Below are positions 1 to 64,000 of a DNA stretch of 64,000 nucleotides, one piece after another. The stretch lies in IMG/VR virus record IMGVR_UViG_3300020186_000013, positions 124,001 through 188,000 of that record; one strand, 5' to 3'. Both the position numbers and the translations under genes were made by a program. Below the pieces are notes generated by a model. That model searched no databases, had not been told where the DNA came from, and was given only the letters and a program-made list of their open reading frames with translations. How positions within the stretch are numbered: position 1 is the first letter of the stretch; each line of letters starts with the position of its first letter.

Positions 1-510
1 GACACCCTTGGTCTCGATGTCGGGCGTCTGCCCGGTCGGCTGAGGGTTCAGCGGGCTATCGACGTGATCGTCGGCAGCGGAGCCGGCCGTCTGGACGGCA
101 CCCTCGGCCTTCTTGAGGCGGGCCTTCTTGTCGCGACCCTTCTTCTCGTCCGACTCGTCGGAGTCCGACGACTCGGCCTTGAGGTCCTGCTCGACCTTCT
201 TCATGAAGGGGTTCTCGGCCTTCTTGGAGAACTGGCCCAGGAACGCCGACGCCGTCTTGGCTTTCGCCTCGGCGGTGCTGTCGACGCTGATGGCACCCTG
301 CTCTTCCTTGACGTCCTTTTCGTTCTCCTTGGAACGAGCACCAGTCTGTGCGACTTCGGTGCGGTCGTCGACGTTTTTGACGGGGTGCTCGGTCTCACCG
401 CCGATGGAGCCCGCTTCGGTGTGGGCCTCCTCGGCTGACTTGGTGTGACCGACGCGGCTGAGAAACGATTCGATGGTGGCCATCGAACTCTGTGCGGATT
501 TGGTTGCCAT
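1..510 (-). CDS. Partial ORF (runs off the window start); charged low-complexity protein, possible scaffold or internal head protein
   Basis: Not in the ORF track. ATG at 510 with AAGGAG RBS, open to base 1 (MATKSAQSSMATIESFLSRVGHTKSAEEAH...); several K-x-A motifs; directly downstream of the putative prohead protease. Confidence 0.7.
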   Translation of the reverse strand, partial: MATKSAQSSMATIESFLSRVGHTKSAEEAHTEAGSIGGETEHPVKNVDDRTEVAQTGARSKENEKDVKEEQGAISVDSTAEAKAKTASAFLGQFSKKAENPFMKKVEQDLKAESSDSDESDEKKGRDKKARLKKAEGAVQTAGSAADDHVDSPLNPQPTGQTPDIETKGV

Positions 511-595
511 AGCTGGCAGCACTCCTTTGCTTCGGTTACCTGTGTTGGTCCGTATCGCCAGTCCCTGAGCGGACCTCAGCCACCGTTAGGAGGCG

Positions 596-2104
596 TCAGA
601 TCACCTGATTCTGGACGATACCCAGTCTCGCTGTCAACATGAACTCGTCGTCGAACGCCGCGATGCGTTGCAACGCCGCGACCTTGTAAAGGGCGTACGC
701 CCTCGCGAGTTCTTCCGCCTCGTGCTTGTCCGAGGCGGACTTCTCGCTCCAGATTCCAGTTTCTAGAACTGGCATCCGGTAGGACCGGATCGAGGCGAGC
801 TGGCAGCGGTGGTCGACCGCCGCCTTCTCCAAGGACAGCCCGTCCCGGATTTGCAACACCCAGCGGCGAAGCTGGGCCGATGCGGTTTTGGTGGAGAGAG
901 CAAACGGATTGTTCGTCAGCCGCCGCTCCAAGGACCCGTCAGTAATCATTCGCCCGTAAACGCCACGCAACGCCGCCGCTGCGGGGGCCACGAACTCGGC
1001 CTTCTTGGTGAGCTTCGCGAATTCGCGGAGCGGCAGGATGACCTTCTCGACCGCGAGTGCAGCCAGGGCCTCGGCACACTTCTGCGTGCCGGGTTCGCCC
1101 AGCATCGCAGGATCGACTTTTCCTTGCAACCGGTCGTCGAAGGCGAGCTTGTAGATGTCGTGTACCTGGCGGCGGTCCATGGTCCGCTCCAAGTGGTCGA
1201 GCCCTGCGGCCAGCTTCACCTGTTGGTCAACGTCCGTGGGGTTCATCCGGGAGAAGTAGTCGTCGGCCATCATGACAGCCAGGGGAGCAGAAACGCCCAG
1301 GTCCTCGGCCACCTTGCTGCTGTACGCCCCGTAGGTGCCGTCCCAGCGATCGGACGCAGCCTTGGTGAGGTAGTCCGCCCGATTAGCGTACGCGATGCGG
1401 TCCGCCGGACGGAAGACGTTACTCATGTCGAACCACGTCGGGCGGGGGTTGTCGACGTGCAGCTGGTGGACGTCGTTGCCGACCTTCACCAGGCGGCTCA
1501 GGTTGTCCTTGCACCCGCCGGCCTTGCAGCTGGCTTCTTTGCAGTAGTCGTCGCGGGTCCTGGCCTGATTGCCGCACCACGAGCACGTGTCGTACGGGAC
1601 GCGGCACGCCATCGACACGGCGATGTCCTCGCCACGTGCCAGCTTCTCCATCTCCTTGTCGGCGACCAGCCCGCCGTTGCGTTCCGCCGCCGACTTCTCC
1701 TTGTTCAGGAACGCCAGCAACTCGACGCGACGCATGGTCTCGTTGTACGCGGACTTCTTGATGATCCCGTACGACGCCTGGGGGTCCTTGTTCTTGTGGT
1801 TCCGATACCACCGGGCGAACTTCTCGAACGTGTTGTGGTACTCGCGGCAGGTGGCCTCCTTGAAGCCGTCGCCGTTGCGGTTGGGGCCGTACGCCTCAGT
1901 CGCCCCGTGGGACAAGACGTGGACAGGCTCCTCGTCCTTCGCCGCCTTGATGTTGTCGATGACATCGAGAAAGGCGTGGGACGCCCGCTTGACGAAGTCC
2001 GAGCGGTCGTTGCCGATGAGGCCACGACTGCCGATCTTAATCATGGACACGACGGGACCGTCGAAGTCCCAACCGTGCGGGCTGATAATCTTAACCATTC
2101 CCAT
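596..2104 (-). CDS. Putative prohead (capsid maturation) protease
   Basis: 502 aa. Motifs GPNRNGDGF, YRNH and VSMACRVPYDTCSWCGN resemble large-phage head maturation proteases (by recall); C-terminal half is rich in K-x-A. Confidence 0.6.
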   Translation of the reverse strand: MGMVKIISPHGWDFDGPVVSMIKIGSRGLIGNDRSDFVKRASHAFLDVIDNIKAAKDEEPVHVLSHGATEAYGPNRNGDGFKEATCREYHNTFEKFARWYRNHKNKDPQASYGIIKKSAYNETMRRVELLAFLNKEKSAAERNGGLVADKEMEKLARGEDIAVSMACRVPYDTCSWCGNQARTRDDYCKEASCKAGGCKDNLSRLVKVGNDVHQLHVDNPRPTWFDMSNVFRPADRIAYANRADYLTKAASDRWDGTYGAYSSKVAEDLGVSAPLAVMMADDYFSRMNPTDVDQQVKLAAGLDHLERTMDRRQVHDIYKLAFDDRLQGKVDPAMLGEPGTQKCAEALAALAVEKVILPLREFAKLTKKAEFVAPAAAALRGVYGRMITDGSLERRLTNNPFALSTKTASAQLRRWVLQIRDGLSLEKAAVDHRCQLASIRSYRMPVLETGIWSEKSASDKHEAEELARAYALYKVAALQRIAAFDDEFMLTARLGIVQNQVI

Positions 2105-2115
2105 TGCCTGTCTCC

Positions 2116-3402
2116 TTACTTGCCGGCGGGCACGAGCGGCTTGAGACCGCCCTCGGCTCGCATCTTCTTGAACATCTCTGCCATGGTCTCGTGGCGGACC
2201 TTGTCCTCGGTGGCTCCGCGTCCGAGGTAGCCGGCGGCGTCCAGGGCCATGGGTAAGCCGTACCCGAACACCCGTGCCGGCGTCGACAGGCCCTTGTTCA
2301 TCACATTCTTTTCGCGAAGAGCCCTAAACCCGATTGTGTTGACGTGCCGTACATCGGCCTTCGACATGGTTGCCGGGAGGCCCGGTGCCGACTTGGCGTG
2401 GCTCTTGATCAGAGCGTCCAGTTTTTTCAACGTGCCGGCTGACGCTGGGCCACTGGTCTGCACTTTGTCGCGGAACGCTTTCACGGCGTCTGGAACACCA
2501 GGGGTTGGCGGGGGCGTGAAGTTGTGTACGACCTTATCACCGCTCAAACCGCCCTTGCTGAATAAGTCACGAATGCCGCCGAACCACCGCCCGCCGCCGA
2601 ACAGACCCTGGTTGGTGTTCTGAAGGAGCTTAGCCCGCTCAACGGCGGCGTCTGGTCCGCCCATGAGGTTCTTGATCATCGCTTGCCGCTCAGGCGTGGC
2701 GAACATGGGATGGTCTTTACCGATCTGTTCTAGCCCGGTCATAAACATACGCGGATCGCGGCCCATACCGCGAGCGTTCTGATACATGGTCTTGATATCG
2801 TGCAGGCCCAAGAGCCCGCCACCGTACAACGAGAACGGGGCATTTTCAGCCAGCGTACTCTTGACGCCCCTGACCACGTTCAGAGCCTTTTCCGGCACCG
2901 TCGGCTTACTTGCCGCCTCGATCTTGGCGACCATGTCCGGATGATCAGCGACGTACTTCGGATCGATCGAGAACTTCTTTCCGGTCGTCAGGTCGGTGAA
3001 GACGCCAGGACCGTCGGTCGGCACCTTCGGACCGCCGCCGCCCATGCTCGGCCAGTATTTCTGAGCCGCCCCGATGCCGCCACCCAAGGCACCGCCGGCC
3101 AGGGCACCGGTCAAGGCACTGCCGAGCATGCCCTTACGCTTGCTCTCGGGCGTGCCGTCCTGGTTGCCCATGTAGTGACTGGCCCCGCCGGCCAACGCTC
3201 CGACGCCCCCGCCGAGAAGGGCCTTGCCGACGATCGGGTCCTTGGCGACGTCCCCCACCGAGGTCATGATGTCGGACAAGCCGAGGGCCTTTTTCTCGGT
3301 CCACGTGTGGCCCTCGGTGCGTACCTTCGCCGCCCGCTCGGCGAGGTAATCGACCGCTTGCTTGAGGGTGCCGTCAACCAAGAAGTCCAGAGGGAGCGTC
3401 AT
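2116..3402 (-). CDS. Hypothetical Gly-rich virion-like protein
   Basis: 428 aa; glycine-zipper segments (ALLGGGVGALAGGA); EKKA motif near the N-terminus. Confidence 0.7.
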   Translation of the reverse strand: MTLPLDFLVDGTLKQAVDYLAERAAKVRTEGHTWTEKKALGLSDIMTSVGDVAKDPIVGKALLGGGVGALAGGASHYMGNQDGTPESKRKGMLGSALTGALAGGALGGGIGAAQKYWPSMGGGGPKVPTDGPGVFTDLTTGKKFSIDPKYVADHPDMVAKIEAASKPTVPEKALNVVRGVKSTLAENAPFSLYGGGLLGLHDIKTMYQNARGMGRDPRMFMTGLEQIGKDHPMFATPERQAMIKNLMGGPDAAVERAKLLQNTNQGLFGGGRWFGGIRDLFSKGGLSGDKVVHNFTPPPTPGVPDAVKAFRDKVQTSGPASAGTLKKLDALIKSHAKSAPGLPATMSKADVRHVNTIGFRALREKNVMNKGLSTPARVFGYGLPMALDAAGYLGRGATEDKVRHETMAEMFKKMRAEGGLKPLVPAGK

Positions 3403-5008
3403 TGAGGATGCTCGTGTTAGGCGTTGAGATCCGGGTCGCCGTGATACCCTTCTCGATGTCGGTCAGTTCCTTCGTCTCGAACGGTTCCGTGTGCCCGGCG
3501 AGACGCTTCCGCAGAAGCGGCTTTAACGCCCCGGCGTGCTCGGCGGTCCGGGGAGCCAGCTGGGCGATTTCGTTGTACGCCGACACGACCTTATCCGGGT
3601 CGTGACCCGAGATGGGGTCGTCGGGGTCGGTCAACATCGAGTTCAGCATGGCGTGAGTCTTGATCTTCCGCAACTCGTTCTGGTGCTGCGGGTCCTCCAG
3701 GTCGAGCCACGCATCCTCGATCAGATCGTTCTTGGTCTTGGGGTACTCGCCCAGGCCGCGACTGATCATCGACCCAATGGCCGAAGTGCTAATCTGGGAG
3801 AGGGCTCGCTTCTCGGCTCCCGGTGTGACCATAGCTTTTGCGGCCTGGTCCTTGATCTCCTCGATCGCCGCCAAGCGGTCTTCGTCCTCCGGGTCCGGCT
3901 CATCGTCTTCGATCGGGCCGCGAGCGGCAGGACCGCCGTGTTCGCCCTGGCCCATGCGGTTGAGGACCACGCCACCGCCGATGTCGCCGGCAGCGATAAC
4001 CCCGGCGTCGATCAGGAGGCTCATCGGGGTGTGGGCAGCTTGCTTGGTCCCGCCCAGCAGGTTCCAGCTACTTGCGGAAGTAGACTGGTTTGGGGCCGTG
4101 GCCCTGCTGGACGGTTCCGCGAAAGGGACGAGGTGTCCCGAAACCTGGTCGAAGTAATCCTGTGCCTCCTTCGCCCACACACGGGCCTGGTTCACGTCCC
4201 GAGCCGCCTTGATGGCGGCGACGACGATCGTGAACGGCTCGTGGTGCAGGTCGAACGCAACCTTCTGGACGGGCGTCTTGTCGGCACCAGGCTCCCGCAA
4301 CTTGGCCCGATCGTACGCCATCTTGCACAGATCGACAGCAAGGGGACCGTAGTACGTCTTGGCGGCGTGTTCGACCTGGGCGTACGGCAGACGGTAGCAC
4401 GCTGCCTGCTTGAGGTACGAGGTCAGGTCGGCCACGTGGTGACGCAGCTTGTCTTCGCAGTCGGCCGCGTGCCGGCGTGACTCATCGGCCGCGTTCTTGG
4501 CTCGCTGGAACTTGCCGTAGTCCCGCTTGAGCACCGTGGCGGCTTCCGGTTTGGGTTTGGACACCGGCAGCACCTTGCCAGCCTTGGCGTCCGCCGCCGC
4601 CTTCTCCATGAGCGGGGTGTCCCGCCGCTGGGCTGCGAGCTTCCGCTCGTCGGGCAGCCACGTCGGCGGGGCGTTGTAGTCGGCGTCGAAGGCGACCTTG
4701 TGCATGGCCTCCTTCTTCGTGTCGACCTTCTCCGGGTAGACGGAGGAGACGATCTTGGCGGGGTCGCACAGCGGGTAGCTGGCGAGCTTGTCGAGGATCG
4801 ACGTGTTGGCCCGCCACTGGCCGAGCTGTCGCCCCGTGTTGTAGGCCCGGCCCAGCATGGTAATCATGCCGGGGCCGAACTGTTCGTCGCGGGCCACCTT
4901 CTCGACCGCCTGGTCGGGACTCATGTTCTTCTGGTCGACGTAGTCCACCGCCGTCTTGATTGCACTCAAGAGGCGGCGTTCGTCGCTGCTGGCAATTTCT
5001 TGTGGCAT
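3374..5008 (-). CDS. Hypothetical protein, probable virion/head component
   Basis: ORF track 3374..5023; GGAGG RBS favours the MPQE start at 5008; many K-x-A motifs. Confidence 0.75.
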   Translation of the reverse strand: MPQEIASSDERRLLSAIKTAVDYVDQKNMSPDQAVEKVARDEQFGPGMITMLGRAYNTGRQLGQWRANTSILDKLASYPLCDPAKIVSSVYPEKVDTKKEAMHKVAFDADYNAPPTWLPDERKLAAQRRDTPLMEKAAADAKAGKVLPVSKPKPEAATVLKRDYGKFQRAKNAADESRRHAADCEDKLRHHVADLTSYLKQAACYRLPYAQVEHAAKTYYGPLAVDLCKMAYDRAKLREPGADKTPVQKVAFDLHHEPFTIVVAAIKAARDVNQARVWAKEAQDYFDQVSGHLVPFAEPSSRATAPNQSTSASSWNLLGGTKQAAHTPMSLLIDAGVIAAGDIGGGVVLNRMGQGEHGGPAARGPIEDDEPDPEDEDRLAAIEEIKDQAAKAMVTPGAEKRALSQISTSAIGSMISRGLGEYPKTKNDLIEDAWLDLEDPQHQNELRKIKTHAMLNSMLTDPDDPISGHDPDKVVSAYNEIAQLAPRTAEHAGALKPLLRKRLAGHTEPFETKELTDIEKGITATRISTPNTSILNDAPSGLLG

Positions 5009-5028
5009 AGGGCGGTCCTCCATAACCG

Positions 5029-6063
5029 CTACTTGGTGTCCGTCGGCAAGGCCCGGACCGGCGACGGCAGTCGCAGGCTCTCCAGGTCGTCCAACCCCTT
5101 CACGTTCAGGCCGGCAGCGAGTGCCCCGACCTCACCGTCCCGAAGTTCAGCCGCCATCTTATCGTAGACCTTCACCTTCGGGCTCAGGAACTCGTTCGTC
5201 TCGTCACCGATCGAGTACACGTTCTCGATCTCGGACATCAGCCCGCCGATGCTCTGCTCGATCTGGTTCTTCTTCTGGTCGAGGGTCTCCTCGGACTTCT
5301 CGATCTCCATCAGCCGGGCGTGGATGCCGAACAACTCAATGACGTTGAACTTGTTGATCTCGAACGTCCGGACCGCCTGGCTGGAGCGGGCACGCAACGT
5401 CGTCGCCCAGTGGTCATCCAGGTACTTCGCCATCTCATCCTGAGAGTTGCAAATCTTCCCCGTCTGGAAACTTTGCAGCATGAACTCCAGCACGATCGGC
5501 CCGGCGAAGTACGCGAACATCTTGATCGAGGCGTCGAGGAAGGGGCGGGCGATGATCTCCTTACTCCACGGCATGACCGGGTTGTCGGCGTCGTGGTGCG
5601 ACGGGACCAGGCCGAAGTTCCTCTGCATCGCCGGAATCAGCACGTTCTTGGTGATGTAGTCCCGGTACTTCAGCCGGTCGCGGACATTGAAGAACAGCTG
5701 CTCGTAATACTCGATCGTGTTGGGGAGGATGCCGGTCGCGTTGTGGATCTGGTCGTTGCTCTGGCCCGCCAGGATGCGGGCCTGGATCATCATCGCGGTG
5801 TCGGACTCCTCCAGCTCCTTCTCGTGGATCTTGTAGGCGTAGAACATGTCGATGTTCCTCGCGAACAGCTCGTCGAGGTGGTCCTCCTGGTCGGGGGCGT
5901 TGTATTTGAGGATGAAGTTACGCCCGTCTCGAACGTACTTGTCGTCCGACCGGCCCGGCCTACGCGGGGTCGGCTTGTGCCCGGCCAGTACGAGTACACG
6001 TTCCCACCGCCAGTCCGGGCGGCGGAAGAAGCTGTACGTCTCCATCGCGTGGTGCAGATTCAT
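5029..6063 (-). CDS. Hypothetical protein
   Basis: Start MNLHH at 6063 overlaps the upstream stop (ATGA); typical GC3-rich codons. Confidence 0.75.
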   Translation of the reverse strand: MNLHHAMETYSFFRRPDWRWERVLVLAGHKPTPRRPGRSDDKYVRDGRNFILKYNAPDQEDHLDELFARNIDMFYAYKIHEKELEESDTAMMIQARILAGQSNDQIHNATGILPNTIEYYEQLFFNVRDRLKYRDYITKNVLIPAMQRNFGLVPSHHDADNPVMPWSKEIIARPFLDASIKMFAYFAGPIVLEFMLQSFQTGKICNSQDEMAKYLDDHWATTLRARSSQAVRTFEINKFNVIELFGIHARLMEIEKSEETLDQKKNQIEQSIGGLMSEIENVYSIGDETNEFLSPKVKVYDKMAAELRDGEVGALAAGLNVKGLDDLESLRLPSPVRALPTDTK

Positions 6064-6542
6064 TGCATGTCCGTCGAGGAACCGATGTTCACGCAGAACT
6101 CCCAGCCGTCGGTCGTCGTGATCACAACCCACAGGACGCGGTTGTTGGCTTGGAGGCGGTCCGAGACGCCGGTGATCGGCGTCTGTTGGAGGGGGTCCTG
6201 GCTGAAAAAATAGTGACCAAAGCCGCCGGGCGACTCATCAGCGTCGTACCGGGCCACGCCGAGTGTCCCGGCGATCGTCGGCTGCACGACAAACAGCTCC
6301 CGCGACAGGGCGTTGCCGTCCGCGTCCGTGACCGGCGTGTTGAAGGCCGCTTCCCGCCGGTTGTAGATGTCGACCGCGAAGCCTCCGACGCCGGGGGAGT
6401 CGGTCCGGCAGATGACGATCTTGTTGAGCAGCACGCGGCTGGGGACCTTGAGGCCAATGATGGCCTTGCCCGAGATGCCGCCGAATTCGGCGTCGCCGAT
6501 GACGATGCCGCCGCGTGGTTCGATTTCGTGGGGGACACCCAT
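6060..6542 (-). CDS. Hypothetical protein (beta-strand-rich, possibly structural)
   Basis: 160 aa; GGAG RBS; coupled to the next gene. Confidence 0.7.
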   Translation of the reverse strand: MGVPHEIEPRGGIVIGDAEFGGISGKAIIGLKVPSRVLLNKIVICRTDSPGVGGFAVDIYNRREAAFNTPVTDADGNALSRELFVVQPTIAGTLGVARYDADESPGGFGHYFFSQDPLQQTPITGVSDRLQANNRVLWVVITTTDGWEFCVNIGSSTDMQ

Positions 6543-6553
6543 TGCACTCTCCG

Positions 6554-9160
6554 TTAGTTACGGGCAGCTTCCTGCACACTCGGGTCGGACGGGTTGGCCA
6601 TGTTACCGAACTGGCCGTCCATACCGCCACCGACTTGCTTCTCCTTGAGGAAGAGGCAGACGTCGCCCATGACCTCGAAGGCGTTGCGGAGGGAGTCTTC
6701 GAGTTCCGGCAAGTCCTGCTTGCCGTAGCGGTCCTCGAACTCCTCTTGGTGCCAGTAGAACATGAACAGGATGCGGCCCAGCTTGTCCAGGGCCTTCATC
6801 AGATCGCCCAGGTAGCGATCGACCAGGCTGTCCTGGCGGACGGCTTTGAGCATCCCCGAGATCATTGCCGTGTCGAAGACCTCTTTCTGGCCCGCCGCCC
6901 CGGCCTCCTGGGCCGTCTGCATCGCCTGCTGGTCGGGCTGGTAGAACGGGTCGTAGATCGTCGGGTCCGTCTTGGCGGACATCAGTTCGGGGGCCTGATG
7001 GAACTCCTCCTGCGGGTAGATCGCGTTGACCTGTCCGTTGCCGACCCGCTCCATGCCTTGCTCGGCCGGCGGGAACGCGGGAGCCCCAGGACCACCCGAC
7101 AACGCAGACTGAGTCGGCCCGCCGAAGCCCTCGGCGTACTTGATGCGGTAGGTCGCGGACCCCTTCTTCTCGGCCTGCCGCATGATGGCACGGGCCGACG
7201 CCTCGTCGGTGCCGTGGTCACGGACCAGGCTGATGAACGCCGCCTTCTTGGTCATCCGGTGCTCGCGGCCATTCGCCTTGACGTACACGTCGCAGCCCCG
7301 GTCGAGGACGCGGATCGCCGCCGTCTTCTCGAACAACATGAGCTGCACGTCGTTGATGTTGCCGGGGTTGATCGGCCGCTCCTCGGTGCCGCTGCCGGGG
7401 TCGGACTCCGACATCGAACAACACGCGAGCAGGCCGTCCTCCTCACGCTTCTTCGGCTTGGGCGGGTCCTTGAGCTTGAAGACCTTGAAGTTCTTGGGCA
7501 CGTTCAGCTCGCCACCGACGGACCGCAGCCCGGACCCTTCACGCGGGTTGATGTGCAACAGGACGTCATACGTCGAGACGTACTCCTCGCCCGACAGCCA
7601 CCGGTTGTTACTGTGCGTCGGCGGCAGCCAGGTCGGGCGATCCTTGCCGTACGAACAGGCGTCCTTGAAGTCGACCCGGTAGGTGTCGTCGTCGACCTTC
7701 TTGCGGACGCGGAACGGCGTGGTGCCCGCCCCGTTCTCGCCAACGGCCAGGTAATGGCCCTCCTGCTCCAGCGTGTCCGAGTCCGATACGCCCTTCCACC
7801 ACTTCTGGAAGTCCGGGCGGTCGGGCTTGGCGTTGGGCTTCACCCACAGGTTGGAGGCGTGGATGTTCACCCAGTTCTTCGGGTCCGACAGGCGGATCAC
7901 GGTGGCCCACTGCTCCCGGCCTCGGTTGGTCTGGGGGTGCATGATGACCAGCATCTCGTCGAACGAGCCCGGCTTCTCTAGGACGTCGAAGACCCCGGTC
8001 TCTCCGGGGTTGGTGAGTTCCATGCGGACCTGGGTGTCGTACACCTGGCTGACGCCCTGGGAGTCCCGCTTGTCCTTGATGAGGACGGTGTCCTTGAGGA
8101 GCTTCTCCCGCTCGTCGGAGTCCAGCTCCTCCTTGTTCTGGGTGAAGCCGCCGGGGGCATCCATGTCGACCTTGTTCTCGGTCGCCCGCTTGCCCATGGC
8201 CCCCGCGAGGGCGTCGTAGACGATGATCTGGAGGGCACCGCTCTTGATCGGGTGCACGGCCGGCAGCGGGTCGGCGACGAGGGACCCGCCAACGCGGCGG
8301 TCGGCCGCGACCTTGGTTCGGACCGGGTCGACCTTCTTGATGAGTGACTTCGCGTCGGCCAACATGTCCTGGCCAAGTTTCAAGAAAAAGTCCCTGCCGT
8401 AGAACTTCTCGAAACCGGCTTTTAGGAGCGGGTGTCGCTGGGTCAACTCGAACGCCCCCTCGGCGAGCTTAATGTTCTCGCCCAAGAACCGCGTCAGAGT
8501 GAGCCGCTCGTCGAGGCCAGCGTGCTTCTGGAAGATCTTGTCGCTCTTGGTCGCGGCGGCACCAGCGAACGCCAAGAACGGGAGAGCCCACTCCTGGATG
8601 CGGGGCCGATAGTGGTCCGAGCCGTACTTCGACGACGTCGGCGGGTGCGACAGGCGATAGATGTCCGGCGGGACACCGCCGAGCTGGTAGGTGTCCTTGG
8701 GCGAAGCCTCGCCCAGGACGTGGGGCTTGCGGGAGATCAGGTAGTTGACCCAGTTCTCCTTCATCGGCACGAAGGCGTCCTGCTTCTTGACGTACAGAAG
8801 CTCGTGGCCTTTCAAGTCGCCGTTCAAAAAGAACACCGGGGCGTAGAGCCACTGGTCGCCGACCTTGAACCCGAAGACGCCCATGGCCTTCGTGTTGTCC
8901 TCGTTCCGGTCGACGAGCTGAAAGCCGATGATGTAGTCGATGAGCCGGGGACTCTTGTCCTTCAGGTAGGCGTAGGCGAGCGAGGAGAAGGCTTGCTCGA
9001 AGCCCGACTCCTGCTCGCCGCCGATGGACGCCTGCTTGATCTTGGTGCGGTCGAGGTCCCGGACGGCCTGACGCAGGGGCGTCTTGGCCGACTTGGACGC
9101 CCAGTACCAGCCCTGGTCCGTGGATCGCTTCTCGAATTTGGTCGTGGCGGTAATGCTCAT
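6554..9160 (-). CDS. Large hypothetical protein, probable virion structural protein
   Basis: About 868 aa from MSITAT (GGAG RBS); strong codon bias; K-x-A motifs (IKQAS, TKVAA, EKTAA, IKYAE). Confidence 0.8.
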   Translation of the reverse strand: MSITATTKFEKRSTDQGWYWASKSAKTPLRQAVRDLDRTKIKQASIGGEQESGFEQAFSSLAYAYLKDKSPRLIDYIIGFQLVDRNEDNTKAMGVFGFKVGDQWLYAPVFFLNGDLKGHELLYVKKQDAFVPMKENWVNYLISRKPHVLGEASPKDTYQLGGVPPDIYRLSHPPTSSKYGSDHYRPRIQEWALPFLAFAGAAATKSDKIFQKHAGLDERLTLTRFLGENIKLAEGAFELTQRHPLLKAGFEKFYGRDFFLKLGQDMLADAKSLIKKVDPVRTKVAADRRVGGSLVADPLPAVHPIKSGALQIIVYDALAGAMGKRATENKVDMDAPGGFTQNKEELDSDEREKLLKDTVLIKDKRDSQGVSQVYDTQVRMELTNPGETGVFDVLEKPGSFDEMLVIMHPQTNRGREQWATVIRLSDPKNWVNIHASNLWVKPNAKPDRPDFQKWWKGVSDSDTLEQEGHYLAVGENGAGTTPFRVRKKVDDDTYRVDFKDACSYGKDRPTWLPPTHSNNRWLSGEEYVSTYDVLLHINPREGSGLRSVGGELNVPKNFKVFKLKDPPKPKKREEDGLLACCSMSESDPGSGTEERPINPGNINDVQLMLFEKTAAIRVLDRGCDVYVKANGREHRMTKKAAFISLVRDHGTDEASARAIMRQAEKKGSATYRIKYAEGFGGPTQSALSGGPGAPAFPPAEQGMERVGNGQVNAIYPQEEFHQAPELMSAKTDPTIYDPFYQPDQQAMQTAQEAGAAGQKEVFDTAMISGMLKAVRQDSLVDRYLGDLMKALDKLGRILFMFYWHQEEFEDRYGKQDLPELEDSLRNAFEVMGDVCLFLKEKQVGGGMDGQFGNMANPSDPSVQEAARN

Positions 9161-9217
9161 GACTCCATCCGTGGATTCGGCTGTGTGTCTGCCATTCCTT
9201 CGGCACCGCACCGATGG

Positions 9218-10510
9218 TCACTGACTTCCGAAGACTCTCTTCGTGACTCGCGAGTAGTCGCCGGACTCTTGGGGGTTCGGCCGCTCGGTGGTCGGAACCG
9301 AGCCGACGGGGTGAACGGTATCGTGGTTCGTAAAGACCCGTTGGTTGGTCTTATTGCCGCCGCTGTGGTCCGCCTTCAGACCCGGCGGTGTGGTGTCCTG
9401 CGGGACCGGCTTCAGCAGGTCGTCGAGGTTCAGCCCAAAGGACTCGGCTTTGATCTGTTGTTGCTTCTGCAACTCGTTCATGTTCGTAGGCGACTGCCCG
9501 TGGAACCGATCAGCCCAGACGTTGTTGGCACCGCCGAGGTTCTGACCGGTCGTCTGAAGTTTCAGCCTGGCATCTTGCATCTTCTTTTGCAACTCGGCCA
9601 TATTGCCGTACTTGCCAGTCTTTAGGCCCGCAACTGCCTCTTCGTGCTGCTGCTTCAGCTGGGCTGCGTACGTCTTCGGGTTGAACCCGGCGTACATCTG
9701 GTCCTTGGTCGGCTGGTACGTACCTGTCTCGACTTGCTGCATCTGATCCGCGAGGTTTTGGATGTGGGCATTGTGGGACTCGGTCAATCGCTGGGCCTCT
9801 TGGTGTGCCCCGGCGTACGTATCAATCGGGTGGTCGCCACGAATGGCGTCGGAGATCTGCCTGCGGCCCGCATACACGCCACCAACAGCCGCAGGGACGC
9901 CGAGACCTACGCCGGCACGACCCAGCCACTTGCCGGACGCGGTCCCCAGCGACGCCGGGGTCGGCATCGTCGGAAGCGAGTTCAGTGAACTCGGAGTCGC
10001 GGCCGGGCTGGGAACCGCCGACCGCGTCACGTTCGGGACCGGCCTTGTCGGTGCGGAGACCGGGCCGGGAACCGCCGACCGCGTCACGTTCGGGACCGGC
10101 CTTGTCGGTGCGGAGACCGGGCCGGTCCCGCCCACCGACGCCCGCGACGACATCGTCGAGGCGGGTGCCGGCACCAGTTTCGGGCCGAGCATACTCTTAA
10201 CGATCGGGGTAGGCGGGATAGGTTGGTTGATCACCCTTCCCCCGACAGCCTGAGTCGGCAGCGTACGCCCCGCAGTCAGCTGCTTCGCCTTGCCGCTGAA
10301 TTTGCCGAATTCCAGCAAGGTATTGCCGGCGTCCCGCAGCGTCCTGGGGTCCAGGCGACCAGCAGCATCTTTCTCCATCAAGACAACGACGGCCGCGATC
10401 TTGGCCATTGACGAGATGGCAGTCAGCGGAGACGGAGAAGCGACCTGGCGATGCCCGCTACGGGCACCGCCGGCCGCTCGTGCCAGTTGTGCGATGACAT
10501 CCATGCCCAT
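9218..10510 (-). CDS. Hypothetical Pro/Gly-rich virion-like protein with an internal duplication
   Basis: GGGAGGGAG RBS before MGMDV; AKIAA and EKDAA motifs; glycine-zipper segment. Confidence 0.65.
   Translation of the reverse strand: MGMDVIAQLARAAGGARSGHRQVASPSPLTAISSMAKIAAVVVLMEKDAAGRLDPRTLRDAGNTLLEFGKFSGKAKQLTAGRTLPTQAVGGRVINQPIPPTPIVKSMLGPKLVPAPASTMSSRASVGGTGPVSAPTRPVPNVTRSAVPGPVSAPTRPVPNVTRSAVPSPAATPSSLNSLPTMPTPASLGTASGKWLGRAGVGLGVPAAVGGVYAGRRQISDAIRGDHPIDTYAGAHQEAQRLTESHNAHIQNLADQMQQVETGTYQPTKDQMYAGFNPKTYAAQLKQQHEEAVAGLKTGKYGNMAELQKKMQDARLKLQTTGQNLGGANNVWADRFHGQSPTNMNELQKQQQIKAESFGLNLDDLLKPVPQDTTPPGLKADHSGGNKTNQRVFTNHDTVHPVGSVPTTERPNPQESGDYSRVTKRVFGSQ
10011..10124. repeat. 57-bp tandem duplication (2 copies), in frame (GPVSAPTRPVPNVTRSAVP x2)
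   Basis: Identical units start at 10011 and 10068. Confidence 0.9.
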
Positions 10511-10564
10511 TGCTGTACTCCCTCCCGCGATTATAACGACAAGTCGTTCCTGCAAACCAGACGA

Positions 10565-13500
10565 TTACCGAAGCAAGCTCAGCCAGTCGGAGCCGCCCTT
10601 CTTCATAACCGCTGGAGTTCGGAACTTTGCAAGTTCCGGATAGCGGTCGAAGATGGCGTCCTTCTTCGGGTCGCCCGTCGAGCGAAAGTTGACCAAGTTA
10701 TTGCAGTCCGCCTGCTGGAGCTGGAACTTCGACGCAAGCTCGGAGAGCTCGTCCTGGAACTTGTCAAAGATCTTGGCCTCGTCCACGGACAGTTGAGGCT
10801 TGACGGGGGTGGCGGGTGCTGCGGGAGCGGCCTTCTGGATCGGCGGGATCGACGGGGAGACGGACTCGTCGCCCTGGTAGCCCGGACCGGTCAACGGGGT
10901 CGTACGCCGGTTCGGGTAGGTGAGGTCGATCGGCCGACGGGTGGACGCGGGCGGCATGCCGAGGTTCTGGTTGTATTGGTCCGCCACCTTGCGGTCCTGC
11001 TCGCGTTTCACCGCAGCGACCATCAGCGTCTTCGCGTAGTCGCCGTACATTGGCCCTTTAACCGGGTCGCGGCGGATGTTCGTAAGTTGGGTCGACGACA
11101 GTTTCGCCGGGTCTCCGTATTCCTTCAGAAATAGGGCCTGTTGGTCCGCCATCCGATTCGCCGAGGCAGCCTCCTCCTCCTTCACCTTGTGTTTTCGCTC
11201 GGTGGCCTCTTGCGAAAACTGGGCTTGGAACTTCTGGTCCAGTGTCTTGTGCCACTCGGGGTCGGTGACGTTCTGGGACCGGATCTCGGCGATGCGTTCT
11301 AGGGCTTTCTGCTTCAGCTCCGGCGGCGTGTCCGGATTATTAGCCCGCCGGTGCAGCAACGCATACTCGCTAGCGGCGTTGTTCTGCTCGTCTTGGGCGA
11401 TGTCGCGACGCTCTTGGATTATCGAGCCACCAGTGTGCCCGAGCAGCCGAGCCTGGTGGGCGGGGTTCAAGAAAAAGTTGGCGGCGTCACTGACAGGTGA
11501 CTCCGACTTGCCGGCGAACAGGTTAAACGCATCTTGCAGGGACTGCTCGTTGCGATTTCTCGTGCCCTCGTAATTGCCGCCGATTGCGTTCCCGATATCC
11601 TCGCCCACATCGTTACCCACCATCAGCGGTCGCACGAACTTGCCGAGGAACCCGGCCACGCCCATACGTCCCGGTGCTGCCGGGACACCGGGAGCCGGAT
11701 TGACCGCCTTAGTCCCGGCCAGGGCGTTGCCGATGCGAGAAAAGAGACTACCCTCGCTGCTGACGGTACGTAGGACACGACCGGTTGCCGCCGCAGTTAG
11801 CCCGCCTGCCGCCAGAGCCGCGGGAGCCGCCTTGGCCACGTCAGCCAAACCGATATTCGGCATCTGCGGCCCGCTGTCGGCTTGATTCTGCCCCGGCATG
11901 ACGCCGCCACCGGGGTGGTAGTATTCTTCCTGCCCGTCGCCGTCCTCGTCGCCGTCACCCGGAACACCGCCCATGCCTACCCCACGCCGGCCTGGGTACT
12001 TCGACTGCATGTTGTGGCCGTGGATCTGCCCGGTCAAGACACCCCAGGCGTTCTGATCGAGGCCGTGACCGATCGCCCCGATGCCGCCCTCTTCGATATG
12101 CTGCTGAGCCTGGGTAGGGTCCATGTGGTGTAGGTAGTTCTGGCCGCGTCGGAACCCGCCGTTGTACACGACCGGGTTCTGCTGCTGAGCCTTCTGCTGA
12201 ATGTTGGCGGTCGTCGCCGTGCCGACGCCACCGACGTAATCGTACGACGGCTTCGGGGCCGCAGGGGAGGCCCCAGTTGAGGCCCCAGTAGGAGCCCCAG
12301 TCGCCGCTGGTGGCGAGACCTGCGGTGCAGGCGGCGGTGCAGGCGGCGGTGCAGGCGTCGTCTTCGGGGCGGTCGACGCGATCGGTTTGGGGGCAGTGGC
12401 CGGGTCGTCGGCCTTCTTCAACCGAGACTTCTTGTCCTCCGACCACTTCATTAGGCTGGCCCAGTTCTTCTTGGGGGCCGGTGCCGGTGCGGGTGCCGCC
12501 GGGGGTTTCGCGGCCACGGGCACGCTCGGTCCCGACAGGTCGGGTTTGCTGGTCGGCTCGGGCTGCCGGACCATACCGACCCGGCCGAAGTCCACGGCCC
12601 GTGACAGACCCGGAACAAAGGACGTGCCCAGCTCGTTCGACGTGCCGCCGCGTTGGGCCGCTTCGAGCAGGCTGGCCTTCTGCCCCGACCCGTACATCTT
12701 GGTCATCCAGTCGGGGTCGTGGGCGACGTTCGCCATGCCCCGGATCATCTCGGCCTGGAACGGCGGCGGCTCGGCGTGGACGGTGACGTTGTCGACACCG
12801 AAGTGCTCGAACTCCTTCAGCATCGACGGCCGGACCTTGGTGCCGATCGTGTGGTGTAAGATCGGCCGTTCTAGGTACTTGCCCAGGGCCTTCTTCGGGT
12901 GAACGGACTCGTGCCCGTCGCGGGGCTCGTAAGTGTGCTCCAGCGTCGAGTACGGGACGACGTCGTCCTGTACATGGTCGCCGTGCTCCTCGGTAAGCCG
13001 GACGTGGTTGATGAGGCCGCGTGACAAGACCTCCAGGTTCCGCCGGTTGACCTTGAGCCCGGCCCCCCGCATGGCGTCACGCATGGCCCCCATGAAGTAC
13101 CGCCGGCCCTCACCGATGCCCTTGTGCTCGATCACGGTCGACGGATTCGGCCACCCGTCGGAGAGTATGTCACCAGCTTCGACCTGGTCTCCTGGTTTCA
13201 CCCTCGGGTCGTACCCACGACCGACATAGTGCTGTTGCCCGTCGATGGTGATGAACTTGCCGCCCGCCGGGGCGTCCTCAATCCGCTGGACGATGCCGTC
13301 GACGGTGGAGTGGGCTGCACCGCCCTTGAACGTCTTGGGGGCCTGGATGAGCTGGTTGACGGCCTCGAAGCCGCTCACGGACTTCTCCTGACCGGCGACG
13401 CCGCCGGAGTGCTTGGCACTCAGCTGGCCTTGCTGGAGTGGCTCGGACAGGGCCTGGGCGGCTTGGAGGCCGATCTGCTCGCCCCGCCCAGGGAGACCGC

Positions 13501-14422
13501 CCCGCTCGCGAACGCCGACGTCACGGGAGTAGACACCGCCATCGGGTGAGCCGCCGACCAACGCACTGCGGACGAGGATCTTGTCGTGGCCGAGGGCCTT
13601 CATGTGTTTGAGGATCTTTGGCGTCAGCATCATGTGCCGCTTGTACGGCCCGACGTCCTGGGCCAGGAGGGCACCCTCACTGTCCATGTCGTCGACATCG
13701 ACTGGGAGGCCCCGGTTGGCAGGGTACTCCTGGTCGTGGTCGAGGGCACTGACCATGAGCCGGTGGCTGATCTGGTTCAACTGCTTGGACAGGAAGCCAG
13801 CGTCCTGGGTGGCGAACTTGGTCGCCATGACGCCCTTGCGGGCACCGTACGTGCCAGCCCAGTATTCGGCCGGAGTGAGCCCCTGGCTGTACGAGCGTAT
13901 CACAGGCAGGGGGATGACGTTGTCGTGGTGGTCGGTGTACAGCATGTCGCTGCCACGGAGCGACGACAGGTTCATCTCGTTGCCGCGACTGCCCGACTGG
14001 ACCTGACGGGCCAGGGGGTTGCCCTCGGCGAGGGACTCGGCGTACACGTCCTTCATCTGCTGATCTTGTGCAGCCCCAGCCTTCCGGATGATGAGTTCGT
14101 GCCGCTGCGTGTCGGTGAGCTTGTCGTCGTTGAGGATCTTGTCGATGTCGCCCTGGAGGCTGACGCCGATCTTGTGGGCCGACTTGGCCTTGAGGAGGTG
14201 TTCAAGGGAAAAGCTGTTGCCGCCCGAGCGGGTGGCGACGTGCCGGCCGACGTCGGCCAGCTTCTTCGAGACTTCCAGATACTTCTCGGGGCTCTTCTCA
14301 GCGATCTCCCGGAGAAGGGCGTTCATGCCCTTCTTGTCCATCACCCGGTCGTAATTGCGGTACTCCTCCGGCAACGCTTCGTTGATGAGGAGCTGACCCA
14401 TCGTTGTGCGGAGGGGAGGCAT
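10565..14422 (-). CDS. Phage RNA polymerase beta' C-terminal subunit (bridge helix, trigger loop) fused to a ~660-aa low-complexity extension
   Basis: TTMGQLL (cf. TTVGR), SGSRGN, SYSQGLTPAEYW...GARKGVMATKFATQDAGFLSKQL (bridge helix) and GEQIGLQAAQALSEPLQQGQLSAKHSGG (trigger loop). RNAP similarity ends near residue 620. Confidence 0.9.
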   Translation of the reverse strand: MPPLRTTMGQLLINEALPEEYRNYDRVMDKKGMNALLREIAEKSPEKYLEVSKKLADVGRHVATRSGGNSFSLEHLLKAKSAHKIGVSLQGDIDKILNDDKLTDTQRHELIIRKAGAAQDQQMKDVYAESLAEGNPLARQVQSGSRGNEMNLSSLRGSDMLYTDHHDNVIPLPVIRSYSQGLTPAEYWAGTYGARKGVMATKFATQDAGFLSKQLNQISHRLMVSALDHDQEYPANRGLPVDVDDMDSEGALLAQDVGPYKRHMMLTPKILKHMKALGHDKILVRSALVGGSPDGGVYSRDVGVRERGGLPGRGEQIGLQAAQALSEPLQQGQLSAKHSGGVAGQEKSVSGFEAVNQLIQAPKTFKGGAAHSTVDGIVQRIEDAPAGGKFITIDGQQHYVGRGYDPRVKPGDQVEAGDILSDGWPNPSTVIEHKGIGEGRRYFMGAMRDAMRGAGLKVNRRNLEVLSRGLINHVRLTEEHGDHVQDDVVPYSTLEHTYEPRDGHESVHPKKALGKYLERPILHHTIGTKVRPSMLKEFEHFGVDNVTVHAEPPPFQAEMIRGMANVAHDPDWMTKMYGSGQKASLLEAAQRGGTSNELGTSFVPGLSRAVDFGRVGMVRQPEPTSKPDLSGPSVPVAAKPPAAPAPAPAPKKNWASLMKWSEDKKSRLKKADDPATAPKPIASTAPKTTPAPPPAPPPAPQVSPPAATGAPTGASTGASPAAPKPSYDYVGGVGTATTANIQQKAQQQNPVVYNGGFRRGQNYLHHMDPTQAQQHIEEGGIGAIGHGLDQNAWGVLTGQIHGHNMQSKYPGRRGVGMGGVPGDGDEDGDGQEEYYHPGGGVMPGQNQADSGPQMPNIGLADVAKAAPAALAAGGLTAAATGRVLRTVSSEGSLFSRIGNALAGTKAVNPAPGVPAAPGRMGVAGFLGKFVRPLMVGNDVGEDIGNAIGGNYEGTRNRNEQSLQDAFNLFAGKSESPVSDAANFFLNPAHQARLLGHTGGSIIQERRDIAQDEQNNAASEYALLHRRANNPDTPPELKQKALERIAEIRSQNVTDPEWHKTLDQKFQAQFSQEATERKHKVKEEEAASANRMADQQALFLKEYGDPAKLSSTQLTNIRRDPVKGPMYGDYAKTLMVAAVKREQDRKVADQYNQNLGMPPASTRRPIDLTYPNRRTTPLTGPGYQGDESVSPSIPPIQKAAPAAPATPVKPQLSVDEAKIFDKFQDELSELASKFQLQQADCNNLVNFRSTGDPKKDAIFDRYPELAKFRTPAVMKKGGSDWLSLLR

Positions 14423-14437
14423 CCGTGCCCCTAAGAT

Positions 14438-14455
14438 CTAGAAACCGGAATCTAG
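14438..14455. promoter_or_regulatory. 18-bp pseudo-palindrome CTAGAAACCGGAATCTAG (recurrent motif)
   Basis: Intergenic, 16 bp upstream of the beta'-C start; near-copies at 24329, 34896 and 57877, and inside genes. Confidence 0.55.
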
Positions 14456-14477
14456 CGGCCCGCAACGTGCGGGCCGC
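14455..14477 (-). terminator. GC hairpin (10-bp stem, 3-nt loop); possible terminator or processing site
   Basis: GCGGCCCGCA-ACG-TGCGGGCCGC just after the 14487 stop; weak U-tract. Confidence 0.4.
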
Positions 14478-14486
14478 ACGAGGTGC

Positions 14487-15389
14487 TTAGCGGCGGTTCT
14501 TCTTGGCCTTCTTGCCGGTCACGGGGAGTGCGGGCAAGGGCGGCTCAATCTTCTTGTCCTCGGGGGGCAGGTCGAACAGGTCGTCAACCTCGGCTGCCTC
14601 AGCCGGCTGCACGGCCGACAGGAAGTTCGACGGCGGGGCCATGACGACCGGTTCCTCGGGTTGGAGGAAGTCGTCCGTGCCGTCATCGACCTCGACAGGG
14701 GGCGGGGCCTCGGGGATCGCCTCTTCTTCGACCTCGTCGGTCTTGAGGAAGTCCATCGGGTCGCCCAGGACCGGCTTTTCGCTGCCCTCGCCGTTGGCGA
14801 CCGGGGCACCGTAGATCTCGTCAGGCGTCCGCGTCTCCTTGAGCACGTGAGCCGGACCTCGACCGAGAATGGCGATGTCCCGGTACTGGTCCTCGGTGAT
14901 CGTCTCGCGGGTCACGAGCATCTCCAGCCGCGTCCGCAGCCGCATGACCAAGGCGTTGTCGCCGAACACGTGGATCGTCACCGGCCCGGTCGGGACCATG
15001 TTGACGGCCGAGTGAACGACCGCGTCGACCTCGCGGGCGTCGGTGAGCATCAGCTGACCAGGCACCCGACTGGGGACCGTGGCCATGCCGTTGACGGGAA
15101 TGTCGCCGATTTTGACGCGGTGCCCGCCGGGACGACCAGTCTTCAGTGCGGCGACCTGCTGAGGCGTCGGCTTGCGGTCCTTCGACCGGTAGTACCGGTC
15201 GGTGTCCTTGTCGTTAAGGTCGGCGAGCGAGGCCAAGTTGGTGGGCGGGCCAGGCATGATCGCCTCGCCCGGCTTCATGGTTGTGCTGTCAACGGGCTGG
15301 CCGGCGAACACCGACGGAGTGCCCGATCGGTAGTACCGGTCAGCGTTGTTGGTGTCGAACCGGTTGCGAAGGTCGTCCTGCTGACTCAT
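14487..15389 (-). CDS. Hypothetical protein with an acidic C-terminus
   Basis: AGGAG RBS before MSQQDD; internal repeat DRYYRS x2. Confidence 0.75.
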   Translation of the reverse strand: MSQQDDLRNRFDTNNADRYYRSGTPSVFAGQPVDSTTMKPGEAIMPGPPTNLASLADLNDKDTDRYYRSKDRKPTPQQVAALKTGRPGGHRVKIGDIPVNGMATVPSRVPGQLMLTDAREVDAVVHSAVNMVPTGPVTIHVFGDNALVMRLRTRLEMLVTRETITEDQYRDIAILGRGPAHVLKETRTPDEIYGAPVANGEGSEKPVLGDPMDFLKTDEVEEEAIPEAPPPVEVDDGTDDFLQPEEPVVMAPPSNFLSAVQPAEAAEVDDLFDLPPEDKKIEPPLPALPVTGKKAKKNRR

Positions 15390-15390
15390 G

Positions 15391-15672
15391 TCATTCTCCT
15401 GGCTTCGGCCCCGCAATCAGTCGGGCACCGGGCGGTGGTTTGGGAAGTTCCAACCGGTCGCAGACGACCGTCTCGCCGATGCCGAGGTTCCTCAGCATGC
15501 GGTTGAAGTCGTCCTGGCCGACGATGGAGATGGCCTGGCTCCGGCCACCTCCGTACTCCGCAGCGACGCCGATCGGGGTGCCGGTGTCCTGGCGGATCAG
15601 GATCTGATTGACCTGCAAGACCAGTGGCCTGCTGTTGCCGATCCCGTCCTTGAGAATCAACTCTACGATCAC
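15391..15672 (-). CDS. Hypothetical protein
   Basis: 93 aa; fills the gap between neighbours; GTG start. Confidence 0.65.
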   Translation of the reverse strand: MIVELILKDGIGNSRPLVLQVNQILIRQDTGTPIGVAAEYGGGRSQAISIVGQDDFNRMLRNLGIGETVVCDRLELPKPPPGARLIAGPKPGE

Positions 15673-15683
15673 GGGTCACCCCA

Positions 15684-16436
15684 CTACGCCGCCGGACGCC
15701 GACGAAGGCTGGCGATCATGGCGGCTTTGTTCATGGTCTCTTCCAGGCCCTTGTGGGAGTACGCCACGCCCGCGTCGGCAGCCGCCTTGCCGCCGCCTCC
15801 GGGTGGTGCACCGCCCATGTCGGGCTGCCCGCCCATCGGGGGCATGCCGCCGGGGGCACCCATGGCCGAGTCCTGCTGCCCGCCGGACTGCTGCTTCGCG
15901 GCCATCTGGGTCAGATCGGTCGGCGTGGCGATCATCTCGCTGGCCGGGATCTTGACACCGAGGGCGTCCGCAATGCGGGCGATCATCTTCGACATCTGCA
16001 TGATGGCGACGTTGACGTCGATCTTGGGCTTGATCTGCCCGGCCATGTTCGAGCCAGACTGAGCCGACCCGCCCTGGACGGCCTGGAGGATCTGGTCCAT
16101 CTTGGCCGTCATCGCCGGGTCGCCGCCACCCCCGCCGCCCGGAGGCGGCATCGGAGGCATGCCCATCATGGACGGGTCCATCGGAGGAGCACCGCCGCCG
16201 GACGGGTCACCGCCGGGAGGCGGGCCACCCATCATAGACGGGTCCATCGGAGGGGCACCGCCGCCCATGGACGGATCGCCGCCAGGAGGAGGGGCACCAC
16301 CGCCGCCGGTCATGGAGGGGTCACCACCGGGCACGAACGCGAGTTTGGTGAAGTTCGCCGACATCTTGCGGCGGGCTTCCTTCACCAACTCGGGGTTACA
16401 CAGGTGGTCGCCGTAAGGCGTCATCAATTGGCTCAT
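15684..16436 (-). CDS. Pro/Gly/Met-rich, probably disordered protein
   Basis: 250 aa; repeated GGDPSM and GAPPMDPSMMG units; TKLAF motif. Confidence 0.75.
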   Translation of the reverse strand: MSQLMTPYGDHLCNPELVKEARRKMSANFTKLAFVPGGDPSMTGGGGAPPPGGDPSMGGGAPPMDPSMMGGPPPGGDPSGGGAPPMDPSMMGMPPMPPPGGGGGGDPAMTAKMDQILQAVQGGSAQSGSNMAGQIKPKIDVNVAIMQMSKMIARIADALGVKIPASEMIATPTDLTQMAAKQQSGGQQDSAMGAPGGMPPMGGQPDMGGAPPGGGGKAAADAGVAYSHKGLEETMNKAAMIASLRRRPAA

Positions 16437-16506
16437 GGAAATCCCTTTCCCGCAGAGGATACCGTATCGAGTTCAAGTTTACTGCAACGCCACGCCACAG
16501 AGAAGA

Positions 16507-18255
16507 CTACTCCATGATGTGCACGGGAGTGTCCTCGGTGATCTCGCCCTGGTGGAGGGCCGCGAGGGCGTCCTGCTTGTTCCGGAAGACGCGGGGCCGA
16601 CCCTTCTCCTTCTTGGCCGTGCTGGCGTGGTGCAAACCGCCCAGGTACTCCTGGCCGGGCACGTGCACGGGGCTCTTGAAGTCGGCCGGGGATAGAAGGT
16701 TTTTCGACGGCAGCATCCGCTCCAGGGCCTCCTTCTTGGCCTCCTCGGAGGTCGGCACGTGGAACTGCATGGCGTCACCGTCGAAGTCAGCGTTGAACCC
16801 CTTGACGATCAGCGGGGACACCTGCATCGTGTCGCCCTTCACCAGCTTGGGGCGAAACGCCATGATACCGAATCGGTGGAGAACGGGTGCCCGATTGATG
16901 AACACCGGACGGTCTTCCATCTCCTCCTGGAGGATCGACCGGGCCTTGTCGGTCTTATCCTTGACGTGCTGGAGGGCCTGGCTGATCGGCATCCCCTGGC
17001 GGTGCATCCGCCGGACGAGGAACTTGGAGTACACCTCGAACGCCTTCGACTCGGGGATGCCTACCGTGTCCATGTCGTAGTCCGGGTTCGGGCTGATCAC
17101 CGCCCGGCCGACGTTGTCGACAGTCGAGGACAGGAGCTTCCTTTGCACCGTGCCGAACTTGGGGGACGTGCCGAAGATGCTCTTCAAGATGCCCTTGACG
17201 TTCTTGTCTTGGCTCTTCTGGGTGATCGGATCGCCCAGGCCGGTGACCGCCTTGAAGGCGTGGTACACGGCCAACCGTTCGGCCCCCGCGTTGTCGTGGC
17301 CGACCATGCCCTTCATCTCGCCGAGGTTCTTGTTGGCCTCGATCAGCTCCTTGTAGAGGTAGTTCGGGTCCGATACCAGCGGGATGCCCGACTGCCCCAT
17401 CATCGACACCGGGCGGAACGCAGGAGGCAGGACGGGGGCGTGATCGAGCATCCAGTCCTTGGGGTGCAGGCCGAGGCTCTGGGCACTCTTCAGGTAGCCG
17501 AGCTTGCGAACCGCCTCGTCCCGCTTACTACGACTCGACGACTGAACCTGGGTCCTAGCGGTCGCCAGCTCCTTGGTCAGGTTGATGTCCTCCAACGCGG
17601 CCTTGAGGGCCTTCGGGCCGGTGCCGTGCCCGCCAATCGTCTCAGTGCCCGCCAACACGCCCTCGAACTGCTTGGCCGTCAACCCGAGGATTCGCCGCAT
17701 CGGCTCCTCCATGACAGGGTTGGGCATGGGCTCGTCGAACTTAATCTTCGACCACTGCTTGCCGCCGTGCCCGCCGGTCATCGCCGGGTCGAACAGACCC
17801 CCGGCCACTGGCTTCAAGTCCCGGTCGAAGTTGACCGTCTCGCCGTGCGTAAGGACGCGGTTGCCGCCCAAGGCGTCCACGTCCTTGTTGGTCATGGCCA
17901 TGATGTGAGTGCGAGGGCCATCCCGGACGACATTGATCCCGGACGCCTTGAGCTGGTGGTGGAACTTGTCGTACACCATCGGGGTCTTCACAGCACTGGG
18001 CATATGTCCCTGCATGAACTGCAACCAGTATTGCTCGTTCCGCTGACCCCGGATACTGCCCACGTCCCGGAGATTCTCGACGGCCCCGTGGGACAGGAGG
18101 GCATTCACGTCGAGCATCGAGATCCGCTTGGAGTTCGACACCAGGACGTTGTTGGCGAAGTACAGGTGGATGCCGTCGACAGTGACGTCGTACACGTCGA
18201 CCAGCCCGTTCGCCTTCGTGACGCCCCGGTAAGGGCCGATGTACGCCACCTTCAT
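16507..18255 (-). CDS. C-intein (41 aa) + RNAP beta C-terminal tail + beta' N-terminal catalytic half
   Basis: VYDVTVDGIHLYFANNVLVSN|S (intein blocks F/G), SKRISMLDVNALLSHGA (beta GQRFGEMEVWALEAYGA equivalent), GGLFDP, PVLPPAFRP, GRAVISP, NRAPVLHRFGIMAF, catalytic FNADFDGDAM. Confidence 0.95.
   Translation of the reverse strand: MKVAYIGPYRGVTKANGLVDVYDVTVDGIHLYFANNVLVSNSKRISMLDVNALLSHGAVENLRDVGSIRGQRNEQYWLQFMQGHMPSAVKTPMVYDKFHHQLKASGINVVRDGPRTHIMAMTNKDVDALGGNRVLTHGETVNFDRDLKPVAGGLFDPAMTGGHGGKQWSKIKFDEPMPNPVMEEPMRRILGLTAKQFEGVLAGTETIGGHGTGPKALKAALEDINLTKELATARTQVQSSSRSKRDEAVRKLGYLKSAQSLGLHPKDWMLDHAPVLPPAFRPVSMMGQSGIPLVSDPNYLYKELIEANKNLGEMKGMVGHDNAGAERLAVYHAFKAVTGLGDPITQKSQDKNVKGILKSIFGTSPKFGTVQRKLLSSTVDNVGRAVISPNPDYDMDTVGIPESKAFEVYSKFLVRRMHRQGMPISQALQHVKDKTDKARSILQEEMEDRPVFINRAPVLHRFGIMAFRPKLVKGDTMQVSPLIVKGFNADFDGDAMQFHVPTSEEAKKEALERMLPSKNLLSPADFKSPVHVPGQEYLGGLHHASTAKKEKGRPRVFRNKQDALAALHQGEITEDTPVHIME
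18133..18255 (-). mobile_element. Split intein, C-terminal fragment (IntC, 41 aa; ends Ser-Asn, Ser+1)
   Basis: Block F VYDVTV..H.YFAN and block G VLVSN; own ATG with a GAGGA RBS. Confidence 0.9.
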
Positions 18256-18656
18256 CGCTGCTTCCTCGTCCAGAAGTCGTGTAGGCCGGACAGGGCTTGG
18301 CCGGTCATGCCACGCAGCTTCATCATCAAACTCCGCTGCATGGCCCGACGGGGGTCGATGCTCTGGGGCGTGGCGGCTTCGACCGGGGCCGGCTTGGCTG
18401 CCGGCTTGGCCATCGGCTTACCCGGCCTCGCCCGCCGCCGGGGCGTGGGCTTCTCGGAAACCTCGCCGAACCTTTGGAACTTGACCGGGGCGAACGGTAA
18501 GTCGACCGGCGGACGGTTGCCCGCCGTCATGAGCGTCTGCTGGCCTGCCCCGAGGGGTGAGCCCGACTGCCCCTCGCCGGGGTCGGCCGGGTCGACGGCA
18601 GCCGTCTTCATGCGGAGAGCTGCCGCCTTGGCCGCGAGAATGTTGAGCCCGTCCAT
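18252..18656 (-). CDS. 134-aa low-complexity protein inserted between the two intein halves
   Basis: ATG at 18656 overlaps the beta stop (TGATG); its own TGA overlaps the IntC ATG (ATGA); AKAAA and MKTAA motifs; no endonuclease motif. Confidence 0.7.
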   Translation of the reverse strand: MDGLNILAAKAAALRMKTAAVDPADPGEGQSGSPLGAGQQTLMTAGNRPPVDLPFAPVKFQRFGEVSEKPTPRRRARPGKPMAKPAAKPAPVEAATPQSIDPRRAMQRSLMMKLRGMTGQALSGLHDFWTRKQR

Positions 18657-21600
18657 CACGCCCCCTGTAGTTCGTCGCCGACGACCAGGTCGCCGGCCAG
18701 TTTCCTCGATCCGTCCGCCAGGATGATCTCGTGGTTCCTGGTGACCTCCAAAACACGGCCAGTGTCGGTCACGACCTCCATGATGTCGATCGGCTTGACG
18801 GCGAACGTGAACCAGTCGACGACCGGCATCCACATGAGCTTGCCGCCCGTGGCTTTCTTGGTCAGGACGTTGATGGCCAGTTTCTTCTGCACGACCTCGG
18901 CGATCGACACCAGGCCGCTCGACTCGGTATGGAGGAAAACCCGCTCGGTGAAGCAGCCGCTCTCGCCGCCCTTGCTGGGCGTCTCGTCCATGCCGTACCC
19001 GCCGCCGCCACGACCCTGGCCCTTGCTTTCGGCCGTGTGGTGCAACTTCATAAAGAACCGGTTGCCCGTGTGGACGCCGGGGATCTTGGACCCCGTGGCC
19101 GGATCGACGATGTCCTCGGTCGAAGTCAGGCCGTGCTTCCGCAGCTCGTCAATCGTGAACTGGTTTAAGTCCTTGATGCTACCGAAGTCTTCCAGCTTGT
19201 ACCTCTTGCCTGTCAACGCGGCAATCTTGCCTAGCTGGGCCTCGACCATCTGGGCTGGATTGGTACGACTGATCACACCGAGGGGGTTGAGCAGGATCTC
19301 GTAGGGCTTACCGTTGCGGTCGTGCGGCATCTGGTGGTCGGGGACGACGGCACTGATGACGCCCTTGTCGCCGTACCGGCCGGAGAGTTTGTCACCCACC
19401 TGCATCTGTGAAGAAGACTTAACGAGGACGACAGGCCCGTCCTTGCCCCGTACGACGTCGGTAACGACCCCAGAATCATGATGCTGCCACACAACGGATT
19501 GGTCATTGTGTCCCGCCTGCTTCTTCTTGTGGACCTTGTTGTCTGCCCGGTCGTTCTCGCGTGCGGCCAAAATGAGAGGTTGGCCGTGCTCGATTTTGGT
19601 GCCAGGTTTGATGATGCCGTCGTCGTCGAGGGACGCCAGCGTCTCCCGGTCAAACTTGCCGGGGAACAAACTGATGAAGTTCTTCTTCCCCATCTTGTGC
19701 TTGTCGTCAACCATCACCTCGTGGTGGTACATGTGGTCGCTCGACAGCCGCTTCGCCGCCGTCTCCGAGATGACCTGAGCGTCCTCGAAGTTGTACCCCT
19801 TCCACGGCGTGTACGCCACGCGGAAGTTCGCACCGAGGGCCGCAGCCCCGGTGTGGTCGGTGTAGTTGCTCTTGGCCAAGAGCTGGCCCGCTTTGAATGT
19901 GTCCCCTGGCTTCAGTGCAGGAGTATTGTGGATGTACGTCTTCCGGTTGAAGGGAAAGTTGTGATAGAGATCGACACGATCTTTGCGTCCGTCTGCGTAT
20001 TGGACGTCCATCCCTCCGTCACTGATCCCAAGGACCCGACCCCCGTGTTCACCAGCATGCACGGCCCCGAGATGACGTCCGTATTCTTCTTCAAAAGATC
20101 TCGCTCCACCCGATCCTGGAAGGCCCGATTGAACCAGGGGTGCTTCTGCGTTCGTAAGTGGTAGTGCTTGAGTGAGCATCCGAGACGCCATAGCGACCCG
20201 TTGCCCTTTGACCATGCTCTTGAGCGGGACCATGTTGCCCAGGGGCGAGAAGGCATTCTCAAAGTGGGGCAACTCGAATTGGACTTCGTTGCGTGGGACA
20301 TATGCGATCTTGCCTCCCTTCATGACCGGGATACGTTTCGCGGTCGACGCCAGTCCGCCGGGGAACGCGATCGCCGCCTCGGCCAGGTCCTGGGGGCTCT
20401 TCCAACCAAGCCTACCCGTCCTAACGTCCCGGAACTCGGAGTACATGCGACCGTCGCCGCCTTTTCGTGCCCCCCGAGCCATGTTCAGGTCGATGCCAAC
20501 GCGGAAACTCTCGGGCGTCCGCAAGGGGTCCATGAACCCCATATGACCGGGCTGCACGCTCCGGGCGTCGTCGGGAACCGACTCCATCGACGGGATGCCG
20601 CCTTCACCCAGGCGGGTGATCCGGCTCTGCTTGTCGAACACCTCGGCAGGGTTGATCTCTTCGATCGCCTGGCCCAGGCCAGAGCCCAGGAGCGTCTGCT
20701 CGATTTGCCGGGTCAGTGCCCCTGACGGCATGTCTTTCAGGTGTCCCTTCATGCTCATCTTGTGAAACAGCATCTTCTGGACGCGACCGTGGTCGCGGGC
20801 CACCCGCTCGGAGATCAGGTCCTCGGGACCCAGCACGGTCTGGAAGTGCGGGGCGTCCCGGTCGTCGACTTCGTCCTCGCCCCGACTGACGGCCAAGAGC
20901 TTCTTGGTTGCCGCCAGGATGGTGTCCTTATTCATCCGGGTGTGGGGGTGTTTGAGCGTGTACTTGGTGACCTCGGGGTCGACCTCCATGTCCTCGAACT
21001 TCTTGACCAGGGCCAGGCGACGGTGCTGCTCGTCTGGGTTGTCCCGGTCGACCTTACTCAGAATCTTGTTCTGGAGCTTGGTCAGTACCCCGCCCTCAGA
21101 CTTGAGCATATTGCTCTGGTACAGCTCGGACCCCCAGTGCTCATACAGCTCTCGGTCGGTCGTACCCATCGCCTTCAGGAGCGGCAGCAACGGCATCTCA
21201 GCTTGGCCGATCTTGATCTTGAACACGCCCTTGGCCGGATCGAGCAGGTAACGGTGGGAGACGCCCTTGCCGGGCAGGATGTTGGCGTGGGACTCCAGCT
21301 CACCGTTGTCCTTGCGACGGGTGAAGACACCGGGCATGAGCCGCTGCTGGTGGTTCAAAGTGTAATCGTTACCGCCGTGGACAAACGTGCCCATGTTCGT
21401 CAAGTGAGGGACGCGGGCGATAACCTGCTCACGGCGATCGACGAGAGCACCCGTGGCGTTGTCGGTCAACTCCCACGTGCCCTTCATGCGGCGGGCCAGG
21501 GTGCCGCCAGTCAGGAGGGCTTGCTTCCGTTGGTCGATACTGAAGTGGTCAGGGTCGATGTACTCCGGACTGTGGAGCCGGAGAGTGTGCCGGACGTTGG

Positions 21601-21772
21601 AAACCGGCTGAATGCCCTGAGCCGCCTTCAGGACGTTGCCGTAGATGTTCTGCCGCGTCTTGACGTGGTCGCCAAAGTCGCGGATGTGGGACTCCGGAAG
21701 CACGGGCGGCGGTGGCGGCGTGCTGCCGGGCAGGAGGGACGGACCCTTATCGGGGATGAGACTGTCAGGCAT
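18656..21772 (-). CDS. Phage RNA polymerase beta subunit (lacks its C-terminal tail) + N-intein
   Basis: RITRLGEGG, DPLRTPES, MASRMLTQALP, GYNFEDA, GDKLSGRYGDKGVI, LNPLGVISRTN and MKLHH are all beta signature equivalents; residues 940-1038 are intein. Confidence 0.95.
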   Translation of the reverse strand: MPDSLIPDKGPSLLPGSTPPPPPVLPESHIRDFGDHVKTRQNIYGNVLKAAQGIQPVSNVRHTLRLHSPEYIDPDHFSIDQRKQALLTGGTLARRMKGTWELTDNATGALVDRREQVIARVPHLTNMGTFVHGGNDYTLNHQQRLMPGVFTRRKDNGELESHANILPGKGVSHRYLLDPAKGVFKIKIGQAEMPLLPLLKAMGTTDRELYEHWGSELYQSNMLKSEGGVLTKLQNKILSKVDRDNPDEQHRRLALVKKFEDMEVDPEVTKYTLKHPHTRMNKDTILAATKKLLAVSRGEDEVDDRDAPHFQTVLGPEDLISERVARDHGRVQKMLFHKMSMKGHLKDMPSGALTRQIEQTLLGSGLGQAIEEINPAEVFDKQSRITRLGEGGIPSMESVPDDARSVQPGHMGFMDPLRTPESFRVGIDLNMARGARKGGDGRMYSEFRDVRTGRLGWKSPQDLAEAAIAFPGGLASTAKRIPVMKGGKIAYVPRNEVQFELPHFENAFSPLGNMVPLKSMVKGQRVAMASRMLTQALPLTNAEAPLVQSGLPGSGGARSFEEEYGRHLGAVHAGEHGGRVLGISDGGMDVQYADGRKDRVDLYHNFPFNRKTYIHNTPALKPGDTFKAGQLLAKSNYTDHTGAAALGANFRVAYTPWKGYNFEDAQVISETAAKRLSSDHMYHHEVMVDDKHKMGKKNFISLFPGKFDRETLASLDDDGIIKPGTKIEHGQPLILAARENDRADNKVHKKKQAGHNDQSVVWQHHDSGVVTDVVRGKDGPVVLVKSSSQMQVGDKLSGRYGDKGVISAVVPDHQMPHDRNGKPYEILLNPLGVISRTNPAQMVEAQLGKIAALTGKRYKLEDFGSIKDLNQFTIDELRKHGLTSTEDIVDPATGSKIPGVHTGNRFFMKLHHTAESKGQGRGGGGYGMDETPSKGGESGCFTERVFLHTESSGLVSIAEVVQKKLAINVLTKKATGGKLMWMPVVDWFTFAVKPIDIMEVVTDTGRVLEVTRNHEIILADGSRKLAGDLVVGDELQGA
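18659..18955 (-). mobile_element. Split intein, N-terminal fragment (IntN, 99 aa; Cys1)
   Basis: CFTERVFL (block A), G.VSIAEV, LEVTRNHEI (block B TxxH), ends AGDLVVGDEL followed shortly by the stop. Confidence 0.9.
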
Positions 21773-21790
21773 TCCGTTGCCCCTAACGAG

Positions 21791-22888
21791 TTACGCGACC
21801 GGCTGTTGGTCCGCCGACGAGTGGGCGATCGGCTCCGGTGTGGCGAAGATCTCGGTCGGGGATTGGTTGAACTTGCGACGGTCGCGACGCTGGAGGGCCT
21901 TCTGCAAGACAGCCGAACGGCTTCGCTTCCGCATCTTGTCGTACACGACGGCCCCAGTCAGCAGGCTCGACAGACCGGCGTACATGCCGTACCCGCCCAT
22001 GGCCTGGCCGAGGACGTTAGAACTTCCCTGGCCGAGATAGTCGGATAGAGCAGCCTGTTTCTCGACGAAAGCGTCATACAGCCGATCAAGGGCCTCGTCG
22101 AGGGCCTTCTTCTCGCCCCACTTGTGACCGCAAGAGTTGCACGCCCCGCTGTACGGGTCACCCTCCATGCTCGCACCGCATTTCGGGCAGTCCTCGCCCT
22201 TGAACGTGTGGTCGCCGGCAGACTTGGCCACGGCCTTGGGCTTGTCGTACTGCGATAGCAGAGCGTCGTGGAACTCCTGGCGGGCCGAATCGAGGGCCTG
22301 CTCGCGTTCCGTCTTGCGACGACTTTCCATCACCGCGTCGACGCCCTTCCAGCCGAGGCCCAGACCGCCAAGACCGCCGGCCAGCATCGACAGACCGTAC
22401 CACGGGATGCCGCCCTTGGTCGTCGCGTCACCGCCGAGTAACCACGGGACCGGGGTGGCCTCCTTGTCCATGGCTGCCTTCCTCTTCGGCACGTCCTCGT
22501 CTTCTTCCTCGGCCGGGATCGGCAGGGGCAGCATCGCCGACCCCGCCGTACTCCGTGCCCCGGCCATGTTCTGGCGAAGCATGTGGTGCAAGCCGACCGC
22601 CCCTCGGGCACCGGCCCCGACGCCGAGGCCGATCCCGAGGATCTTGCCGACGTCGCCCATCGCGGACTCCCGCAACGCCGTGTTCTTGGCCTCGCTTATG
22701 GCCTGGCTGATCACGAGCTGCTGGGGGGTCGGGGCCGAGCCAGTGAGCGAGTCCAAGGCCCCACGGCCCAGGTCGACGACGGGCTTGGCGGCGGCTCCGA
22801 TGGCGTCGCCCACGGCCCCGAGGAAGCCCTCTTTTTGCATCTCCTCGCGGACCTTACTGAGCACCGACTGGCAGGTTAGGCTGTCCAT
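21791..22888 (-). CDS. Gly-rich virion-like protein with an inserted Zn ribbon
   Basis: 365 aa; glycine zippers; CPKC..CNSC flanked by AKSA and EKKA. Confidence 0.75.
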   Translation of the reverse strand: MDSLTCQSVLSKVREEMQKEGFLGAVGDAIGAAAKPVVDLGRGALDSLTGSAPTPQQLVISQAISEAKNTALRESAMGDVGKILGIGLGVGAGARGAVGLHHMLRQNMAGARSTAGSAMLPLPIPAEEEDEDVPKRKAAMDKEATPVPWLLGGDATTKGGIPWYGLSMLAGGLGGLGLGWKGVDAVMESRRKTEREQALDSARQEFHDALLSQYDKPKAVAKSAGDHTFKGEDCPKCGASMEGDPYSGACNSCGHKWGEKKALDEALDRLYDAFVEKQAALSDYLGQGSSNVLGQAMGGYGMYAGLSSLLTGAVVYDKMRKRSRSAVLQKALQRRDRRKFNQSPTEIFATPEPIAHSSADQQPVA

Positions 22889-23255
22889 TGACCAACTCCA
22901 TTTGTCCGGCCGTCATGAACGGTGCCCGGTTACCGTCTTCCATGAAGTATTCGACCCACTCGACGTAGACCATTATCTGGGCGGCGTCGTACTGCCGCTT
23001 AATGTGGATGCACTGGAACCACCCGTTGGCGATCCCGTCGAGTACCTCCAAATACTTCTTATTCTGGTCCGGGTCGGTCGTGTCGAAGTGACCGTTGTGA
23101 GGGTCGGCCACCTTGACGGTCTTGTCTTCCCACTCGTCTGAAGTATACATCGGGGACGATTGGCCGCGAAACGGCATGCCGTCCTCGGTCGCCCGCCCCC
23201 AGTGCACCTTCTGGCCGTTGTGCTCCGTTCGGTTGCTGAACTTGATCAGGCTCAT
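22854..23255 (-). CDS. Hypothetical protein
   Basis: 133 aa; AAGGA RBS. Confidence 0.7.
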   Translation of the reverse strand: MSLIKFSNRTEHNGQKVHWGRATEDGMPFRGQSSPMYTSDEWEDKTVKVADPHNGHFDTTDPDQNKKYLEVLDGIANGWFQCIHIKRQYDAAQIMVYVEWVEYFMEDGNRAPFMTAGQMELVNGQPNLPVGAQ

Positions 23256-23264
23256 CTGACGTCC

Positions 23265-23657
23265 TTACAGGAACATCCGCCCGCCACGACTCTGCTTAGC
23301 CTGCTGCAACCGCCGAATCGCCTGCTGCCGGCGGACCTTGGCAGCTTCGGTACGGTAGGTGTCGATGACCTCGCGGTCCTTGATGTCGGCGACGTCCTTG
23401 TCGGTCACGTCCGTGGCCTTGGCCAAACCGGCCCCGGCGATGCCGCCCAGGATCGGCGGGGCGGCAAGGGCCAGAGGCACCCCGACGCTGCCGACGAGCT
23501 GCGTCAACGCCGTGGCGGCGTCACCGACGGCCCCGAACAACGCGAGCTTGTCCATCGCGGCCTTGACCGCCCCCGCCATTTGTTGGGCGGTCATCCCGTG
23601 CTCGACGCACCGGGCCACGAACCCGACCTTGAATGCTTCCCGTGCAGTCAGTGGCAT
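23265..23657 (-). CDS. Hypothetical virion-like protein
   Basis: 130 aa; AGGAGG RBS; VKAAMDKLALF; hydrophobic Gly-rich segment. Confidence 0.75.
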   Translation of the reverse strand: MPLTAREAFKVGFVARCVEHGMTAQQMAGAVKAAMDKLALFGAVGDAATALTQLVGSVGVPLALAAPPILGGIAGAGLAKATDVTDKDVADIKDREVIDTYRTEAAKVRRQQAIRRLQQAKQSRGGRMFL

Positions 23658-23705
23658 TTGGCCGTCCTCCTTGACAGCTAAGAAAAGGATCTCACCCCTG
23701 AATAG

Positions 23706-23903
23706 CTACCGGACCATCACGGGGCCGGCAGACACCGCACCGAACAACACCAATCCCAGGATTAGCACGCAGAACCACGGGATCAGACAATAGACGCCAA
23801 AGTTCAGTCCGTTGAATGCGGCCCCTCGTGGTTCACGAAGCCTGCACCCAGCAGGCAGCCAGAACATCATCAGTACGACCCAAATGATGACCCAAATCGT
23901 CAT
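23706..23903 (-). CDS. Small two-TM membrane protein
   Basis: MTIWVIIWVVLMMFW... plus a second hydrophobic span. Confidence 0.6.
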   Translation of the reverse strand: MTIWVIIWVVLMMFWLPAGCRLREPRGAAFNGLNFGVYCLIPWFCVLILGLVLFGAVSAGPVMVR

Positions 23904-23926
23904 AGCGTTCCTTCGGAGCGGTAAGG

Positions 23927-24319
23927 TCACATGATCCCGTTTCCGCCGGAAACGCAGACCGTCGTCGGCTGCCGGCGACGGAGGTCGCGGCAGGCCGAAG
24001 CGTCGTCCGGCATGCCCTGCTCCTGGGCCTTCCGAGCGATGTACGCCGCTTTGTCGGTAATGTTCTGCATGTAGCTCTTGAGATCGGCGTCGGCACCACG
24101 ACCGGGCGTGTCCGCCGAGTTACCAAGCATCTGGCTCAAGGCCAGCGTGTGCCGCAAGAACTCGCGAACGGACAGCGTCTCGTACGAGTTGTCGAGGGAG
24201 TCTTCGCAATGGATCAAGCCCCGGTCCGCCCAGAAGCGAACCGAGCGGTTGATGCCTTCCTTGGTCTTGCCCTGAATGATCAAGACGTCGTGACCGAAGG
24301 TGCCAATCTCGATGGTCAT
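23927..24319 (-). CDS. Hypothetical protein
   Basis: 130 aa; AGGAG RBS; pseudo-palindrome immediately upstream. Confidence 0.7.
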   Translation of the reverse strand: MTIEIGTFGHDVLIIQGKTKEGINRSVRFWADRGLIHCEDSLDNSYETLSVREFLRHTLALSQMLGNSADTPGRGADADLKSYMQNITDKAAYIARKAQEQGMPDDASACRDLRRRQPTTVCVSGGNGIM

Positions 24320-24328
24320 CCCTGACTC

Positions 24329-24346
24329 CTAGAAACCAGAATCTAA
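24329..24346. promoter_or_regulatory. Pseudo-palindrome copy CTAGAAACCAGAATCTAA
   Basis: 16/18 identical to the 14438 copy; abuts the RBS of the 24319 gene. Confidence 0.5.
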
Positions 24347-24446
24347 CTCAGAACTCGCCCAGCAGGATCTTGCGACGGACGACCGGGTCGAGCGGCAGGA
24401 GTGCCAGACCGAACCCGGTGTCGATGATCTCGTAGTCCGCACCCCT

Positions 24447-24872
24447 TCAGTAGGGTGTGAACGTCGGCGTCGCGTCCGCCGTCGCGGACGGCTTGGCGAC
24501 CAGCATGCCGGTCAGTGCATCATAAGCCTGGCCGATGATTGCCGGAAGGGCACGCTCGATGGCAGGCCCGATGAACGTGTTGAAGATGAACGGGTGGCCG
24601 ATCGCCGTCGCCAGGTAGCTCTGGATCGACTGCTTGTAAAACGCCATCGTTGCGTCGATGACGATTTGCCTTCGGTCCTCGGGCGACGCACCGACAACCT
24701 GCCCAGCCAAGTTGGTAACGGAACCGATGAACTTCGTCAGGATGCCGACCCAGTCGACAGCCGGAAGGACCGTCCCCGGTTCCGTCACGAACATGGGCAC
24801 GGTGGAACCGTAGTGAATCAGAGCCTTGTCGATCTCGGGTTGCAACTGCGTGTACAGCGGGGTCACCATCAT
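24447..24872 (-). CDS. Hypothetical protein
   Basis: Start MMVTP at 24872 with an AGGAG RBS. Confidence 0.7.
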   Translation of the reverse strand: MMVTPLYTQLQPEIDKALIHYGSTVPMFVTEPGTVLPAVDWVGILTKFIGSVTNLAGQVVGASPEDRRQIVIDATMAFYKQSIQSYLATAIGHPFIFNTFIGPAIERALPAIIGQAYDALTGMLVAKPSATADATPTFTPY

Positions 24873-24880
24873 GGGATCTC

Positions 24881-26020
24881 CTAGTGAAACAGTTTCGGCA
24901 CAACTGACCCGATGAGGCCGAGAGCGGCGACACCCTTGCCGATTTGGCTGAAGGTGTAGGGCGTGCCGACCACCTGGTTTAGCACCGCTCCGACCCAAGC
25001 CCCAGTAAGGTAATCTTTCCCCGCGTTCATTGCTAGTTGACCTAGCTGCCCGCCCGTGACGTGTCCGGGACTGCTCCGCTCGTCAGGCAGTTGCTGGGCC
25101 GCGTACATGGCCCCCATCGTCGTCGCGGCGAGGTCCGGTGACGCCCCCGACTCCCACAGCGTCTGACCGAGGGCGTTGATGTTGACGTCGTACGGCGTGC
25201 GGTGCCGATGGTCGCCGCCGCCGAACATGTCCCCGAACGCCCGCTTTACAAACGAGTCGCAAGCACCCTTGTAAGCATCGCCCACCTGTGGGGCGAGCAG
25301 GTGCTTGTTCGAGAACTCTTGGCTGTACTCTTCGGTCTGTGGGCGGCTGGTGCCGGCGAGTCGGCTTTCCAGGAGACTCGGCCGATCGAACTTAGGCGAG
25401 TCCGACAGCTGCTCGATCGGTGGGGTATCCAGCGGGTGCGGGTCGAGGAGGGAGTGGCCGGTCGCATGATTGGCGTACGCCCAGGCAGCACCGGGAGCCG
25501 CACCCGCCAGAGCACCGAGAATGGCTCCCGTCCGCTTCAATTTCTTGCCGTACTTGTGCGGCATTAACGCTTCAGCCAGAGAGCCAACACCATAACCAAG
25601 ACCACCGCCCACCAATCCGGTCGTAAGCATCGCAGCCAAAGGACTCGGGGCGTTAGGGATTCCACCGGGGTAGGTTCCTGGGAAGAAGTTGAGGAGTTCA
25701 CCGGCCCGCCGCAGCGTCTCGCTGTAGGCGACCTTGACCCAATCGCCACCCGTGGCCTCATCCCGAGTCAGGTAAGTCTCCCGCACGTGATCGGCACCGA
25801 CCGCCCGCTCGGCGGCACGCTTACACCGCAGGGCATCAGGCCGATGGAAGTCGATAGACGTACGCGGGAACAGGGCGACCTGATCGCGGTCCGGGCTATA
25901 GAAGTAATCGACGGGGTACTTGGTGAAGATCGACGCTGCCGCCTGCTTCACGTCCCAGCACGGTGCCGCCGTCTTCACGACCCAGGCATCCAGGCGGGGG
26001 ATCACGTCTTCCCAATCCAT
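24881..26020 (-). CDS. Gly-rich virion-like protein
   Basis: 379 aa; VKTAA, VKQAA, CKRAA, VKVAY and VKRAF motifs; glycine zippers. Confidence 0.75.
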   Translation of the reverse strand: MDWEDVIPRLDAWVVKTAAPCWDVKQAAASIFTKYPVDYFYSPDRDQVALFPRTSIDFHRPDALRCKRAAERAVGADHVRETYLTRDEATGGDWVKVAYSETLRRAGELLNFFPGTYPGGIPNAPSPLAAMLTTGLVGGGLGYGVGSLAEALMPHKYGKKLKRTGAILGALAGAAPGAAWAYANHATGHSLLDPHPLDTPPIEQLSDSPKFDRPSLLESRLAGTSRPQTEEYSQEFSNKHLLAPQVGDAYKGACDSFVKRAFGDMFGGGDHRHRTPYDVNINALGQTLWESGASPDLAATTMGAMYAAQQLPDERSSPGHVTGGQLGQLAMNAGKDYLTGAWVGAVLNQVVGTPYTFSQIGKGVAALGLIGSVVPKLFH

Positions 26021-26040
26021 GGGCAGGGCTCCAATGCGAA

Positions 26041-26065
26041 GAGGTCGGGGTTGACCCCCGACCTC
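26041..26065 (-). terminator. Hairpin downstream of nrdJ
   Basis: GAGGTCGGGG-TTGAC-CCCCGACCTC, perfect 10-bp stem. Confidence 0.55.
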
Positions 26066-26103
26066 TTATCATACTCGGTTTCCGTCTGCGGGCTCAACCG
26101 GTA

Positions 26104-28431
26104 CTACAGCTCACACTTGTCCCCGCTGCACGCATACGTCCGAGAACCCGTGGTGGTGTCGACCTCCTCGTACCGTGGCAGCTTCGCCCAGTCGATGACC
26201 GGGAACTTCGCAGCCAGCTCGTTGTACTGCTCCTCGGTGACCACCTCGTTGGGAGCCGCCTTGTAGCTGCCGTTGTCCCACGGCAGGAAGGAGATGCCCG
26301 TAATCTCGTCGAAGTGCTCCCACACCCACGTGCCAACCGCAGGCCACTCATGGTCCTTGACGTAGATCGTCACCGAGCAAGAGTGATCCGCCCAGTGCCG
26401 TTTCCACAGCAACCAGTTCTCCAGCTGCTGCATGGCCGTCACGTCTTCGCGGAGGGTGCAGCCCTCGGGGTTCTTCTTGATCCACGAGAACGCGACCAGG
26501 GACGGGTCTTCGGGGGCCACCTCCCACGGCACGCCCGACTCCTTGAGGAACTTGCACATCGGGGTGTGCATCGACTCGCGGGTCCGACGGATCTGGTGGC
26601 GACCGAACCGTGGCGACAGACCCGAGCCGCAGTCGAAGAACACGGCCGAGTCGCCGCTGGGCTTCACGGTGGTGTCGGCTGCCGACCGGTTGATGCCGAA
26701 CCGTTTGGCCAGCATCTCGTTCGTCTCGGTCACGATCTGCTTGAGGGCCGTCAGCAGTTCCTCGCGACCGGGAGCACCCGGCTGGAGCAGCGGACAGTCC
26801 GCGTGGCCGGTGATGTCGACGCCGAGCAGCCGCTCCTCGTCGCAGTTCTTCTTCCAGTCCTTGCGGATGTACTGGAAGTTGGTGCAGCACGACTGGAGGG
26901 TGCCGAAGTAGGTCGCCGCCCGCACCTTCTCCATCAGCGTTTCCTTCGTGTCCTCCCGGCGGGCAACGGCGATCGAGAGGTTGCAGAACTGGAACGGCCG
27001 GAGCACGATTTCCGCACACGGGTTGCATCCGAACTTCCAGTTCTTGCGGCGGGCCGGGCGGTGTTTGCGGCACGCCTCGCGGTTGAAGATGCCCCGCTCC
27101 CCGGACTTCGACTTCACGAGGGCCAGCCACTCGTCCATGAAGTCCTCGACCGGGGGCTTCTCGTTGTACGCGGCCGAGTTGTTGGCCATCGACAGGAAAT
27201 CCCGATCACGCCACCACTCGCCATGCTTGGCGTGCCGCATGTTGCGGCTGTTCAGGTCGGAGATGGAGATGCAGGACGCACGCCGTACGCCGCCCACCTG
27301 GACGATCTTGCCGATCATGCAGCAGATGCAGTGGACATCGTAATCCGACAGGCGGCGACCCTGAGCCGCCAAGATGACGCCACGCACGAACGTCAGGAGC
27401 TGGACGAGGGATTCCGGACCTGACGCCCGCCCACCCTTGGTAATCAGGCGTGTGCCCGCCTTCCGCACGTCGTTCGTGTCGAACTCCACGTCCTCGCCCG
27501 AGAACCACTTTGTGATCCCGAACAGCAAGGCGTCGCACCACCCCTCGGTGGAATCCTTGACCTTGTACTTGTACTTCTTGGCGTGCTTGCCCTTCCCCTG
27601 CCGCTTGACGCGGGGGAGATCGTCAACGTAGTCGGTCTCGACCGAGAAGCCGCCGCCGGTGCCCTGCATGAGGATGTAGAGCAACTCGGCAAACGAGAAG
27701 AGATCCTTGATCGGGTGGTAGGCACAGTTGTAGGCACCGACGTGGCACCGTTCGAGGGCAGGACCGGCCATCTGCACGACACGCATCGCGGGGCTGGACT
27801 TCAGCTCGAACATCATCTTGCGGAGCCAGACGACCTCCTCGGACTTGAGGTGGCCGAACTGCGGGATGGTGCCGAACCAGTCGAAGACGCGGTTGTTGCA
27901 CTCTTGCCACGTCTCGCGGCGGTTGTCCTTCTCACGCCACCGGGAGAACTTGGAAAGGAACTGGTAATACTGGAGCGGGCTGGGGAAGTGCTGGGCGTCT
28001 TCGGTGATCGCCTCAGTAACGTGGGCCGGGATCGGCCGTTCCTCGCGAGTCTTACGACGCTCCTCGCGGTAAAGCGTGTAGTGCTCGGCAGCTTCGGCCA
28101 AGCCGTCCGCCCACAACTGAGTAATGACGGCCCGCTGCACCTCTTCGATCGTCATCGCCGACACGCTCTGGGCGGCGAAGTAATTCACGACTCTGACGGT
28201 GACGGCCTCGACCGTGTCGTGCGAGTCGTCAGGCGTGACGTTGAGTCCGTTTTGAAAGCAGCGGGTGACGGCGTGGCGAATCTTGGTACAGTCGAACGGC
28301 TCGGTGCGGCCGTCGCGTTTGGTGACCTTCCAGTCCTGGGACAAAACTTCCGGGGTGAGCGTCTTGCCGTTAGCGTCCTGACGGCTCTGGTAATTACGAC
28401 GCGACGACGCACTTGCAACGCCATGACTCAT
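26104..28431 (-). CDS. nrdJ: Class II (adenosylcobalamin-dependent) ribonucleotide reductase with an N-terminal ATP cone
   Basis: VTKRDG ATP cone, YNCA, GTGGGFS, GGVRR, ANNS, GCNPCAEI, TTVKPSG, C-terminal CSGDKCEL. Confidence 0.93.
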   Translation of the reverse strand: MSHGVASASSRRNYQSRQDANGKTLTPEVLSQDWKVTKRDGRTEPFDCTKIRHAVTRCFQNGLNVTPDDSHDTVEAVTVRVVNYFAAQSVSAMTIEEVQRAVITQLWADGLAEAAEHYTLYREERRKTREERPIPAHVTEAITEDAQHFPSPLQYYQFLSKFSRWREKDNRRETWQECNNRVFDWFGTIPQFGHLKSEEVVWLRKMMFELKSSPAMRVVQMAGPALERCHVGAYNCAYHPIKDLFSFAELLYILMQGTGGGFSVETDYVDDLPRVKRQGKGKHAKKYKYKVKDSTEGWCDALLFGITKWFSGEDVEFDTNDVRKAGTRLITKGGRASGPESLVQLLTFVRGVILAAQGRRLSDYDVHCICCMIGKIVQVGGVRRASCISISDLNSRNMRHAKHGEWWRDRDFLSMANNSAAYNEKPPVEDFMDEWLALVKSKSGERGIFNREACRKHRPARRKNWKFGCNPCAEIVLRPFQFCNLSIAVARREDTKETLMEKVRAATYFGTLQSCCTNFQYIRKDWKKNCDEERLLGVDITGHADCPLLQPGAPGREELLTALKQIVTETNEMLAKRFGINRSAADTTVKPSGDSAVFFDCGSGLSPRFGRHQIRRTRESMHTPMCKFLKESGVPWEVAPEDPSLVAFSWIKKNPEGCTLREDVTAMQQLENWLLWKRHWADHSCSVTIYVKDHEWPAVGTWVWEHFDEITGISFLPWDNGSYKAAPNEVVTEEQYNELAAKFPVIDWAKLPRYEEVDTTTGSRTYACSGDKCEL

Positions 28432-28530
28432 GGCATCTTCCTCCGACAAATTGGGGATGGGAACAAAACACCAGTGCCGACCTGTCCCGCGATTCCTTCC
28501 GGACAGACCTACCGCACCCGCATCCTCGAC

Positions 28531-28983
28531 CTACTTCAGCCAGACCGTACCCCGCACGGGGTCGACGGCGTATGACGCAGGTTCGTCGGGTGGCGGCAGG
28601 TTGAACACACGCAACAGAACGTGGTTCCCGGCGAACGACCCTTGGATCAAGACCTCGGGACCGTCCATATCACCATTGTAGAGAGTGGGTGCAGACCAAC
28701 CCACTTTCTCGACCACCGACATCGCCGACAAAATGCGGGTCACATCGAGGCAAAAGCCGGACACGCAGCGGTGCCCGTCGTTGGCCCCGCCCCGCCATTC
28801 GTTGGGCGTGGGGAACACGGAAACCATCCAACCAGGAAACGAGTTATGAGGGTTGGTCGGCTCCCACAGACGATACCCCAAGGGGCCGATAAAGCCCAGA
28901 GGGGTCATGGCTGAGAGGACGGTCTCGACCAGGGCGTCCACCCACTTGGGGGGCTCGCAGGTGTGGATCTCGAACACACTCAC
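28531..28983 (-). CDS. Hypothetical protein
   Basis: 150 aa; fits between neighbours. Confidence 0.65.
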   Translation of the reverse strand: MSVFEIHTCEPPKWVDALVETVLSAMTPLGFIGPLGYRLWEPTNPHNSFPGWMVSVFPTPNEWRGGANDGHRCVSGFCLDVTRILSAMSVVEKVGWSAPTLYNGDMDGPEVLIQGSFAGNHVLLRVFNLPPPDEPASYAVDPVRGTVWLK

Positions 28984-28996
28984 GGCGTACTCACGG

Positions 28997-30517
28997 TTAC
29001 TCGGAGCTTCCCTGCCCCTGGACTTTTTGTTTCTTGTGCCTACGGGCCGTACTCAAAATCGACGGACCGAACTCACCAAGTCGGACACCGTTGAACGCCC
29101 GGTTGTCCCAGTACACATCGGCCATGACCTTGCCGCTGGAACCAGGAGGCTGGTCGGGGTTCTCGTTGATGTGGTCAAAGGGGATGCCATGCTCCTCCAT
29201 CCACGTCTCGATCAACTTCGGGTTGTTGCGAACCGTGAAGATGATAATCCGAACGCCCGCTTCGTGTAAGAGCTTCATCCACTTCTTCGCCCCGCGACGG
29301 GGCAGACCGATGAAGTCCGGGTCATGCGGCTGCTTCTCCTCGGCCAGCGTCCCGTCGAGGTCAACGGCCACCGAGAACCGGCGTTCCTTGTAGTCGGCAG
29401 CCGTCTTGTCGGCGTAGTGGTTGATGACCTTGACGGACGGATCAGACCGCCACCGGGGAAGGTACGCCTTGTAGATCTGAGTGCCGACCTTGGCCTTGGC
29501 CACCCGCTGCTTCCGCCACTCAAGCTCGTCGAGGCCCATGGCCTTCGGGTTGTACTTGCTACTCGACCGGTCGCGGGTCAATCGCTGCTCGACGAGGCGA
29601 TCAAGCGGCGTGTCGATGAGGTGCCGCTCGTGGGCCTTGCGCAACTCAGGATCACCGTGCATGAGCTGCACGCCCTCAATGATCGACGGCACCTTGGCCT
29701 TCCGGATCGCATCCTCAACGAGCTTGCGGTTGTTCAAGCGACGCATGGCGTTCTTCTCTTCGGGGTCGAGGTGAGACACCTCCATGCCCTTCCACTGCTT
29801 CCACAACGGGTGGGCGTCGAGTGATACATGAGGCATCTTGTTTTCGCCCGACAACTTCTTGGCGTAGGTCGTCTTGCCTGCCCCCGAGAAACCTGTGACG
29901 AGGATGTGCTTCAAAGCTGGCGGCAGCCCCTTCAGGTGCTTGAGCACCTCCATACGCTTCGCGTTCGCTGCCACCAGCGTCGGACTCAGGCCGTCCTGCT
30001 TCGACATGGCCATGGCTTCGTCAATGTCGTAAAGTCCCACGCCCTTGCGGGACACCGGCTCAACCAGCTTGTTACCGTGGGGCTCGCCCAGATCGCCGAC
30101 GAAGTAGTGCGTCCGGGAACCCCGGTAGGTCTTGGCCCGCTCGGCCTGCTTTTTTCCGCTGTAGGGCGGCGACCAGTCCAACTCGTGCGGGTCGAATGGA
30201 AGAGGTCGGGGGTTGTGGACGTGGTATCCGCTTTCTTCCGCGAACTCGCGGACCGCAGCCGTCGCCGGGTCTTCACCAGGGTCGATGCCGCCACCGAACG
30301 TCAGGAAGTTGCCAGCGTCAGCGAGACCCCCGAAGATTTTGCCGTCCTTCATGGCAAACATCTCGGCACGATCGCGGTACGGCTTCGGGTTGCTTTCTTG
30401 CGTGACGCCAGGCAGACTGGTACTCAGAGCCGCCAACGCAGCCTTCGTCAGGCTGAGGCGGTCTTCCGGGACCCGTGGGGCCAGAATCCGCAAGATCGGA
30501 TCTTCGGACTCAAACAT
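28997..30517 (-). CDS. Tri-domain NUDIX hydrolase / P-loop kinase / HAD phosphatase
   Basis: Nudix box GGGIDPGEDPATAAVREFAEESG; Walker A GFSGAGKT; HAD motif VDLDGTL..FTVR..K...DVYWD. Confidence 0.85.
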   Translation of the reverse strand: MFESEDPILRILAPRVPEDRLSLTKAALAALSTSLPGVTQESNPKPYRDRAEMFAMKDGKIFGGLADAGNFLTFGGGIDPGEDPATAAVREFAEESGYHVHNPRPLPFDPHELDWSPPYSGKKQAERAKTYRGSRTHYFVGDLGEPHGNKLVEPVSRKGVGLYDIDEAMAMSKQDGLSPTLVAANAKRMEVLKHLKGLPPALKHILVTGFSGAGKTTYAKKLSGENKMPHVSLDAHPLWKQWKGMEVSHLDPEEKNAMRRLNNRKLVEDAIRKAKVPSIIEGVQLMHGDPELRKAHERHLIDTPLDRLVEQRLTRDRSSSKYNPKAMGLDELEWRKQRVAKAKVGTQIYKAYLPRWRSDPSVKVINHYADKTAADYKERRFSVAVDLDGTLAEEKQPHDPDFIGLPRRGAKKWMKLLHEAGVRIIIFTVRNNPKLIETWMEEHGIPFDHINENPDQPPGSSGKVMADVYWDNRAFNGVRLGEFGPSILSTARRHKKQKVQGQGSSE

Positions 30518-30546
30518 TGACTTGTCCCCTTTTGGGGTGATAAGCT
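30517..30546 (+). promoter_or_regulatory. Sigma70-like promoter for csrA
   Basis: TTGACT-N18-TAAGCT with a TG extension, 43 nt before the ATG. Confidence 0.55.
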
Positions 30547-30588
30547 AACCACGCCTCGGAAACGCTGACAACTCGAAAGGAGTCGATC

Positions 30589-30783
30589 ATGCTCGTACTT
30601 TCACGCAAGGCCGGCGAGAAGATCCACATTGGCGACAACATCGTGTTGACCATCGTCGAGGTTCGCGGCAACAAGGTTCGCCTCGGCCTCGTGGCCCCGG
30701 CCGACGTTGCCGTGCACCGCGAAGAGGTCTTCGAGGCGATCAAGGCGTCGCAGGCGAACGCAGAGGTCGCGGCCCGGAGCTAG
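30589..30783 (+). CDS. csrA: Carbon storage regulator CsrA/RsmA
   Basis: MLVLSRKAGEKIHIGDNI...VRLGLVAPADVAVHREEV; AAGGAG RBS. Confidence 0.95.
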   Translation: MLVLSRKAGEKIHIGDNIVLTIVEVRGNKVRLGLVAPADVAVHREEVFEAIKASQANAEVAARS

Positions 30784-31331
30784 TCCGAGTCCGCCTTGCG
30801 GGTGCCGTTGCGACCGAGAACGCCGCGACGGCGAACCGCACACGTGATGTGGAAGTCGTACTCGCCCCCTTTGGGGCGAGACGACAGCCCGTAAGACCGC
30901 CGCAGCTTCTGAAGTTCCGGTGAGTGGATCGTTGTAAACCACACCTTCTCCACGCCCGGCCACCCGTCAGGCTCCACTTCCTTCAGCCTCCCCAGCGTGT
31001 ACGTGAACTGCTTGCCACGCTCCGTGATCTTGTCGACGCCGCCGATCTCCTCGACCTCTTCCTTGCGGATGACCGAGATGTGAGCGTTGAACGGCTGGTC
31101 GCCGTGGCCCGGCGGCAACTCGACGCCCGGCTCCCTCATAGACTTGAAGATGCCTCGCACCATGGCGTTGGGCACGGTGAGCATGATCCAGCCGCCGGGC
31201 GTCGCGTAGAGCGTCCCCGCCAGGTTGTACACCGGGACAGGGACACCAGCCTCCTTGACAAACCGCTGGCCCAGGATGAAAGCAACCCGCTGGTGCACAG
31301 CGGGGCCGTTCGACACAGATAGCAGCGACAC
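30780..31331 (-). CDS. 2H phosphoesterase
   Basis: Two HxS/T motifs: AHISV and FHITC. Confidence 0.75.
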   Translation of the reverse strand: MSLLSVSNGPAVHQRVAFILGQRFVKEAGVPVPVYNLAGTLYATPGGWIMLTVPNAMVRGIFKSMREPGVELPPGHGDQPFNAHISVIRKEEVEEIGGVDKITERGKQFTYTLGRLKEVEPDGWPGVEKVWFTTIHSPELQKLRRSYGLSSRPKGGEYDFHITCAVRRRGVLGRNGTRKADSD

Positions 31332-31340
31332 GGTAGCCTC

Positions 31341-31781
31341 CTACTTAACGGTCGGCACGACGGTGAAGTACAACGTGAGGGCGGCGATGACGGCGGTGAC
31401 GATCATACCGAGTACGCCCGCGACGATCTGCCCCCGTGACACGATCTTGGCCGTGTTCATGCCGTTGAAGTGTTTGTTGAGCTGGGTGATTCCGGTGGCA
31501 AGGTTGGCCAGGCTGTGCTGGATGAGGATGTGCTCAGTCTCAAGGTGGGACATCCGCTGCATGAGGGACGGCTGGCCGTTGCCGTCGCGGACGATTACCA
31601 ACAGACTGGCGATGCTGTCATTAAGGGTGATCTGACTCTGTTGCATCTGACCCACGCACGCCGCCATCTTCACCTCGGCCGAGTGTGCGTCACGAAGGTC
31701 CTCCCGGAGTTGATCGACCGAGACCGTGAGCGTCTCCATGCCGGCGGTCAGTTTGATGATGGACTGTTCGGTAGCGTTCAT
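31341..31781 (-). CDS. Coiled-coil protein with a C-terminal TM helix (holin/XhlA-like architecture)
   Basis: Start MNATEQ at 31781 with GGAG RBS; heptad pattern; terminal IVAGVLGMIVTAVIAALTLYF. Confidence 0.6.
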   Translation of the reverse strand: MNATEQSIIKLTAGMETLTVSVDQLREDLRDAHSAEVKMAACVGQMQQSQITLNDSIASLLVIVRDGNGQPSLMQRMSHLETEHILIQHSLANLATGITQLNKHFNGMNTAKIVSRGQIVAGVLGMIVTAVIAALTLYFTVVPTVK

Positions 31782-31812
31782 CTGCAACTCCGTTTGCAGT
31801 TCGGGGCGAAGA

Positions 31813-32035
31813 GAGTGTCGTCGGCCGTGCTTGCCTCCCAGGATCGCCCACTCTGGGTCCAACGCCTCACCTCTTGCGAGGCTGGGCAACACGGTGGCTT
31901 AGCGGCGTTCCACCGATACCTCCAGGCACCCGGCCTTTCCGCCACGGTGCCCTTACCTCGGGTTTACGGCAGTCCCTGCCAACCCACGCTTACCTGCCGA
32001 CGCCAGCAGCAAGGCAAGCACGACCGACGACACCC
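31813..32035 (-). ncRNA. Candidate ~223-nt structured RNA (sRNA or 5' leader) closed by a 24-bp terminal helix
   Basis: Arms 32012-32035 and 31813-31836 pair fully on the minus strand (both deviations are G-U); several internal hairpins; promoter directly upstream. Confidence 0.65.
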
Positions 32036-32037
32036 GC

Positions 32038-32067
32038 ATTATCAAGGCAATCGTGCTTCAAAATCAA
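32038..32067 (-). promoter_or_regulatory. Sigma70-like promoter for the structured RNA
   Basis: TTGATT-N18-GATAAT; predicted start falls within the first bases of the 5' helix arm. Confidence 0.5.
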
Positions 32068-32348
32068 GCCGGAGGAGCTTTGCGGGCAGGCACAGACACT
32101 CGGTGACCGGTGAACTCGCGGGCCTTGTGATATTTCCGGCCACACTCGCAGCGGGCACTGAGTGTCGCCAGGGCACGATCGACACTCTGCTGCGTGTGGC
32201 TCCAAACGGGGCCTACGACCGTTTCCGCCCACTGACACTGCACGTACACGCAGATTTGTTTGACCTTCTTCTCGTTTAGAGCTGACGCGAAGTGCACCGA
32301 AGCGGGGGCGACGAACTTGGACTTCTTCCGTGGTCGAAGGGGTGGCAT
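32064..32348 (-). CDS. Small basic Cys-containing protein
   Basis: 94 aa; GGAGG RBS; CEC...H. Confidence 0.6.
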   Translation of the reverse strand: MPPLRPRKKSKFVAPASVHFASALNEKKVKQICVYVQCQWAETVVGPVWSHTQQSVDRALATLSARCECGRKYHKAREFTGHRVSVPARKAPPA

Positions 32349-32361
32349 TATTTCCTCCGTG

Positions 32362-32571
32362 TTAGCCGTTAATGTCGTCGAGCGGCTTACCCTCTATGGC
32401 TCGGTTGTAGCCCCGACGCCACGCTCCGCGACGTTGCCGTTGTACGCCCTGGCCGATCTTGTACGGTTGATCGTTACGACCGGCCAGGGCGTCTTCGTAC
32501 CCTCGACGGTAGCACGAGAAGAGATGCTTCTGCCAGCGAAACTTGGCGTCGCGTGGGTGTACCTTGGACAT
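32362..32571 (-). CDS. Ribosome modulation factor (RMF)-like protein
   Basis: YRRGYEDALAGRNDQPY...RGAWRRGY parallels RMF HQRGYQAGIAGRSKEMCPY...RSQWLGGW. Confidence 0.55.
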   Translation of the reverse strand: MSKVHPRDAKFRWQKHLFSCYRRGYEDALAGRNDQPYKIGQGVQRQRRGAWRRGYNRAIEGKPLDDING

Positions 32572-32585
32572 TGGCGGTGCCTATG

Positions 32586-32624
32586 AAAATTGACCGGCCG
32601 GGTAGTCATTACCCGGCCGGTCAA
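32586..32624 (-). terminator. Intrinsic terminator
   Basis: 15-bp perfect stem TTGACCGGCCGGGTA/TACCCGGCCGGTCAA, followed by TTTT on the minus strand. Confidence 0.7.
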
Positions 32625-32666
32625 CCTGGTGTCCTCCGTCCCCGGAGGACTTGATCGGACGGGGAT

Positions 32667-32975
32667 TTACTTCGCCTTCTTGGCCTTCTTCCCCTCGTCC
32701 GTGATCTGATAGATCTTGTGGATGCTACTGGTCTCCGGATCGCTGCTCTCACCCGTCACGGACAACCACCCCTTCTTCGTGCAAGACTCGACCGTCTCGC
32801 GGTCGGCCTTGGCACCAGCGACGGCCGTTCCCTTCGCCGTCTCAACCGTGGTAGCCGACTTGGGCTTACCGTCCTTGGTCACAGTCCGAACACTGATCCG
32901 TCGTCCGCCGGCAATCACGTCCAAGATCGCCTTCTGCTTTGGTGTCGGTTTGGACACCTTCACTGTCGTCGCCAC
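32667..32975 (-). CDS. Small Lys-rich protein, winged-helix-like DNA binder
   Basis: GGAGG before the GTG start; TPKQKAIL...KKGWL...YQITDEG. Confidence 0.6.
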   Translation of the reverse strand: MATTVKVSKPTPKQKAILDVIAGGRRISVRTVTKDGKPKSATTVETAKGTAVAGAKADRETVESCTKKGWLSVTGESSDPETSSIHKIYQITDEGKKAKKAK

Positions 32976-33075
32976 GCTATCCTCCATCAGTTGTAACACG
33001 TCGCAGCGGACACGCCAAGTGTCCGCGTAAACAAAGCGAGGGCGATCGTACACCGCCCCGCCGATCCGTTGAAGC

Positions 33076-34866
33076 TCAGTCGTCTTCTTTTTTCAGTTTG
33101 ATGATCTTACGCGGCAGTCGCTCCATCTTCTTGTGGAACGCCTCACGGGCCTTTTCCTTCCGCTCTTCGATCGCCTTCTTGTGGGCCTTATCGCTCATCG
33201 CCTCCTTGAGTGACTCCGACAACGGGGCCGCGACCGGGGTGACGCTGCTGCCGCCGACGTACTGCTGGGGCGTGGCCACGTGGGTGACCTTGATGGGGGT
33301 CGTCGAGAAGACCACATTCGCCAGGAAGGACGTCAGCAGGACAGACGAGTGCTCGCTCAGTGGGGCCTTCTCGTCGAGGAAGTCCCGGAAGTTCTTGCCG
33401 ATCTCCTCGACGACCTGTTCCGCTTCGTAGTGGGTCTTGCCCGGCACCACGCAGCACCGCGTCAACTGAGCCAGGTACGCAAAGTTCTTCTTGAGCAGCG
33501 GCAGCAGGAAGGCCACCTGAGCCCGGATCTTGTCGTAAGTGTCGAGCTGCTCGGCCACCTTCTTCGCTGCCTCAATGATCTTGGCAGGGTCCTCAGACGG
33601 CGGCGGACCCTTGGGCAGCGTCCGCGTCTCGGGCACCCCCGCGAACAGGAACGCCATCAGATCGTCCGGCATGTCGGCCTTGTCGATCAGCTTCTCGGCA
33701 AAGCGCTTCTTAATCCACGGCGACACGATGAACTTCTCCGGCGGCTTGACCGTGGTCATCGTCACCGGCTTGGCGGGCGGGTTCTTCAACTCCTCCGTGC
33801 TCTTGGCGTGCGTCTTCGACATCGTCAGAGCCTCGGTCAGCGTGACGCCCATGGTCGAGCAAATGGCACTGAGGTGCTTCTTCTCTTCATCGGTCAACGC
33901 GGCAATGGTCGCCGCGACGAGTCCGCCCATGTCCGCAGGCACGTGGTACGAGGACGGGATCACAGGCCCCAGTGCGATCTCGGGCTCCTCGGTGCTCGGG
34001 GGCAGCTTCAGCTTGTTCTTCTCGGCCCACTTCTGGACCTCGGTGCTAAACTTGACGGGCGTGACCTGGTTGTGGGCACCCGGCACCAGCCGCATCAGCT
34101 GGTCGGTCATGATGACCAGGTTGTACTCCAGGGACTGCTTCTCCTTGGGCGTCTCGGCCTTGTCGCGTGCCGAGTACAGCTTGGCGATGCCGTCTTGCAG
34201 ATACTTCTGCTTCTTGGCCCGAGCTTCGAGGGACATGTCGACGACGGCTTGCGGCTCCTTGCCAGCCTTGCGACTGGTCAGCTCGACCGTGAACGCCGCT
34301 GCCCACTCCTGGTTGACGCGACAGCCGCACGGGTTGAGAGTGTACGTAAGAACCGGAATCTGCTCGATCATCGGCGACCCGGAGTCGATGTCGATCTGCC
34401 CGTTGGGCAGGGGGTACGCCTCCTTGCCGCCGTCGAGACAGCGGACACGCTGGCAGCAACTCGGGCAAGTAATGTGGGGCTTCTGGGCCAACGCCTTCTC
34501 GTCGGCGATCGAATCAAACAGCATGTGGTCTGGCCTCTTCCCGCCGACGTACCTCTTTTTGACCCCGCCCTCCCTGTGTGGGTCATTCCCAGGTCCCGAC
34601 CGGCCGGAGTAGATGTCTTCGCGGTCGTCCAGCCCGCCGGTCGCTTTGGCCCCGTAGCCAACGTCCTGCTTCATGGCGGTGGGCGATTCACTAGGTACTA
34701 TTGTAAGTTCGTGACTTGCTTTCTGGCACTCCATGCCCCCGGCGACGGCGAGGAGGTAGGAGTCGTAGGCGTCATCGGCGGGCTTCCTGCCCTCGGTCAC
34801 CGTCGCGATCTTGGCGAGCATGGACGCCCGGAGATTCTGGAACTTGGCGGCGGACTGTGAAAGCAT
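33076..34866 (-). CDS. Hypothetical protein with Cys clusters
   Basis: ORF track 33076..34947; GGGAGG RBS favours MLSQS at 34866; CPSCC and PCGC. Confidence 0.75.
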   Translation of the reverse strand: MLSQSAAKFQNLRASMLAKIATVTEGRKPADDAYDSYLLAVAGGMECQKASHELTIVPSESPTAMKQDVGYGAKATGGLDDREDIYSGRSGPGNDPHREGGVKKRYVGGKRPDHMLFDSIADEKALAQKPHITCPSCCQRVRCLDGGKEAYPLPNGQIDIDSGSPMIEQIPVLTYTLNPCGCRVNQEWAAAFTVELTSRKAGKEPQAVVDMSLEARAKKQKYLQDGIAKLYSARDKAETPKEKQSLEYNLVIMTDQLMRLVPGAHNQVTPVKFSTEVQKWAEKNKLKLPPSTEEPEIALGPVIPSSYHVPADMGGLVAATIAALTDEEKKHLSAICSTMGVTLTEALTMSKTHAKSTEELKNPPAKPVTMTTVKPPEKFIVSPWIKKRFAEKLIDKADMPDDLMAFLFAGVPETRTLPKGPPPSEDPAKIIEAAKKVAEQLDTYDKIRAQVAFLLPLLKKNFAYLAQLTRCCVVPGKTHYEAEQVVEEIGKNFRDFLDEKAPLSEHSSVLLTSFLANVVFSTTPIKVTHVATPQQYVGGSSVTPVAAPLSESLKEAMSDKAHKKAIEERKEKAREAFHKKMERLPRKIIKLKKEDD

Positions 34867-34895
34867 GAGGGGCCTCCCTTTCGGTGGCCCCTCAG

Positions 34896-34913
34896 TTAGA
34901 AACCAGCTTCTAG
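34896..34913. promoter_or_regulatory. Pseudo-palindrome copy TTAGAAACCAGCTTCTAG
   Basis: Lies between the 34922 stop and the 34866 start; 14/18 match to the 14438 copy. Confidence 0.45.
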
Positions 34914-34921
34914 GAGCCGCG

Positions 34922-35308
34922 TCACTCCACCTTATCGTCTTCGTCATCCTGCGTCAGGGCCAACATGGGGATGATCGCCATCGCGAGCTGGAAGAAGATC
35001 TTGATGATCGCCATGATCCCGTCCTTGTGGGCAGCCCACCACGTGGCCAGACGACCCTTGCCGGTCGGAGGCGGGGGCACCTCCTCCAGCATCTTGAGCA
35101 GCTGTGGCTGCTTGGCGATCTCCGCGTTGGCCGCTTCGTCCGTCGCCTGGGCCACGGCCCGCCGAGCCTGCCGTCGGGAGATCTGCTCTTTCTCGACGAG
35201 GTCATTGACGGCCCCACGTCGACCCATCAGCATCAGAATGCCGCGAGCCGGGGCACCGGGTACGTCCAGGAGGTTCAGGGCCATCGGGTCTGCTTCTTCC
35301 ACGATCAC
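34922..35308 (-). CDS. Hypothetical protein with a C-terminal hydrophobic helix
   Basis: 128 aa; GTGA overlap with the upstream stop. Confidence 0.65.
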   Translation of the reverse strand: MIVEEADPMALNLLDVPGAPARGILMLMGRRGAVNDLVEKEQISRRQARRAVAQATDEAANAEIAKQPQLLKMLEEVPPPPTGKGRLATWWAAHKDGIMAIIKIFFQLAMAIIPMLALTQDDEDDKVE

Positions 35309-35793
35309 TCCTTGGTTGCGGTAAAGTGCTCTTCGAGTGCAGCCTTAGCGGCTGCCTCCTGCTGATCGACCTCGGCGAGGGCGGCGACGAACCGCTCCTC
35401 GTACTGTTCCTGACGGACGATCTTAGTGTCGACCATGAGTTTGACGAGGGCAAGGATGTTGGCGGACGTCGACCGGTAGTGGTCCTTGAGCCGCTTGACC
35501 TCGTCGCGGGTCAGGGCCTGTTCGTCGGCAACCGGCTCGTCGGTCTTGCCCACAGGGACGTTGGCGGCTTGCAAGAGTCGGAGGGCGTCAGCGACGTACG
35601 AGTAGCAGCCGATCATCTTGACGACGCCGGTCTTGGCGTCCTTGAGCGGATAGGACGCAGCCAGACACGGGTAGTGCTGTGGGCCGTTGCCCCAGCCCAC
35701 CGCGTGGGGGTCGACGCCGACGCCCGAGGCCAACGTCTTGCGGTAGTTGTCCCAGTCGTCGGCGTTGTTCAGGAGCGTCCAGTTCGTCGCCAT
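35305..35793 (-). CDS. Hypothetical protein
   Basis: 162 aa; typical codon bias. Confidence 0.7.
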   Translation of the reverse strand: MATNWTLLNNADDWDNYRKTLASGVGVDPHAVGWGNGPQHYPCLAASYPLKDAKTGVVKMIGCYSYVADALRLLQAANVPVGKTDEPVADEQALTRDEVKRLKDHYRSTSANILALVKLMVDTKIVRQEQYEERFVAALAEVDQQEAAAKAALEEHFTATKE

Positions 35794-35794
35794 C

Positions 35795-36022
35795 TCATAC
35801 CTTCTGGTTTCGCACAGCCCACGCGGCGATGCCCGCCTTGGTGAGGCTCAGCTTCTTGCGGACGCGGGCGGCGTACGTGCGGACAGTTTCGTACCCAAGG
35901 TCCAGCTCGTCAGCGATGTGCTGGTAAGTCTTCCCTTCGGCGATCCCTCGCACCACGGCCAGCTCGCGATCCGACAGTTCCTTGTCGGAAGCCACATCGT
36001 TCTCCAATAGAGCTGCCATCAT
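35795..36022 (-). CDS. LuxR-family HTH transcriptional regulator (stand-alone)
   Basis: LSDRELAVVRGIAEGKTYQHIADELDLGYETVRTYAARVRKKL; ATGA-coupled. Confidence 0.85.
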   Translation of the reverse strand: MMAALLENDVASDKELSDRELAVVRGIAEGKTYQHIADELDLGYETVRTYAARVRKKLSLTKAGIAAWAVRNQKV

Positions 36023-36906
36023 TGGGAAAGTAACTCCGTAACCCGCTCCACCTTGTCGTTCGGCTCGCCGACCGGGTAAAGGTCGTCGGGCCACGGCCGG
36101 TTCGGGGACGCCTCGTAGGCGATGGCGTCGGAACCGCTGATGGTGAGTGTGGGTGCATCCCAACGGTAATGAAATGCGAGGAGTTCGTCAATCTTGGCCT
36201 TACGGTCTGAGGCCATGATCCAGTCCCGCTTCCGGGCGTTGGGGGCAGCCGTTGCGATCTGCCGGTGCTGCTCATACCCGCGACCGTTGTCGCCCCGGAC
36301 GCCGACGATGTGGTGGAACGGCAAACCAGGCACCGTCGCCAGGCGGACCCGGCTTTCGCCCAGCTTCCGCACCAGGTCGACCAGAGGCTGCTCGCGGTTG
36401 CTGTACGAGACCTCGGGCCACAGTTCCCTGCGGCCCATGAGCGTCGAGATGGCCCCCCGCTCCTCGGGGTGACCGGTGGGGTTCTGGTAGTTGACGAAGA
36501 ACAGCTCGTGCGAGTCATAGAAGTAGTAGAGGCTGTCCTCCAACATCGTCATCGCCTCGGGTACGGTCAGCTGCCGCTTCATCTGGTCCCGGAGACGGTA
36601 CTCGTGGTTCTGGTTGTCGTCGTCCCAGATCGCCAGGTACTCGCCGTAGGACATCGCCATCGCGTGCACGACGCCCTCGCACCCGACTCGGACCGATCGC
36701 TTATAGACACGGATCTTCACGTCGTGGGGGAGGTTCATGTACATCCACGACCGAATACCGTCCACGTAGGAGGCGTCGTTGGCGACGATCACCAACTCCT
36801 TGTTGGCATAGGACTGACCCTGGAAGTTCAGGATCGCCCGCTGGAGCAAGCCCCAGCGGTCGGGCTTGCTGACGCACATGCAGCTCACAAGAGGCTCGTC
36901 GGACAT
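36019..36906 (-). CDS. Glycosyltransferase family 2-like
   Basis: PLVSCMC, QSYANKELVIV, GEYLAIWDDD...RL..Q. Confidence 0.75.
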   Translation of the reverse strand: MSDEPLVSCMCVSKPDRWGLLQRAILNFQGQSYANKELVIVANDASYVDGIRSWMYMNLPHDVKIRVYKRSVRVGCEGVVHAMAMSYGEYLAIWDDDNQNHEYRLRDQMKRQLTVPEAMTMLEDSLYYFYDSHELFFVNYQNPTGHPEERGAISTLMGRRELWPEVSYSNREQPLVDLVRKLGESRVRLATVPGLPFHHIVGVRGDNGRGYEQHRQIATAAPNARKRDWIMASDRKAKIDELLAFHYRWDAPTLTISGSDAIAYEASPNRPWPDDLYPVGEPNDKVERVTELLSQ

Positions 36907-36915
36907 GTCCACTCC

Positions 36916-37500
36916 CTATGCGACCCCGCTGACGACCAGCGAGTCGGCCATGTGTTTCGTCTCTTCACTCTCCCGGAGGTCCAGGGCTTCGATGGAGTTG
37001 ACCCGAACCATGCGGGAATTGCGAGAGCACTTTGTCCAGTTCGCCGTCCGGTGAGCAATGATCCCGTCGACCCGAACGTCCACGTCACAAAGGTCGAACT
37101 TGCTGACCCCCATGTCGACGTACGCCTGCTTACGGAGCGTGGTAACGGCGAGGTCCACCTTGGTGTGCTTCAAGTGCTCCAGACACTCCTCGGCCCGGAT
37201 CAGGTCCATGAACGGCGTGCAGGCGTTGATGAGGACGGCCGATGCGTGCTTGCCTTGGCGGGCATGGCCGGCCAAGATCTCGTCCCACTTCGAGTCGTCC
37301 TTCTCAGGGAGGGAGACGAACAGGTTGGCGTCGAGGAGTTCCTGGCACTGGGGGAGGTACTTCTCGAACGTCACGCAGGCGACGCGGCCAACGCCACGGA
37401 CCTCGGAGATCTTCTTGAAAACTCTCTCCACGACAGGGAGGGAGCCGAGCCAGGTGAAGACGACGGGGTCAAGGGCAAGGACGCAGGCGAGGGTCGACAT
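36916..37500 (-). CDS. Degenerate cytidylyltransferase-like (NeuA/KdsB fold) protein
   Basis: Weak pattern: WLGSLPVVERV, LINACTPF, EALDL. Confidence 0.4.
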   Translation of the reverse strand: MSTLACVLALDPVVFTWLGSLPVVERVFKKISEVRGVGRVACVTFEKYLPQCQELLDANLFVSLPEKDDSKWDEILAGHARQGKHASAVLINACTPFMDLIRAEECLEHLKHTKVDLAVTTLRKQAYVDMGVSKFDLCDVDVRVDGIIAHRTANWTKCSRNSRMVRVNSIEALDLRESEETKHMADSLVVSGVA

Positions 37501-37502
37501 TA

Positions 37503-38159
37503 TTACTCCATTGATTTCGGGGGAGGTGGTCGCGGTCGGGGCGGCTTACTTTCTTTAGGCCGATCCCGTTCGCGTCGCTCGATTTTGCCGTTCACGTGGT
37601 AGACGGTCGAGGCCCCGTCTTCGTTCAACACAACAAGTCTGTCTGCGGCGGTGAAGGTGATGACCAGGCCCTTGGGAATGTCTACAACGCCGTCGTCGAG
37701 TACCACCAGTTGGCCCAGCCCCTCCTTCTGCGTGACGACCGGCGTCGACGAGCGTCGCAACCGCTCCCCGATCCGTTTGTTCAGTTCTCTCTCGTCGGGC
37801 AAGGCGGCTTGCGTGCGGTCAACCAACTCCTGTCGGCCGTCGGGGCCGTCGAGGTAACTGGTCCCATCGGGGTTGACGACAACGGAGTAGCCCGGTGCCC
37901 CCGCGATCAGGGTGCGGCGAGGCTGAGGTTTCAAATCGTCCCGGACTTCCCGTGGCATTGACGCCACGGGCAAGGACAGGGCGAAGGGTGCGGTGGTTCG
38001 AGGCTCGGGAATCCGTTCCCTCGGTGGCTGTCGCGGCTCGGGCGTCCGTTCGGCGTCGGGCAACCCCACGACCAGTAGGGTGACCATCCCGCCGAGACCG
38101 CCCGAGATCAGCACGCCGCAGAAAAGAACGGTCCAGAGGTTGGACCGTTTACGCCTCAT
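37503..38159 (-). CDS. Membrane-anchored hypothetical protein
   Basis: N-terminal TM helix; Pro-rich linkers. Confidence 0.65.
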   Translation of the reverse strand: MRRKRSNLWTVLFCGVLISGGLGGMVTLLVVGLPDAERTPEPRQPPRERIPEPRTTAPFALSLPVASMPREVRDDLKPQPRRTLIAGAPGYSVVVNPDGTSYLDGPDGRQELVDRTQAALPDERELNKRIGERLRRSSTPVVTQKEGLGQLVVLDDGVVDIPKGLVITFTAADRLVVLNEDGASTVYHVNGKIERRERDRPKESKPPRPRPPPPKSME

Positions 38160-38968
38160 TAGAAGAGATCCTCCGCAGCGAGGTGCTGCCGAACGATGCT
38201 GGGGCCGGACTTGAGCAGCTCATCGTAGTTGATGATCCGCTCCTGCATGGAGCGGTTCCGCAAGCGGCGGATGTTGGGACGCGGGATGCGACGCGGTGAC
38301 AGGTCGAGGAACTCGAACACCCGCTGCATCTCACTCTCGAAGTGCAGAGTCAGATCCTTGTACCGGACGAGGAGCTGGTCCTCGCTGCTGGCCTGGACCT
38401 TGGCCCGTGTCGACTCCCAGTCCCACACGAAGGCCGTCAGCTCAGCCGAGTCAAGGCGAATCGCTGAAGGGCGGACGTGGGACAGAGGTTCGCCGCCGCC
38501 GACGAACCACCGCTGGGTCTTCTCGGCCTGCTTCTTCGACACGAAACAAGCAATCGGGTTACGGAGGACGTGGACGACACAGAAGTCGCCCTCGTGCGTC
38601 CGCTGCTTGAACAGGTCGTACAGCTCGTACTGTCGCACCGCCGCGTACGGGGTACGGACGCCGATCACCCGTTCGTCGTGGAGCGGGTTGTCGAACACCT
38701 GGTTGGCCAGGTAGCGGTTAGGATTGGTCTCGGGCGTGAACCACTCGGGCAGCCGAGCGGGGTCCCGCGTCGGGCCGAAGTATTCCTCGTGGGACGCCCG
38801 ACGGATCGCCTCACTCGGGTTGAACAGGTTAAGGTGGCAAACCGCCTCCCCAAGCTGATTGATGACGCCCTGAACAACCGCCGCACCGCTCCGCACCTCG
38901 CCGACCAGGGCGAAGTTGAGGACAGTCGCCGGTCGTTTGGACGAAGACGCTGACATGGCACTTAACAT
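38159..38968 (-). CDS. Sulfotransferase-like (Stf0-type P-loop), divergent
   Basis: FALVGEVRSG, HVLRNPIACFVS, VRYKDL, FEFL, IINYDEL. Confidence 0.6.
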   Translation of the reverse strand: MLSAMSASSSKRPATVLNFALVGEVRSGAAVVQGVINQLGEAVCHLNLFNPSEAIRRASHEEYFGPTRDPARLPEWFTPETNPNRYLANQVFDNPLHDERVIGVRTPYAAVRQYELYDLFKQRTHEGDFCVVHVLRNPIACFVSKKQAEKTQRWFVGGGEPLSHVRPSAIRLDSAELTAFVWDWESTRAKVQASSEDQLLVRYKDLTLHFESEMQRVFEFLDLSPRRIPRPNIRRLRNRSMQERIINYDELLKSGPSIVRQHLAAEDLF

Positions 38969-39034
38969 CCTTCAAATCTCCGTGAAGGTAGTGGACTCGC
39001 CCTGGCATACTAGCCGTGGCAGTTGATACAAAAC

Positions 39035-40195
39035 TCAGACGACAGGTGCAGTCCTTACACCCGTCACGAGATCCGTCTCGTCCACAACCCTCTTGGTCGC
39101 CTTCAACCCCAATCCGTAGGTGTCGCACAACGCGGTCAGGTACGCCACGTCCGCGTCCCCGAACCCGCAGTAACCCTTGTACTCGGGACCGCCGAAGGCC
39201 CCCATGAACTCCTCCTGGGGCCGTCGGTTGCGGTCGTAGTAGAACCCGACCGACAGCATGTGGGCCGGCAGCACGTCGCCGACGAGCACGCCCACGGCCG
39301 GGACCGGTGCGTTGTCGATGACGACCCGCTTGTGAGCGGAGTGCTTCTTCCAGAACTCGGTCAGCTCGTCGTCGGCGTCCTCGTCGTACCGCTGGTGACT
39401 CCGCACGTGGAGCATCGTCGTGCTAATCCCGTTTTCGTCCTCGTGCAGGAAGATCGTCGACGTCTTGATGTTGATGCGGACCTGCCGCTTGAGCATCGTC
39501 GTCAGCGAGTCCGTGCGGAGGGCCATCTGGTACATGAGCCGCATCGGGTGCGAGTTCTCATCGTCCTCCCAGTTGGCGATGTAGTCCCCCGTGGCGATCT
39601 TGAGCCCCTCGTTTCGCATCGCCCCGTAGCCCATGAGTGGCACACGGTGCTCGGTAATCTCGGGGTGGTCCCACGGCACCACGATCGTCGGCAGGGACAC
39701 CTCCTTCGTGACGCCGTTTGCGTCCGTGGTGGTGACGACCTCGGGCACCGGGTCGATGCCGTTGATAATGATGAGTTGCTTGCGGGGGTAGACCTGCTTG
39801 AGGAAGCAGGTGACGGCCTGCCGGGCGTGGTTCACCCGACGCGGGTCCTTGATGACCATCAGGGCCGTGACCATCGGCTGCCGCACCGACGGGGGCGGCA
39901 GGTTCGCCCGAGGTGAGGCAGCCACCGTTGGAACTGGCCGCTCGGTGAGGGCAGCCACACGCGGGACCACGGCGGACTCTTCGGGCAGCGACTCGACCTG
40001 GGTGACCCGTCGCTCAGACTTCGGGGCATCCGGTATTGACGATGAGGCCATGATCGTGCCGGGCTTGATGGCCGGGACGACCCCCAGTCTCTCCTGCTCC
40101 TTCTTCTTCTCCAGCATCGCCGCGAGTTGTTCAGAACTCATGGCCTGCAAAAAGGCTTCCATGGGCAGACGTGCGGTCGCTTGAGACGTAGACAT
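39035..40195 (-). CDS. Glycosyltransferase family 2-like with an N-terminal extension
   Basis: FLKQVYPRKQLIII, GAMRNEGLKIATGDYIANWEDD...RL.YQ; paralog-like to the 36019 gene. Confidence 0.75.
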   Translation of the reverse strand: MSTSQATARLPMEAFLQAMSSEQLAAMLEKKKEQERLGVVPAIKPGTIMASSSIPDAPKSERRVTQVESLPEESAVVPRVAALTERPVPTVAASPRANLPPPSVRQPMVTALMVIKDPRRVNHARQAVTCFLKQVYPRKQLIIINGIDPVPEVVTTTDANGVTKEVSLPTIVVPWDHPEITEHRVPLMGYGAMRNEGLKIATGDYIANWEDDENSHPMRLMYQMALRTDSLTTMLKRQVRINIKTSTIFLHEDENGISTTMLHVRSHQRYDEDADDELTEFWKKHSAHKRVVIDNAPVPAVGVLVGDVLPAHMLSVGFYYDRNRRPQEEFMGAFGGPEYKGYCGFGDADVAYLTALCDTYGLGLKATKRVVDETDLVTGVRTAPVV

Positions 40196-40238
40196 CTTGT
40201 CTCCGACAGGGATGACTCACCAAACAGTTGATTGGGCA

Positions 40239-40267
40239 ACATTACCCGAAAAGGGGACACCCGGCAA
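40239..40267 (-). promoter_or_regulatory. Sigma70-like promoter
   Basis: TTGCCG-N17-TAATGT in an AT-richer intergenic region. Confidence 0.45.
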
Positions 40268-40345
40268 GCGAAGTTGGCCTGATAAGTGCGTTAAGCCCTC
40301 ATTTGAGAGCTCAACCAACGGCTTAACGCAAAAACGCACGAGAGC

Positions 40346-41035
40346 TTACGCCTCGGCGGATTTCGGCATTTCCACTGGGAACTCACAAAAACCAGGCGAA
40401 ACGCGAGGCTCACGAGGCACACCCTCCTCATCGGCGTACACGGCCTTGGCAGCGTCCACGTCGAGTTGAGCACTGTACTTCTCCCAAGCGAGAACCTTGG
40501 CCTCCATTTCGGGTGACAACATGGTCTCACCGGGTTCGACGGCGATGTCAACCTGCGGCAGCTTCTGCTTACACTGACGCACAGCGTAAACGTCATGTCC
40601 GGAGACGAGGGGCTCGGGGTGGTGGGTAGTGTCGACCGTGATGTCGCCGCCCATCGCTTTTTCGAGCCTGGTCACGGGCCGAGCGTGGATGCTCGCGTCA
40701 CCATCGTCTTTCTTGTAGGACACGACCATCGGCCCCACTTCCACGCCGTGAACGAGTGTGGAACTGTGTCCCGCGTCAGCCTGCTTGACGGCGTACTGCA
40801 TCGCCTGCTGGAGGCCGAAGTGCGGGTTGTGGATGGTCGCAATGCCGTCCCGCACCATGGGCTTAGGCTCGGCCTCTTCGAGGTCGTGCGGCAGTTGCAC
40901 TGGCACCCGCTCGACAGTCGGCAACTCGGGCACGCGGAGCAGCCCCAACGTGCGGTAGACCGCCAGCACGCACAGCACCGCCAAGCACAGCAAGATCCCG
41001 GTAAGGATCACGGTAACGTCCATATGCGACTCCAA
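40346..41035 (-). CDS. Membrane-anchored hypothetical protein
   Basis: N-terminal TM helix. Confidence 0.65.
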   Translation of the reverse strand: MESHMDVTVILTGILLCLAVLCVLAVYRTLGLLRVPELPTVERVPVQLPHDLEEAEPKPMVRDGIATIHNPHFGLQQAMQYAVKQADAGHSSTLVHGVEVGPMVVSYKKDDGDASIHARPVTRLEKAMGGDITVDTTHHPEPLVSGHDVYAVRQCKQKLPQVDIAVEPGETMLSPEMEAKVLAWEKYSAQLDVDAAKAVYADEEGVPREPRVSPGFCEFPVEMPKSAEA

Positions 41036-41040
41036 TGGGT

Positions 41041-41077
41041 AAAAGAAAGAACGGCCCCAGCTTAGCTGGAGCCGTTC
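41041..41077 (-). terminator. Intrinsic terminator
   Basis: GAACGGCTCCAGC-TAA-GCTGGGGCCGTTC followed by TTTCTTTT on the minus strand. Confidence 0.75.
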
Positions 41078-41195
41078 GTGTGGTCGAGTCAGGTGAGGAC
41101 AAAAGACAACGAGTCTATCTCGGCCGTCATTCCCAGTGGTGTAACTTAGGGTTTTCGTGACAGTAACCGAGAATCCTCACCTGACCCTTATCGGG

Positions 41196-42068
41196 TCACA
41201 CCTTTACGGTGCGGGCGATGGCTTGTCGCGTCTCGGACAGGCCGTTCTTCGCCGCCGGTGTGTTGGTGAGGCACTCCAAGATCTGCCACTCCTCGGGGGT
41301 CGGTGGCGGGTCGAACGTGCGGAGGTGAGTGGTCACCTGGTCCCAAACCTTCCATTGGCCCTGGAGGTCGGCGATCGGGATCGTGCACTTGGACGTCGGT
41401 CCGAAGGCCACGTCGGACTCGACGATGCGGATACGAGGGGGCTCGGCCATGACTGCCTTCCATTCTTGGGTGTTGGGGTTGCACCCGTTCGCCACGTAGT
41501 CCTTCACCGCCCGGATCTGGTTCTCCCAGTAGGCGATGAACTCGGCTGCGGCCTCGGGTGTGGCGGACGCCATGCGGCGGCTGGCAGGGGTGTCGTCGGA
41601 GCAGCCGCCGTACGGCGACCGGAGGAAGAAGATGGTCTCCTGGGTCTTGTCGGGCCAGCACTCGGTGTCGAAGCCGACTTCCCGGAACGTGTCCTTGACG
41701 ATCTTCTTACCGGGGCAGCCCTCGACCGCGATGCTCGTTATCTCGTCCGGCACAGTGGTAGTCTCCAGGCACTTTTGGTGGGCGAACTCTTCGCCGTAGT
41801 TGAACACGAACACGCCCTTAGCCTGATACGATCCTCGGCAAACCCGACAGACGTTGAGGAGCTGAGCCTCCTTGACGCTGAGTGTGCCGGTCATCCTCGC
41901 CAGGCACGCGGCACGAAGCTCTTTCATCTTCGCACGCATGTGGGCCAGCTGGTCCTCGTGCGTGTGGTACGCCGCACGAAGCCACTTCAGGGCTTCCTTG
42001 TCGCCGTACTTGAGCACTCGCTCGATCTGCTCGTTGGCCTGCTTGATCTCTTCGTCTGTGCGTGGCAT
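41196..42068 (-). CDS. Hypothetical protein (CxxC...HxxC finger)
   Basis: 290 aa; CRVC...HQKC. Confidence 0.65.
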   Translation of the reverse strand: MPRTDEEIKQANEQIERVLKYGDKEALKWLRAAYHTHEDQLAHMRAKMKELRAACLARMTGTLSVKEAQLLNVCRVCRGSYQAKGVFVFNYGEEFAHQKCLETTTVPDEITSIAVEGCPGKKIVKDTFREVGFDTECWPDKTQETIFFLRSPYGGCSDDTPASRRMASATPEAAAEFIAYWENQIRAVKDYVANGCNPNTQEWKAVMAEPPRIRIVESDVAFGPTSKCTIPIADLQGQWKVWDQVTTHLRTFDPPPTPEEWQILECLTNTPAAKNGLSETRQAIARTVKV

Positions 42069-42076
42069 GGAGTTGA

Positions 42077-42150
42077 ACCCACCGGCGGGACTCGAACCCG
42101 CATAATCCCGCTTAGAAGGCGGTCGCTCTACGCGATTGAGCTACGGGAGG
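42077..42150 (-). tRNA. tRNA-Arg(TCT)
   Basis: TAGCTCAA D-arm, CCGC-CT-TCT-AA-GCGG anticodon arm, GCGGGTTCGAGTCCCGC T-arm; CCA not encoded. Confidence 0.85.
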
Positions 42151-42154
42151 ATAG

Positions 42155-42226
42155 TCGGGGTGGCAGGACTCGAACCTGCGACTTCATGGTTATGAGCCAT
42201 GCGAGCTGCCTCTGCTCTACACCCCA
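42155..42226 (-). tRNA. tRNA with a CAT anticodon (Met; initiator-like D stem; Ile2 not excluded)
   Basis: TGGGGTG/CACCCCG acceptor, GAGC/GCTC D stem, CATGG-CT-CAT-AA-CCATG, GCAGGTTCGAGTCCTGC. Confidence 0.9.
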
Positions 42227-42352
42227 ATAGTACGTCTGCTGCATCCAAGGACTACAGCAGACGCCCTGTGGCCACGCTGGCGATCCTTCGCCACCGCGAC
42301 AGCGGAGAATCTACCCAAGGCGGTAGACCCGCACAAGTCCAAAAGCCAGTTT

Positions 42353-42586
42353 CTACACCTTCATCGCGACCTTCTTCGCTTCCTTGATCATCGCGTCGAT
42401 GACGGTGTCTAGCCGCTTGTGCAAGTTGCACCGCAGACGCGGGTGGTCGATCACGGTCGGCGTCATCGACATCACCTGGGACGACTCGACGTCGGAGCAC
42501 TTCTCAGCCCGCCCGTCGAACGTGACCACGTACACCTCGCACTTGACTAGGACCGTTGCCATTTTGATTTCGTCGGCGTTGAGCAT
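42353..42586 (-). CDS. Small hypothetical protein
   Basis: Start MLNADE; 77 aa. Confidence 0.55.
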   Translation of the reverse strand: MLNADEIKMATVLVKCEVYVVTFDGRAEKCSDVESSQVMSMTPTVIDHPRLRCNLHKRLDTVIDAMIKEAKKVAMKV

Positions 42587-42591
42587 GGTGA

Positions 42592-43377
42592 CTACTTCTC
42601 TGGTGTGATCGACTCCTTTGCTAATGTAGGCCCGCTGACGTGTTCCAACCACACCTGATACACCGCCAAGACGGTTGCCAGCCGAACGCCGGGCCGATTG
42701 TTGAAGTACGTGTAGTCGTCGTGGTGGGCCGGGTTCCACCGGCTGTTCTGCAACGCCCCGCCGTCCTGGGTGCCGTGGCCGATGTGGTGTACGACGCTGC
42801 CGCAGTCCGTAGTCTCGTCCGTAAATAGCTGCATGTCCCGAAACAGCGACGACAGGAAGTAGGCAGCGAAGTAGTTGCCGTCGGTGACGTTACGGACGTG
42901 CTCGGTCTCACGGAACACGGACCGGAAGAACTCGGGCGTCACCCGCAGCCAGTCGAGGTCGACGACGCCAAAGTTGAACCAGTTGGGCCAGTAGTCATCA
43001 CCGCCGTGGTTGCCCATCCACGTGCCCGCGTGCTTGCCCCTGTTGCTTAACTCGGACACGAACCGACACACTTCTCGCTTATCGAGCAAGACCATGTCGT
43101 CGTGCATGAGTAAGGCGTACCTGGCATCGCTCTTGATGGCCGCTGCGAGGCCCAGCAGGTTGCCCATGACGTGGTGCAGGTTGACCTGCGTCCACAGGTG
43201 GGTGTTAAGGCTGTCCGCTTCCTTGGTCGGCGGGCCGTTGGACCCGAGCGGGTCGTTGTCGACCACGATCGTCTGCATCGACCCGCACGTGGACTTGAGG
43301 GCCAGGTCCAGGTACTTGCGGCCAGGCTTGTACTCCCCGGCCGCGACGATCACTACTGCCATCTCATCCCACGTCAT
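42592..43377 (-). CDS. Glycosyltransferase (GT-A fold)-like
   Basis: IVVDN, YALLMHDD, VHHIG. Confidence 0.6.
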   Translation of the reverse strand: MTWDEMAVVIVAAGEYKPGRKYLDLALKSTCGSMQTIVVDNDPLGSNGPPTKEADSLNTHLWTQVNLHHVMGNLLGLAAAIKSDARYALLMHDDMVLLDKREVCRFVSELSNRGKHAGTWMGNHGGDDYWPNWFNFGVVDLDWLRVTPEFFRSVFRETEHVRNVTDGNYFAAYFLSSLFRDMQLFTDETTDCGSVVHHIGHGTQDGGALQNSRWNPAHHDDYTYFNNRPGVRLATVLAVYQVWLEHVSGPTLAKESITPEK

Positions 43378-44059
43378 CCGGCACCTCGACGGTCATGTCA
43401 CGCATGTACTTCCGACTCTTGACCCCGGCATAGGGGTCCCACACAGAGCCGAAGTCGATCAAGGACAGCCGCTGCCCCGCCCAGGCGTGCATCTCATGGA
43501 TCAGGAGCTTGGCGGGCATGCCTGCCGAGAACGACACCACGCTCCCCACGGGTAGCGACTCGGTCGCCGCCTTGACCTCACGCAGCAGGTGGTCGCGGGA
43601 GATGTAGCTGTTCTTCGGGGGGACGGTGATGAACTCCCGGTAGCCCAGGAACTTCTTCAGGCGGGAGAGGTGCGGAGGACCAACCATCACCAGGGGCACG
43701 GACCGCAGGGCTTCGAGCATCGGGCCGAACGTCCTCGCCTGGGAGGCGTTGTGGAACACGTCGGCGTCGATCCAGTCGAGCACGTTCAGGTAGTTCTGGT
43801 CGATCCAGGATTCGATGCGGCCGTCGAACACGCGGCGGGCAAGGCCCTGGAGGCCGAGCACATAGGGCGGCTTGGCCAGCAGGACGTTCTTCAGTTCGGC
43901 ACCCATCTGCGGGAAGTACCGGTGGCCGTCGCAGTTCTGGCCACGGTCCCGGCCGAAGACGGAGTACCATTCTCCGTCGCCCCACCGGCTGAAGGTCACC
44001 GGCTGCCGTGCTACAACCTTCGCCACAAACTCTTCCAGCGGTCGTTCCTTGACCTGCAT
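43364..44059 (-). CDS. GT-D fold (DUF1792-like) glycosyltransferase
   Basis: TFSRWGDGE, VPPKNSY, SAGMPAK, IDFGSVWD. Confidence 0.7.
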   Translation of the reverse strand: MQVKERPLEEFVAKVVARQPVTFSRWGDGEWYSVFGRDRGQNCDGHRYFPQMGAELKNVLLAKPPYVLGLQGLARRVFDGRIESWIDQNYLNVLDWIDADVFHNASQARTFGPMLEALRSVPLVMVGPPHLSRLKKFLGYREFITVPPKNSYISRDHLLREVKAATESLPVGSVVSFSAGMPAKLLIHEMHAWAGQRLSLIDFGSVWDPYAGVKSRKYMRDMTVEVPDDVG

Positions 44060-44064
44060 GAGTA

Positions 44065-44766
44065 TCACCTGATGAGGGGCCACTGGGGGCTTGACGGCCT
44101 GAGCCGCATCCATTGCCCCATTTTACCCCACTCCGGCATCTGGTGCAGAGCAGGAGCCTGTCGCACCCGCGTGATCCGGGTCAGCGTCCGCACGATCAGG
44201 TGCGGATATGCGGCCTTGATGACGTCGATCCCGCCCTGCTCCCGGTCGAGGACCGCGATCACCGCCGACGGGAAGACACGCTCGCTCCGCTCCAGCTTCT
44301 GGAGGGCCTGGATCGTCGAGCCGCCCGTGGTGATCACGTCCTCCAGGAGGACGCAGGCGTTGGTCCGCTTGTTCTCCGTCTTGAACTCCACGCCCGAGTA
44401 CGCCGACCCGCGAACGAGTGCGTCCTCGCCGTCCACCGAGCGAGCCGTGCCGTGAGCCTTGGCCTCCATGCGAACGATGAGGGCGGGCAGCAACTGCCCG
44501 TACTCCCACGCCACCTGTGACACGCCCGACGCCAAGGGCACCGCCCCGACGGCCACACCGGCGAAGCAGTCGATGTCGTGCACGCCCGCCAGGGCCTCGC
44601 GGCACGTCGCCACCATCAAAGCTCGACCGGCACACGGGTGCAGCAACGCCGTCTTGACGTCGATGTACTCGGTCGACTTCAGGCCCGACGCCAGGGTGAA
44701 GTCGCCCGTCTTATAGGAGTAGTGCTTCAACAGGGCGTCGATGAGGGTGCGTTCGTCTTCCGTCAT
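44065..44766 (-). CDS. pyrE: Orotate phosphoribosyltransferase
   Basis: GDFTLASGLKSTEYID, GAVPLA, R.EAKAHGT, LLEDVITTGGS, VLDREQGG. Confidence 0.9.
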   Translation of the reverse strand: MTEDERTLIDALLKHYSYKTGDFTLASGLKSTEYIDVKTALLHPCAGRALMVATCREALAGVHDIDCFAGVAVGAVPLASGVSQVAWEYGQLLPALIVRMEAKAHGTARSVDGEDALVRGSAYSGVEFKTENKRTNACVLLEDVITTGGSTIQALQKLERSERVFPSAVIAVLDREQGGIDVIKAAYPHLIVRTLTRITRVRQAPALHQMPEWGKMGQWMRLRPSSPQWPLIR

Positions 44767-44795
44767 GGCGTCTCCACAGTGAGTAAGTGGGTGAT

Positions 44796-45188
44796 TCATT
44801 GCGGGATGGGGAGGTGGGCGTAGGCAAACCCCTTGACACCGGCCTCGGCCAGCACCCGCTGGGTCTGCTCGGTTTCCGCCCACTCCTTGGGTGGGTCGGA
44901 GACACCGGCGTCCACGTCCTGCCGCGTTATCACGTTCGCGGCCAGTTCGAGGCTACGCCGGAACCTGGCGACCAGCTCGTCAATGGTGCCGATCCACACG
45001 TCGTGTAGGACGTTGATCGTCTTCTCGCAGGCATCGGTGTCGGTGTCCTTCAGCGAGCAGAGCTTGACCTCCACCTTCCGACTGCACGACTGCGTAATCA
45101 GGATCTTGTCCTTCAGCGGGAACAGACTGGCACCGCCCCCCATGCAGAACCGGGTGGTGTCGATGTTTGGTTTCTTCGCGGGCTCCAC
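44796..45188 (-). CDS. Hypothetical protein
   Basis: 130 aa; AGGAG RBS. Confidence 0.6.
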   Translation of the reverse strand: MEPAKKPNIDTTRFCMGGGASLFPLKDKILITQSCSRKVEVKLCSLKDTDTDACEKTINVLHDVWIGTIDELVARFRRSLELAANVITRQDVDAGVSDPPKEWAETEQTQRVLAEAGVKGFAYAHLPIPQ

Positions 45189-45196
45189 GGGAACTC

Positions 45197-45427
45197 CTAC
45201 TCGGCTCGGGTAATGATGACGTCGCAGTCGTCGGCCTCGATCAAGACGTCATTCACGGGGATAAGAAGTCCGAGGTGGGCTTGCACGCCGAAGGCCGTCG
45301 CCTCGAACTTCACGGACTGGATCGGATGGGCGATGGGGACGCCGTTGAGTTCGATCGTCGCCTTGCCGTCCTTGATGACGAGCTTGAACGAGTCTGCCAC
45401 GGCGTCTCTCCAGGGGGTGTCAGTCAT
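45197..45427 (-). CDS. Small hypothetical protein
   Basis: Start MTDTPW overlaps the end of groES. Confidence 0.6.
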   Translation of the reverse strand: MTDTPWRDAVADSFKLVIKDGKATIELNGVPIAHPIQSVKFEATAFGVQAHLGLLIPVNDVLIEADDCDVIITRAE

Positions 45428-45797
45428 TGCTGCGTTCAACGTAGACGGCGAGGATGTCGTCCTCGCGGACGATGATGGTGTTCTCGCAGCCGGGGACTTC
45501 CACGCCCGCGTACCGGGTGTACAGGACGTGCTGGCCGGTCTTCACCGCGATCGGCTTGACCGTCCCATCGGCCAGCGTGCGGCCGGGGCCAATCACGAGG
45601 ACAGTGCCCATCGACGGCTTGTCCCGAGCCCGATCCGGCAGCAGGATGCCGCCGGGCGTCTTCGTGACGGCCTCATCGGTCAGGATAACCACGCGATCGT
45701 CCAGCGGGTCCACGAACGGTTCCTTCTTCTTGACCGGAGAGTCGGCCGTCTTGGGCGTCTTTTCCAACTCGTGTTTAAGATCGAACGTCTTGGCCAT
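45420..45797 (-). CDS. groES: Co-chaperonin GroES
   Basis: PLDDRVVI, KTPGGILLPD, GTVLVIGPG, YAGVEV, REDDILA. Confidence 0.92.
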   Translation of the reverse strand: MAKTFDLKHELEKTPKTADSPVKKKEPFVDPLDDRVVILTDEAVTKTPGGILLPDRARDKPSMGTVLVIGPGRTLADGTVKPIAVKTGQHVLYTRYAGVEVPGCENTIIVREDDILAVYVERSND

Positions 45798-45898
45798 GTT
45801 GCACCCGAGGTTGGTTGGTGCGTCCCTGCGAAACGAAGTCGGCTACCGTGCCTTCCAGTGTCGGAGCATGGTAGCCGGTGATATTCATAACGGCCAGA

Positions 45899-46498
45899 TC
45901 ACTTGTCCTTCATGTCCATGGTCAGCTCGATCTCCTTCTCAACCGTCATCTTCTCTTGGAGCTTTGCCTGCTCCTCCCTCATCAGCTTGCGTTCGACCTC
46001 GTAGTCGAGCGGCTCCATCGTCGCGACGGCCGCGTTGCGTGCGTCCCAGCCCCTCTTCATCCCCCGGTACTCGGTGTTAAGTGCCTCCCAGTTCTTTCGG
46101 AGAGCGTCAAGGTCCGCCGATGTGCCCGTGAACAACTGGGGCGGCGTCACGATCAAGGTCAGCATCCGGTTGGTCTCTTCGACCAGCGGGACGAGGTCGT
46201 CCGGCGTCTCCAGCCACTTCTTGTGGTCCGCGACGAACACGGCCAGCATCTCGGTGTTCTTGTTCACCGCAGCCACCAACTCGTCTTCTTCCTCGTCCTC
46301 GACAGCCGGAGGCGTTTCCACGACCGGCCAGCCCCAGAACAAGGCCGTCACGCTGTCGGTCAGCAGCCGCAGCAGGCTGTGGACGAAGATGCACCCGAGG
46401 ATCGTGAGCACGAAGCCCGCGACGATGACGATGCAACTGAACAACATCTGCGTCGAGGCGTTCCACTTGGAGAACGCCTCCATCCATTGGTCCTGCAT
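45899..46498 (-). CDS. Membrane protein with a coiled-coil tail
   Basis: TM segment plus charged C-terminus; start uncertain. Confidence 0.55.
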   Translation of the reverse strand: MQDQWMEAFSKWNASTQMLFSCIVIVAGFVLTILGCIFVHSLLRLLTDSVTALFWGWPVVETPPAVEDEEEDELVAAVNKNTEMLAVFVADHKKWLETPDDLVPLVEETNRMLTLIVTPPQLFTGTSADLDALRKNWEALNTEYRGMKRGWDARNAAVATMEPLDYEVERKLMREEQAKLQEKMTVEKEIELTMDMKDK

Positions 46499-46563
46499 TA
46501 CGCTCTCCGGGGGTTCAAAGGCGGTCCACAATCTTGACGGGTTTGTCGGTGTCGACGGCACGG

Positions 46564-47049
46564 TCAAAACATCACGCGGTAGCGGGGACCACGGAGGATG
46601 TAGAGGTTCTGGGGCAACGTCGCGAACGGCATGCTGATGCTGACGACGTCGATCGTGTATCGCTTCTGCAACCACCACTGGAACCCGCGACGGAGGATCT
46701 CGTGGGCGACGGTACGCTTGGCCCGGTCCAGAGCCGACTCCCTGGCCACGAAGGAGCCGCCCGTCATCTGCGTGCGAATCGCGTCCCTGAACGTCTCCCG
46801 CAGCAAGTCCTTGTCGCCCACCAGCCGCAGGGCCGCAGCTACCTTCGGCTCTTCCCACTCGTCGAACCGGTCGGCAAGCACCATCGCCGAGAACTCCAGC
46901 TTGCCGTCCCACAGCTTAGCCAGCTCCTCGCCCACCCACGGGTCGTCGGCCCACATCGGGGCAATCGGCTGGTCGAGTACGTACCCCGCGAGAGCTGCAT
47001 CAAGTGTGCGTTGCACGGCCGCGACCGTAGTCTCCACTTCGGTGCTCAT
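46564..47049 (-). CDS. Hypothetical protein
   Basis: Start MSTEV with a GGAG RBS. Confidence 0.6.
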   Translation of the reverse strand: MSTEVETTVAAVQRTLDAALAGYVLDQPIAPMWADDPWVGEELAKLWDGKLEFSAMVLADRFDEWEEPKVAAALRLVGDKDLLRETFRDAIRTQMTGGSFVARESALDRAKRTVAHEILRRGFQWWLQKRYTIDVVSISMPFATLPQNLYILRGPRYRVMF

Positions 47050-47051
47050 GG

Positions 47052-47414
47052 TCACTCCGGCTTCTTCGTGGGGTGGGGGTACGTCCGGGCGTGGATCTTG
47101 TCGGCCCAGTCGGCCGCATCCTTGCGGACATCGGGGTTGCGAGACTTCCAGTCGCCTAGGTGCCCAATCCACAGGTGGTGAGTCGGGCACAGGGTGACGA
47201 AGTTGTCGCGTTCGAGTTCCTTGCTCGGGTCCCAGCTGACGGGCATGACGTGGTGAACTTCGACGTTCTCGCGGTTGCCGCAGGCGGCACACCTCGGGTT
47301 GTCCTTCAACCAAGCCGCCCGGTACGACGGCCACTTGCCCGACCGGGCGACCAGCAACTCGATCTGGGGCCGCGTTGGTCCCAGGCCGACGACACGCAAG
47401 AGAAGTCCGATCAT
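47052..47414 (-). CDS. Small HNH endonuclease
   Basis: CAACG..EVHHVMP...NFVTLCPTHH...H. Confidence 0.85.
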   Translation of the reverse strand: MIGLLLRVVGLGPTRPQIELLVARSGKWPSYRAAWLKDNPRCAACGNRENVEVHHVMPVSWDPSKELERDNFVTLCPTHHLWIGHLGDWKSRNPDVRKDAADWADKIHARTYPHPTKKPE

Positions 47415-47440
47415 GGTAACCTTCCGTGGTTATCGCCCAC

Positions 47441-47812
47441 TCACCGCACGAAGATGTGCATGTAGCGGCGTCCGTCCCGTCCCAAGGCCCAGGCCGCTCC
47501 CGCAAAGCGGTAGCGGTCGTAGGTACAGCAGGCACCCCAGCCGAGGTGCGGTGGCCATGCGGCACAACCAGCGGCGGACGCCGATGTGCTGACAGGCAAG
47601 GCCGTGAAATCGTTGGCGGTGTGGCCCTGGATCAGTCGGGCGGCTCGGAAGTCGGCGATGTTCTTGGCCCCCGCCGTCAGGTTGGGGTCCTCGATAAACG
47701 GCGGGAGGCCACGTGCGGCCCGTGCGGCGTTGACCTCTGCAAGGGCGTCGTCGGCGGCGAGGCTGATCGACGCGGTCACCACGCACACGATGAGGGTAGC
47801 GATCCAACGCAT
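47441..47812 (-). CDS. Secreted CAP/SCP-domain-like protein
   Basis: Signal peptide MRWIATLIV..., EVNAARAARGLPP...L, GH. Confidence 0.65.
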   Translation of the reverse strand: MRWIATLIVCVVTASISLAADDALAEVNAARAARGLPPFIEDPNLTAGAKNIADFRAARLIQGHTANDFTALPVSTSASAAGCAAWPPHLGWGACCTYDRYRFAGAAWALGRDGRRYMHIFVR

Positions 47813-47825
47813 TCTTCGTCTCCTG

Positions 47826-48998
47826 TCACTCGGGAACAGGTGGCCTCGGCCGAGGGAACACGTCGTTCTTCTCATGCGGCATCGGGGCCACCTCCACTTG
47901 CCTGAACTCAGCCTTCTTACCGGGGATGAGTCCACGCTTAATGGCTTCTTCCTCGCTGATCCGTTCGAGGCCACGCTTCTTCAGCTCCTCGTCGGACAGC
48001 TTCTCCAGCTCCTTCGGGTCGAGGGAGTTGGCGAGCGGCATCCGCATTGCCTTCAGCATCCACTCCGCTTCACTCACCTTCTTGGTAGTGCCGTCGAGCA
48101 AGAATAGCAAGAACTGCCCGTCCCGCAAGGGCACGGCCAACCTCACCTGGTGGAGGTCCTGGGCCTTGTATACCACACCGCCGTCAGACGCCCGACGGAT
48201 ACATATCGGCTCGCCCGTGGGATCGAAGCCCGAAGCGTTCATGAACACGACCAGGGGGAAGTCGGTGTCCTTAATCAGGGCCTTGTACGGGGCAAGACGA
48301 TCGGGCTGCTGAGCGTTGTCCTCGGCCGTGATGTAGGCGGCGGCGAGACCGTCGGCCGGGACCTCGGTGCCGTTGACGTAGGTGTACCGCACCAGGCCGT
48401 GCCGCTGGTCGAAGTCGACCGTGATCTTAGGCTCCTCCTCGAATGGCTGCACCTTCCAGGTGGCCATCGACGTCTGGCCGGAGATCTTGTCGTACAGCGG
48501 GGAGCCGAGACGTTTGTCCCGGAAGAAGAACGCCAGCAGGATAATGACGGGCACGGACAACAACCACCGCAGCCAACGCGGCCACTTCTTGGGCTCGGGC
48601 AGGCCGAGTTCCTTGACCACTTCCTTCGCGGCCCCCGCGACCTCTTCGGGAGTCTTGGGGTTGTAATAGTTGGGCTTCTTCTTGTCGTCAGGCACGTCCG
48701 TGTCCTCCTCAAAGCTGGTTTCTACATCCCTGTACCGGCTCGCAAGCACCGAGACCACGCGGTCCGACCGGCCGAGGGCGATCACGACATCGTTGTACCC
48801 GAGAGCCCCCTGCACGGTCCCGATCTGGGCGTGGATCAGGTCCAGTTCAGCGTCCGACGGCGGCGGGTCGAGGAACGTCAACGCTGGACCGATCGACGGC
48901 CAGTCCTCGCGGCCCAACTCGAAAATGTCATACGGCAGACCGTTGACGACTACCGAATAGCAGGTGATGACGATACGCCCGGCGATGCTGTCGTGCAT
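47826..48998 (-). CDS. Hypothetical membrane protein
   Basis: 390 aa with an internal TM helix; an internal GTG start near 48696 is also possible. Confidence 0.6.
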   Translation of the reverse strand: MHDSIAGRIVITCYSVVVNGLPYDIFELGREDWPSIGPALTFLDPPPSDAELDLIHAQIGTVQGALGYNDVVIALGRSDRVVSVLASRYRDVETSFEEDTDVPDDKKKPNYYNPKTPEEVAGAAKEVVKELGLPEPKKWPRWLRWLLSVPVIILLAFFFRDKRLGSPLYDKISGQTSMATWKVQPFEEEPKITVDFDQRHGLVRYTYVNGTEVPADGLAAAYITAEDNAQQPDRLAPYKALIKDTDFPLVVFMNASGFDPTGEPICIRRASDGGVVYKAQDLHQVRLAVPLRDGQFLLFLLDGTTKKVSEAEWMLKAMRMPLANSLDPKELEKLSDEELKKRGLERISEEEAIKRGLIPGKKAEFRQVEVAPMPHEKNDVFPRPRPPVPE

Positions 48999-49822
48999 TC
49001 GGCTAACTCCTTGCCGAGGGTCTCGCGAACTTCAATGTTCTTGGCCCACGCCGCCAGCAGGATGCGGGGATCGACCCCGAGCTTCCTCGCCTCGTGGATC
49101 AGGCTGTTGATGTCCTTGGGCAGACACGCACCGCCGAAGCCGAGTTCGCCGTCGTGGCCCGGCACGTCCCAGTGGGTGTCGCCCATCCGACTGTCAAGAC
49201 ACGCCACACTGATCGTCCGGGCGTAGTTGATCTGCGTCGCATCACAGATCTGGCGGATCTCGTTGGCGAAGGCGACCTTGGTAGCGAAGAAGGCGTTGGT
49301 CGCCATCTTCACCATCTCCATGACCTTGGCCTCGTCGACGCAGATGGCGGCAAACGGGAACGCCTTGGAGTAGATGGTCTTGGCCGTCCTCATTCCCTCA
49401 TCGAGCATGCCGCCCAGAAGAACGTGCTTCTGGTCGAGGAACTCCTTGACAGCAGTCTTGGCCGAGGAAAACTCAGGGTTGAACACCACGTCCAAGTTGC
49501 GGTACTTGGCGTTCAGGGCGTCCGTCGTGCCCGGCGGCACGGTCGACTTCAGGAGAACAGTGCGTCGTGCGGTCGGCAGGCTGTGGGCGTTCAACTGGGC
49601 ACAGACCTTGTGCACGATCGACGTGTCACAGCTGCCGTCCGGGTTCATGGACGTCGGGACGCACACGAAGACCGGGCCGTGCCGCAGAACGGCCATCATG
49701 TCCCCGACCGACGGGAACTCAGACTTCGTGGGGTCGGTGTCGTACCGATACAGGCGGTAGTGGCCGTAAAACCCCGCCGCCACCGCGTACCCAATGATGC
49801 CGTACCCAACGATACCGAGCAT
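48950..49822 (-). CDS. UDP-glucose/GDP-mannose dehydrogenase family, lacking the C-terminal domain
   Basis: GIVGYGIIG, VCVPT, KSTVPPGT, NPEF, EMVKMATNAFFATKVAFANE, GFGGACLPKD. Confidence 0.88.
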   Translation of the reverse strand: MLGIVGYGIIGYAVAAGFYGHYRLYRYDTDPTKSEFPSVGDMMAVLRHGPVFVCVPTSMNPDGSCDTSIVHKVCAQLNAHSLPTARRTVLLKSTVPPGTTDALNAKYRNLDVVFNPEFSSAKTAVKEFLDQKHVLLGGMLDEGMRTAKTIYSKAFPFAAICVDEAKVMEMVKMATNAFFATKVAFANEIRQICDATQINYARTISVACLDSRMGDTHWDVPGHDGELGFGGACLPKDINSLIHEARKLGVDPRILLAAWAKNIEVRETLGKELAECTTASPGVSSSPAIR

Positions 49823-49897
49823 GGTGTGCCGCCGCTGAATCTCATAAGTCGCGGAGAAGTCCTTCGTCCAGCCGGGGAAACTGTCCACGATGATCTC

Positions 49898-50302
49898 CTA
49901 GCTATCCGCCCGCAAGACGTTGAGGGCGTCTTCAATGTGAAACGCCGCCTGTTTCGACTTGGCGTCGGTCTGCTCCCGCGACCGTGTACGGTCGAGCAGG
50001 ATGGCTAACAGGGCCTCGTCGGTGAGGCCGTGGGTGCCCTCAGACCGGAACTCCAGCACCGTCTGGGACAGCGATTCATCCGAGCTCAAGTGGGACGGCT
50101 GGGCACACGGCTTGGGTGGGGTGTCAGGGCCGCTTGGCGGGGCGTCCGGGTTGCCCGGCTTGTCGTCGGTGCTGAGCCTGGGCACCGACACGCGATACGT
50201 GCCAGGCTGTAACGCCTCGACCGTGACGTGCTCGTTGTCACCGCGACCAACGCGGTGAGTAGTGATCTCGCGGGCGAGCCAGCAGGCTTCGGGAGCGACC
50301 AT
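49898..50302 (-). CDS. Hypothetical protein with a Tad1-like helical hairpin
   Basis: LEF..EG.HGLTDEALLAILLDR...AAFHIEDAL. Confidence 0.5.
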   Translation of the reverse strand: MVAPEACWLAREITTHRVGRGDNEHVTVEALQPGTYRVSVPRLSTDDKPGNPDAPPSGPDTPPKPCAQPSHLSSDESLSQTVLEFRSEGTHGLTDEALLAILLDRTRSREQTDAKSKQAAFHIEDALNVLRADS

Positions 50303-50353
50303 GTTGTTCCTCCAGGGGTGACAGGTGGGCAGAGAAAAGGATACTCAACCCGG

Positions 50354-51157
50354 TCACGAACCGCCAGCCGGACGCTGCTGCGGCTGTCCCGGCTCTCCAG
50401 GGGCGTGGCAGTGGACAACGTCACCGGGCTTGAACAATTGCCAGACGTAGCAGGGCCGCAGGCTGCCCACAAGGTACTGCTTGTACCAATCCCGCCAATG
50501 GATGCAATCGCCCTCGTGACCGGGGTACTGCAACATCGCCTCTCCCCCATTCTTCACCTTACGCTCGAACTGGGCATAGCTGCGGAGCGGGTAGTGGTGC
50601 ATCTCCAATGCCGGACTCGTGACGACGTCGCCGGTAAGCCCCTCGACGGCGTGCAACCCCTGGGCCACGTGGACGAACATCGACGGCCGGTGGATCACAC
50701 GCGGGTGGTTGTCCTGGAGCACGCAGAACGGGAAGTCCTTCGGGTCGAACGGACCAACTCGGTCGGGCTCACCCTGCACGGGCTTGTGAATCCACGTCCG
50801 ACCCCGGTCGAGGAAGACCGTAGACACGTTCGCGGGCACGGTCTCCAGGTAGGAGAGGTGCCCCCAGAACTCGTCGGCGTCCAGGTGCATGACCCAGTCG
50901 GGCTTGTACCTCTGGGCGATGTACTTCGCCAGCCCCGTGATCCACTTCGACTGCTCGTAGGTGTGGTTGGGTTGATCGAACACGTCGAGGACATGGGGCC
51001 ACTTCCACTGCAACTCGTCGAGCAACTCCCTGGTCCCGTCCGTGCTGCCGTTGTCCATGATGACGAAGCCGTCCACCCCGCGTTCGTGGTGGTGGCGGAT
51101 ATTGGCCTCGACGATCTCGACCTCGTCCCGGACGAGGAGGGTGGCGACGATCTTCAT
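50354..51157 (-). CDS. Glycosyltransferase family 2-like
   Basis: VRDEVEIVEANIRHH, DNGSTDGT, WVMHLDADEF, HHYPLRS. Confidence 0.85.
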   Translation of the reverse strand: MKIVATLLVRDEVEIVEANIRHHHERGVDGFVIMDNGSTDGTRELLDELQWKWPHVLDVFDQPNHTYEQSKWITGLAKYIAQRYKPDWVMHLDADEFWGHLSYLETVPANVSTVFLDRGRTWIHKPVQGEPDRVGPFDPKDFPFCVLQDNHPRVIHRPSMFVHVAQGLHAVEGLTGDVVTSPALEMHHYPLRSYAQFERKVKNGGEAMLQYPGHEGDCIHWRDWYKQYLVGSLRPCYVWQLFKPGDVVHCHAPGEPGQPQQRPAGGS

Positions 51158-51486
51158 TGGTTCAGCTTGCCTTCTGGGCCGGGAGGCTTGTTGCAGTTTT
51201 CGAGTGCCGCCTTCAAAAAGTCGGCCGACGTCTTCTCGTTGTCGACGATGCGGAACTGCTTCTTCACCTCGCAGAAGAACGCTTCGGCACTGGCCGTGTC
51301 GGACGCACCCAGGTGCATCCACTTCGCCTGCCACACCTTCCAGTCCAGAAAGAACGTGTGGATGAGAGCATGGGCCTCGAATGACGCCAATGTGAACTGC
51401 TGGTCGTGGTCGGCGTGCTTCGCCTTCGGGGGCATGTCCTTACCGGCGACCGGCGGGTACAAAGCGTACGGGTTCGTCGAACTCAC
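51154..51486 (-). CDS. Hypothetical protein
   Basis: 110 aa; coupled on both sides. Confidence 0.6.
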   Translation of the reverse strand: MSSTNPYALYPPVAGKDMPPKAKHADHDQQFTLASFEAHALIHTFFLDWKVWQAKWMHLGASDTASAEAFFCEVKKQFRIVDNEKTSADFLKAALENCNKPPGPEGKLNQ

Positions 51487-52388
51487 GTCGACTCCTTCGC
51501 AAGGCGTGCGACGCGGTCCCGCAGGTACTCGACCGAGTCGTGGACGGTGAGGGTCTCCCAGCCCGGACAGCCAGGGCCGACGATCGCGGTCACCAGGAAC
51601 GGATCAGACGTCATGCAGGCTCGTAGCATGAGCCGCTGCCACGGCCGGTCGTGGCTATCGAGGACGAGCTTCAGCTTGTAGTCCGGCACGGCCAGTCGCT
51701 TCTCGGCAGCACGAGCTTCGATCGCGACCTGTCGCAGGCCCTTCTTGTGCAGCTCCTTCATCCGCTCGAACGACTGCTGTTGCCGATTGGCGGGCAGACC
51801 GACGCCGAACCAGTTCTGCCGCACCTCGCCGAAGTGCGTCACGCGGAAACCGAGATCGACCCAACGGGCCTTGGGCCACTTCTCCAGGAACTCCACGTCG
51901 TAGTTGCCGGCGTGGGAGTGCCACGTGTCGAACATCGGCCAGCACTGGCACGCCGGATCATTGGCGTTCCACATCTGGAAATACCCGTACGGCCACGGGT
52001 CGTGGTCGACAATCAGCTTGCCCTTCTCGTCATACCGGCGGGCACCGGCGATCGTGCCGGGCTTGAAGTTCTTCTCGGCGATCTTCCGCCAGTTGGTCTG
52101 AGGCATGATGTCGGAGTCGAAGTGCAGGACGTGGGCGTGGGGGTCCATCGCGGCGTAGGCGACGTTAAGGGCGGCACCCTTGTTGAATGCGGCACCGAAC
52201 TTGCCGAAGACGTCCGTGGTCACCACCCGGATTCGACGGTACTTATTGCACACGTCGATGACGGTCTTATCCTCGGGCTTGGTCACCACCGTTAGGCTGT
52301 CGAGGGTGTCCATCCAGATCGGGAGGGACTGCCGCAGGTAGTTGGCGTAGACGGGGCCGACGCAACACGTGAAGGCATCAATTTCCAT
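51483..52388 (-). CDS. Glycosyltransferase (GT-A fold)-like
   Basis: FNKGAALN, LHFDSDI, GYFQ, D.EF. Confidence 0.7.
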   Translation of the reverse strand: MEIDAFTCCVGPVYANYLRQSLPIWMDTLDSLTVVTKPEDKTVIDVCNKYRRIRVVTTDVFGKFGAAFNKGAALNVAYAAMDPHAHVLHFDSDIMPQTNWRKIAEKNFKPGTIAGARRYDEKGKLIVDHDPWPYGYFQMWNANDPACQCWPMFDTWHSHAGNYDVEFLEKWPKARWVDLGFRVTHFGEVRQNWFGVGLPANRQQQSFERMKELHKKGLRQVAIEARAAEKRLAVPDYKLKLVLDSHDRPWQRLMLRACMTSDPFLVTAIVGPGCPGWETLTVHDSVEYLRDRVARLAKEST

Positions 52389-53070
52389 TGGGCTTCCTGG
52401 CAACGCAGTACAAGAAGTTTTCGTGCTCGACGACCTTCTTCATAACGATCTTGACGTCCTCAAACCCCAACCGCGTCAGCACGTAGCGGAGGGAGTCGGC
52501 GGTGTAGAACCACAGGTGGTCGGGGTTCGTCAAGTCCGTATCGTCGGGCACGATAAGATACAGCGGACGGCCCGGTGCGAGCAACCGGTACATCTCTCGC
52601 AGGGCTCCCGGCGAGTCCGGCATATGCTCGGCGGCGTGAGCACACAGCACCAACTGGGCCTGCCCGGTGGCTGCCGCCTCCAACTCCTCGAAGCACCGGT
52701 TCTCCATGTGCACGTGGTGGTTGTCCCGCATCCACTGAGCCGCCCACGGGTCGGGCTCGAAGCCGACGTAGCTGTAGCCAAGCGACTTCAGGTGACTCAC
52801 GTACGGGCTAACCCCCGTGCCGATCTCAACGGCCATGCCGCCGCCCGGCGGGGCGGGCGGCAGCTTACCGAGGGCACCCGTCAACTCTTCAAGGTACTTG
52901 CCCGGACAGAACGTCCCGTTGACCAGCGAACCCAAGCTCTCGTAATACACCTGTCCCCCCGACGGGTGGTCCCGCCGGTACTGAACATGGTGGGCACACT
53001 TCTTCACCGACTTGGTCGCGTACCAAGTCGGGTCGGGAGTAGTGACGCAGCCGCAGGGGTGCTTGGTCAT
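52378..53070 (-). CDS. Class I SAM-dependent methyltransferase
   Basis: VEIGTG, GFEPD, HAAEHMPD, LLAPG. Confidence 0.8.
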   Translation of the reverse strand: MTKHPCGCVTTPDPTWYATKSVKKCAHHVQYRRDHPSGGQVYYESLGSLVNGTFCPGKYLEELTGALGKLPPAPPGGGMAVEIGTGVSPYVSHLKSLGYSYVGFEPDPWAAQWMRDNHHVHMENRCFEELEAAATGQAQLVLCAHAAEHMPDSPGALREMYRLLAPGRPLYLIVPDDTDLTNPDHLWFYTADSLRYVLTRLGFEDVKIVMKKVVEHENFLYCVARKPNGN

Positions 53071-54011
53071 TTGATTGCCGAGTTCTCGATGTAGTTCGTG
53101 ACCAACTTCAACGTCTTCGCGGCCGGTGCCGTGTCGAGGGTGATGAGTTCCACCCGGCGGTTCTTGTCCTTGGGCTTGTAGATGCCCGCGTGGGTCTGGC
53201 TGACCTCCTCGAACTCGCCGTCGCAGGCCAGTTGCCCGAACCGTCGCAGAGGAACACCGCACCGGTGACAGTGAAACTTCACCTGCTTGGCAAACGCCTC
53301 GATGCTGGAACGCCACCACCCCTCCACGATCGGCACGCCCAGGTCGGGCCACTCAGGGTCATCGGCGTGCAACATCGCCTGGGCACCCATGATCTCGCAC
53401 AGGTAACCCCGCAGGCCCCGGCCCGGCACGGCACAGATCATGGCCGACCAGTTCTGGTTGACGTCGCAGTTGGCGATCATCTCCCACCGCTTGCCCTCGT
53501 CGGGCTCGACGTCCATCATCGCCACGAACGGCGGCGAGTGCCGGGAGTCCGTGTCGTGGCCCTTGAGCTGCTTGCGACACTCCGGCCAGTCCCGGTAGAA
53601 CTCGTCGTACGCAACCTGGTCCATGTGGACGTTCAGGTTGCTGACCTCGGGGTTGAACGTGATGCGGGCAGCCTTGCCCTTCCCGAACAGCTTGTTGCAC
53701 CACAGCCCGCACTGCTCCTGGGGGATGTGCTTGCGGAGGATGGTGCACAGCTCCTCGAACTTCGGGTGCATCGCCGGGTTGCCGCCGAAGATGCCCACGA
53801 CCCCGAAGTAGTCCTTGAGGCTGACCACGGCCTGCTCGAACTCCTCGGTGGTGATGTAGACGTTCTTGCCGCCGAGGTTGCTCCCCTGCGTACAGCCGAA
53901 GCACTGCTTGTCGCAGGCACGGGTGATGTGGATCTGGAGGATGCCGTTACGCCAGCACTTCCGCTTCATGCTGGGCGTCACCATCTTCGCCAAGGCTTCC
54001 TGCTCGGTCAT
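53067..54011 (-). CDS. Radical SAM protein
   Basis: ITRACDKQCFGC (CxxxCxxC), FGGNPAMHP, additional C-terminal Cys residues. Confidence 0.85.
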   Translation of the reverse strand: MTEQEALAKMVTPSMKRKCWRNGILQIHITRACDKQCFGCTQGSNLGGKNVYITTEEFEQAVVSLKDYFGVVGIFGGNPAMHPKFEELCTILRKHIPQEQCGLWCNKLFGKGKAARITFNPEVSNLNVHMDQVAYDEFYRDWPECRKQLKGHDTDSRHSPPFVAMMDVEPDEGKRWEMIANCDVNQNWSAMICAVPGRGLRGYLCEIMGAQAMLHADDPEWPDLGVPIVEGWWRSSIEAFAKQVKFHCHRCGVPLRRFGQLACDGEFEEVSQTHAGIYKPKDKNRRVELITLDTAPAAKTLKLVTNYIENSAIK

Positions 54012-54030
54012 GTCTCACTCCGTTGAGGGT

Positions 54031-54645
54031 TCAGTAATCCGCCGTCGGTCGAACGTACGACGGCGGCGGGTCGGCGGACTTTGGGTAGAACAGCTTATCC
54101 TGTTCGTGCATGACCCGGAAGACCGCTCGGATGGCGTCGACCGGGACGCCGTCGTACACCATCACGATCGCCACCCGTCGGGACACCCGGCGGTACTCGG
54201 CGTACGACCGCGTGTCGTTGTACAGCACGCACGTCAGCGGCACGTGCTTCCAGTACCGGGTCTGCTCCAGGTAAGGCTTGAACGTCGCCGAGGCCCACCG
54301 GAACACGAAGGTCGACTTCTCGTCGTAGCACTTCTTCTCGACGTTGTACCACAGGGCGTCGATGTAGGGGAAGTCCGCGAACTCCGCGTCGACCAGGGCC
54401 TCGGCCGTCAGCCACCGCCTCCCGTTGAGCCGGTTGATGACGCAGACCGCCCGCATCCGCACCTCGGCGTCCTCGCTAGTCGCCGCCGCGTGCTTGAGCT
54501 TGGCGACCACCGCCTCGCCCCGGTACATCAGGTCGGCCGTCGCCCGCTCGCGGACGCGGTACTCCTTGTCGCCCAGTTCGACAATCAGGCGGTCGACAGG
54601 GTCTACGTGGATGGCCAGCACTACGGCCAAGATGAAACCGATCAT
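54031..54645 (-). CDS. Secreted protein with a planctomycete-type HEAT-like hairpin
   Basis: Signal peptide; LIVELGDKEYRVRERATADL...DAEVRMRA. Confidence 0.7.
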   Translation of the reverse strand: MIGFILAVVLAIHVDPVDRLIVELGDKEYRVRERATADLMYRGEAVVAKLKHAAATSEDAEVRMRAVCVINRLNGRRWLTAEALVDAEFADFPYIDALWYNVEKKCYDEKSTFVFRWASATFKPYLEQTRYWKHVPLTCVLYNDTRSYAEYRRVSRRVAIVMVYDGVPVDAIRAVFRVMHEQDKLFYPKSADPPPSYVRPTADY

Positions 54646-54658
54646 TGGCGGTCCTCCG

Positions 54659-55126
54659 TTACACACCTTTCACTCCCCGAGGATGCAGTATGCGGTGCAC
54701 CCGCTTGAGCTGTTTAACCATCTTCGGGATCTCGTGTTGCTCTAGGGTGACCCGTCCTTGCGTCACACTACTGGTGTAAGTCACAGCCCAATCAGCCCGT
54801 GGCATACTCTTGTTCGGGACCGTACCGTCGTACAGCGTTGCCAGCAGCTTGTCGATGAACGCGGCGATGGCTTGACCACTACCGTCACCCACAGTGAAGC
54901 GGACCCACGCAGAATCGCGTTCTCGGTCCCAACCAGGAAACCTCTCGCCTTTCTTCGGTCTGAGCATTTCCGCCATGGTCGGTGTTCGCGTGCCCTGACA
55001 GGAGTAGAGAGTGGCGACCTCTGGGAACAACAACAGAGCTTTAACCAGAGGGGCAATCAACACGTCGACAGGGGATCGTACGGTGACCAGGATAGTCGGG
55101 TGTTCTTTCTTCACAACGACTCGCAT
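54659..55126 (-). CDS. Hypothetical protein, lower GC than neighbours
   Basis: VDVLIAPLVKAL...TLYSCQG. Confidence 0.6.
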   Translation of the reverse strand: MRVVVKKEHPTILVTVRSPVDVLIAPLVKALLLFPEVATLYSCQGTRTPTMAEMLRPKKGERFPGWDRERDSAWVRFTVGDGSGQAIAAFIDKLLATLYDGTVPNKSMPRADWAVTYTSSVTQGRVTLEQHEIPKMVKQLKRVHRILHPRGVKGV

Positions 55127-55135
55127 GGTGTGGTC

Positions 55136-55927
55136 TCAGGAGATTGGTCCGCCGTTGCGGACGATGATCTTCGGGTCTGCCTTCGTCTGCTCCAGGAGCT
55201 TCCTGTTCTGGGGGATGCGATTGATCTGCATCTGGCACTTCGGGTGGTCCATGTGGTAGACCGTCGGGTCGGTGAGCACCCGGTAGCGGACGCCCGCCCG
55301 GAAGCACCGCAGGCCGAACTCCTGGTCCTCGGCACCCGAGCCAAGCATCTCCTCCCACATGCCGCCGACGGACTTGGCGATTGCAGTGGGTAAACCCAGG
55401 TGGCACGTCCACAGGTAGCCCTGGATCTCCCACTTGTTATCCCGCACCAGCTCGGCCATCCGCCGCTGGTGCTTGGCCTCGTGCCGCTGCTCGGGCCGAG
55501 CCGGGACCAACCGCTTGATGTCGGCCAGGTGCCGGTCGGTGAGCTGCTTGACAACTTCGAGGGCCACGAACCGACGGAAGCCAATGACGCCACCGTTGCC
55601 CCCGACGGTCGCGTGGCGGGCCACCAGGTCAGCCGGGCACAGGCAATCGTCGTCGACGATAAGCAGGCGAGGTGCCTCGGAGTGCTTGATGCCGACATTG
55701 CGGGTCGCGGCGGCTCCGCACGGCTGGTGGCCGGGCTCGCGAGTCCAGTGGTGCTGGATGCGGAGCCGGTTCTTGAAGCGTTCGACGAGTTCAATCGTAC
55801 TTGTGTCGCCGCCGTCGTTTACCACATGAACCTGGAAGTCCTTCTCCGACTGGAGGGCTAGGCTCTTGAGAGTCTTCTCCAGATAGAAGTTCTTCTTGTG
55901 CGTCGCGATGACCACGGAGACCTTCAT
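55136..55927 (-). CDS. Glycosyltransferase family 2
   Basis: VSVVIATH, VVNDG, ATRNVG, IVDDD, GGMWE...GAEDQEF. Confidence 0.88.
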   Translation of the reverse strand: MKVSVVIATHKKNFYLEKTLKSLALQSEKDFQVHVVNDGGDTSTIELVERFKNRLRIQHHWTREPGHQPCGAAATRNVGIKHSEAPRLLIVDDDCLCPADLVARHATVGGNGGVIGFRRFVALEVVKQLTDRHLADIKRLVPARPEQRHEAKHQRRMAELVRDNKWEIQGYLWTCHLGLPTAIAKSVGGMWEEMLGSGAEDQEFGLRCFRAGVRYRVLTDPTVYHMDHPKCQMQINRIPQNRKLLEQTKADPKIIVRNGGPIS

Positions 55928-56102
55928 AGCCGACCTTCTTGTAGCCCAACGCCTTGGCGACGTTGAGGACGTCGATGAACGACGGGAACCGCACCTTCTT
56001 CTCGACCATGAAGCGTCGCACCGCCTGCATGAACTCGATCTCGTCGGGCGTGTACTCCGAGCCGACGGAGGTCTTGCTCAGCCCGTGGTTGGCGTCCGCC
56101 AT
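55791..56102 (-). CDS. Small planctomycete-type conserved protein
   Basis: YTPDEIEFMQAV..F......FPSFIDVLNVAKALGY; its tail overlaps the next gene. Confidence 0.55.
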   Translation of the reverse strand: MADANHGLSKTSVGSEYTPDEIEFMQAVRRFMVEKKVRFPSFIDVLNVAKALGYKKVGYEGLRGHRDAQEELLSGEDSQEPSPPVGEGLPGSCGKRRRRHKYD

Positions 56103-56674
56103 CACGCCCTCCAGCGAGTGACCCCGCCAGCCGTGTGCGTGAACGTCGAGGTGACCCCGCTGGCCAACTGCATCGACGACGGCGGCTGCCCAAAGACGAC
56201 GCACCAGTAGATCCACCCCTTGGCCGACACGGCAACCCCAAATCCAACATTCCAGTAGGCGGGGTTGAGAATGTTGTTGCGGTGCGGCGGTGAACCGATC
56301 CAGTCCCGGAACACGGACGCGGGCGTCGTCTGCCCGGCGGCGATGTTCTCGCCGCACGAGCGGTACAGGTAGCCCGCCGTTGCAATGCGGTCGCTGACCA
56401 CCGGCTCGCCCGGCAACTGGTGCGACATGCGGTCGGCCTTGGCCATCGCGTCAGCGTGGACCTGGGCTGCCGTGCACAGCTTGCCGTTGAGCAACAGGAT
56501 CGAGACGCGGCGTTCCGCCCGGTAGTCGTTGTGGAGAATGAGCAGCTTCGCCGCCGTCTCGTTGGCCGAGGGCGGTTGAGTCGGCCACGGGTTGGTGTTG
56601 GGAGGCAGTGGCTCGGGTCGCTTGCCGAAGAGAACCCAGGCAAACCACTCACGCCACGTCATGCTGTTGTCCAC
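56102..56674 (-). CDS. CAP/SCP domain protein
   Basis: HNDYR, AAQVHADAMA...SH, GENIAAG, WIGSPPHRNNIL, GFG. Confidence 0.9.
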   Translation of the reverse strand: MDNSMTWREWFAWVLFGKRPEPLPPNTNPWPTQPPSANETAAKLLILHNDYRAERRVSILLLNGKLCTAAQVHADAMAKADRMSHQLPGEPVVSDRIATAGYLYRSCGENIAAGQTTPASVFRDWIGSPPHRNNILNPAYWNVGFGVAVSAKGWIYWCVVFGQPPSSMQLASGVTSTFTHTAGGVTRWRA

Positions 56675-56696
56675 GTTCGCCTCCTTGCGAGTTAGA

Positions 56697-57047
56697 TCAG
56701 CAACTCTTGAACTCTCCGTCGACGAGGTGCCCGTGCCAGCCGCAGCAGCCTTTGCACAGGATCGACGGAGACAGCGTTAGCGTGGAAGGATCTTCCAGTG
56801 ACCCCTTCACGGCGTCCCAGCTCGGCGGGGGCTCGGGCTTGGGGTGCCCGACAATAATCCCGCCCACGTCGCCGCACCCAGGACAGGCGAAGGTGAGGAA
56901 GCCCCCACGACCCTGGTCGGGGTGACCCTCGCACGACCCCGGCTCGGCGTACCGCTGAGCCATCAGATCCTTCTCGGGATCGTCGTCGGGTGACTTGACG
57001 ACGATCGCCCTGACAGTTCGTTTCACGTCGACGAGCGGACGTTCCAT
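56697..57047 (-). CDS. Zn-binding DUF6527-like protein
   Basis: FACPGCG...TLSPSILC...CGWHGHL. Confidence 0.6.
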   Translation of the reverse strand: MERPLVDVKRTVRAIVVKSPDDDPEKDLMAQRYAEPGSCEGHPDQGRGGFLTFACPGCGDVGGIIVGHPKPEPPPSWDAVKGSLEDPSTLTLSPSILCKGCCGWHGHLVDGEFKSC

Positions 57048-57085
57048 GTCAACTCCTTATGGGAACCAGAGTCACGGCCAGCTCC

Positions 57086-57865
57086 TTATAGGCCGGTCAC
57101 CCACTTCAGCCAGAACTTGCACTGGCTAAAGTGTAGGACGATCGTCTCGGGCTCGCGGGCGTGCCACTTAGCCACCTCCGTGTCGAGCCAGGTGTGCATG
57201 TCGGTGGAGGCCGGGTCGTCCGTCCCGACGATCCGGTTCCACCCCGGACGGTCAAGGACGCGGTGGCCGTAGTCCCGCTTCCGCAGTGCCCAGATCAACG
57301 CCCCTTCGTCCTGCCACGTCACCAGCTGCCTCGCCCGGCCGACCGTGCCCTCGTGGCACATCCGCGTCCACTGCATGAGGAGGTCGGCGTCACGATCAGG
57401 GTCGAGACCAACCACGCCGTTGTTGGGCGGGTAGGGGATCTCGTGCAGGACGGGGAACAGCTCGTACAGTGAGGGGTCATTAGGTAGCGGGTAGGCCGTG
57501 TCGTACGTGTGACGCACCGCAAACGACCCGTTAGCCGCCAATTCATCCAGGATCGCGTCTAAGGGCCTCAAAATGACGCAATCGGCATCCAGCCACAAAC
57601 ACTGGTCGAGGCCGCTGTAGGCCATCCAGACGGGCTTGTTCCAGATCTGCCACAATTCATGCCCCACAGGAACCGCCAGGAGGCAGTCGTGGGGCTTGGG
57701 CTTCACGGTCACGCCACGGCGTCGCAGCCACTCTCCCTGGGTATCCGTCAGGCCGAGGTCGGTTACAACGACCGAGGTTGCAGGCGAGTTACCCGCAAGG
57801 GAGGTGACCAGGCACTGGAGCGGCCGGAAGTATTCCGAGTCGGCCGCTGTCACGACACCACGCAT
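57086..57865 (-). CDS. Glycosyltransferase (GT8-like, DxD)
   Basis: VTAADSEY, DLGL, WNKP, LWLDAD, NNGV, DEGAL, LHF. Confidence 0.7.
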   Translation of the reverse strand: MRGVVTAADSEYFRPLQCLVTSLAGNSPATSVVVTDLGLTDTQGEWLRRRGVTVKPKPHDCLLAVPVGHELWQIWNKPVWMAYSGLDQCLWLDADCVILRPLDAILDELAANGSFAVRHTYDTAYPLPNDPSLYELFPVLHEIPYPPNNGVVGLDPDRDADLLMQWTRMCHEGTVGRARQLVTWQDEGALIWALRKRDYGHRVLDRPGWNRIVGTDDPASTDMHTWLDTEVAKWHAREPETIVLHFSQCKFWLKWVTGL

Positions 57866-57876
57866 GGGTACTCACT

Positions 57877-57894
57877 CCTAAAACCGGAATCTAG
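57877..57894. promoter_or_regulatory. Pseudo-palindrome copy CCTAAAACCGGAATCTAG
   Basis: Spans the upstream stop codon and the RBS of the 57865 gene; 14-nt exact match AAACCGGAATCTAG to the 14438 copy. Confidence 0.5.
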
Positions 57895-58451
57895 ATGTCG
57901 ACGACCCAGCACGACCCCTTGACCGTCCGGTTGGGGAGCAGCTCGTCGACGGCCTTGATCACGCCGGGGTCCTCGGGCCGGTAGTCGTGGCCGCACAGCC
58001 AACCGCCGGACTTGACCTTGGGCATCCACGCCAGGATGTCGGCCTTGACGAAATCGTAGGTGTGGTCGCCGTCGATGAACACAACATCCTGGGAGCCGTC
58101 CGCGAATGTCGCTGCGGCTTGCACGCTAGAGAGCTGCATGGGGTGCACGTGCGAGCCGACGCCACCCTTAATCATGTTGTTGATAAACGCCGGGCACATG
58201 TCGCCGGGGATGTCGATCCCCCACGGGGCACTGTTGGTGGCCATGATCCCGGTCCACGTGTCCACAGCGTAGATGGTGGGCTGCTTGCCGAGGTTGATGA
58301 TCTCGACGGCCAAGAAGGCGGCACTGCGGCCGAGCCACGAGCCGACCTCGACGACGCTGCCGTTGGCGGGCACCCGCCGGGCGATCTCCCGGTAGAGGTC
58401 GAACAGCGGGCCGTCCGAGAAACCCGGAATGGTCTCGAAGAAATGGTTCAT
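57891..58451 (-). CDS. Class I SAM methyltransferase (Methyltransf_24-like)
   Basis: VEVGSWLGRS, AVDTW, FIDGDHTY, GGWLCGHDY. Confidence 0.85.
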   Translation of the reverse strand: MNHFFETIPGFSDGPLFDLYREIARRVPANGSVVEVGSWLGRSAAFLAVEIINLGKQPTIYAVDTWTGIMATNSAPWGIDIPGDMCPAFINNMIKGGVGSHVHPMQLSSVQAAATFADGSQDVVFIDGDHTYDFVKADILAWMPKVKSGGWLCGHDYRPEDPGVIKAVDELLPNRTVKGSCWVVDI

Positions 58452-59569
58452 TAGTTTGAGATCCCCTCGAAAGTAACACACGCCTTCTCGCCGCCCAGCG
58501 GGATGTGGTGCTTCAACCAAATGCGGAGTTCGAGACCGATCGCAGAGTCCAGTTCCATGACCGACGTCGTCTGCCCGTACGAGAACCGGAACTGCATGCG
58601 TTGCTGCGTGATCCCCCGGCCGTTCGCCCCGACGATCACCGGGCACAAGGGGAACGACCCCTGCGTGTAGTTGATCAGGTCGTCCGCATTCTTGAAATAC
58701 TGCCGCGTCCCCGGCACTTCGAGCTTCGGCCCGGCAGGCTGCCCCAGTGCCTGCGGGTAGATGAACGCGGCCGTGATGATCGAGTCGTCGAACGACAGGT
58801 CCACGGAGATGTTCATCTCGAACGCCGTCAGCGTGAGCACCTTACCGGCAGCCGGGGCGGCGATGAACGTGCTGCCGGAGTCCGCCGGGCTGTAGTGGTA
58901 GTCGCACGCGATCGCCAAGCCGTTCGCCGGGGCGGTGAAGAACGTGATGGTCCCGGCCGCGTAGTCGATCGTGTAGTCGCCGCCCGTGGCCATGCCGTAC
59001 TCGCGTTCCGTCTTGACCACGCCGTCGACTCGGACCACGGGGACGTACGAGCCGTCGTCCGGGGTGAAGATGTAGTCCTCGTCCGAGATCTTGCCATGGC
59101 TCAGGTCGATGACGAACGGGTGATCCAGGTTGAACGTGACCGTGGAACCGTCTCCGGTTCCAACGGCCTCACCGCTGACCTCGACAGACTCCGTGAACCA
59201 CGTCGTCTTGTCCGTGAAGTCCTGGGAGAAGACCATCGCCCGCGTGCCCACCGATACGGGCTTCTGCCAGACGAACTGCGGCGTCTCGAACGAGACCGAC
59301 TGGATGTCGCCGGGCGTGGGCGTGTTGTCGTGGGCCGCGATCAAGCCGCCCTTGGGGTGCCCGGCTACGTCGTTATCGAGGATCGTCTTGTCGCCAGACG
59401 GGAGGGCATCCCTGAACAGCACAAGTACGTCGTCGCCACTCGTCCCGACGCTGTCGAGGGCGATGGAGATGGCCGATGCCCGGATCTCGGCGTCGAACTT
59501 CGACGGGTTGATCGCCCCGTCGGGGAAGTCATCGGCGATCGAGTACGTGTACGTGGTTGGCGTGGGCAT
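58451..59569 (-). CDS. Virion structural protein (tail/baseplate-associated)
   Basis: AVGTGDGSTVTFNL and DYTIDYAAGTITF..APANG are typical phage structural beta-domain patterns. Confidence 0.6.
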   Translation of the reverse strand: MPTPTTYTYSIADDFPDGAINPSKFDAEIRASAISIALDSVGTSGDDVLVLFRDALPSGDKTILDNDVAGHPKGGLIAAHDNTPTPGDIQSVSFETPQFVWQKPVSVGTRAMVFSQDFTDKTTWFTESVEVSGEAVGTGDGSTVTFNLDHPFVIDLSHGKISDEDYIFTPDDGSYVPVVRVDGVVKTEREYGMATGGDYTIDYAAGTITFFTAPANGLAIACDYHYSPADSGSTFIAAPAAGKVLTLTAFEMNISVDLSFDDSIITAAFIYPQALGQPAGPKLEVPGTRQYFKNADDLINYTQGSFPLCPVIVGANGRGITQQRMQFRFSYGQTTSVMELDSAIGLELRIWLKHHIPLGGEKACVTFEGISN

Positions 59570-60123
59570 TAGTTAGTGACCTCCTGAACCAGCAAGGCTG
59601 CGTGCTCCTCAAGCGGTGCACCCGTGACCGGTCGAATCTGTCCGGTGTTCGCAGACACCTTCCACTGGATCTTGACGGTGTGACTACCGGCCGAGACGCT
59701 TGGGATGCGAAGCACCATGGCCCCGGAATCGGCGATGCTCGCCCCAGGCGGGCGGACCATGGCCCCCATGTACGACGTGCCGTCAAACAGGACACTGAAG
59801 CTGATCGCCCGGTTAGCACTTGAGTTGCTGGCACTGAACGTGAACCAGATCAACAGGTCGCAGGCACCTGTGGTGAGCGTAAGGGTCACGCCGGTCAGGT
59901 CCGTGAACGTCGTCGACGTCGTCGTGGTGTCTGACGTTATCCGAACGAACGCGGTCTGTATCGCGAGACTGAGGTTGCCGCCGTACTGCTGCCACTTGGA
60001 GTTGACGGCGTCGTAAACGTACGTCTTCCCGGTAGCCGAGTCGTGGTACGTCTGGCCCCCGACCGGTGAACCGGGGGCAGACGTACGCGACACCTCGTTG
60101 GTCGTACCGAGTTGCTTCGGCAT
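59569..60123 (-). CDS. Tail-fibre-like protein
   Basis: SAPGSPVGGQTYHDS repeat; Thr/Ser-rich C-terminal beta domain. Confidence 0.6.
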   Translation of the reverse strand: MPKQLGTTNEVSRTSAPGSPVGGQTYHDSATGKTYVYDAVNSKWQQYGGNLSLAIQTAFVRITSDTTTTSTTFTDLTGVTLTLTTGACDLLIWFTFSASNSSANRAISFSVLFDGTSYMGAMVRPPGASIADSGAMVLRIPSVSAGSHTVKIQWKVSANTGQIRPVTGAPLEEHAALLVQEVTN

Positions 60124-60136
60124 CTCTCACCCCCGG

Positions 60137-61414
60137 TTAGCCGATCACAACAACGCGGTACTGGTTGGTCGTCGGTGCCACGGCGAACGTGACGTCGACG
60201 TTGTTGGCGTCCGTCACGACCCAGTCGGTGATCACGCCCGCACCGCCCGACACCGTGAACACCTGCACGATCACGTCCGTGGTGCCCAGTGCGTGGTTGA
60301 CGGTGATCGTCGTGAGTGAGCCGTTGCCCACGCTGGCGGCGAACTTACCCGTGGCACCGAGGTTCGTGCGGGCACCGGCAGCCGTACCCGAGCCCGTGCC
60401 ACCCCGAGTAACAGCGAGGTTGGCCTCACTCGACAGCGTGCCCGAGCCGTTGTTGATGACGACGTGGTCGGCCGTACCGTTGGCGATCTTGGTCCGAGCG
60501 ATGGCTGCGGCCGTGGCGACCTCGGCGTTGGTCACGCCGAGGGCCTTGATGGAGAACGTGTTGCCCGTCAGCGTCAGCGAGACCTCGTCCGCGACGTAGG
60601 ACGTGCCGGACGAGAACGTGATGAAGGTCAGCCCGTCCGTGCCCACCACCGCCGAGCCGGTGTCGTTGGTGCAGACGAACGCCTTGTCGGCGTTGACCGT
60701 GCCCTTCTGGACCCAGAACGCGACCGACGCGGCGTCCGAGCCCGTGGGGAGGTCCGTCGCACGGGTCCAGGCACCCGCAGCGGCGACGTAGACGCCATCC
60801 TGCGACCCGGTCGACTGGCCGGTCGCCGCAACCCGCTCACCCGCCGAGACCGTGTAGCCGTCGATCGTGAGCAGGCCCGTGAGGGCGATGTTGGTCGTGG
60901 CGATGACGACGACGGGCTGGAGCCACTTGGTGCCGTTGATCAGGTTGTCGACATAGCTCTTGGTGACCGCGTCCGTGGCGTTGGTCACCGTGCCCGAGAG
61001 CGTCACACCCGACGAGCTGCCCGAGCCCGCGAAGGTGCCAATGCCCGCCGCGAAGTTGCCCGAACCGTCCCGGAGCACGATCGTCGAGGCCGTGTTCAAG
61101 GCGGTGGCGGCTGCGAGCTTGGTGAAGTCCGAGGACGACATGTAGCCGTTCTGGGAACCACTCGAAGCCTGCACCGTCAGGATCGGGGCGAGTGACGTGC
61201 CCGAGTTGGTGATCGGGGCCGTGACCGAGGTGCCCGTCGCCCAGATGTCGTCGAGGCGGACCCAGCGGGAGCTGTTCCACAGGCGGAAGTAGCCGAGCAC
61301 TGTGTCGTAGTAGATCTGGCCGACCACCGGCGAGCCGGGGGCCGAGGCCAGGTTCTGGACGCGAGCGTTTTGCAGCTCGTTCTGGTTCAGGTTGATGTTG
61401 TTGAGGAACAGCAT
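60137..61414 (-). CDS. Tail-fibre/collar-like structural protein
   Basis: APGSPVVGQIYYDT, DAVTKSYVD, GGTGSGTAAGARTNLG, VNHALGT. Confidence 0.75.
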   Translation of the reverse strand: MLFLNNINLNQNELQNARVQNLASAPGSPVVGQIYYDTVLGYFRLWNSSRWVRLDDIWATGTSVTAPITNSGTSLAPILTVQASSGSQNGYMSSSDFTKLAAATALNTASTIVLRDGSGNFAAGIGTFAGSGSSSGVTLSGTVTNATDAVTKSYVDNLINGTKWLQPVVVIATTNIALTGLLTIDGYTVSAGERVAATGQSTGSQDGVYVAAAGAWTRATDLPTGSDAASVAFWVQKGTVNADKAFVCTNDTGSAVVGTDGLTFITFSSGTSYVADEVSLTLTGNTFSIKALGVTNAEVATAAAIARTKIANGTADHVVINNGSGTLSSEANLAVTRGGTGSGTAAGARTNLGATGKFAASVGNGSLTTITVNHALGTTDVIVQVFTVSGGAGVITDWVVTDANNVDVTFAVAPTTNQYRVVVIG

Positions 61415-61441
61415 GCGAAAAGCCTCCGTGCTTTCGAGAAG

Positions 61442-61789
61442 TTAGTTGATGTAAGCCTTACCACCGAACGCCGCCGAGAACGTCACCGTGAGCTGGGCGT
61501 TGCTCACGTACCGCACCTCCCCGAAGACGAGCGTCCCGGCACTGTCGACGACGGAGACGGATGGGAATCTACCCAAATTGTGGTTCACGGTCCATACCGC
61601 CGCCGGGACGGCCTGCGTGTGGATGTACGAGACGTTGCCCCCGCCGCCACTCGCAACCAACGCGATCAGGTTGGCCAGGTTGAGCTGCGACGCATCGCCG
61701 TCGCCGGGCCTGTCCGTAGCGATGGAGACCTGCGTCGTATCGACGGTGTTGACATCGGGTAGGTCGCGGATTCGCGTCGCCTTGGCCAT
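61442..61789 (-). CDS. Small fibre-associated structural protein
   Basis: WTVNHNLGRFPSVSVVD..G; similar to the C-terminal domain of the adjacent gene. Confidence 0.65.
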   Translation of the reverse strand: MAKATRIRDLPDVNTVDTTQVSIATDRPGDGDASQLNLANLIALVASGGGGNVSYIHTQAVPAAVWTVNHNLGRFPSVSVVDSAGTLVFGEVRYVSNAQLTVTFSAAFGGKAYIN

Positions 61790-61801
61790 TTCGTCCCTCG
61801 G

Positions 61802-63997
61802 TTAGGAGTGGCCCTCGCCCGTCAGACCCTGAGCGGCTTGACGGGCTTTGTTAGTCTGGTGATGGAGTTCATCGCGTGCGGGTGCTTGACCGCCAGTGAG
61901 CTTGTTCCAAGCGTCGGAGATGGCTCCGGGGTTCTGCTGGATGCGGGGATAAGCCGCCAAGCCCGCACCACCCGCCATTATCAGCGGGTTACCAGTCAGC
62001 ATCCCGAGCCCGCCGAGACCCATACCGCCCAACGCCATTCCCCGCTGCCCGCCCGTCATGTTCTCGGTGTCGTACCCCAGAGCTTTCAAGAACGGGTTAC
62101 CGACGTTACCCACCCGCTGGCCGATCTGGTACCGGATCTCCTGGGTCGGGTCGAACTGGCCCTCCTCGTTGAGGAAGCCACGCTCGTGCATGTACTTGTC
62201 CGCGTCCCGTGCTATGTTCGCCTGCAACGTCGGGTAGTCCTGCTCGATGAAGGTCTTCTTCAGGTCGTTGATCTTGTTGTCGACGTCGCCGGCGACCTGG
62301 TCATGCAGAGAACCATAGGCCGTTCCGCCCAAAGCAGCAGCCCCCGTCCCGAGCGTCAACCCCTGCCCCGCCCGGAAGCCGAGCTTCCTGGCCCCGGACA
62401 AACCGGCGGCACCGCTCTGGTATGCACCTTTGCCCCACAGGAAGTGCCCGGCACGACTAAACGGGTCCATGACGCCCTGACCCATCCGCGTCATCGCGTT
62501 CGACGGAGCCTCCAGGGCGGTCGTGACACCCCGACTCAGCATGCTAGGTTCCACGGGCGTCGTCCCCGCCGCTCGTGCCGCTGCGTTCGTCCGAACCAAA
62601 GACGAGTTGCGTGCAGCAGCGACGTTGCCCCCCAGGCCAGTCATCAAACCGGCTCGACTCAGGCGACGGCTCCACTTCTCAGGGTCGTTCGGGTCACCGT
62701 TACCTGTCATGTCGCCGAGCTGGTCCATGCCGAACCCGATATTGGTCCCGGCAAACGACTGAGCCAACGGACGCCACAGCGTCTGACCCGTCGCCGAGTT
62801 GCGGAATCCTCGGTTGCCCATCAACGCACCGCCGGCAATGCCCAGCGGATTGATCCTCCAACTTCGCCAGCCGCCCTCGGGTTGGCCAGTGGCCGGGTCA
62901 ATCCCCGGACTACCAAGGGTGAAACTACCCTCCCCGCCGCCCATCGCGTTGGCCGTCATGTTGCCTTGCAAGCCACCGAAGGTCATCTGCATGCCACTAC
63001 CGGACATGTTCGCCCGCGTTCGACCGGCGGCAGTCGCCGCACGGGGGAGCGTGGCAGCCTCGGTGATGTTGAGACCCGAGTTGTCTTTACCGTGTGTTGC
63101 CGGACGCGGAGACACGATCTTCGGACCCATACCCGGCGTCGGAGCACCCCGTGTGCCGGTCCGCATCAAGGGCTTGGTCGACGACGCACCAGGACGGACC
63201 AGTCCGCCCAGCCACTTCGCACCCGACACCAGGGTCTCCTTGCTGGGCCAGACGGCGTCCTTCTCGAACGCCTGCTTCTGCCCGAACATGCTGCCTAGGC
63301 CCTGGGCCATCTGCTGCCCGCCCATCATCGACCAACCCGACGGGGCGTACTGCGACGCCAGCTGCTGAGCCGACCCGGCAGCCTGCTCATTGGCCACCTC
63401 GGACGTTGCCTTCATCGACTTCGGACCGGTGATGGACATCGGCGGCGGGGCCAGCGACGCCGCCCCGGTATTCTTGTTGACGCTGACCTCACCCATCCCC
63501 TGCGGGTGTGTCGCCTGAGCCACCTGGGTCTTCTGACTCACCTGATTCTTGCCCGTCGGCAGCGTACCGGGGGACGGAGCGGTCGGTGCGGTCTTGGGCT
63601 TCTCCTGCTTGCCGCCCACCATCTTGTCGAAGCTGTCGAGGAACGCGAGCTTCTTGAGGCCGGCAGCAAGCTCAGCGTGCACCTGAAGGCCGTAGTTGGT
63701 CCCGACCCGGTCCACGGCGGACTTGATCTGCGACAGACCGAGGCCCTTCTGACGACAGTGGTCAAAGAACGACTCGGCGAACGGCGTCATGTCCATGCCG
63801 CCTTTGTCGAACCCAGGTAGTCGCGGCCCGGTGTACGGGACCGGAGGAACAGGTTGTTGCTGCCCGAAGTTGGCAGGCAGACGCGACCCGGTGTACGGGA
63901 CCGGAGGAACAGGTTGTTGCTGCCCGAAGTTGGCAGGCAGACGCGACCCGGTATACGCCGGCACAACGTGCTGTGGCACCGGCTTAGCCTGGGGCAT
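61802..63997 (-). CDS. Large Gly-rich virion-like protein (may start beyond the window)
   Basis: 731 aa, frame open to the window end; KKLAF and QKQAFEKDA motifs; glycine zippers. Confidence 0.7.
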   Translation of the reverse strand: MPQAKPVPQHVVPAYTGSRLPANFGQQQPVPPVPYTGSRLPANFGQQQPVPPVPYTGPRLPGFDKGGMDMTPFAESFFDHCRQKGLGLSQIKSAVDRVGTNYGLQVHAELAAGLKKLAFLDSFDKMVGGKQEKPKTAPTAPSPGTLPTGKNQVSQKTQVAQATHPQGMGEVSVNKNTGAASLAPPPMSITGPKSMKATSEVANEQAAGSAQQLASQYAPSGWSMMGGQQMAQGLGSMFGQKQAFEKDAVWPSKETLVSGAKWLGGLVRPGASSTKPLMRTGTRGAPTPGMGPKIVSPRPATHGKDNSGLNITEAATLPRAATAAGRTRANMSGSGMQMTFGGLQGNMTANAMGGGEGSFTLGSPGIDPATGQPEGGWRSWRINPLGIAGGALMGNRGFRNSATGQTLWRPLAQSFAGTNIGFGMDQLGDMTGNGDPNDPEKWSRRLSRAGLMTGLGGNVAAARNSSLVRTNAAARAAGTTPVEPSMLSRGVTTALEAPSNAMTRMGQGVMDPFSRAGHFLWGKGAYQSGAAGLSGARKLGFRAGQGLTLGTGAAALGGTAYGSLHDQVAGDVDNKINDLKKTFIEQDYPTLQANIARDADKYMHERGFLNEEGQFDPTQEIRYQIGQRVGNVGNPFLKALGYDTENMTGGQRGMALGGMGLGGLGMLTGNPLIMAGGAGLAAYPRIQQNPGAISDAWNKLTGGQAPARDELHHQTNKARQAAQGLTGEGHS
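63827..63957. repeat. 60-bp tandem repeat (2 copies plus partial), in frame (YTGSRLPANFGQQQPVPPVP)
   Basis: Lines 63841 and 63901 are identical for 52 nt. Confidence 0.9.
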
Positions 63998-64000
63998 CGG

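Follow-up and report, generated by a model that had tools for sequence, protein, structure and literature searches.

A conserved small gene occupies the gap of a predicted split intein in a phage RNA polymerase gene

Organization of the locus

In the window (the whole 64,000-nucleotide stretch of DNA that was analysed), a phage RNA polymerase gene is interrupted by a split intein, and a conserved small gene occupies the gap. All features of the locus lie on the minus strand and are given in window coordinates. The first gene (18656..21772) encodes a beta-like RNA polymerase subunit followed by the N-terminal intein half, IntN, and ends with a TGA at 18658-18656. The N-extein comprises residues 1-939 of the subunit (18956..21772), ends in the conserved motif ...KGGESG and matches Pfam RNA_pol_Rpb2_6 (E 9.5e-55), Rpb2_3 and Rpb2_2. 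IntN (18659..18955, 99 aa), identified with phmmer and Pfam, has the N-terminal splicing blocks; it starts with Cys1 (CFTERV...) and contains the block B sequence TRNHE (T-x-x-H). The middle gene, P0001 (18252..18656, 134 aa and a stop), runs from an ATG at 18656-18654 to a TGA at 18254-18252 and was assigned from its translation, dN/dS, positional homologues and leave-out HMM tests. The third gene begins with the C-terminal intein half, IntC (18133..18255, 41 aa), which matches Pfam Intein_splicing profile positions 128-155 of 155 and ends ...VLVSN before the +1 Ser of the C-extein. In the C-extein (16507..18132), the beta C-terminus (SKRISMLDVNALLSHGA...) is joined to an N-terminal portion of beta' that contains the NADFDGD catalytic loop (Pfam RNA_pol_Rpb1_2, E 5e-28).

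The initial annotation had described a 134-aa ORF with TGATG and ATGA overlaps at its two ends, which the minus-strand coordinates bear out. In TGATG, the ATG of the middle gene shares 1 base with the beta-IntN stop, of which it uses the last base. In ATGA, the TGA of the middle gene (18254-18252) falls inside the overlap with the IntC ATG (18255-18253). The end coordinate of 18658 in that annotation includes the whole TGATG, and the middle gene proper is 18252..18656. Modulo 3, the starts are 1, 2 and 0; each gene thus has its own frame, as previously noted, but this has no significance, since frame relations vary among relatives. The tight packing on both sides also held up across loci, with the middle stop overlapping the IntC start in 11 of 15 and lying at most 11 nt away in the others.

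A Shine-Dalgarno-like AGGGGG (18661..18666) can be read 4 nt upstream of the middle-gene ATG, within the IntN coding sequence, and a similar AGGGG also precedes the beta and beta'-C genes. The Shine-Dalgarno sequence GAGGA (18263..18267) can be read 7 nt upstream of the IntC ATG, within the 3' end of the middle gene, and has an identical GAGGAAGCAG context in the related locus L002. The ends of the middle gene double as signals, the 5' end containing the IntN stop and the 3' end the ribosome-binding site and start of IntC. The two overlaps, with AGGGGG and GAGGA located inside the upstream genes, give the locus a coupled-operon layout. Promoter-like or terminator-like signals showed no excess above chance in 16300-22100, and none was found between the three cistrons. 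Stop-start overlaps are frequent in this genome (e.g. 37503..38159/38159..38968 and 58451..59569/59569..60123); therefore, translational coupling of the middle gene to both neighbors is plausible here but not in itself unusual. The three cistrons may be read as one unit with termination-reinitiation coupling, which would result in the two polymerase halves being made side by side and in similar amounts.

The split intein

The middle gene is flanked by a true split mini-intein, with an IntN of 99 aa and an IntC of 41 aa. The insertion point is a conserved motif of beta shortly ahead of the C-terminus of that subunit, and this C-terminus is itself fused to the N-terminal part of beta'. The phmmer matches of IntN are the N-halves of split DnaE inteins (4lx3, 4qfq; E 2e-3) and RecA mini-inteins, and its match to Pfam Intein_splicing is weak (profile positions 9-91). 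IntC is 88% identical in L002. Its end (...HLYFANNVLVSN, then S) has the C-terminal blocks F and G, the Asn and a +1 residue of the Ser/Thr/Cys type, and its penultimate residue is Ser, not the usual His. Most relatives have contiguous N- and C-exteins, which abut in one frame in about 70 related intein-free loci, and removal of the element restores a continuous host protein. The flanking halves are predicted to form a split intein of the HINT fold and to splice in trans. The product would be a beta / beta'-N chain of about 1480 aa, such as intein-free relatives encode directly.

The halves of cyanobacterial split DnaE inteins are encoded far apart, with no shared operon. IntN (99 aa) aligns with DnaE IntN fragments (Npu, Ssp; PDB 4lx3, 4qfq, 2keq), and the 99 + 41 aa halves, as in DnaE, match a complete mini-intein fold; unlike those of DnaE, the halves here lie in one operon, separated by about 400 nt that contain a conserved gene. 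The contiguous mini-inteins of L034, L090, P0025 and P0047 are inserted at the same point in beta (…KGGxxG / C … N / S[KR]R…), and their splicing blocks are homologous. In contrast to the window, they join IntN and IntC by a few residues, with neither an endonuclease nor a middle gene. The polymerase of P0047 is 73% identical to that of L007, which has a split intein. In eukaryotes and their viruses, inteins of the second-largest RNA polymerase subunit have been described as insertions inside one polymerase ORF (Goodwin et al. 2006, PMC1635734). They, too, are found at a number of highly conserved positions close to the active centre of the beta homologue, but that paper describes no split intein with a conserved gene between its halves (PMC1635734).

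The middle gene as a coding sequence

Compared with the 74%-identical orthologue in L002, the middle gene has a dN/dS of 0.18 overall and 0.12 in the N-terminal 70 codons, similar to the 0.06-0.25 of neighboring genes. The differences are concentrated at third codon positions (29/20/52 by position). In the independent assemblies L003 and L004, the only differences from the window across the three genes are two synonymous substitutions, and the L005 copy of the middle ORF has the same single synonymous change as L003 and L004. This conservation, together with the presence of the gene in relatives of 46-55% GC, shows that the middle ORF is real; it is a protein-coding gene under purifying selection. 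The initial annotation had allowed that the ORF might not be conserved, which is not what was found: the gene is at the break in nearly all split lineages examined and dN/dS is low.

A chance open frame in a GC-rich spacer between the intein halves would fit the long spurious ORFs that are numerous in all window frames. However, it would not account for the low dN/dS with substitutions mostly at third positions, for the presence at this position, in 46-55% GC genomes, of an ORF carrying the family's end motifs, or for the cross-recognition of break-resident ORFs by an HMM (see below), and it is hardly credible. The dN/dS, the low-GC relatives and the HMM effectively refute it. ORF length by itself is uninformative at the G+C content of the window (the related locus L002 has 62% GC), where many spurious ORFs are listed.

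Distribution and history of the intein

The intein's hosts are a large clade of phages of roughly 200 kb that carry genes for a multisubunit RNA polymerase. The same split intein is found in 64 of 114 related beta proteins from all over the tree, and the mean identity of their IntN halves is only about 40%; 48 of the 114 are intein-free. Contiguous mini-inteins are seldom seen, at 2 of the 66 intein-bearing proteins sampled. The sampled relatives include four states (intein-free, contiguous, split with the gene and split without it), and one shallow clade holds contiguous, split and intein-free alleles together. At least nine changes of intein presence or absence are required on the beta tree. 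The split had been proposed to be old and domesticated. The breadth of its distribution and the divergence of IntN agree with its being old, whereas domestication is not supported, given the repeated changes and the mixed states in a shallow clade; the element still comes and goes.

The phage family has at least three intein sites in beta and one in beta', and in relatives a LAGLIDADG intein site lies about 25 codons upstream of the split-intein site. The IntN of P0008 and P0009 is 100% identical while the first 400 extein residues are 52% identical, which points to recombination. It is possible to suppose that the middle protein is a new mobility or retention factor that spreads or keeps the IntN-gene-IntC cassette, for instance by bringing a nuclease or recombination to alleles that lack the intein, or by hitch-hiking with LAGLIDADG inteins close by. 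The frequent changes, the three states in one shallow clade and the P0008/P0009 pair would fit such a role, and the cassette has no other gene able to drive movement. However, a mostly disordered protein of 76-150 aa with no catalytic motif is a poor candidate, the patchiness can come from losses by recombination with intein-free alleles, and co-conversion from the upstream LAGLIDADG site could carry the element. A role in mobility is therefore very improbable.

The L040/L072 lineage keeps the split intein without the middle gene and has a 31-nt spacer with a Shine-Dalgarno sequence instead. Therefore, the middle protein does not seem to be required for trans-splicing.

A protein family at the break

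A gene is present at the break in 15 of the 16 split-intein lineages examined, in genomes of 46-72% GC. The loci with a gene between IntN and IntC, besides the window, are L002, L006, L007, L084, L085, L086, L089, L091, L092, L093, L094, L095, L096 and the P0020 locus. The window gene lies between the IntN stop and the IntC start, as in 14 other lineages, and the comparison of related genomes that had been recommended shows the gene kept at this same place. Judged by its two ends, the family is recognisable in 12 to 14 of the 16 split lineages sampled. An HMM was trained on three members (L007, L092 and L094), and its top seven non-training matches among 18,474 ORFs were seven other break-resident ORFs, including that of the window. 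The window protein has a weak E-value of 0.07 in this cross-family HMM, yet it is among the top non-training matches, and it is linked strongly to the family through L085 (40% identity). BLASTP end-to-end matches join the window protein to L006 (E 7e-4) and L006 to L089 (E 9e-6). Pfam and PHROGs gave no match for the window protein.

Both end motifs of the family are present in P0001. The conserved N-terminal amphipathic helix (residues 1-21, 18594..18656; AlphaFold (AF2) helix 3-19) has the motif h-L-x-x-L-A-A-[KR]-A-A-x-L-R-x-K, and 13 of its 21 residues are identical to the N-terminus of the 637-aa L006 protein. The mean pairwise identity of this helix is 0.34 in 11 members, compared with 0.22+-0.03 in shuffles. 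The conserved basic/aromatic C-terminal helix (residues 102-134, 18255..18353; ...R..MQRSL...G.ALSG.HDFW.RKQ) is supported by AF2 and BLASTP, and the AF2 helix at 102-133 has the highest pLDDT of the model (76-84). The model as a whole is mostly disordered, with the N-terminal helix and the long C-terminal helix, helices only, at a pLDDT of about 60 and a pTM of 0.2.

The relatives whose sequences were read have only the two ends in common, and these are faint or absent in two large ones. The middle region is hypervariable, with family totals of 76 to 693 aa. It is a disordered Pro/Ala linker in the window protein, is filled by Gly-zipper-like hydrophobic helices in L084, L086, L091 and L093, contains HExxH in L089, and holds a common large domain in L006 and L096. 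Neither the rest of the 208-kb genome nor the DNA within 7 kb of beta at about 70 intein-free loci yielded a further copy of the middle gene; the divergence of the family makes database searches miss known members, so absence from intein-free phages is shown near polymerase genes only. The middle protein is the local member of a family without a name, found solely in the break of one particular split mini-intein.

The variable middle region raises the question of whether the gene is an independent, "moron"-like passenger, lodged at a permissive intergenic site in an essential, highly expressed operon and having nothing to do with splicing. Its own function may be membrane-associated, virion-targeted or host-directed, with the terminal helices serving as handles for variable cargo and the gene inherited with the element. 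The unrelated inserts accepted by the middle region, the lineage that has the split intein and no gene, and start/stop overlaps that are ordinary in this genome are all consistent with a passenger. However, the same family, as judged by its ends, persists in most of the split lineages and is not replaced by other genes. A generally useful phage function would also be expected in many intein-free relatives, while no copy was found elsewhere in the genome or near their polymerase genes. A passenger is possible, if on balance somewhat unlikely.

Comparison with fractured genes

The natural history of split inteins has a single model, in which a free-standing endonuclease gene breaks a contiguous intein. 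The insert between the intein halves here carries no nuclease signature. The window middle protein had no Pfam match at E<=0.1 to the LAGLIDADG, HNH or GIY-YIG families, and hhalign against LAGLIDADG inteins of the same gene family gave a probability of 0.07%. An exhaustive profile search with the protein returned its orthologue as the sole match. Pfam nuclease families were also not found in the 383-693-aa relatives, and PHROGs was likewise negative for the 637-aa L006 protein. By Pfam, PHROGs, AF2 and hhalign, neither a catalytic motif nor a fold of a homing endonuclease is seen in the middle protein, in agreement with the initial annotation. The profile and structure searches it had called for gave no family match and a model of helix and disorder.

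Fractured genes, in which a split intein has a free-standing homing endonuclease gene (GIY-YIG or Vsr-like) between its halves, were described by Dassa et al. 2009 (PMC2677866). The locus is similar to these in that a split intein interrupts the host gene and a separate gene lies between the halves on the same strand. The order is also the same (host N-part and IntN, inserted gene, IntC and host C-part, in phage-like DNA), with the insert at the canonical endonuclease insertion point of the intein and its 3' end overlapping the start of the IntC gene (PMC2677866). It differs in that the intervening gene is not a free-standing GIY-YIG or Vsr-like homing endonuclease but encodes a mostly disordered helix-linker-helix protein, which forms a family of its own conserved across the sampled lineages. 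The host gene also differs, being an RNA polymerase beta / beta' fusion, which the paper does not list among its host genes; the words "RNA polymerase" occur 0 times in that text (PMC2677866). The locus is thus a new version of the fractured gene layout, with a non-nuclease filling the usual endonuclease slot.

The middle gene could be a relic of an invading free-standing endonuclease gene as in the model of Dassa et al. The invader would have brought the IntN stop and the IntC start and lost its nuclease core, and what is left would be kept mainly as a translated bridge by which ribosomes reach the IntC start. The geometry is that of the published model, with the insert 3' end overlapping the IntC start (PMC2677866), conservation is confined to the two ends, and relatives have active LAGLIDADG inteins in this gene. 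However, a bridge needs an open frame only, yet the protein sequence itself is conserved (dN/dS 0.12-0.18), and the end motifs are still present in genomes ranging from 46% to 72% GC. Even the 383-693-aa versions show neither a nuclease family nor a nuclease fold, the hhalign comparison with LAGLIDADG inteins is negative, and a 31-nt spacer suffices in L040. A relic origin is improbable.

Possible function

The best overall explanation, held tentatively and at somewhat less than an even chance, is that the gene is a real member of the break-resident family, encoded in coupled cistrons and accessory to the two polymerase halves. The accessory role itself is a best guess. The middle protein would most likely act on the products of its neighbors, holding, pacing or assembling the halves through its two terminal helices. 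Since one lineage (L040/L072) is predicted to splice without it, it would be a dispensable helper and not a required cofactor. Natural split inteins generally need no helper, which counts against an accessory role. The packaging adaptor or splicing regulator suggested by the initial annotation is at most weakly supported, and L040/L072 speak against an essential part in trans-splicing. The unrelated middle inserts (the HExxH of L089 and the domain of L006 and L096) are at least as easily explained by a "handles plus cargo" protein that has a job of its own as by a splicing helper. A narrower proposal is that the protein is a novel dedicated intein-associated factor, either a two-handled tether or chaperone that binds the IntN and IntC halves at coupled ribosomes and controls the timing or yield of trans-splicing, or a promoter of cassette retention or spread; this is rather doubtful.

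Split inteins are central protein-engineering tools. The layout of the endonuclease model recurs here, in an essential enzyme found in a large group of big phages, yet with a conserved non-nuclease gene instead of an endonuclease. We know of no natural accessory factor of protein trans-splicing, and none was found in the literature searched. If the middle protein acts on the halves, it would be the first such factor known and a lead for controllable splicing. If it is a dedicated factor, a protein cofactor would at times take part in natural split-intein splicing, with the variable middle region serving as a slot for cargo, much as ordinary inteins have one for the endonuclease. If it is a passenger only, intein breaks would be stable gene-insertion sites able to hold varied cargo. 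Either way, the locus provides a natural series for studying the splitting and fusing of inteins.

Composition of the middle protein

A likeness to virion proteins had been proposed from K-x-A motifs. The middle protein contains four, compared with 1.3 expected from shuffles (P about 0.03), which is statistically weak, and no virion link was found; the slight excess can be attributed to the Ala-rich helix. The protein had also been called Pro/Ala/Lys-rich. This is correct for Ala and Pro but not for Lys, and the composition (Ala 20, Pro 16, Arg 13, Gly 12, Leu 10 and Lys 9) is better described as Ala/Pro/Arg/Gly-rich.

Organization of the locus

The 208-kb virus record that contains the window is 93% complete, and the window carries three closely packed genes on the minus strand. 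The first (18656..21772, minus) encodes a beta-like RNA polymerase subunit of 1038 aa (Pfam RNA_pol_Rpb2_6, E 9.5e-55), whose last 99 residues (IntN) begin with Cys and contain a T-R-N-H block. The third (16507..18255, minus) encodes a 582-aa protein. Its first 41 residues (IntC) end in ...VLVSN and are followed by the missing beta C-terminal motif and then by the N-terminal part of beta' including NADFDGD. The middle ORF (P0001, 18252..18656, minus) lies between these two genes and encodes 134 aa. Its ATG (18656-18654) has one base in common with the beta TGA (18658-18656), and its TGA (18254-18252) is within an ATGA formed with the ATG of the IntC gene (18255-18253). Shine-Dalgarno-like sequences are found on the minus strand upstream of the middle gene start (AGGGGG, 18661-18666) and of the IntC gene start (GAGGA, 18263-18267). 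No alternative genetic code was applied in the translations. The coordinates confirm the arrangement of overlapping ORFs between intein halves described in the initial annotation, which had also placed the ORF at 18252-18658 and called it Pro/Ala/Lys-rich; the ORF is present with its start at 18656, and its composition is rich in Ala, Pro, Arg and Gly instead, so the Lys-rich part does not hold. A longer 193-aa reading from a GTG at 18833 was rejected because the corresponding frame in the related contig L002 is closed five codons before the ATG.

The sequences flanking the middle ORF have, by alignment, the features of a genuine split mini-intein. IntN aligns to the N-fragments of split DnaE inteins and to RecA mini-inteins (best E 2e-3), and IntC corresponds to the last 28 positions of Pfam Intein_splicing. 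In most related phage loci the exteins are fused in one frame, with ...KGGxxG directly adjoining S[KR]R.... The two halves resemble DnaE-type split inteins. A three-piece intein is ruled out, since IntN and IntC (99 + 41 aa) already make up a complete mini-intein of DnaE-like sizes. The three cistrons would deliver both polymerase halves side by side, and these would trans-splice into a chain of ~1480 aa, which intein-free relatives encode directly.

In 11 of 15 loci the middle gene stop and the IntC start overlap, and in the remaining ones they are at most 11 nt apart. The beta stop and the middle gene start overlap or are a few bases apart in all loci with a gene in the break. There is no excess of promoter-like or terminator-like sequences within the three-cistron unit. 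Packing for coupled translation can reasonably be inferred from these junctions; however, stop-start overlaps are frequent elsewhere in this genome, and the coupling proposed for both sides is therefore not a special feature. The start codons of the three genes are in three different frames, as had been pointed out, but the frame relations differ between genomes and are without meaning in themselves. In the fractured-gene model of Dassa et al. (PMC2677866), the upstream stop and the downstream start both come from an invading gene whose 3' end overlaps the IntC gene. The junction geometry seen here agrees with this model. The middle gene could then be the relic of an invading element retained as a translated bridge, a reading that we consider unlikely.

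Conservation of the middle gene

At the G+C content of the window, which contains many spurious ORFs, an ORF of such length carries little weight in itself, and conservation is what argues for a gene. The related contig L002 has the three genes in the same arrangement, with a 131-aa orthologue of the middle ORF (74% identity). The dN/dS is 0.18 for the whole ORF and 0.12 over the first 70 codons, compared to 0.06-0.25 for the neighbouring genes, and the differences by codon position are 29/20/52. Across all three genes, two independent assemblies of the same phage (L003 and L004) show just two synonymous substitutions relative to the window, and L005 has the same single synonymous change in its copy of the middle ORF. 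An assembly error therefore does not account for the frame structure. The substitution pattern establishes the middle ORF as a real gene with a protein sequence under selection, and it is extremely improbable that the ORF is spurious.

A protein family detected at the intein break

Relatives of the beta protein number in the thousands. Of the 114 best usable ones, 64 terminate in an IntN at this position, 48 lack an intein there and 2 carry a contiguous mini-intein. The break was examined at the DNA level in 16 lineages with the split form, and 15 of these have a gene in it, with products of 76, 81, 90, 103, 110, 120, 126, 131, 134, 148, 282, 383, 547, 637 and 693 aa. The exception is the L040/L072 lineage, in which a 31-nt spacer with a Shine-Dalgarno sequence is all that separates the intein halves; the middle gene is thus dispensable in that lineage. 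The GC content of the genomes with a split intein that were examined ranges from 46% to 72%.

The break-resident proteins share an N-terminal amphipathic helix (consensus L-x-x-L-A-A-[KR]-A-A-x-L-R-x-K) and a C-terminal basic helix with an aromatic pair; this holds for the readable sequences, with the 282-aa protein of the P0020 locus excluded, the N-terminal end unclear in L095 and both ends weak in L096. The region between the two ends is unrelated from lineage to lineage. It is a Pro/Ala-rich disordered stretch in the window protein, a Gly-zipper-like hydrophobic helix in L084, L086, L091 and L093, and an HExxH-containing region with a weak match to Pfam Zn_peptidase_2 (E 0.07) in L089. A large domain is common to L006 and L096 (E 9e-11) and has no match in a Pfam search. 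It is possible, if rather doubtful, that the middle protein is an unrelated passenger with conserved handles and a variable cargo.

An HMM built from three of the break-resident proteins (L007, L092 and L094) was run against 18,474 ORFs, and its top seven non-training hits are all break-resident (L093, L089, L095, L006, L085, the ORF of the window and L002). This cross-recognition indicates homology and not only a shared position. The score of the window ORF in this search is weak (E 0.07), and its firmest link to the family is to L085 (40% identity). The family HMM found no further copy in the rest of the 208-kb genome, and it gave no hit up to 7 kb from beta in about 70 loci that lack the intein. 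These profile comparisons place the middle ORF in a family found only in the intein break.

The 383-aa protein of L089 (1715-2866), in which the HExxH motif reads MAHELGHAKQ, has an internal second copy of the family N-terminal motif followed by a Gly-zipper segment, and looks like an extra domain fused to a complete small family member. The 46%-GC relative L091 has an extra 56-aa ORF (8105-8275) between the IntN stop and the family member, overlapping both.

Direct database searches returned little. Pfam and PHROGs gave no meaningful match to the 134-aa protein, and tblastn against 50,697 phage records gave no match at all. A word search returned one orthologue, and an exhaustive HMMER search of 1.84 billion representatives with a two-sequence profile returned that orthologue only. 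A word search with a 9-member profile gave 7 proteins, five already known and two new short ones (P0127 and P0128) on contigs of about 2 kb, which are too short to tell much of the context. Since these searches miss known members of the family, their silence says little. A DNA search of phage records with the three-gene unit found a 61-nt rpoB-like stretch alone. The search for related loci found nothing with a single beta protein and 4 metagenome loci alone with a 4-sequence IntN alignment. The L089 form has no match in a PDB sequence search, and the large relatives match only viral hypothetical proteins in the ESM Atlas.

Function of the middle protein

The middle protein is not a nuclease, in agreement with the initial annotation. 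Besides the lack of a Pfam or PHROG match, two AlphaFold runs (pLDDT about 60 and pTM about 0.2, both of low confidence) gave helices at 3-19, 34-46 and 102-133 and no other structure. A degenerate LAGLIDADG endonuclease was rejected as well: hhalign against the LAGLIDADG inteins that relatives carry elsewhere in this gene gave a probability of 0.07%. No nuclease family was found in the larger relatives.

We tentatively suggest that the middle protein may be an accessory whose two terminal helices act on the products of the adjacent genes. A complex prediction for IntN (with 20 aa of extein), IntC (with 20 aa) and the middle protein, run without controls, gave a score of 0.00, which speaks neither for nor against binding. 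The idea of nascent-peptide arrest by the C-terminal motif was dropped, since the motif lies at a variable distance (0 to about 16 residues) from the stop codon.

Among known systems, the fractured genes of Dassa et al. come closest; the layout is the same here, but the insert is not a homing endonuclease. The locus is therefore a known fractured-gene arrangement with a non-nuclease insert. We found no paper that describes a split-intein break holding a conserved gene other than a nuclease, within an incomplete coverage of the literature. Inteins are already known from the second-largest RNA polymerase subunits of eukaryotes and their viruses (PMC1635734), and a paper on a phage clade with a multisubunit polymerase (PMC7481178) does not mention inteins.

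Evolution of the intein

In a FastTree phylogeny of the N-extein (114 proteins), well-supported branches force at least nine changes in intein presence, and one shallow clade has contiguous, intein-free and split alleles together. The mean identity is 40% for the IntN halves versus 58% for the extein. The patchy presence and the divergent IntN indicate that the split form is old and widespread but still gained and lost. The initial annotation regarded the split as old and domesticated; the age is supported by these data, while the repeated gains and losses argue against domestication. It is very unlikely that the middle protein is a mobility or retention factor. Two of the beta proteins (P0008 and P0009) have an identical (100%) IntN but only 52% identity over the first 400 extein residues, which points to recombination inside the beta gene. 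By this comparison, a recombinant beta gene appears to have moved the intein segment between lineages.

The phage polymerase gene is an intein hot spot. Further inteins are present in the same polymerase in L040 (6917-12079), L090 and L093 (7607-10749). In beta of relatives, LAGLIDADG-containing inteins follow ...RTPE and ...HHTAE, the latter site preceding the split intein by only about 25 codons, and another intein is in beta', just after the NADFDG catalytic loop. The same phage genome also has, outside the window, an intein-like C-terminal block in a 1093-aa frame (G000:C1:45977-46069, plus) and a LAGLIDADG_3 match (E 6.6e-6) in a 708-aa frame (C1:3049-3213, minus).

Other features of the polymerase cluster

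The polymerase cluster (10565-21772, minus) has an unusual architecture in which the C-terminus of beta and the N-terminal part of beta', extending past NADFDGD, are joined in a fusion. The remainder of beta' is a separate 1285-aa gene (10565..14422, minus), and three small genes of about 250, 93 and 300 aa are located between the fusion and the beta'-C gene. This gene order is kept in all relatives examined. One of the products inside the cluster is a 250-aa protein (15684-16436, minus) that consists mainly of Pro/Gly/Met/Asp repeats (…GGDPSMGGGAPPMDPSMMGG…); it has no match in Pfam or PHROG, and its L002 counterpart shares 89% identity with it. Just 5' of the ATG, the beta and the beta'-C genes (upstream of 21772 and 14422, minus) both have a near-identical TTAGGGGCA(A)CGG(A) motif, which may be a shared ribosome-binding or regulatory element. 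In every relative, a row of three to four genes, each encoding about 125-145 aa, comes before the polymerase cluster (L003 338-1803; in the window upstream of 22888, minus). The window also carries two adjacent tRNA genes at 42077-42226, minus (Rfam RF00005, 63 and 53 bits).

Follow-up and report, generated by a model that had tools for sequence, protein, structure and literature searches.

Several described RNA systems resemble, in one respect or another, the structured RNA reported here. The CsrB/CsrC/RsmX/Y/Z sRNAs (Rfam clan CL00106) present GGA motifs in hairpin loops and linkers, with RsmZ carrying eight GGA motifs in 127 nt and the high-affinity CsrA/RsmE site being an ANGGAX loop on a stem (PMC4005645). 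These sponges need neither a pseudoknot nor a long closing helix. Large riboswitch aptamers, such as those for lysine and cobalamin, typically place a P1 closing helix around a multi-way junction with kissing loops. The phi29 pRNA (RF00044) combines a helix formed by its 5′ and 3′ ends with two mutually complementary loops, the intermolecular pairing of which forms a ring on the portal, while the much longer phage RNAs ROOL and GOLLD, of unknown function, adopt elaborate covariation-supported folds in which kissing loops first read as tertiary contacts proved to be intermolecular bridges (PMC12286853). Finally, paired 5′ and 3′ ends are a feature of Y RNAs, the bacterial form of which (YrlA, partner of Ro60) adds a structured module to the long terminal stem.

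Here, we describe a structured RNA of about 220 nt (about 190–225 nt across the family) from a clade of 180–235-kb jumbo phages, which matched no known RNA family in our searches. The stretch of DNA analyzed (hereafter, the window; 64,000 nt) comprises bases 124001–188000 of a 208,145-bp IMG/VR virus record (63% GC, CheckV completeness 93%), an uncultivated jumbo phage from microbial mats, with near-identical DNA present in several microbial-mat metagenomes. The original prediction placed at this locus an RNA with a 24-bp closing helix, nested stems, and its own promoter, and our analysis confirms that observation. The interpretations offered with it, namely a new ncRNA class, a CsrB-like sponge, a 6S-like RNA polymerase decoy, or a leader controlling a downstream holin-like gene, were only partly borne out.

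The RNA element and its fold

The first 24 bases of the RNA pair with its last 24 to form the cleanest inverted repeat in the window (Table 1). This helix contains exactly two G-U pairs (G2-U222 and U13-G211), which would be A-C mismatches on the plus strand. The minimum-energy fold was −126.8 kcal/mol, compared to −96.5 ± 5.2 kcal/mol for dinucleotide shuffles (z = −5.8; 0 of 200 shuffles as stable), though the plus strand also folded well (z = −6.5), and the z-score alone therefore does not identify the strand. The predicted sigma-70-like promoter, TTGATT-N18-GATAAT, was the only such site on either strand in 3 kb, and a strong csrA match nearby was also confirmed.

Of the stems originally proposed, GGCAG-GGA-CUGCC within GGGUU/AACCC (P3), GGGCACC/GGUGCCU (P4), GGUGG/CCACC (P5), and CCUC-GCAA-GAGG (P6) are supported by homologues. 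The proposed GCCCA/UGGGC stem is contradicted, given that the homologous locus L015 and a variant designated X12/X13 have GCCGA opposite an unchanged UGGGC, and UGGGC lies in the P7 loop. Three elements had been missed: P2 (GCUG-CUGGCGU-CGGC), P7 (CCCAG/CUGGG), and a kissing loop between the P2 and P5 loops.

Table 1. Features of the RNA locus in window coordinates (RNA position = 32036 minus the window coordinate).
Feature	Window position	Strand	RNA position	Observations
p94	32064–32348	−		94-aa Cys-rich small ORF, conserved directly upstream of the RNA
−35-like hexamer	32062–32067	−		TTGATT; the TGA stop of p94 lies inside it
−10 hexamer	32038–32043	−		GATAAT, 2 nt before the P1 5′ arm
Whole RNA	31813–32035	−	1–223	223 nt
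P1 5′ arm	32012–32035	−	1–24	Pairs with 31813–31836
P2 hairpin	31996–32010	−	26–40	4-bp stem, 7-nt loop CUGGCGU; 100% paired, all 4 pairs change on both sides
Kissing loop, 5′ half	32000–32004	−	32–36	GGCGU; pairs with RNA 128–132
J2/3 linker	31987–31995	−	41–49	Conserved GGU(A/U)A; G, G, U, and A invariant in 16 sequences
P3 hairpin	31959–31986	−	50–77	Variable stem; apical GGA at 31973–31975; a hairpin is present here in every homologue
P4 hairpin	31924–31952	−	84–112	Bulged G, G(N)AAA-type loop; 10 pairs, 8 changing on both sides, 96.7% paired
J4/5 purine linker	31916–31923	−		GGAGGU (consensus RGGAGGA); invariant G positions
P5 hairpin	31892–31915	−	121–144	6-bp stem, 12-nt loop; all 6 pairs change on both sides
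Kissing loop, 3′ half	31904–31908	−	128–132	ACGCC
P6 hairpin	31864–31887	−	149–172	GCAA tetraloop; variable, absent in L037; U157-A164 becomes G-C in the X12/X13 variant
P7 hairpin	31837–31857	−	179–199	Family loop consensus GGGGA(A/U); all 5 pairs change on both sides, 98.8% paired
P1 3′ arm	31813–31836	−	200–223	Pairs with the P1 5′ arm
U-rich tract	31805–31812	−		Weak, UCUCUUCG; stronger in relatives (e.g., UUUUAUU in L015)
Small hairpin	31782–31799	−		CUGCAA-ACGGAG-UUGCAG, with the Shine-Dalgarno GGAG of p146 in its loop; compensated stems in L016 (CGUGA-AUGGAG-UCACG) and L024 (CACC-ACGGAG-GGUG)
p146	31341–31781	−		146-aa coiled-coil protein with a C-terminal TM helix, no family match; next gene in most homologues
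2H-SAK phosphoesterase	30780–31331	−		PF22547, E 1.1e-12
csrA	30589–30783	+		PF02599, 84.8 bits; convergent with the RNA's operon

Homologues and covariation

BLAST against GenBank phages with the DNA and with two flanking proteins returned no match, and scans of IMG/VR with two exact 20–22-mers found nothing. A pattern scan of JGI metagenomes returned only the same phage and two chance hits in coding sequence (L011 and L013). Two RNA-type libraries, however, contained exact words of the element, and short contigs from these (176 and 223 nt) matched only the core, 31833–32012, at about 91–93% identity, diverging where P1 begins. Homologues of p146 in Logan and JGI assemblies then gave syntenic contigs with a 250–450-nt gap in the same place, each gap containing a related RNA (L015, L016, L018, L020, L021, and L023; L-numbers denote loci found in our searches). 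Pattern scans added L024, L026, and L035, with the P2 pattern in prokaryote genomes giving seven chance hits besides L026, and L034 also proving to be a chance hit. A covariance model found a further copy directly upstream of the 2H phosphoesterase gene in L009. Lastly, a 2H-SAK protein profile pulled eight IMG/VR loci (six different phage records, two of them already identified), and the model, run on six of these loci, five of them new, found the RNA upstream on the same strand in each (L037, L038, L041, L042, and L043 being new). This makes 16 distinct members, including the window, with 52–77% GC. None of 72 other bacterial genomes from the order of the MAG containing L026 carries the RNA, and the L026 contig itself carries phage genes.

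Members share the same layout: a TAnnnT-type −10 hexamer (GATAAT in the window and L015) 2–13 nt upstream of P1 in 16 of 16, despite the range in GC; P1; P2, with a 4–5-bp stem and a 5–7-nt loop; J2/3; P3, a long hairpin; P4; J4/5; P5, with a 6–9-bp stem and a 9–13-nt loop; P6, often with a GNRA loop; P7; and the P1 3′ arm, followed by a U-rich run in roughly 10 of 16. On a model-fitted alignment of the 16 sequences, P2, P4, P5, and P7 were 98% paired and 23 of 25 pairs changed on both sides, whereas slid controls gave 28–49% pairing and 0 of 500 shuffles reached the observed values, although the fitting of this alignment to the structure favors it. P1 (about 6 to 24 bp) could not be aligned column by column, and we instead compared its arms across 10 homologues. 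Cognate arms averaged −28.9 kcal/mol, compared to −12.5 kcal/mol for non-cognate combinations, and the window and L015 share the outer half of P1 but have entirely different, fully compensated inner halves. The length and sequence of P1 drift freely while complementarity is kept.

The kissing loop was assessed on a structure-agnostic MAFFT alignment, in which all 80 cells (16 sequences by 5 pairs) were standard pairs and four of the five positions showed double-sided changes (G-C to A-U, C-G to U-A, G-C to A-U, and U-A to C-G). Slid controls gave 25–60% pairing and 0 of 500 shuffles reached the observed score. An unbiased scan for further covarying column pairs found no additional helix. Sequence analysis cannot distinguish intra- from intermolecular pairing, and it is possible, though unlikely, that copies join head to tail into a dimer, ring, cage, or other RNA-only (or RNA-CsrA) particle in infected cells, which would make this a small jumbo-phage counterpart of phi29 pRNA or of the ROOL and GOLLD assemblies. 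Like phi29 pRNA, this is a phage RNA of similar size with paired ends and two covarying complementary loops; however, there is no direct evidence for assembly, an intramolecular kiss within a multi-helix junction is the commoner case, no pRNA, ROOL, or GOLLD model matched, the seven helices do not follow the pRNA layout, the phages are jumbo phages rather than phi29-like podoviruses, and ROOL and GOLLD are roughly 3–4 times longer, without homology to this RNA.

The original prediction had named a MITE with dispersed copies or a coding region as readings that would overturn it. BLAST found one copy of the element in the genome and the covariance model found one true copy, the second hit (21 bits) lacking P4, the loop complementarity, and the P7 loop motif and lying inside an ORF. 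No ORF is conserved across the element. Although any long inverted repeat would fold well on both strands, a DNA-level repeat (a MITE, recombination site, or origin) or a coding region is effectively refuted by the compensatory changes that preserve seven helices and a pseudoknot, with G-U pairs occurring only on the minus strand.

Searches of Rfam 15 gave nothing at the element, either in the window (gathering threshold and E up to 10) or in nine homologous loci (E up to 1), including no CsrB, Rsm, 6S, YrlA, or riboswitch model. The proposal of a new ncRNA class is supported by this lack of a match and by the strong covariation across 16 homologues. That of a 6S-like decoy has no support, as the fold is a multi-branched domain rather than a rod with a central bubble. 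The genome contains no Ro/TROVE, RtcB, or reverse transcriptase (RVT_1) gene, which, with the lack of a tRNA-like module, removes Y-RNA and retron readings. Literature searches for jumbo-phage structured RNAs or phage CsrA partners found nothing comparable.

Conserved purine-rich elements and a possible CsrA partner

The six GGA motifs of the original prediction are present, but their number equals the mononucleotide-shuffle expectation of 6.0, and the homologues contain 3–12 with no consistent excess. A CsrB-like sponge in the strict sense is therefore not supported, and we consider it, along with the 6S-like decoy, very unlikely, given also the branched, pseudoknotted shape, which is unlike a string of hairpins. 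Like the known sponges, the RNA has its own promoter; unlike them, it is phage-encoded and heads an operon. A narrower link to CsrA survives. The P3 apical loop contains GGA in 15 of 16 members, mostly as AGGAU, AGGGAU, AUGGAU, or UAGGAU on a stem whose own sequence is free, which is the signature of a presented protein-binding loop and matches the ANGGAX consensus (PMC4005645). GGA also occurs in the P7 loop and in J4/5, each in 14 of 16. Conversely, L024 has AAGAU in the P3 loop, the window and L015 lack GGA in the P7 loop, and in the window itself the P3 GGA is a 3-nt loop closed by G-C, a poorer CsrA site.

csrA lies beside the locus in nine members (the window, L015, L016, L020, L021, L024, L026, L038, and L042) and is present in 5 of 6 near-complete genomes, being elsewhere in the genome in two (G001 and G004). 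It is absent from one complete genome that carries the RNA (G006, 205 kb, terminal repeats) and from an 84%-complete record. Since all members belong to one syntenic phage clade, gene neighborhood is weak evidence.

What our analysis establishes is a previously undescribed family of compactly folded RNAs, in which a closing helix surrounds six hairpins (P2–P7) and a 5-bp loop-loop pairing between P2 and P5 locks the domain, the existence and fold of which we regard as all but certain, lying on the minus strand behind a conserved sigma-70-type promoter element and at the head of the transcription unit containing the 2H phosphoesterase. That it acts as an RNA in its own right, as a rigid scaffold displaying a few conserved, unpaired, purine-rich elements (the P3 loop, the J4/5 linker, and the P7 loop), is an inference, as is any binding of CsrA. 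Evidence that it exists as RNA is a hint only: an ice metatranscriptome contains a 176-nt contig (about 93% identity) covering only RNA positions 29–199, with other contigs of that run matching only 34–36-nt pieces in the 4-kb stretch compared, though DNA carry-over cannot be excluded. On sequence evidence alone, the most likely partner is a CsrA-family protein, either the phage's own, encoded about 1 kb away in most members, or the host's, which the RNA would titrate or position; this remains tentative, and the conserved tertiary fold is not explained by CsrA binding alone. In this view, CsrA bound to the RNA may also couple to translation of the downstream genes, given the next start codon is only about 20–50 nt beyond P1 and often sits in a GGA-containing hairpin.

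The novelty lies in the RNA family and fold, which would add a new class, with seven helices, one pseudoknot, and three conserved purine elements, to the short list of elaborately folded bacterial and phage RNAs, in giant phages whose takeover of host RNA metabolism is poorly understood. At about 200 nt, it is small enough for SHAPE, EMSA, and cryo-EM. Whichever mechanism proves right, a structured CsrA decoy, a phage riboswitch or ribozyme heading a possible counter-defense operon, or a self-assembling RNA would be a first of its kind for jumbo phages.

Genomic context

The block p94, RNA, p146, 2H-SAK, csrA (convergent), Nudix/kinase-phosphatase, p150, and class II RNR is syntenic across the clade. 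In every member with downstream sequence, an ORF on the same strand starts about 20–50 nt after P1, leaving no room for a second promoter, such that the downstream genes must be transcribed through the RNA, and in several members the Shine-Dalgarno GGAG sits in the loop of a small hairpin whose stem covaries. This layout, with a promoter, a structured domain around a closing helix, a Shine-Dalgarno site, and an ORF, would suit a riboswitch-, ribozyme-, or attenuator-like leader that controls read-through or translation of p146, 2H-SAK, and onward in response to a ligand, a protein, or temperature. 2H enzymes act on cyclic phosphate ends or cyclic nucleotides (PMC9117128), the kind of chemistry to which a nucleotide-sensing or self-cleaving leader could be tied. 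However, P1 is about 17–24 bp in many members (−30 to −50 kcal/mol), far too stable for a switching helix, and varies about four-fold in length. No expression platform, conserved alternative pairing, or anti-Shine-Dalgarno sequence was found, and the U-tract is absent in several members. The first downstream gene also varies, being p146 in most, another ORF in L024 and L026, and 2H-SAK directly in L009, although 2H-SAK follows on the same strand at every locus long enough to show it. The originally proposed leader for the holin-like gene is thus possible but weakened, and a cis-acting leader in general, though less likely than CsrA binding, remains possible.

The constant presence of 2H-SAK at loci that reach it, and of the RNA at the six profile-detected 2H-SAK loci searched, could alternatively suggest a Y-RNA-like scaffold, decoy, or substrate for this enzyme and for the Nudix-AAA_33 kinase-phosphatase fusion that follows in most loci, for example in tRNA repair or counter-defense. 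RNA-repair-type genes in the neighborhood are a feature shared with bacterial Y RNAs. We consider this reading unlikely, as the partner genes and modules of Y RNAs are lacking and the linkage may simply be inherited synteny. No solved structure was similar to 2H-SAK by sequence, and its predicted model (pLDDT 74) gave only weak Foldseek hits with E above 0.1, which do not discriminate between RNA-end healing and a cyclic-nucleotide nuclease, as for Acb1 (PMC9117128). The tRNA genes of the phage are not adjacent to the RNA but lie 10 kb away.

Small genes and a putative operator around the RNA

Upstream of the structured RNA, we noted a short ORF with a weak match to ribosome modulation factor (PF04957, E 2e-5, 25 bits, below the 27.9 cut-off). 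Its C-terminal part is conserved in L015, a related locus carrying a homologue of the RNA, and it may represent a phage RMF-like protein beside csrA. The next ORF, p94, encodes a small Cys-rich protein (CxxxxC ... CxC) with no family match, which is conserved immediately upstream of the RNA in eight loci, and its TGA stop lies inside the −35 hexamer of the RNA. Downstream of the RNA, the Shine-Dalgarno GGAG of p146 (the 146-aa coiled-coil protein) sits in the loop of a small hairpin, and two further homologous loci, L016 and L024, keep this arrangement with different, compensated stems. On sequence alone, this looks like a CsrA-type translational operator. The region also encodes a fusion of Nudix, an AAA_33 kinase, and a phosphatase-like C-terminus (PNK-like by PHROGs), which together with the 2H-SAK phosphoesterase forms a predicted RNA-end or nucleotide-processing pair.

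Coordinates of additional features in the window, elsewhere in the genome, and in one related locus
Location	Strand	Feature
Window 32362-32571	-	69-aa ORF, weak RMF match
Window 32064-32348	-	p94
Window 28997-30517	-	506-aa Nudix/AAA_33 kinase/phosphatase-like fusion
Window 31782-31799	-	Hairpin with the p146 Shine-Dalgarno GGAG in its loop
Window 31837-32007		Stretch to which the metatranscriptome contig (run X13) was aligned
G000:C1:23010-23222, outside the window (L044 1511-1723)	-	Weak second hit of the RNA model
Window 42077-42226	-	Two adjacent tRNA genes
Window 38159-40195	-	Sulfotransferase and glycosyltransferase genes
Window 10034-10130		35-nt repeat arms
L018 7136-9555		Ribonucleotide reductase gene with intein and HNH domains

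A metatranscriptome contig and a weak second model hit

When the contigs of metatranscriptome run X13 were aligned to the window, a 176-nt contig was found to start and end within 3 nt of the P1/P2 and P7/P1 borders of the RNA; either the mature RNA lacks the P1 arms (processing) or this is an assembly accident. In the source phage genome (G000), the search with the RNA model also returned a weak second hit (21.3 bits). While this hit displayed a P2-like start, it lacked P4, the loop complementarity, and the P7 loop motif. It lies inside a 206-aa ORF, and we judged it to be a chance match.

Other features of the window and related loci

The two tRNA genes (63 and 53 bits) lie 10 kb from the RNA. 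Genes homologous to the sulfotransferase and glycosyltransferase genes of the window lie just upstream of the RNA in two relatives, L018 and L021. A search for inverted repeats also returned arms that are 71% complementary and partly overlapping, which look like a tandem or inverted G+C-rich repeat. The contig L026, binned in a Nannocystaceae MAG, carries the phage genes p623, p94, 2H-SAK, and csrA as well as the RNA; it is probably a phage contig binned with a bacterial genome, and it provides a weak hint about the host. Finally, the ribonucleotide reductase gene of L018 carries intein and HNH domains (precomputed Pfam hits), which the ribonucleotide reductase of the window does not.
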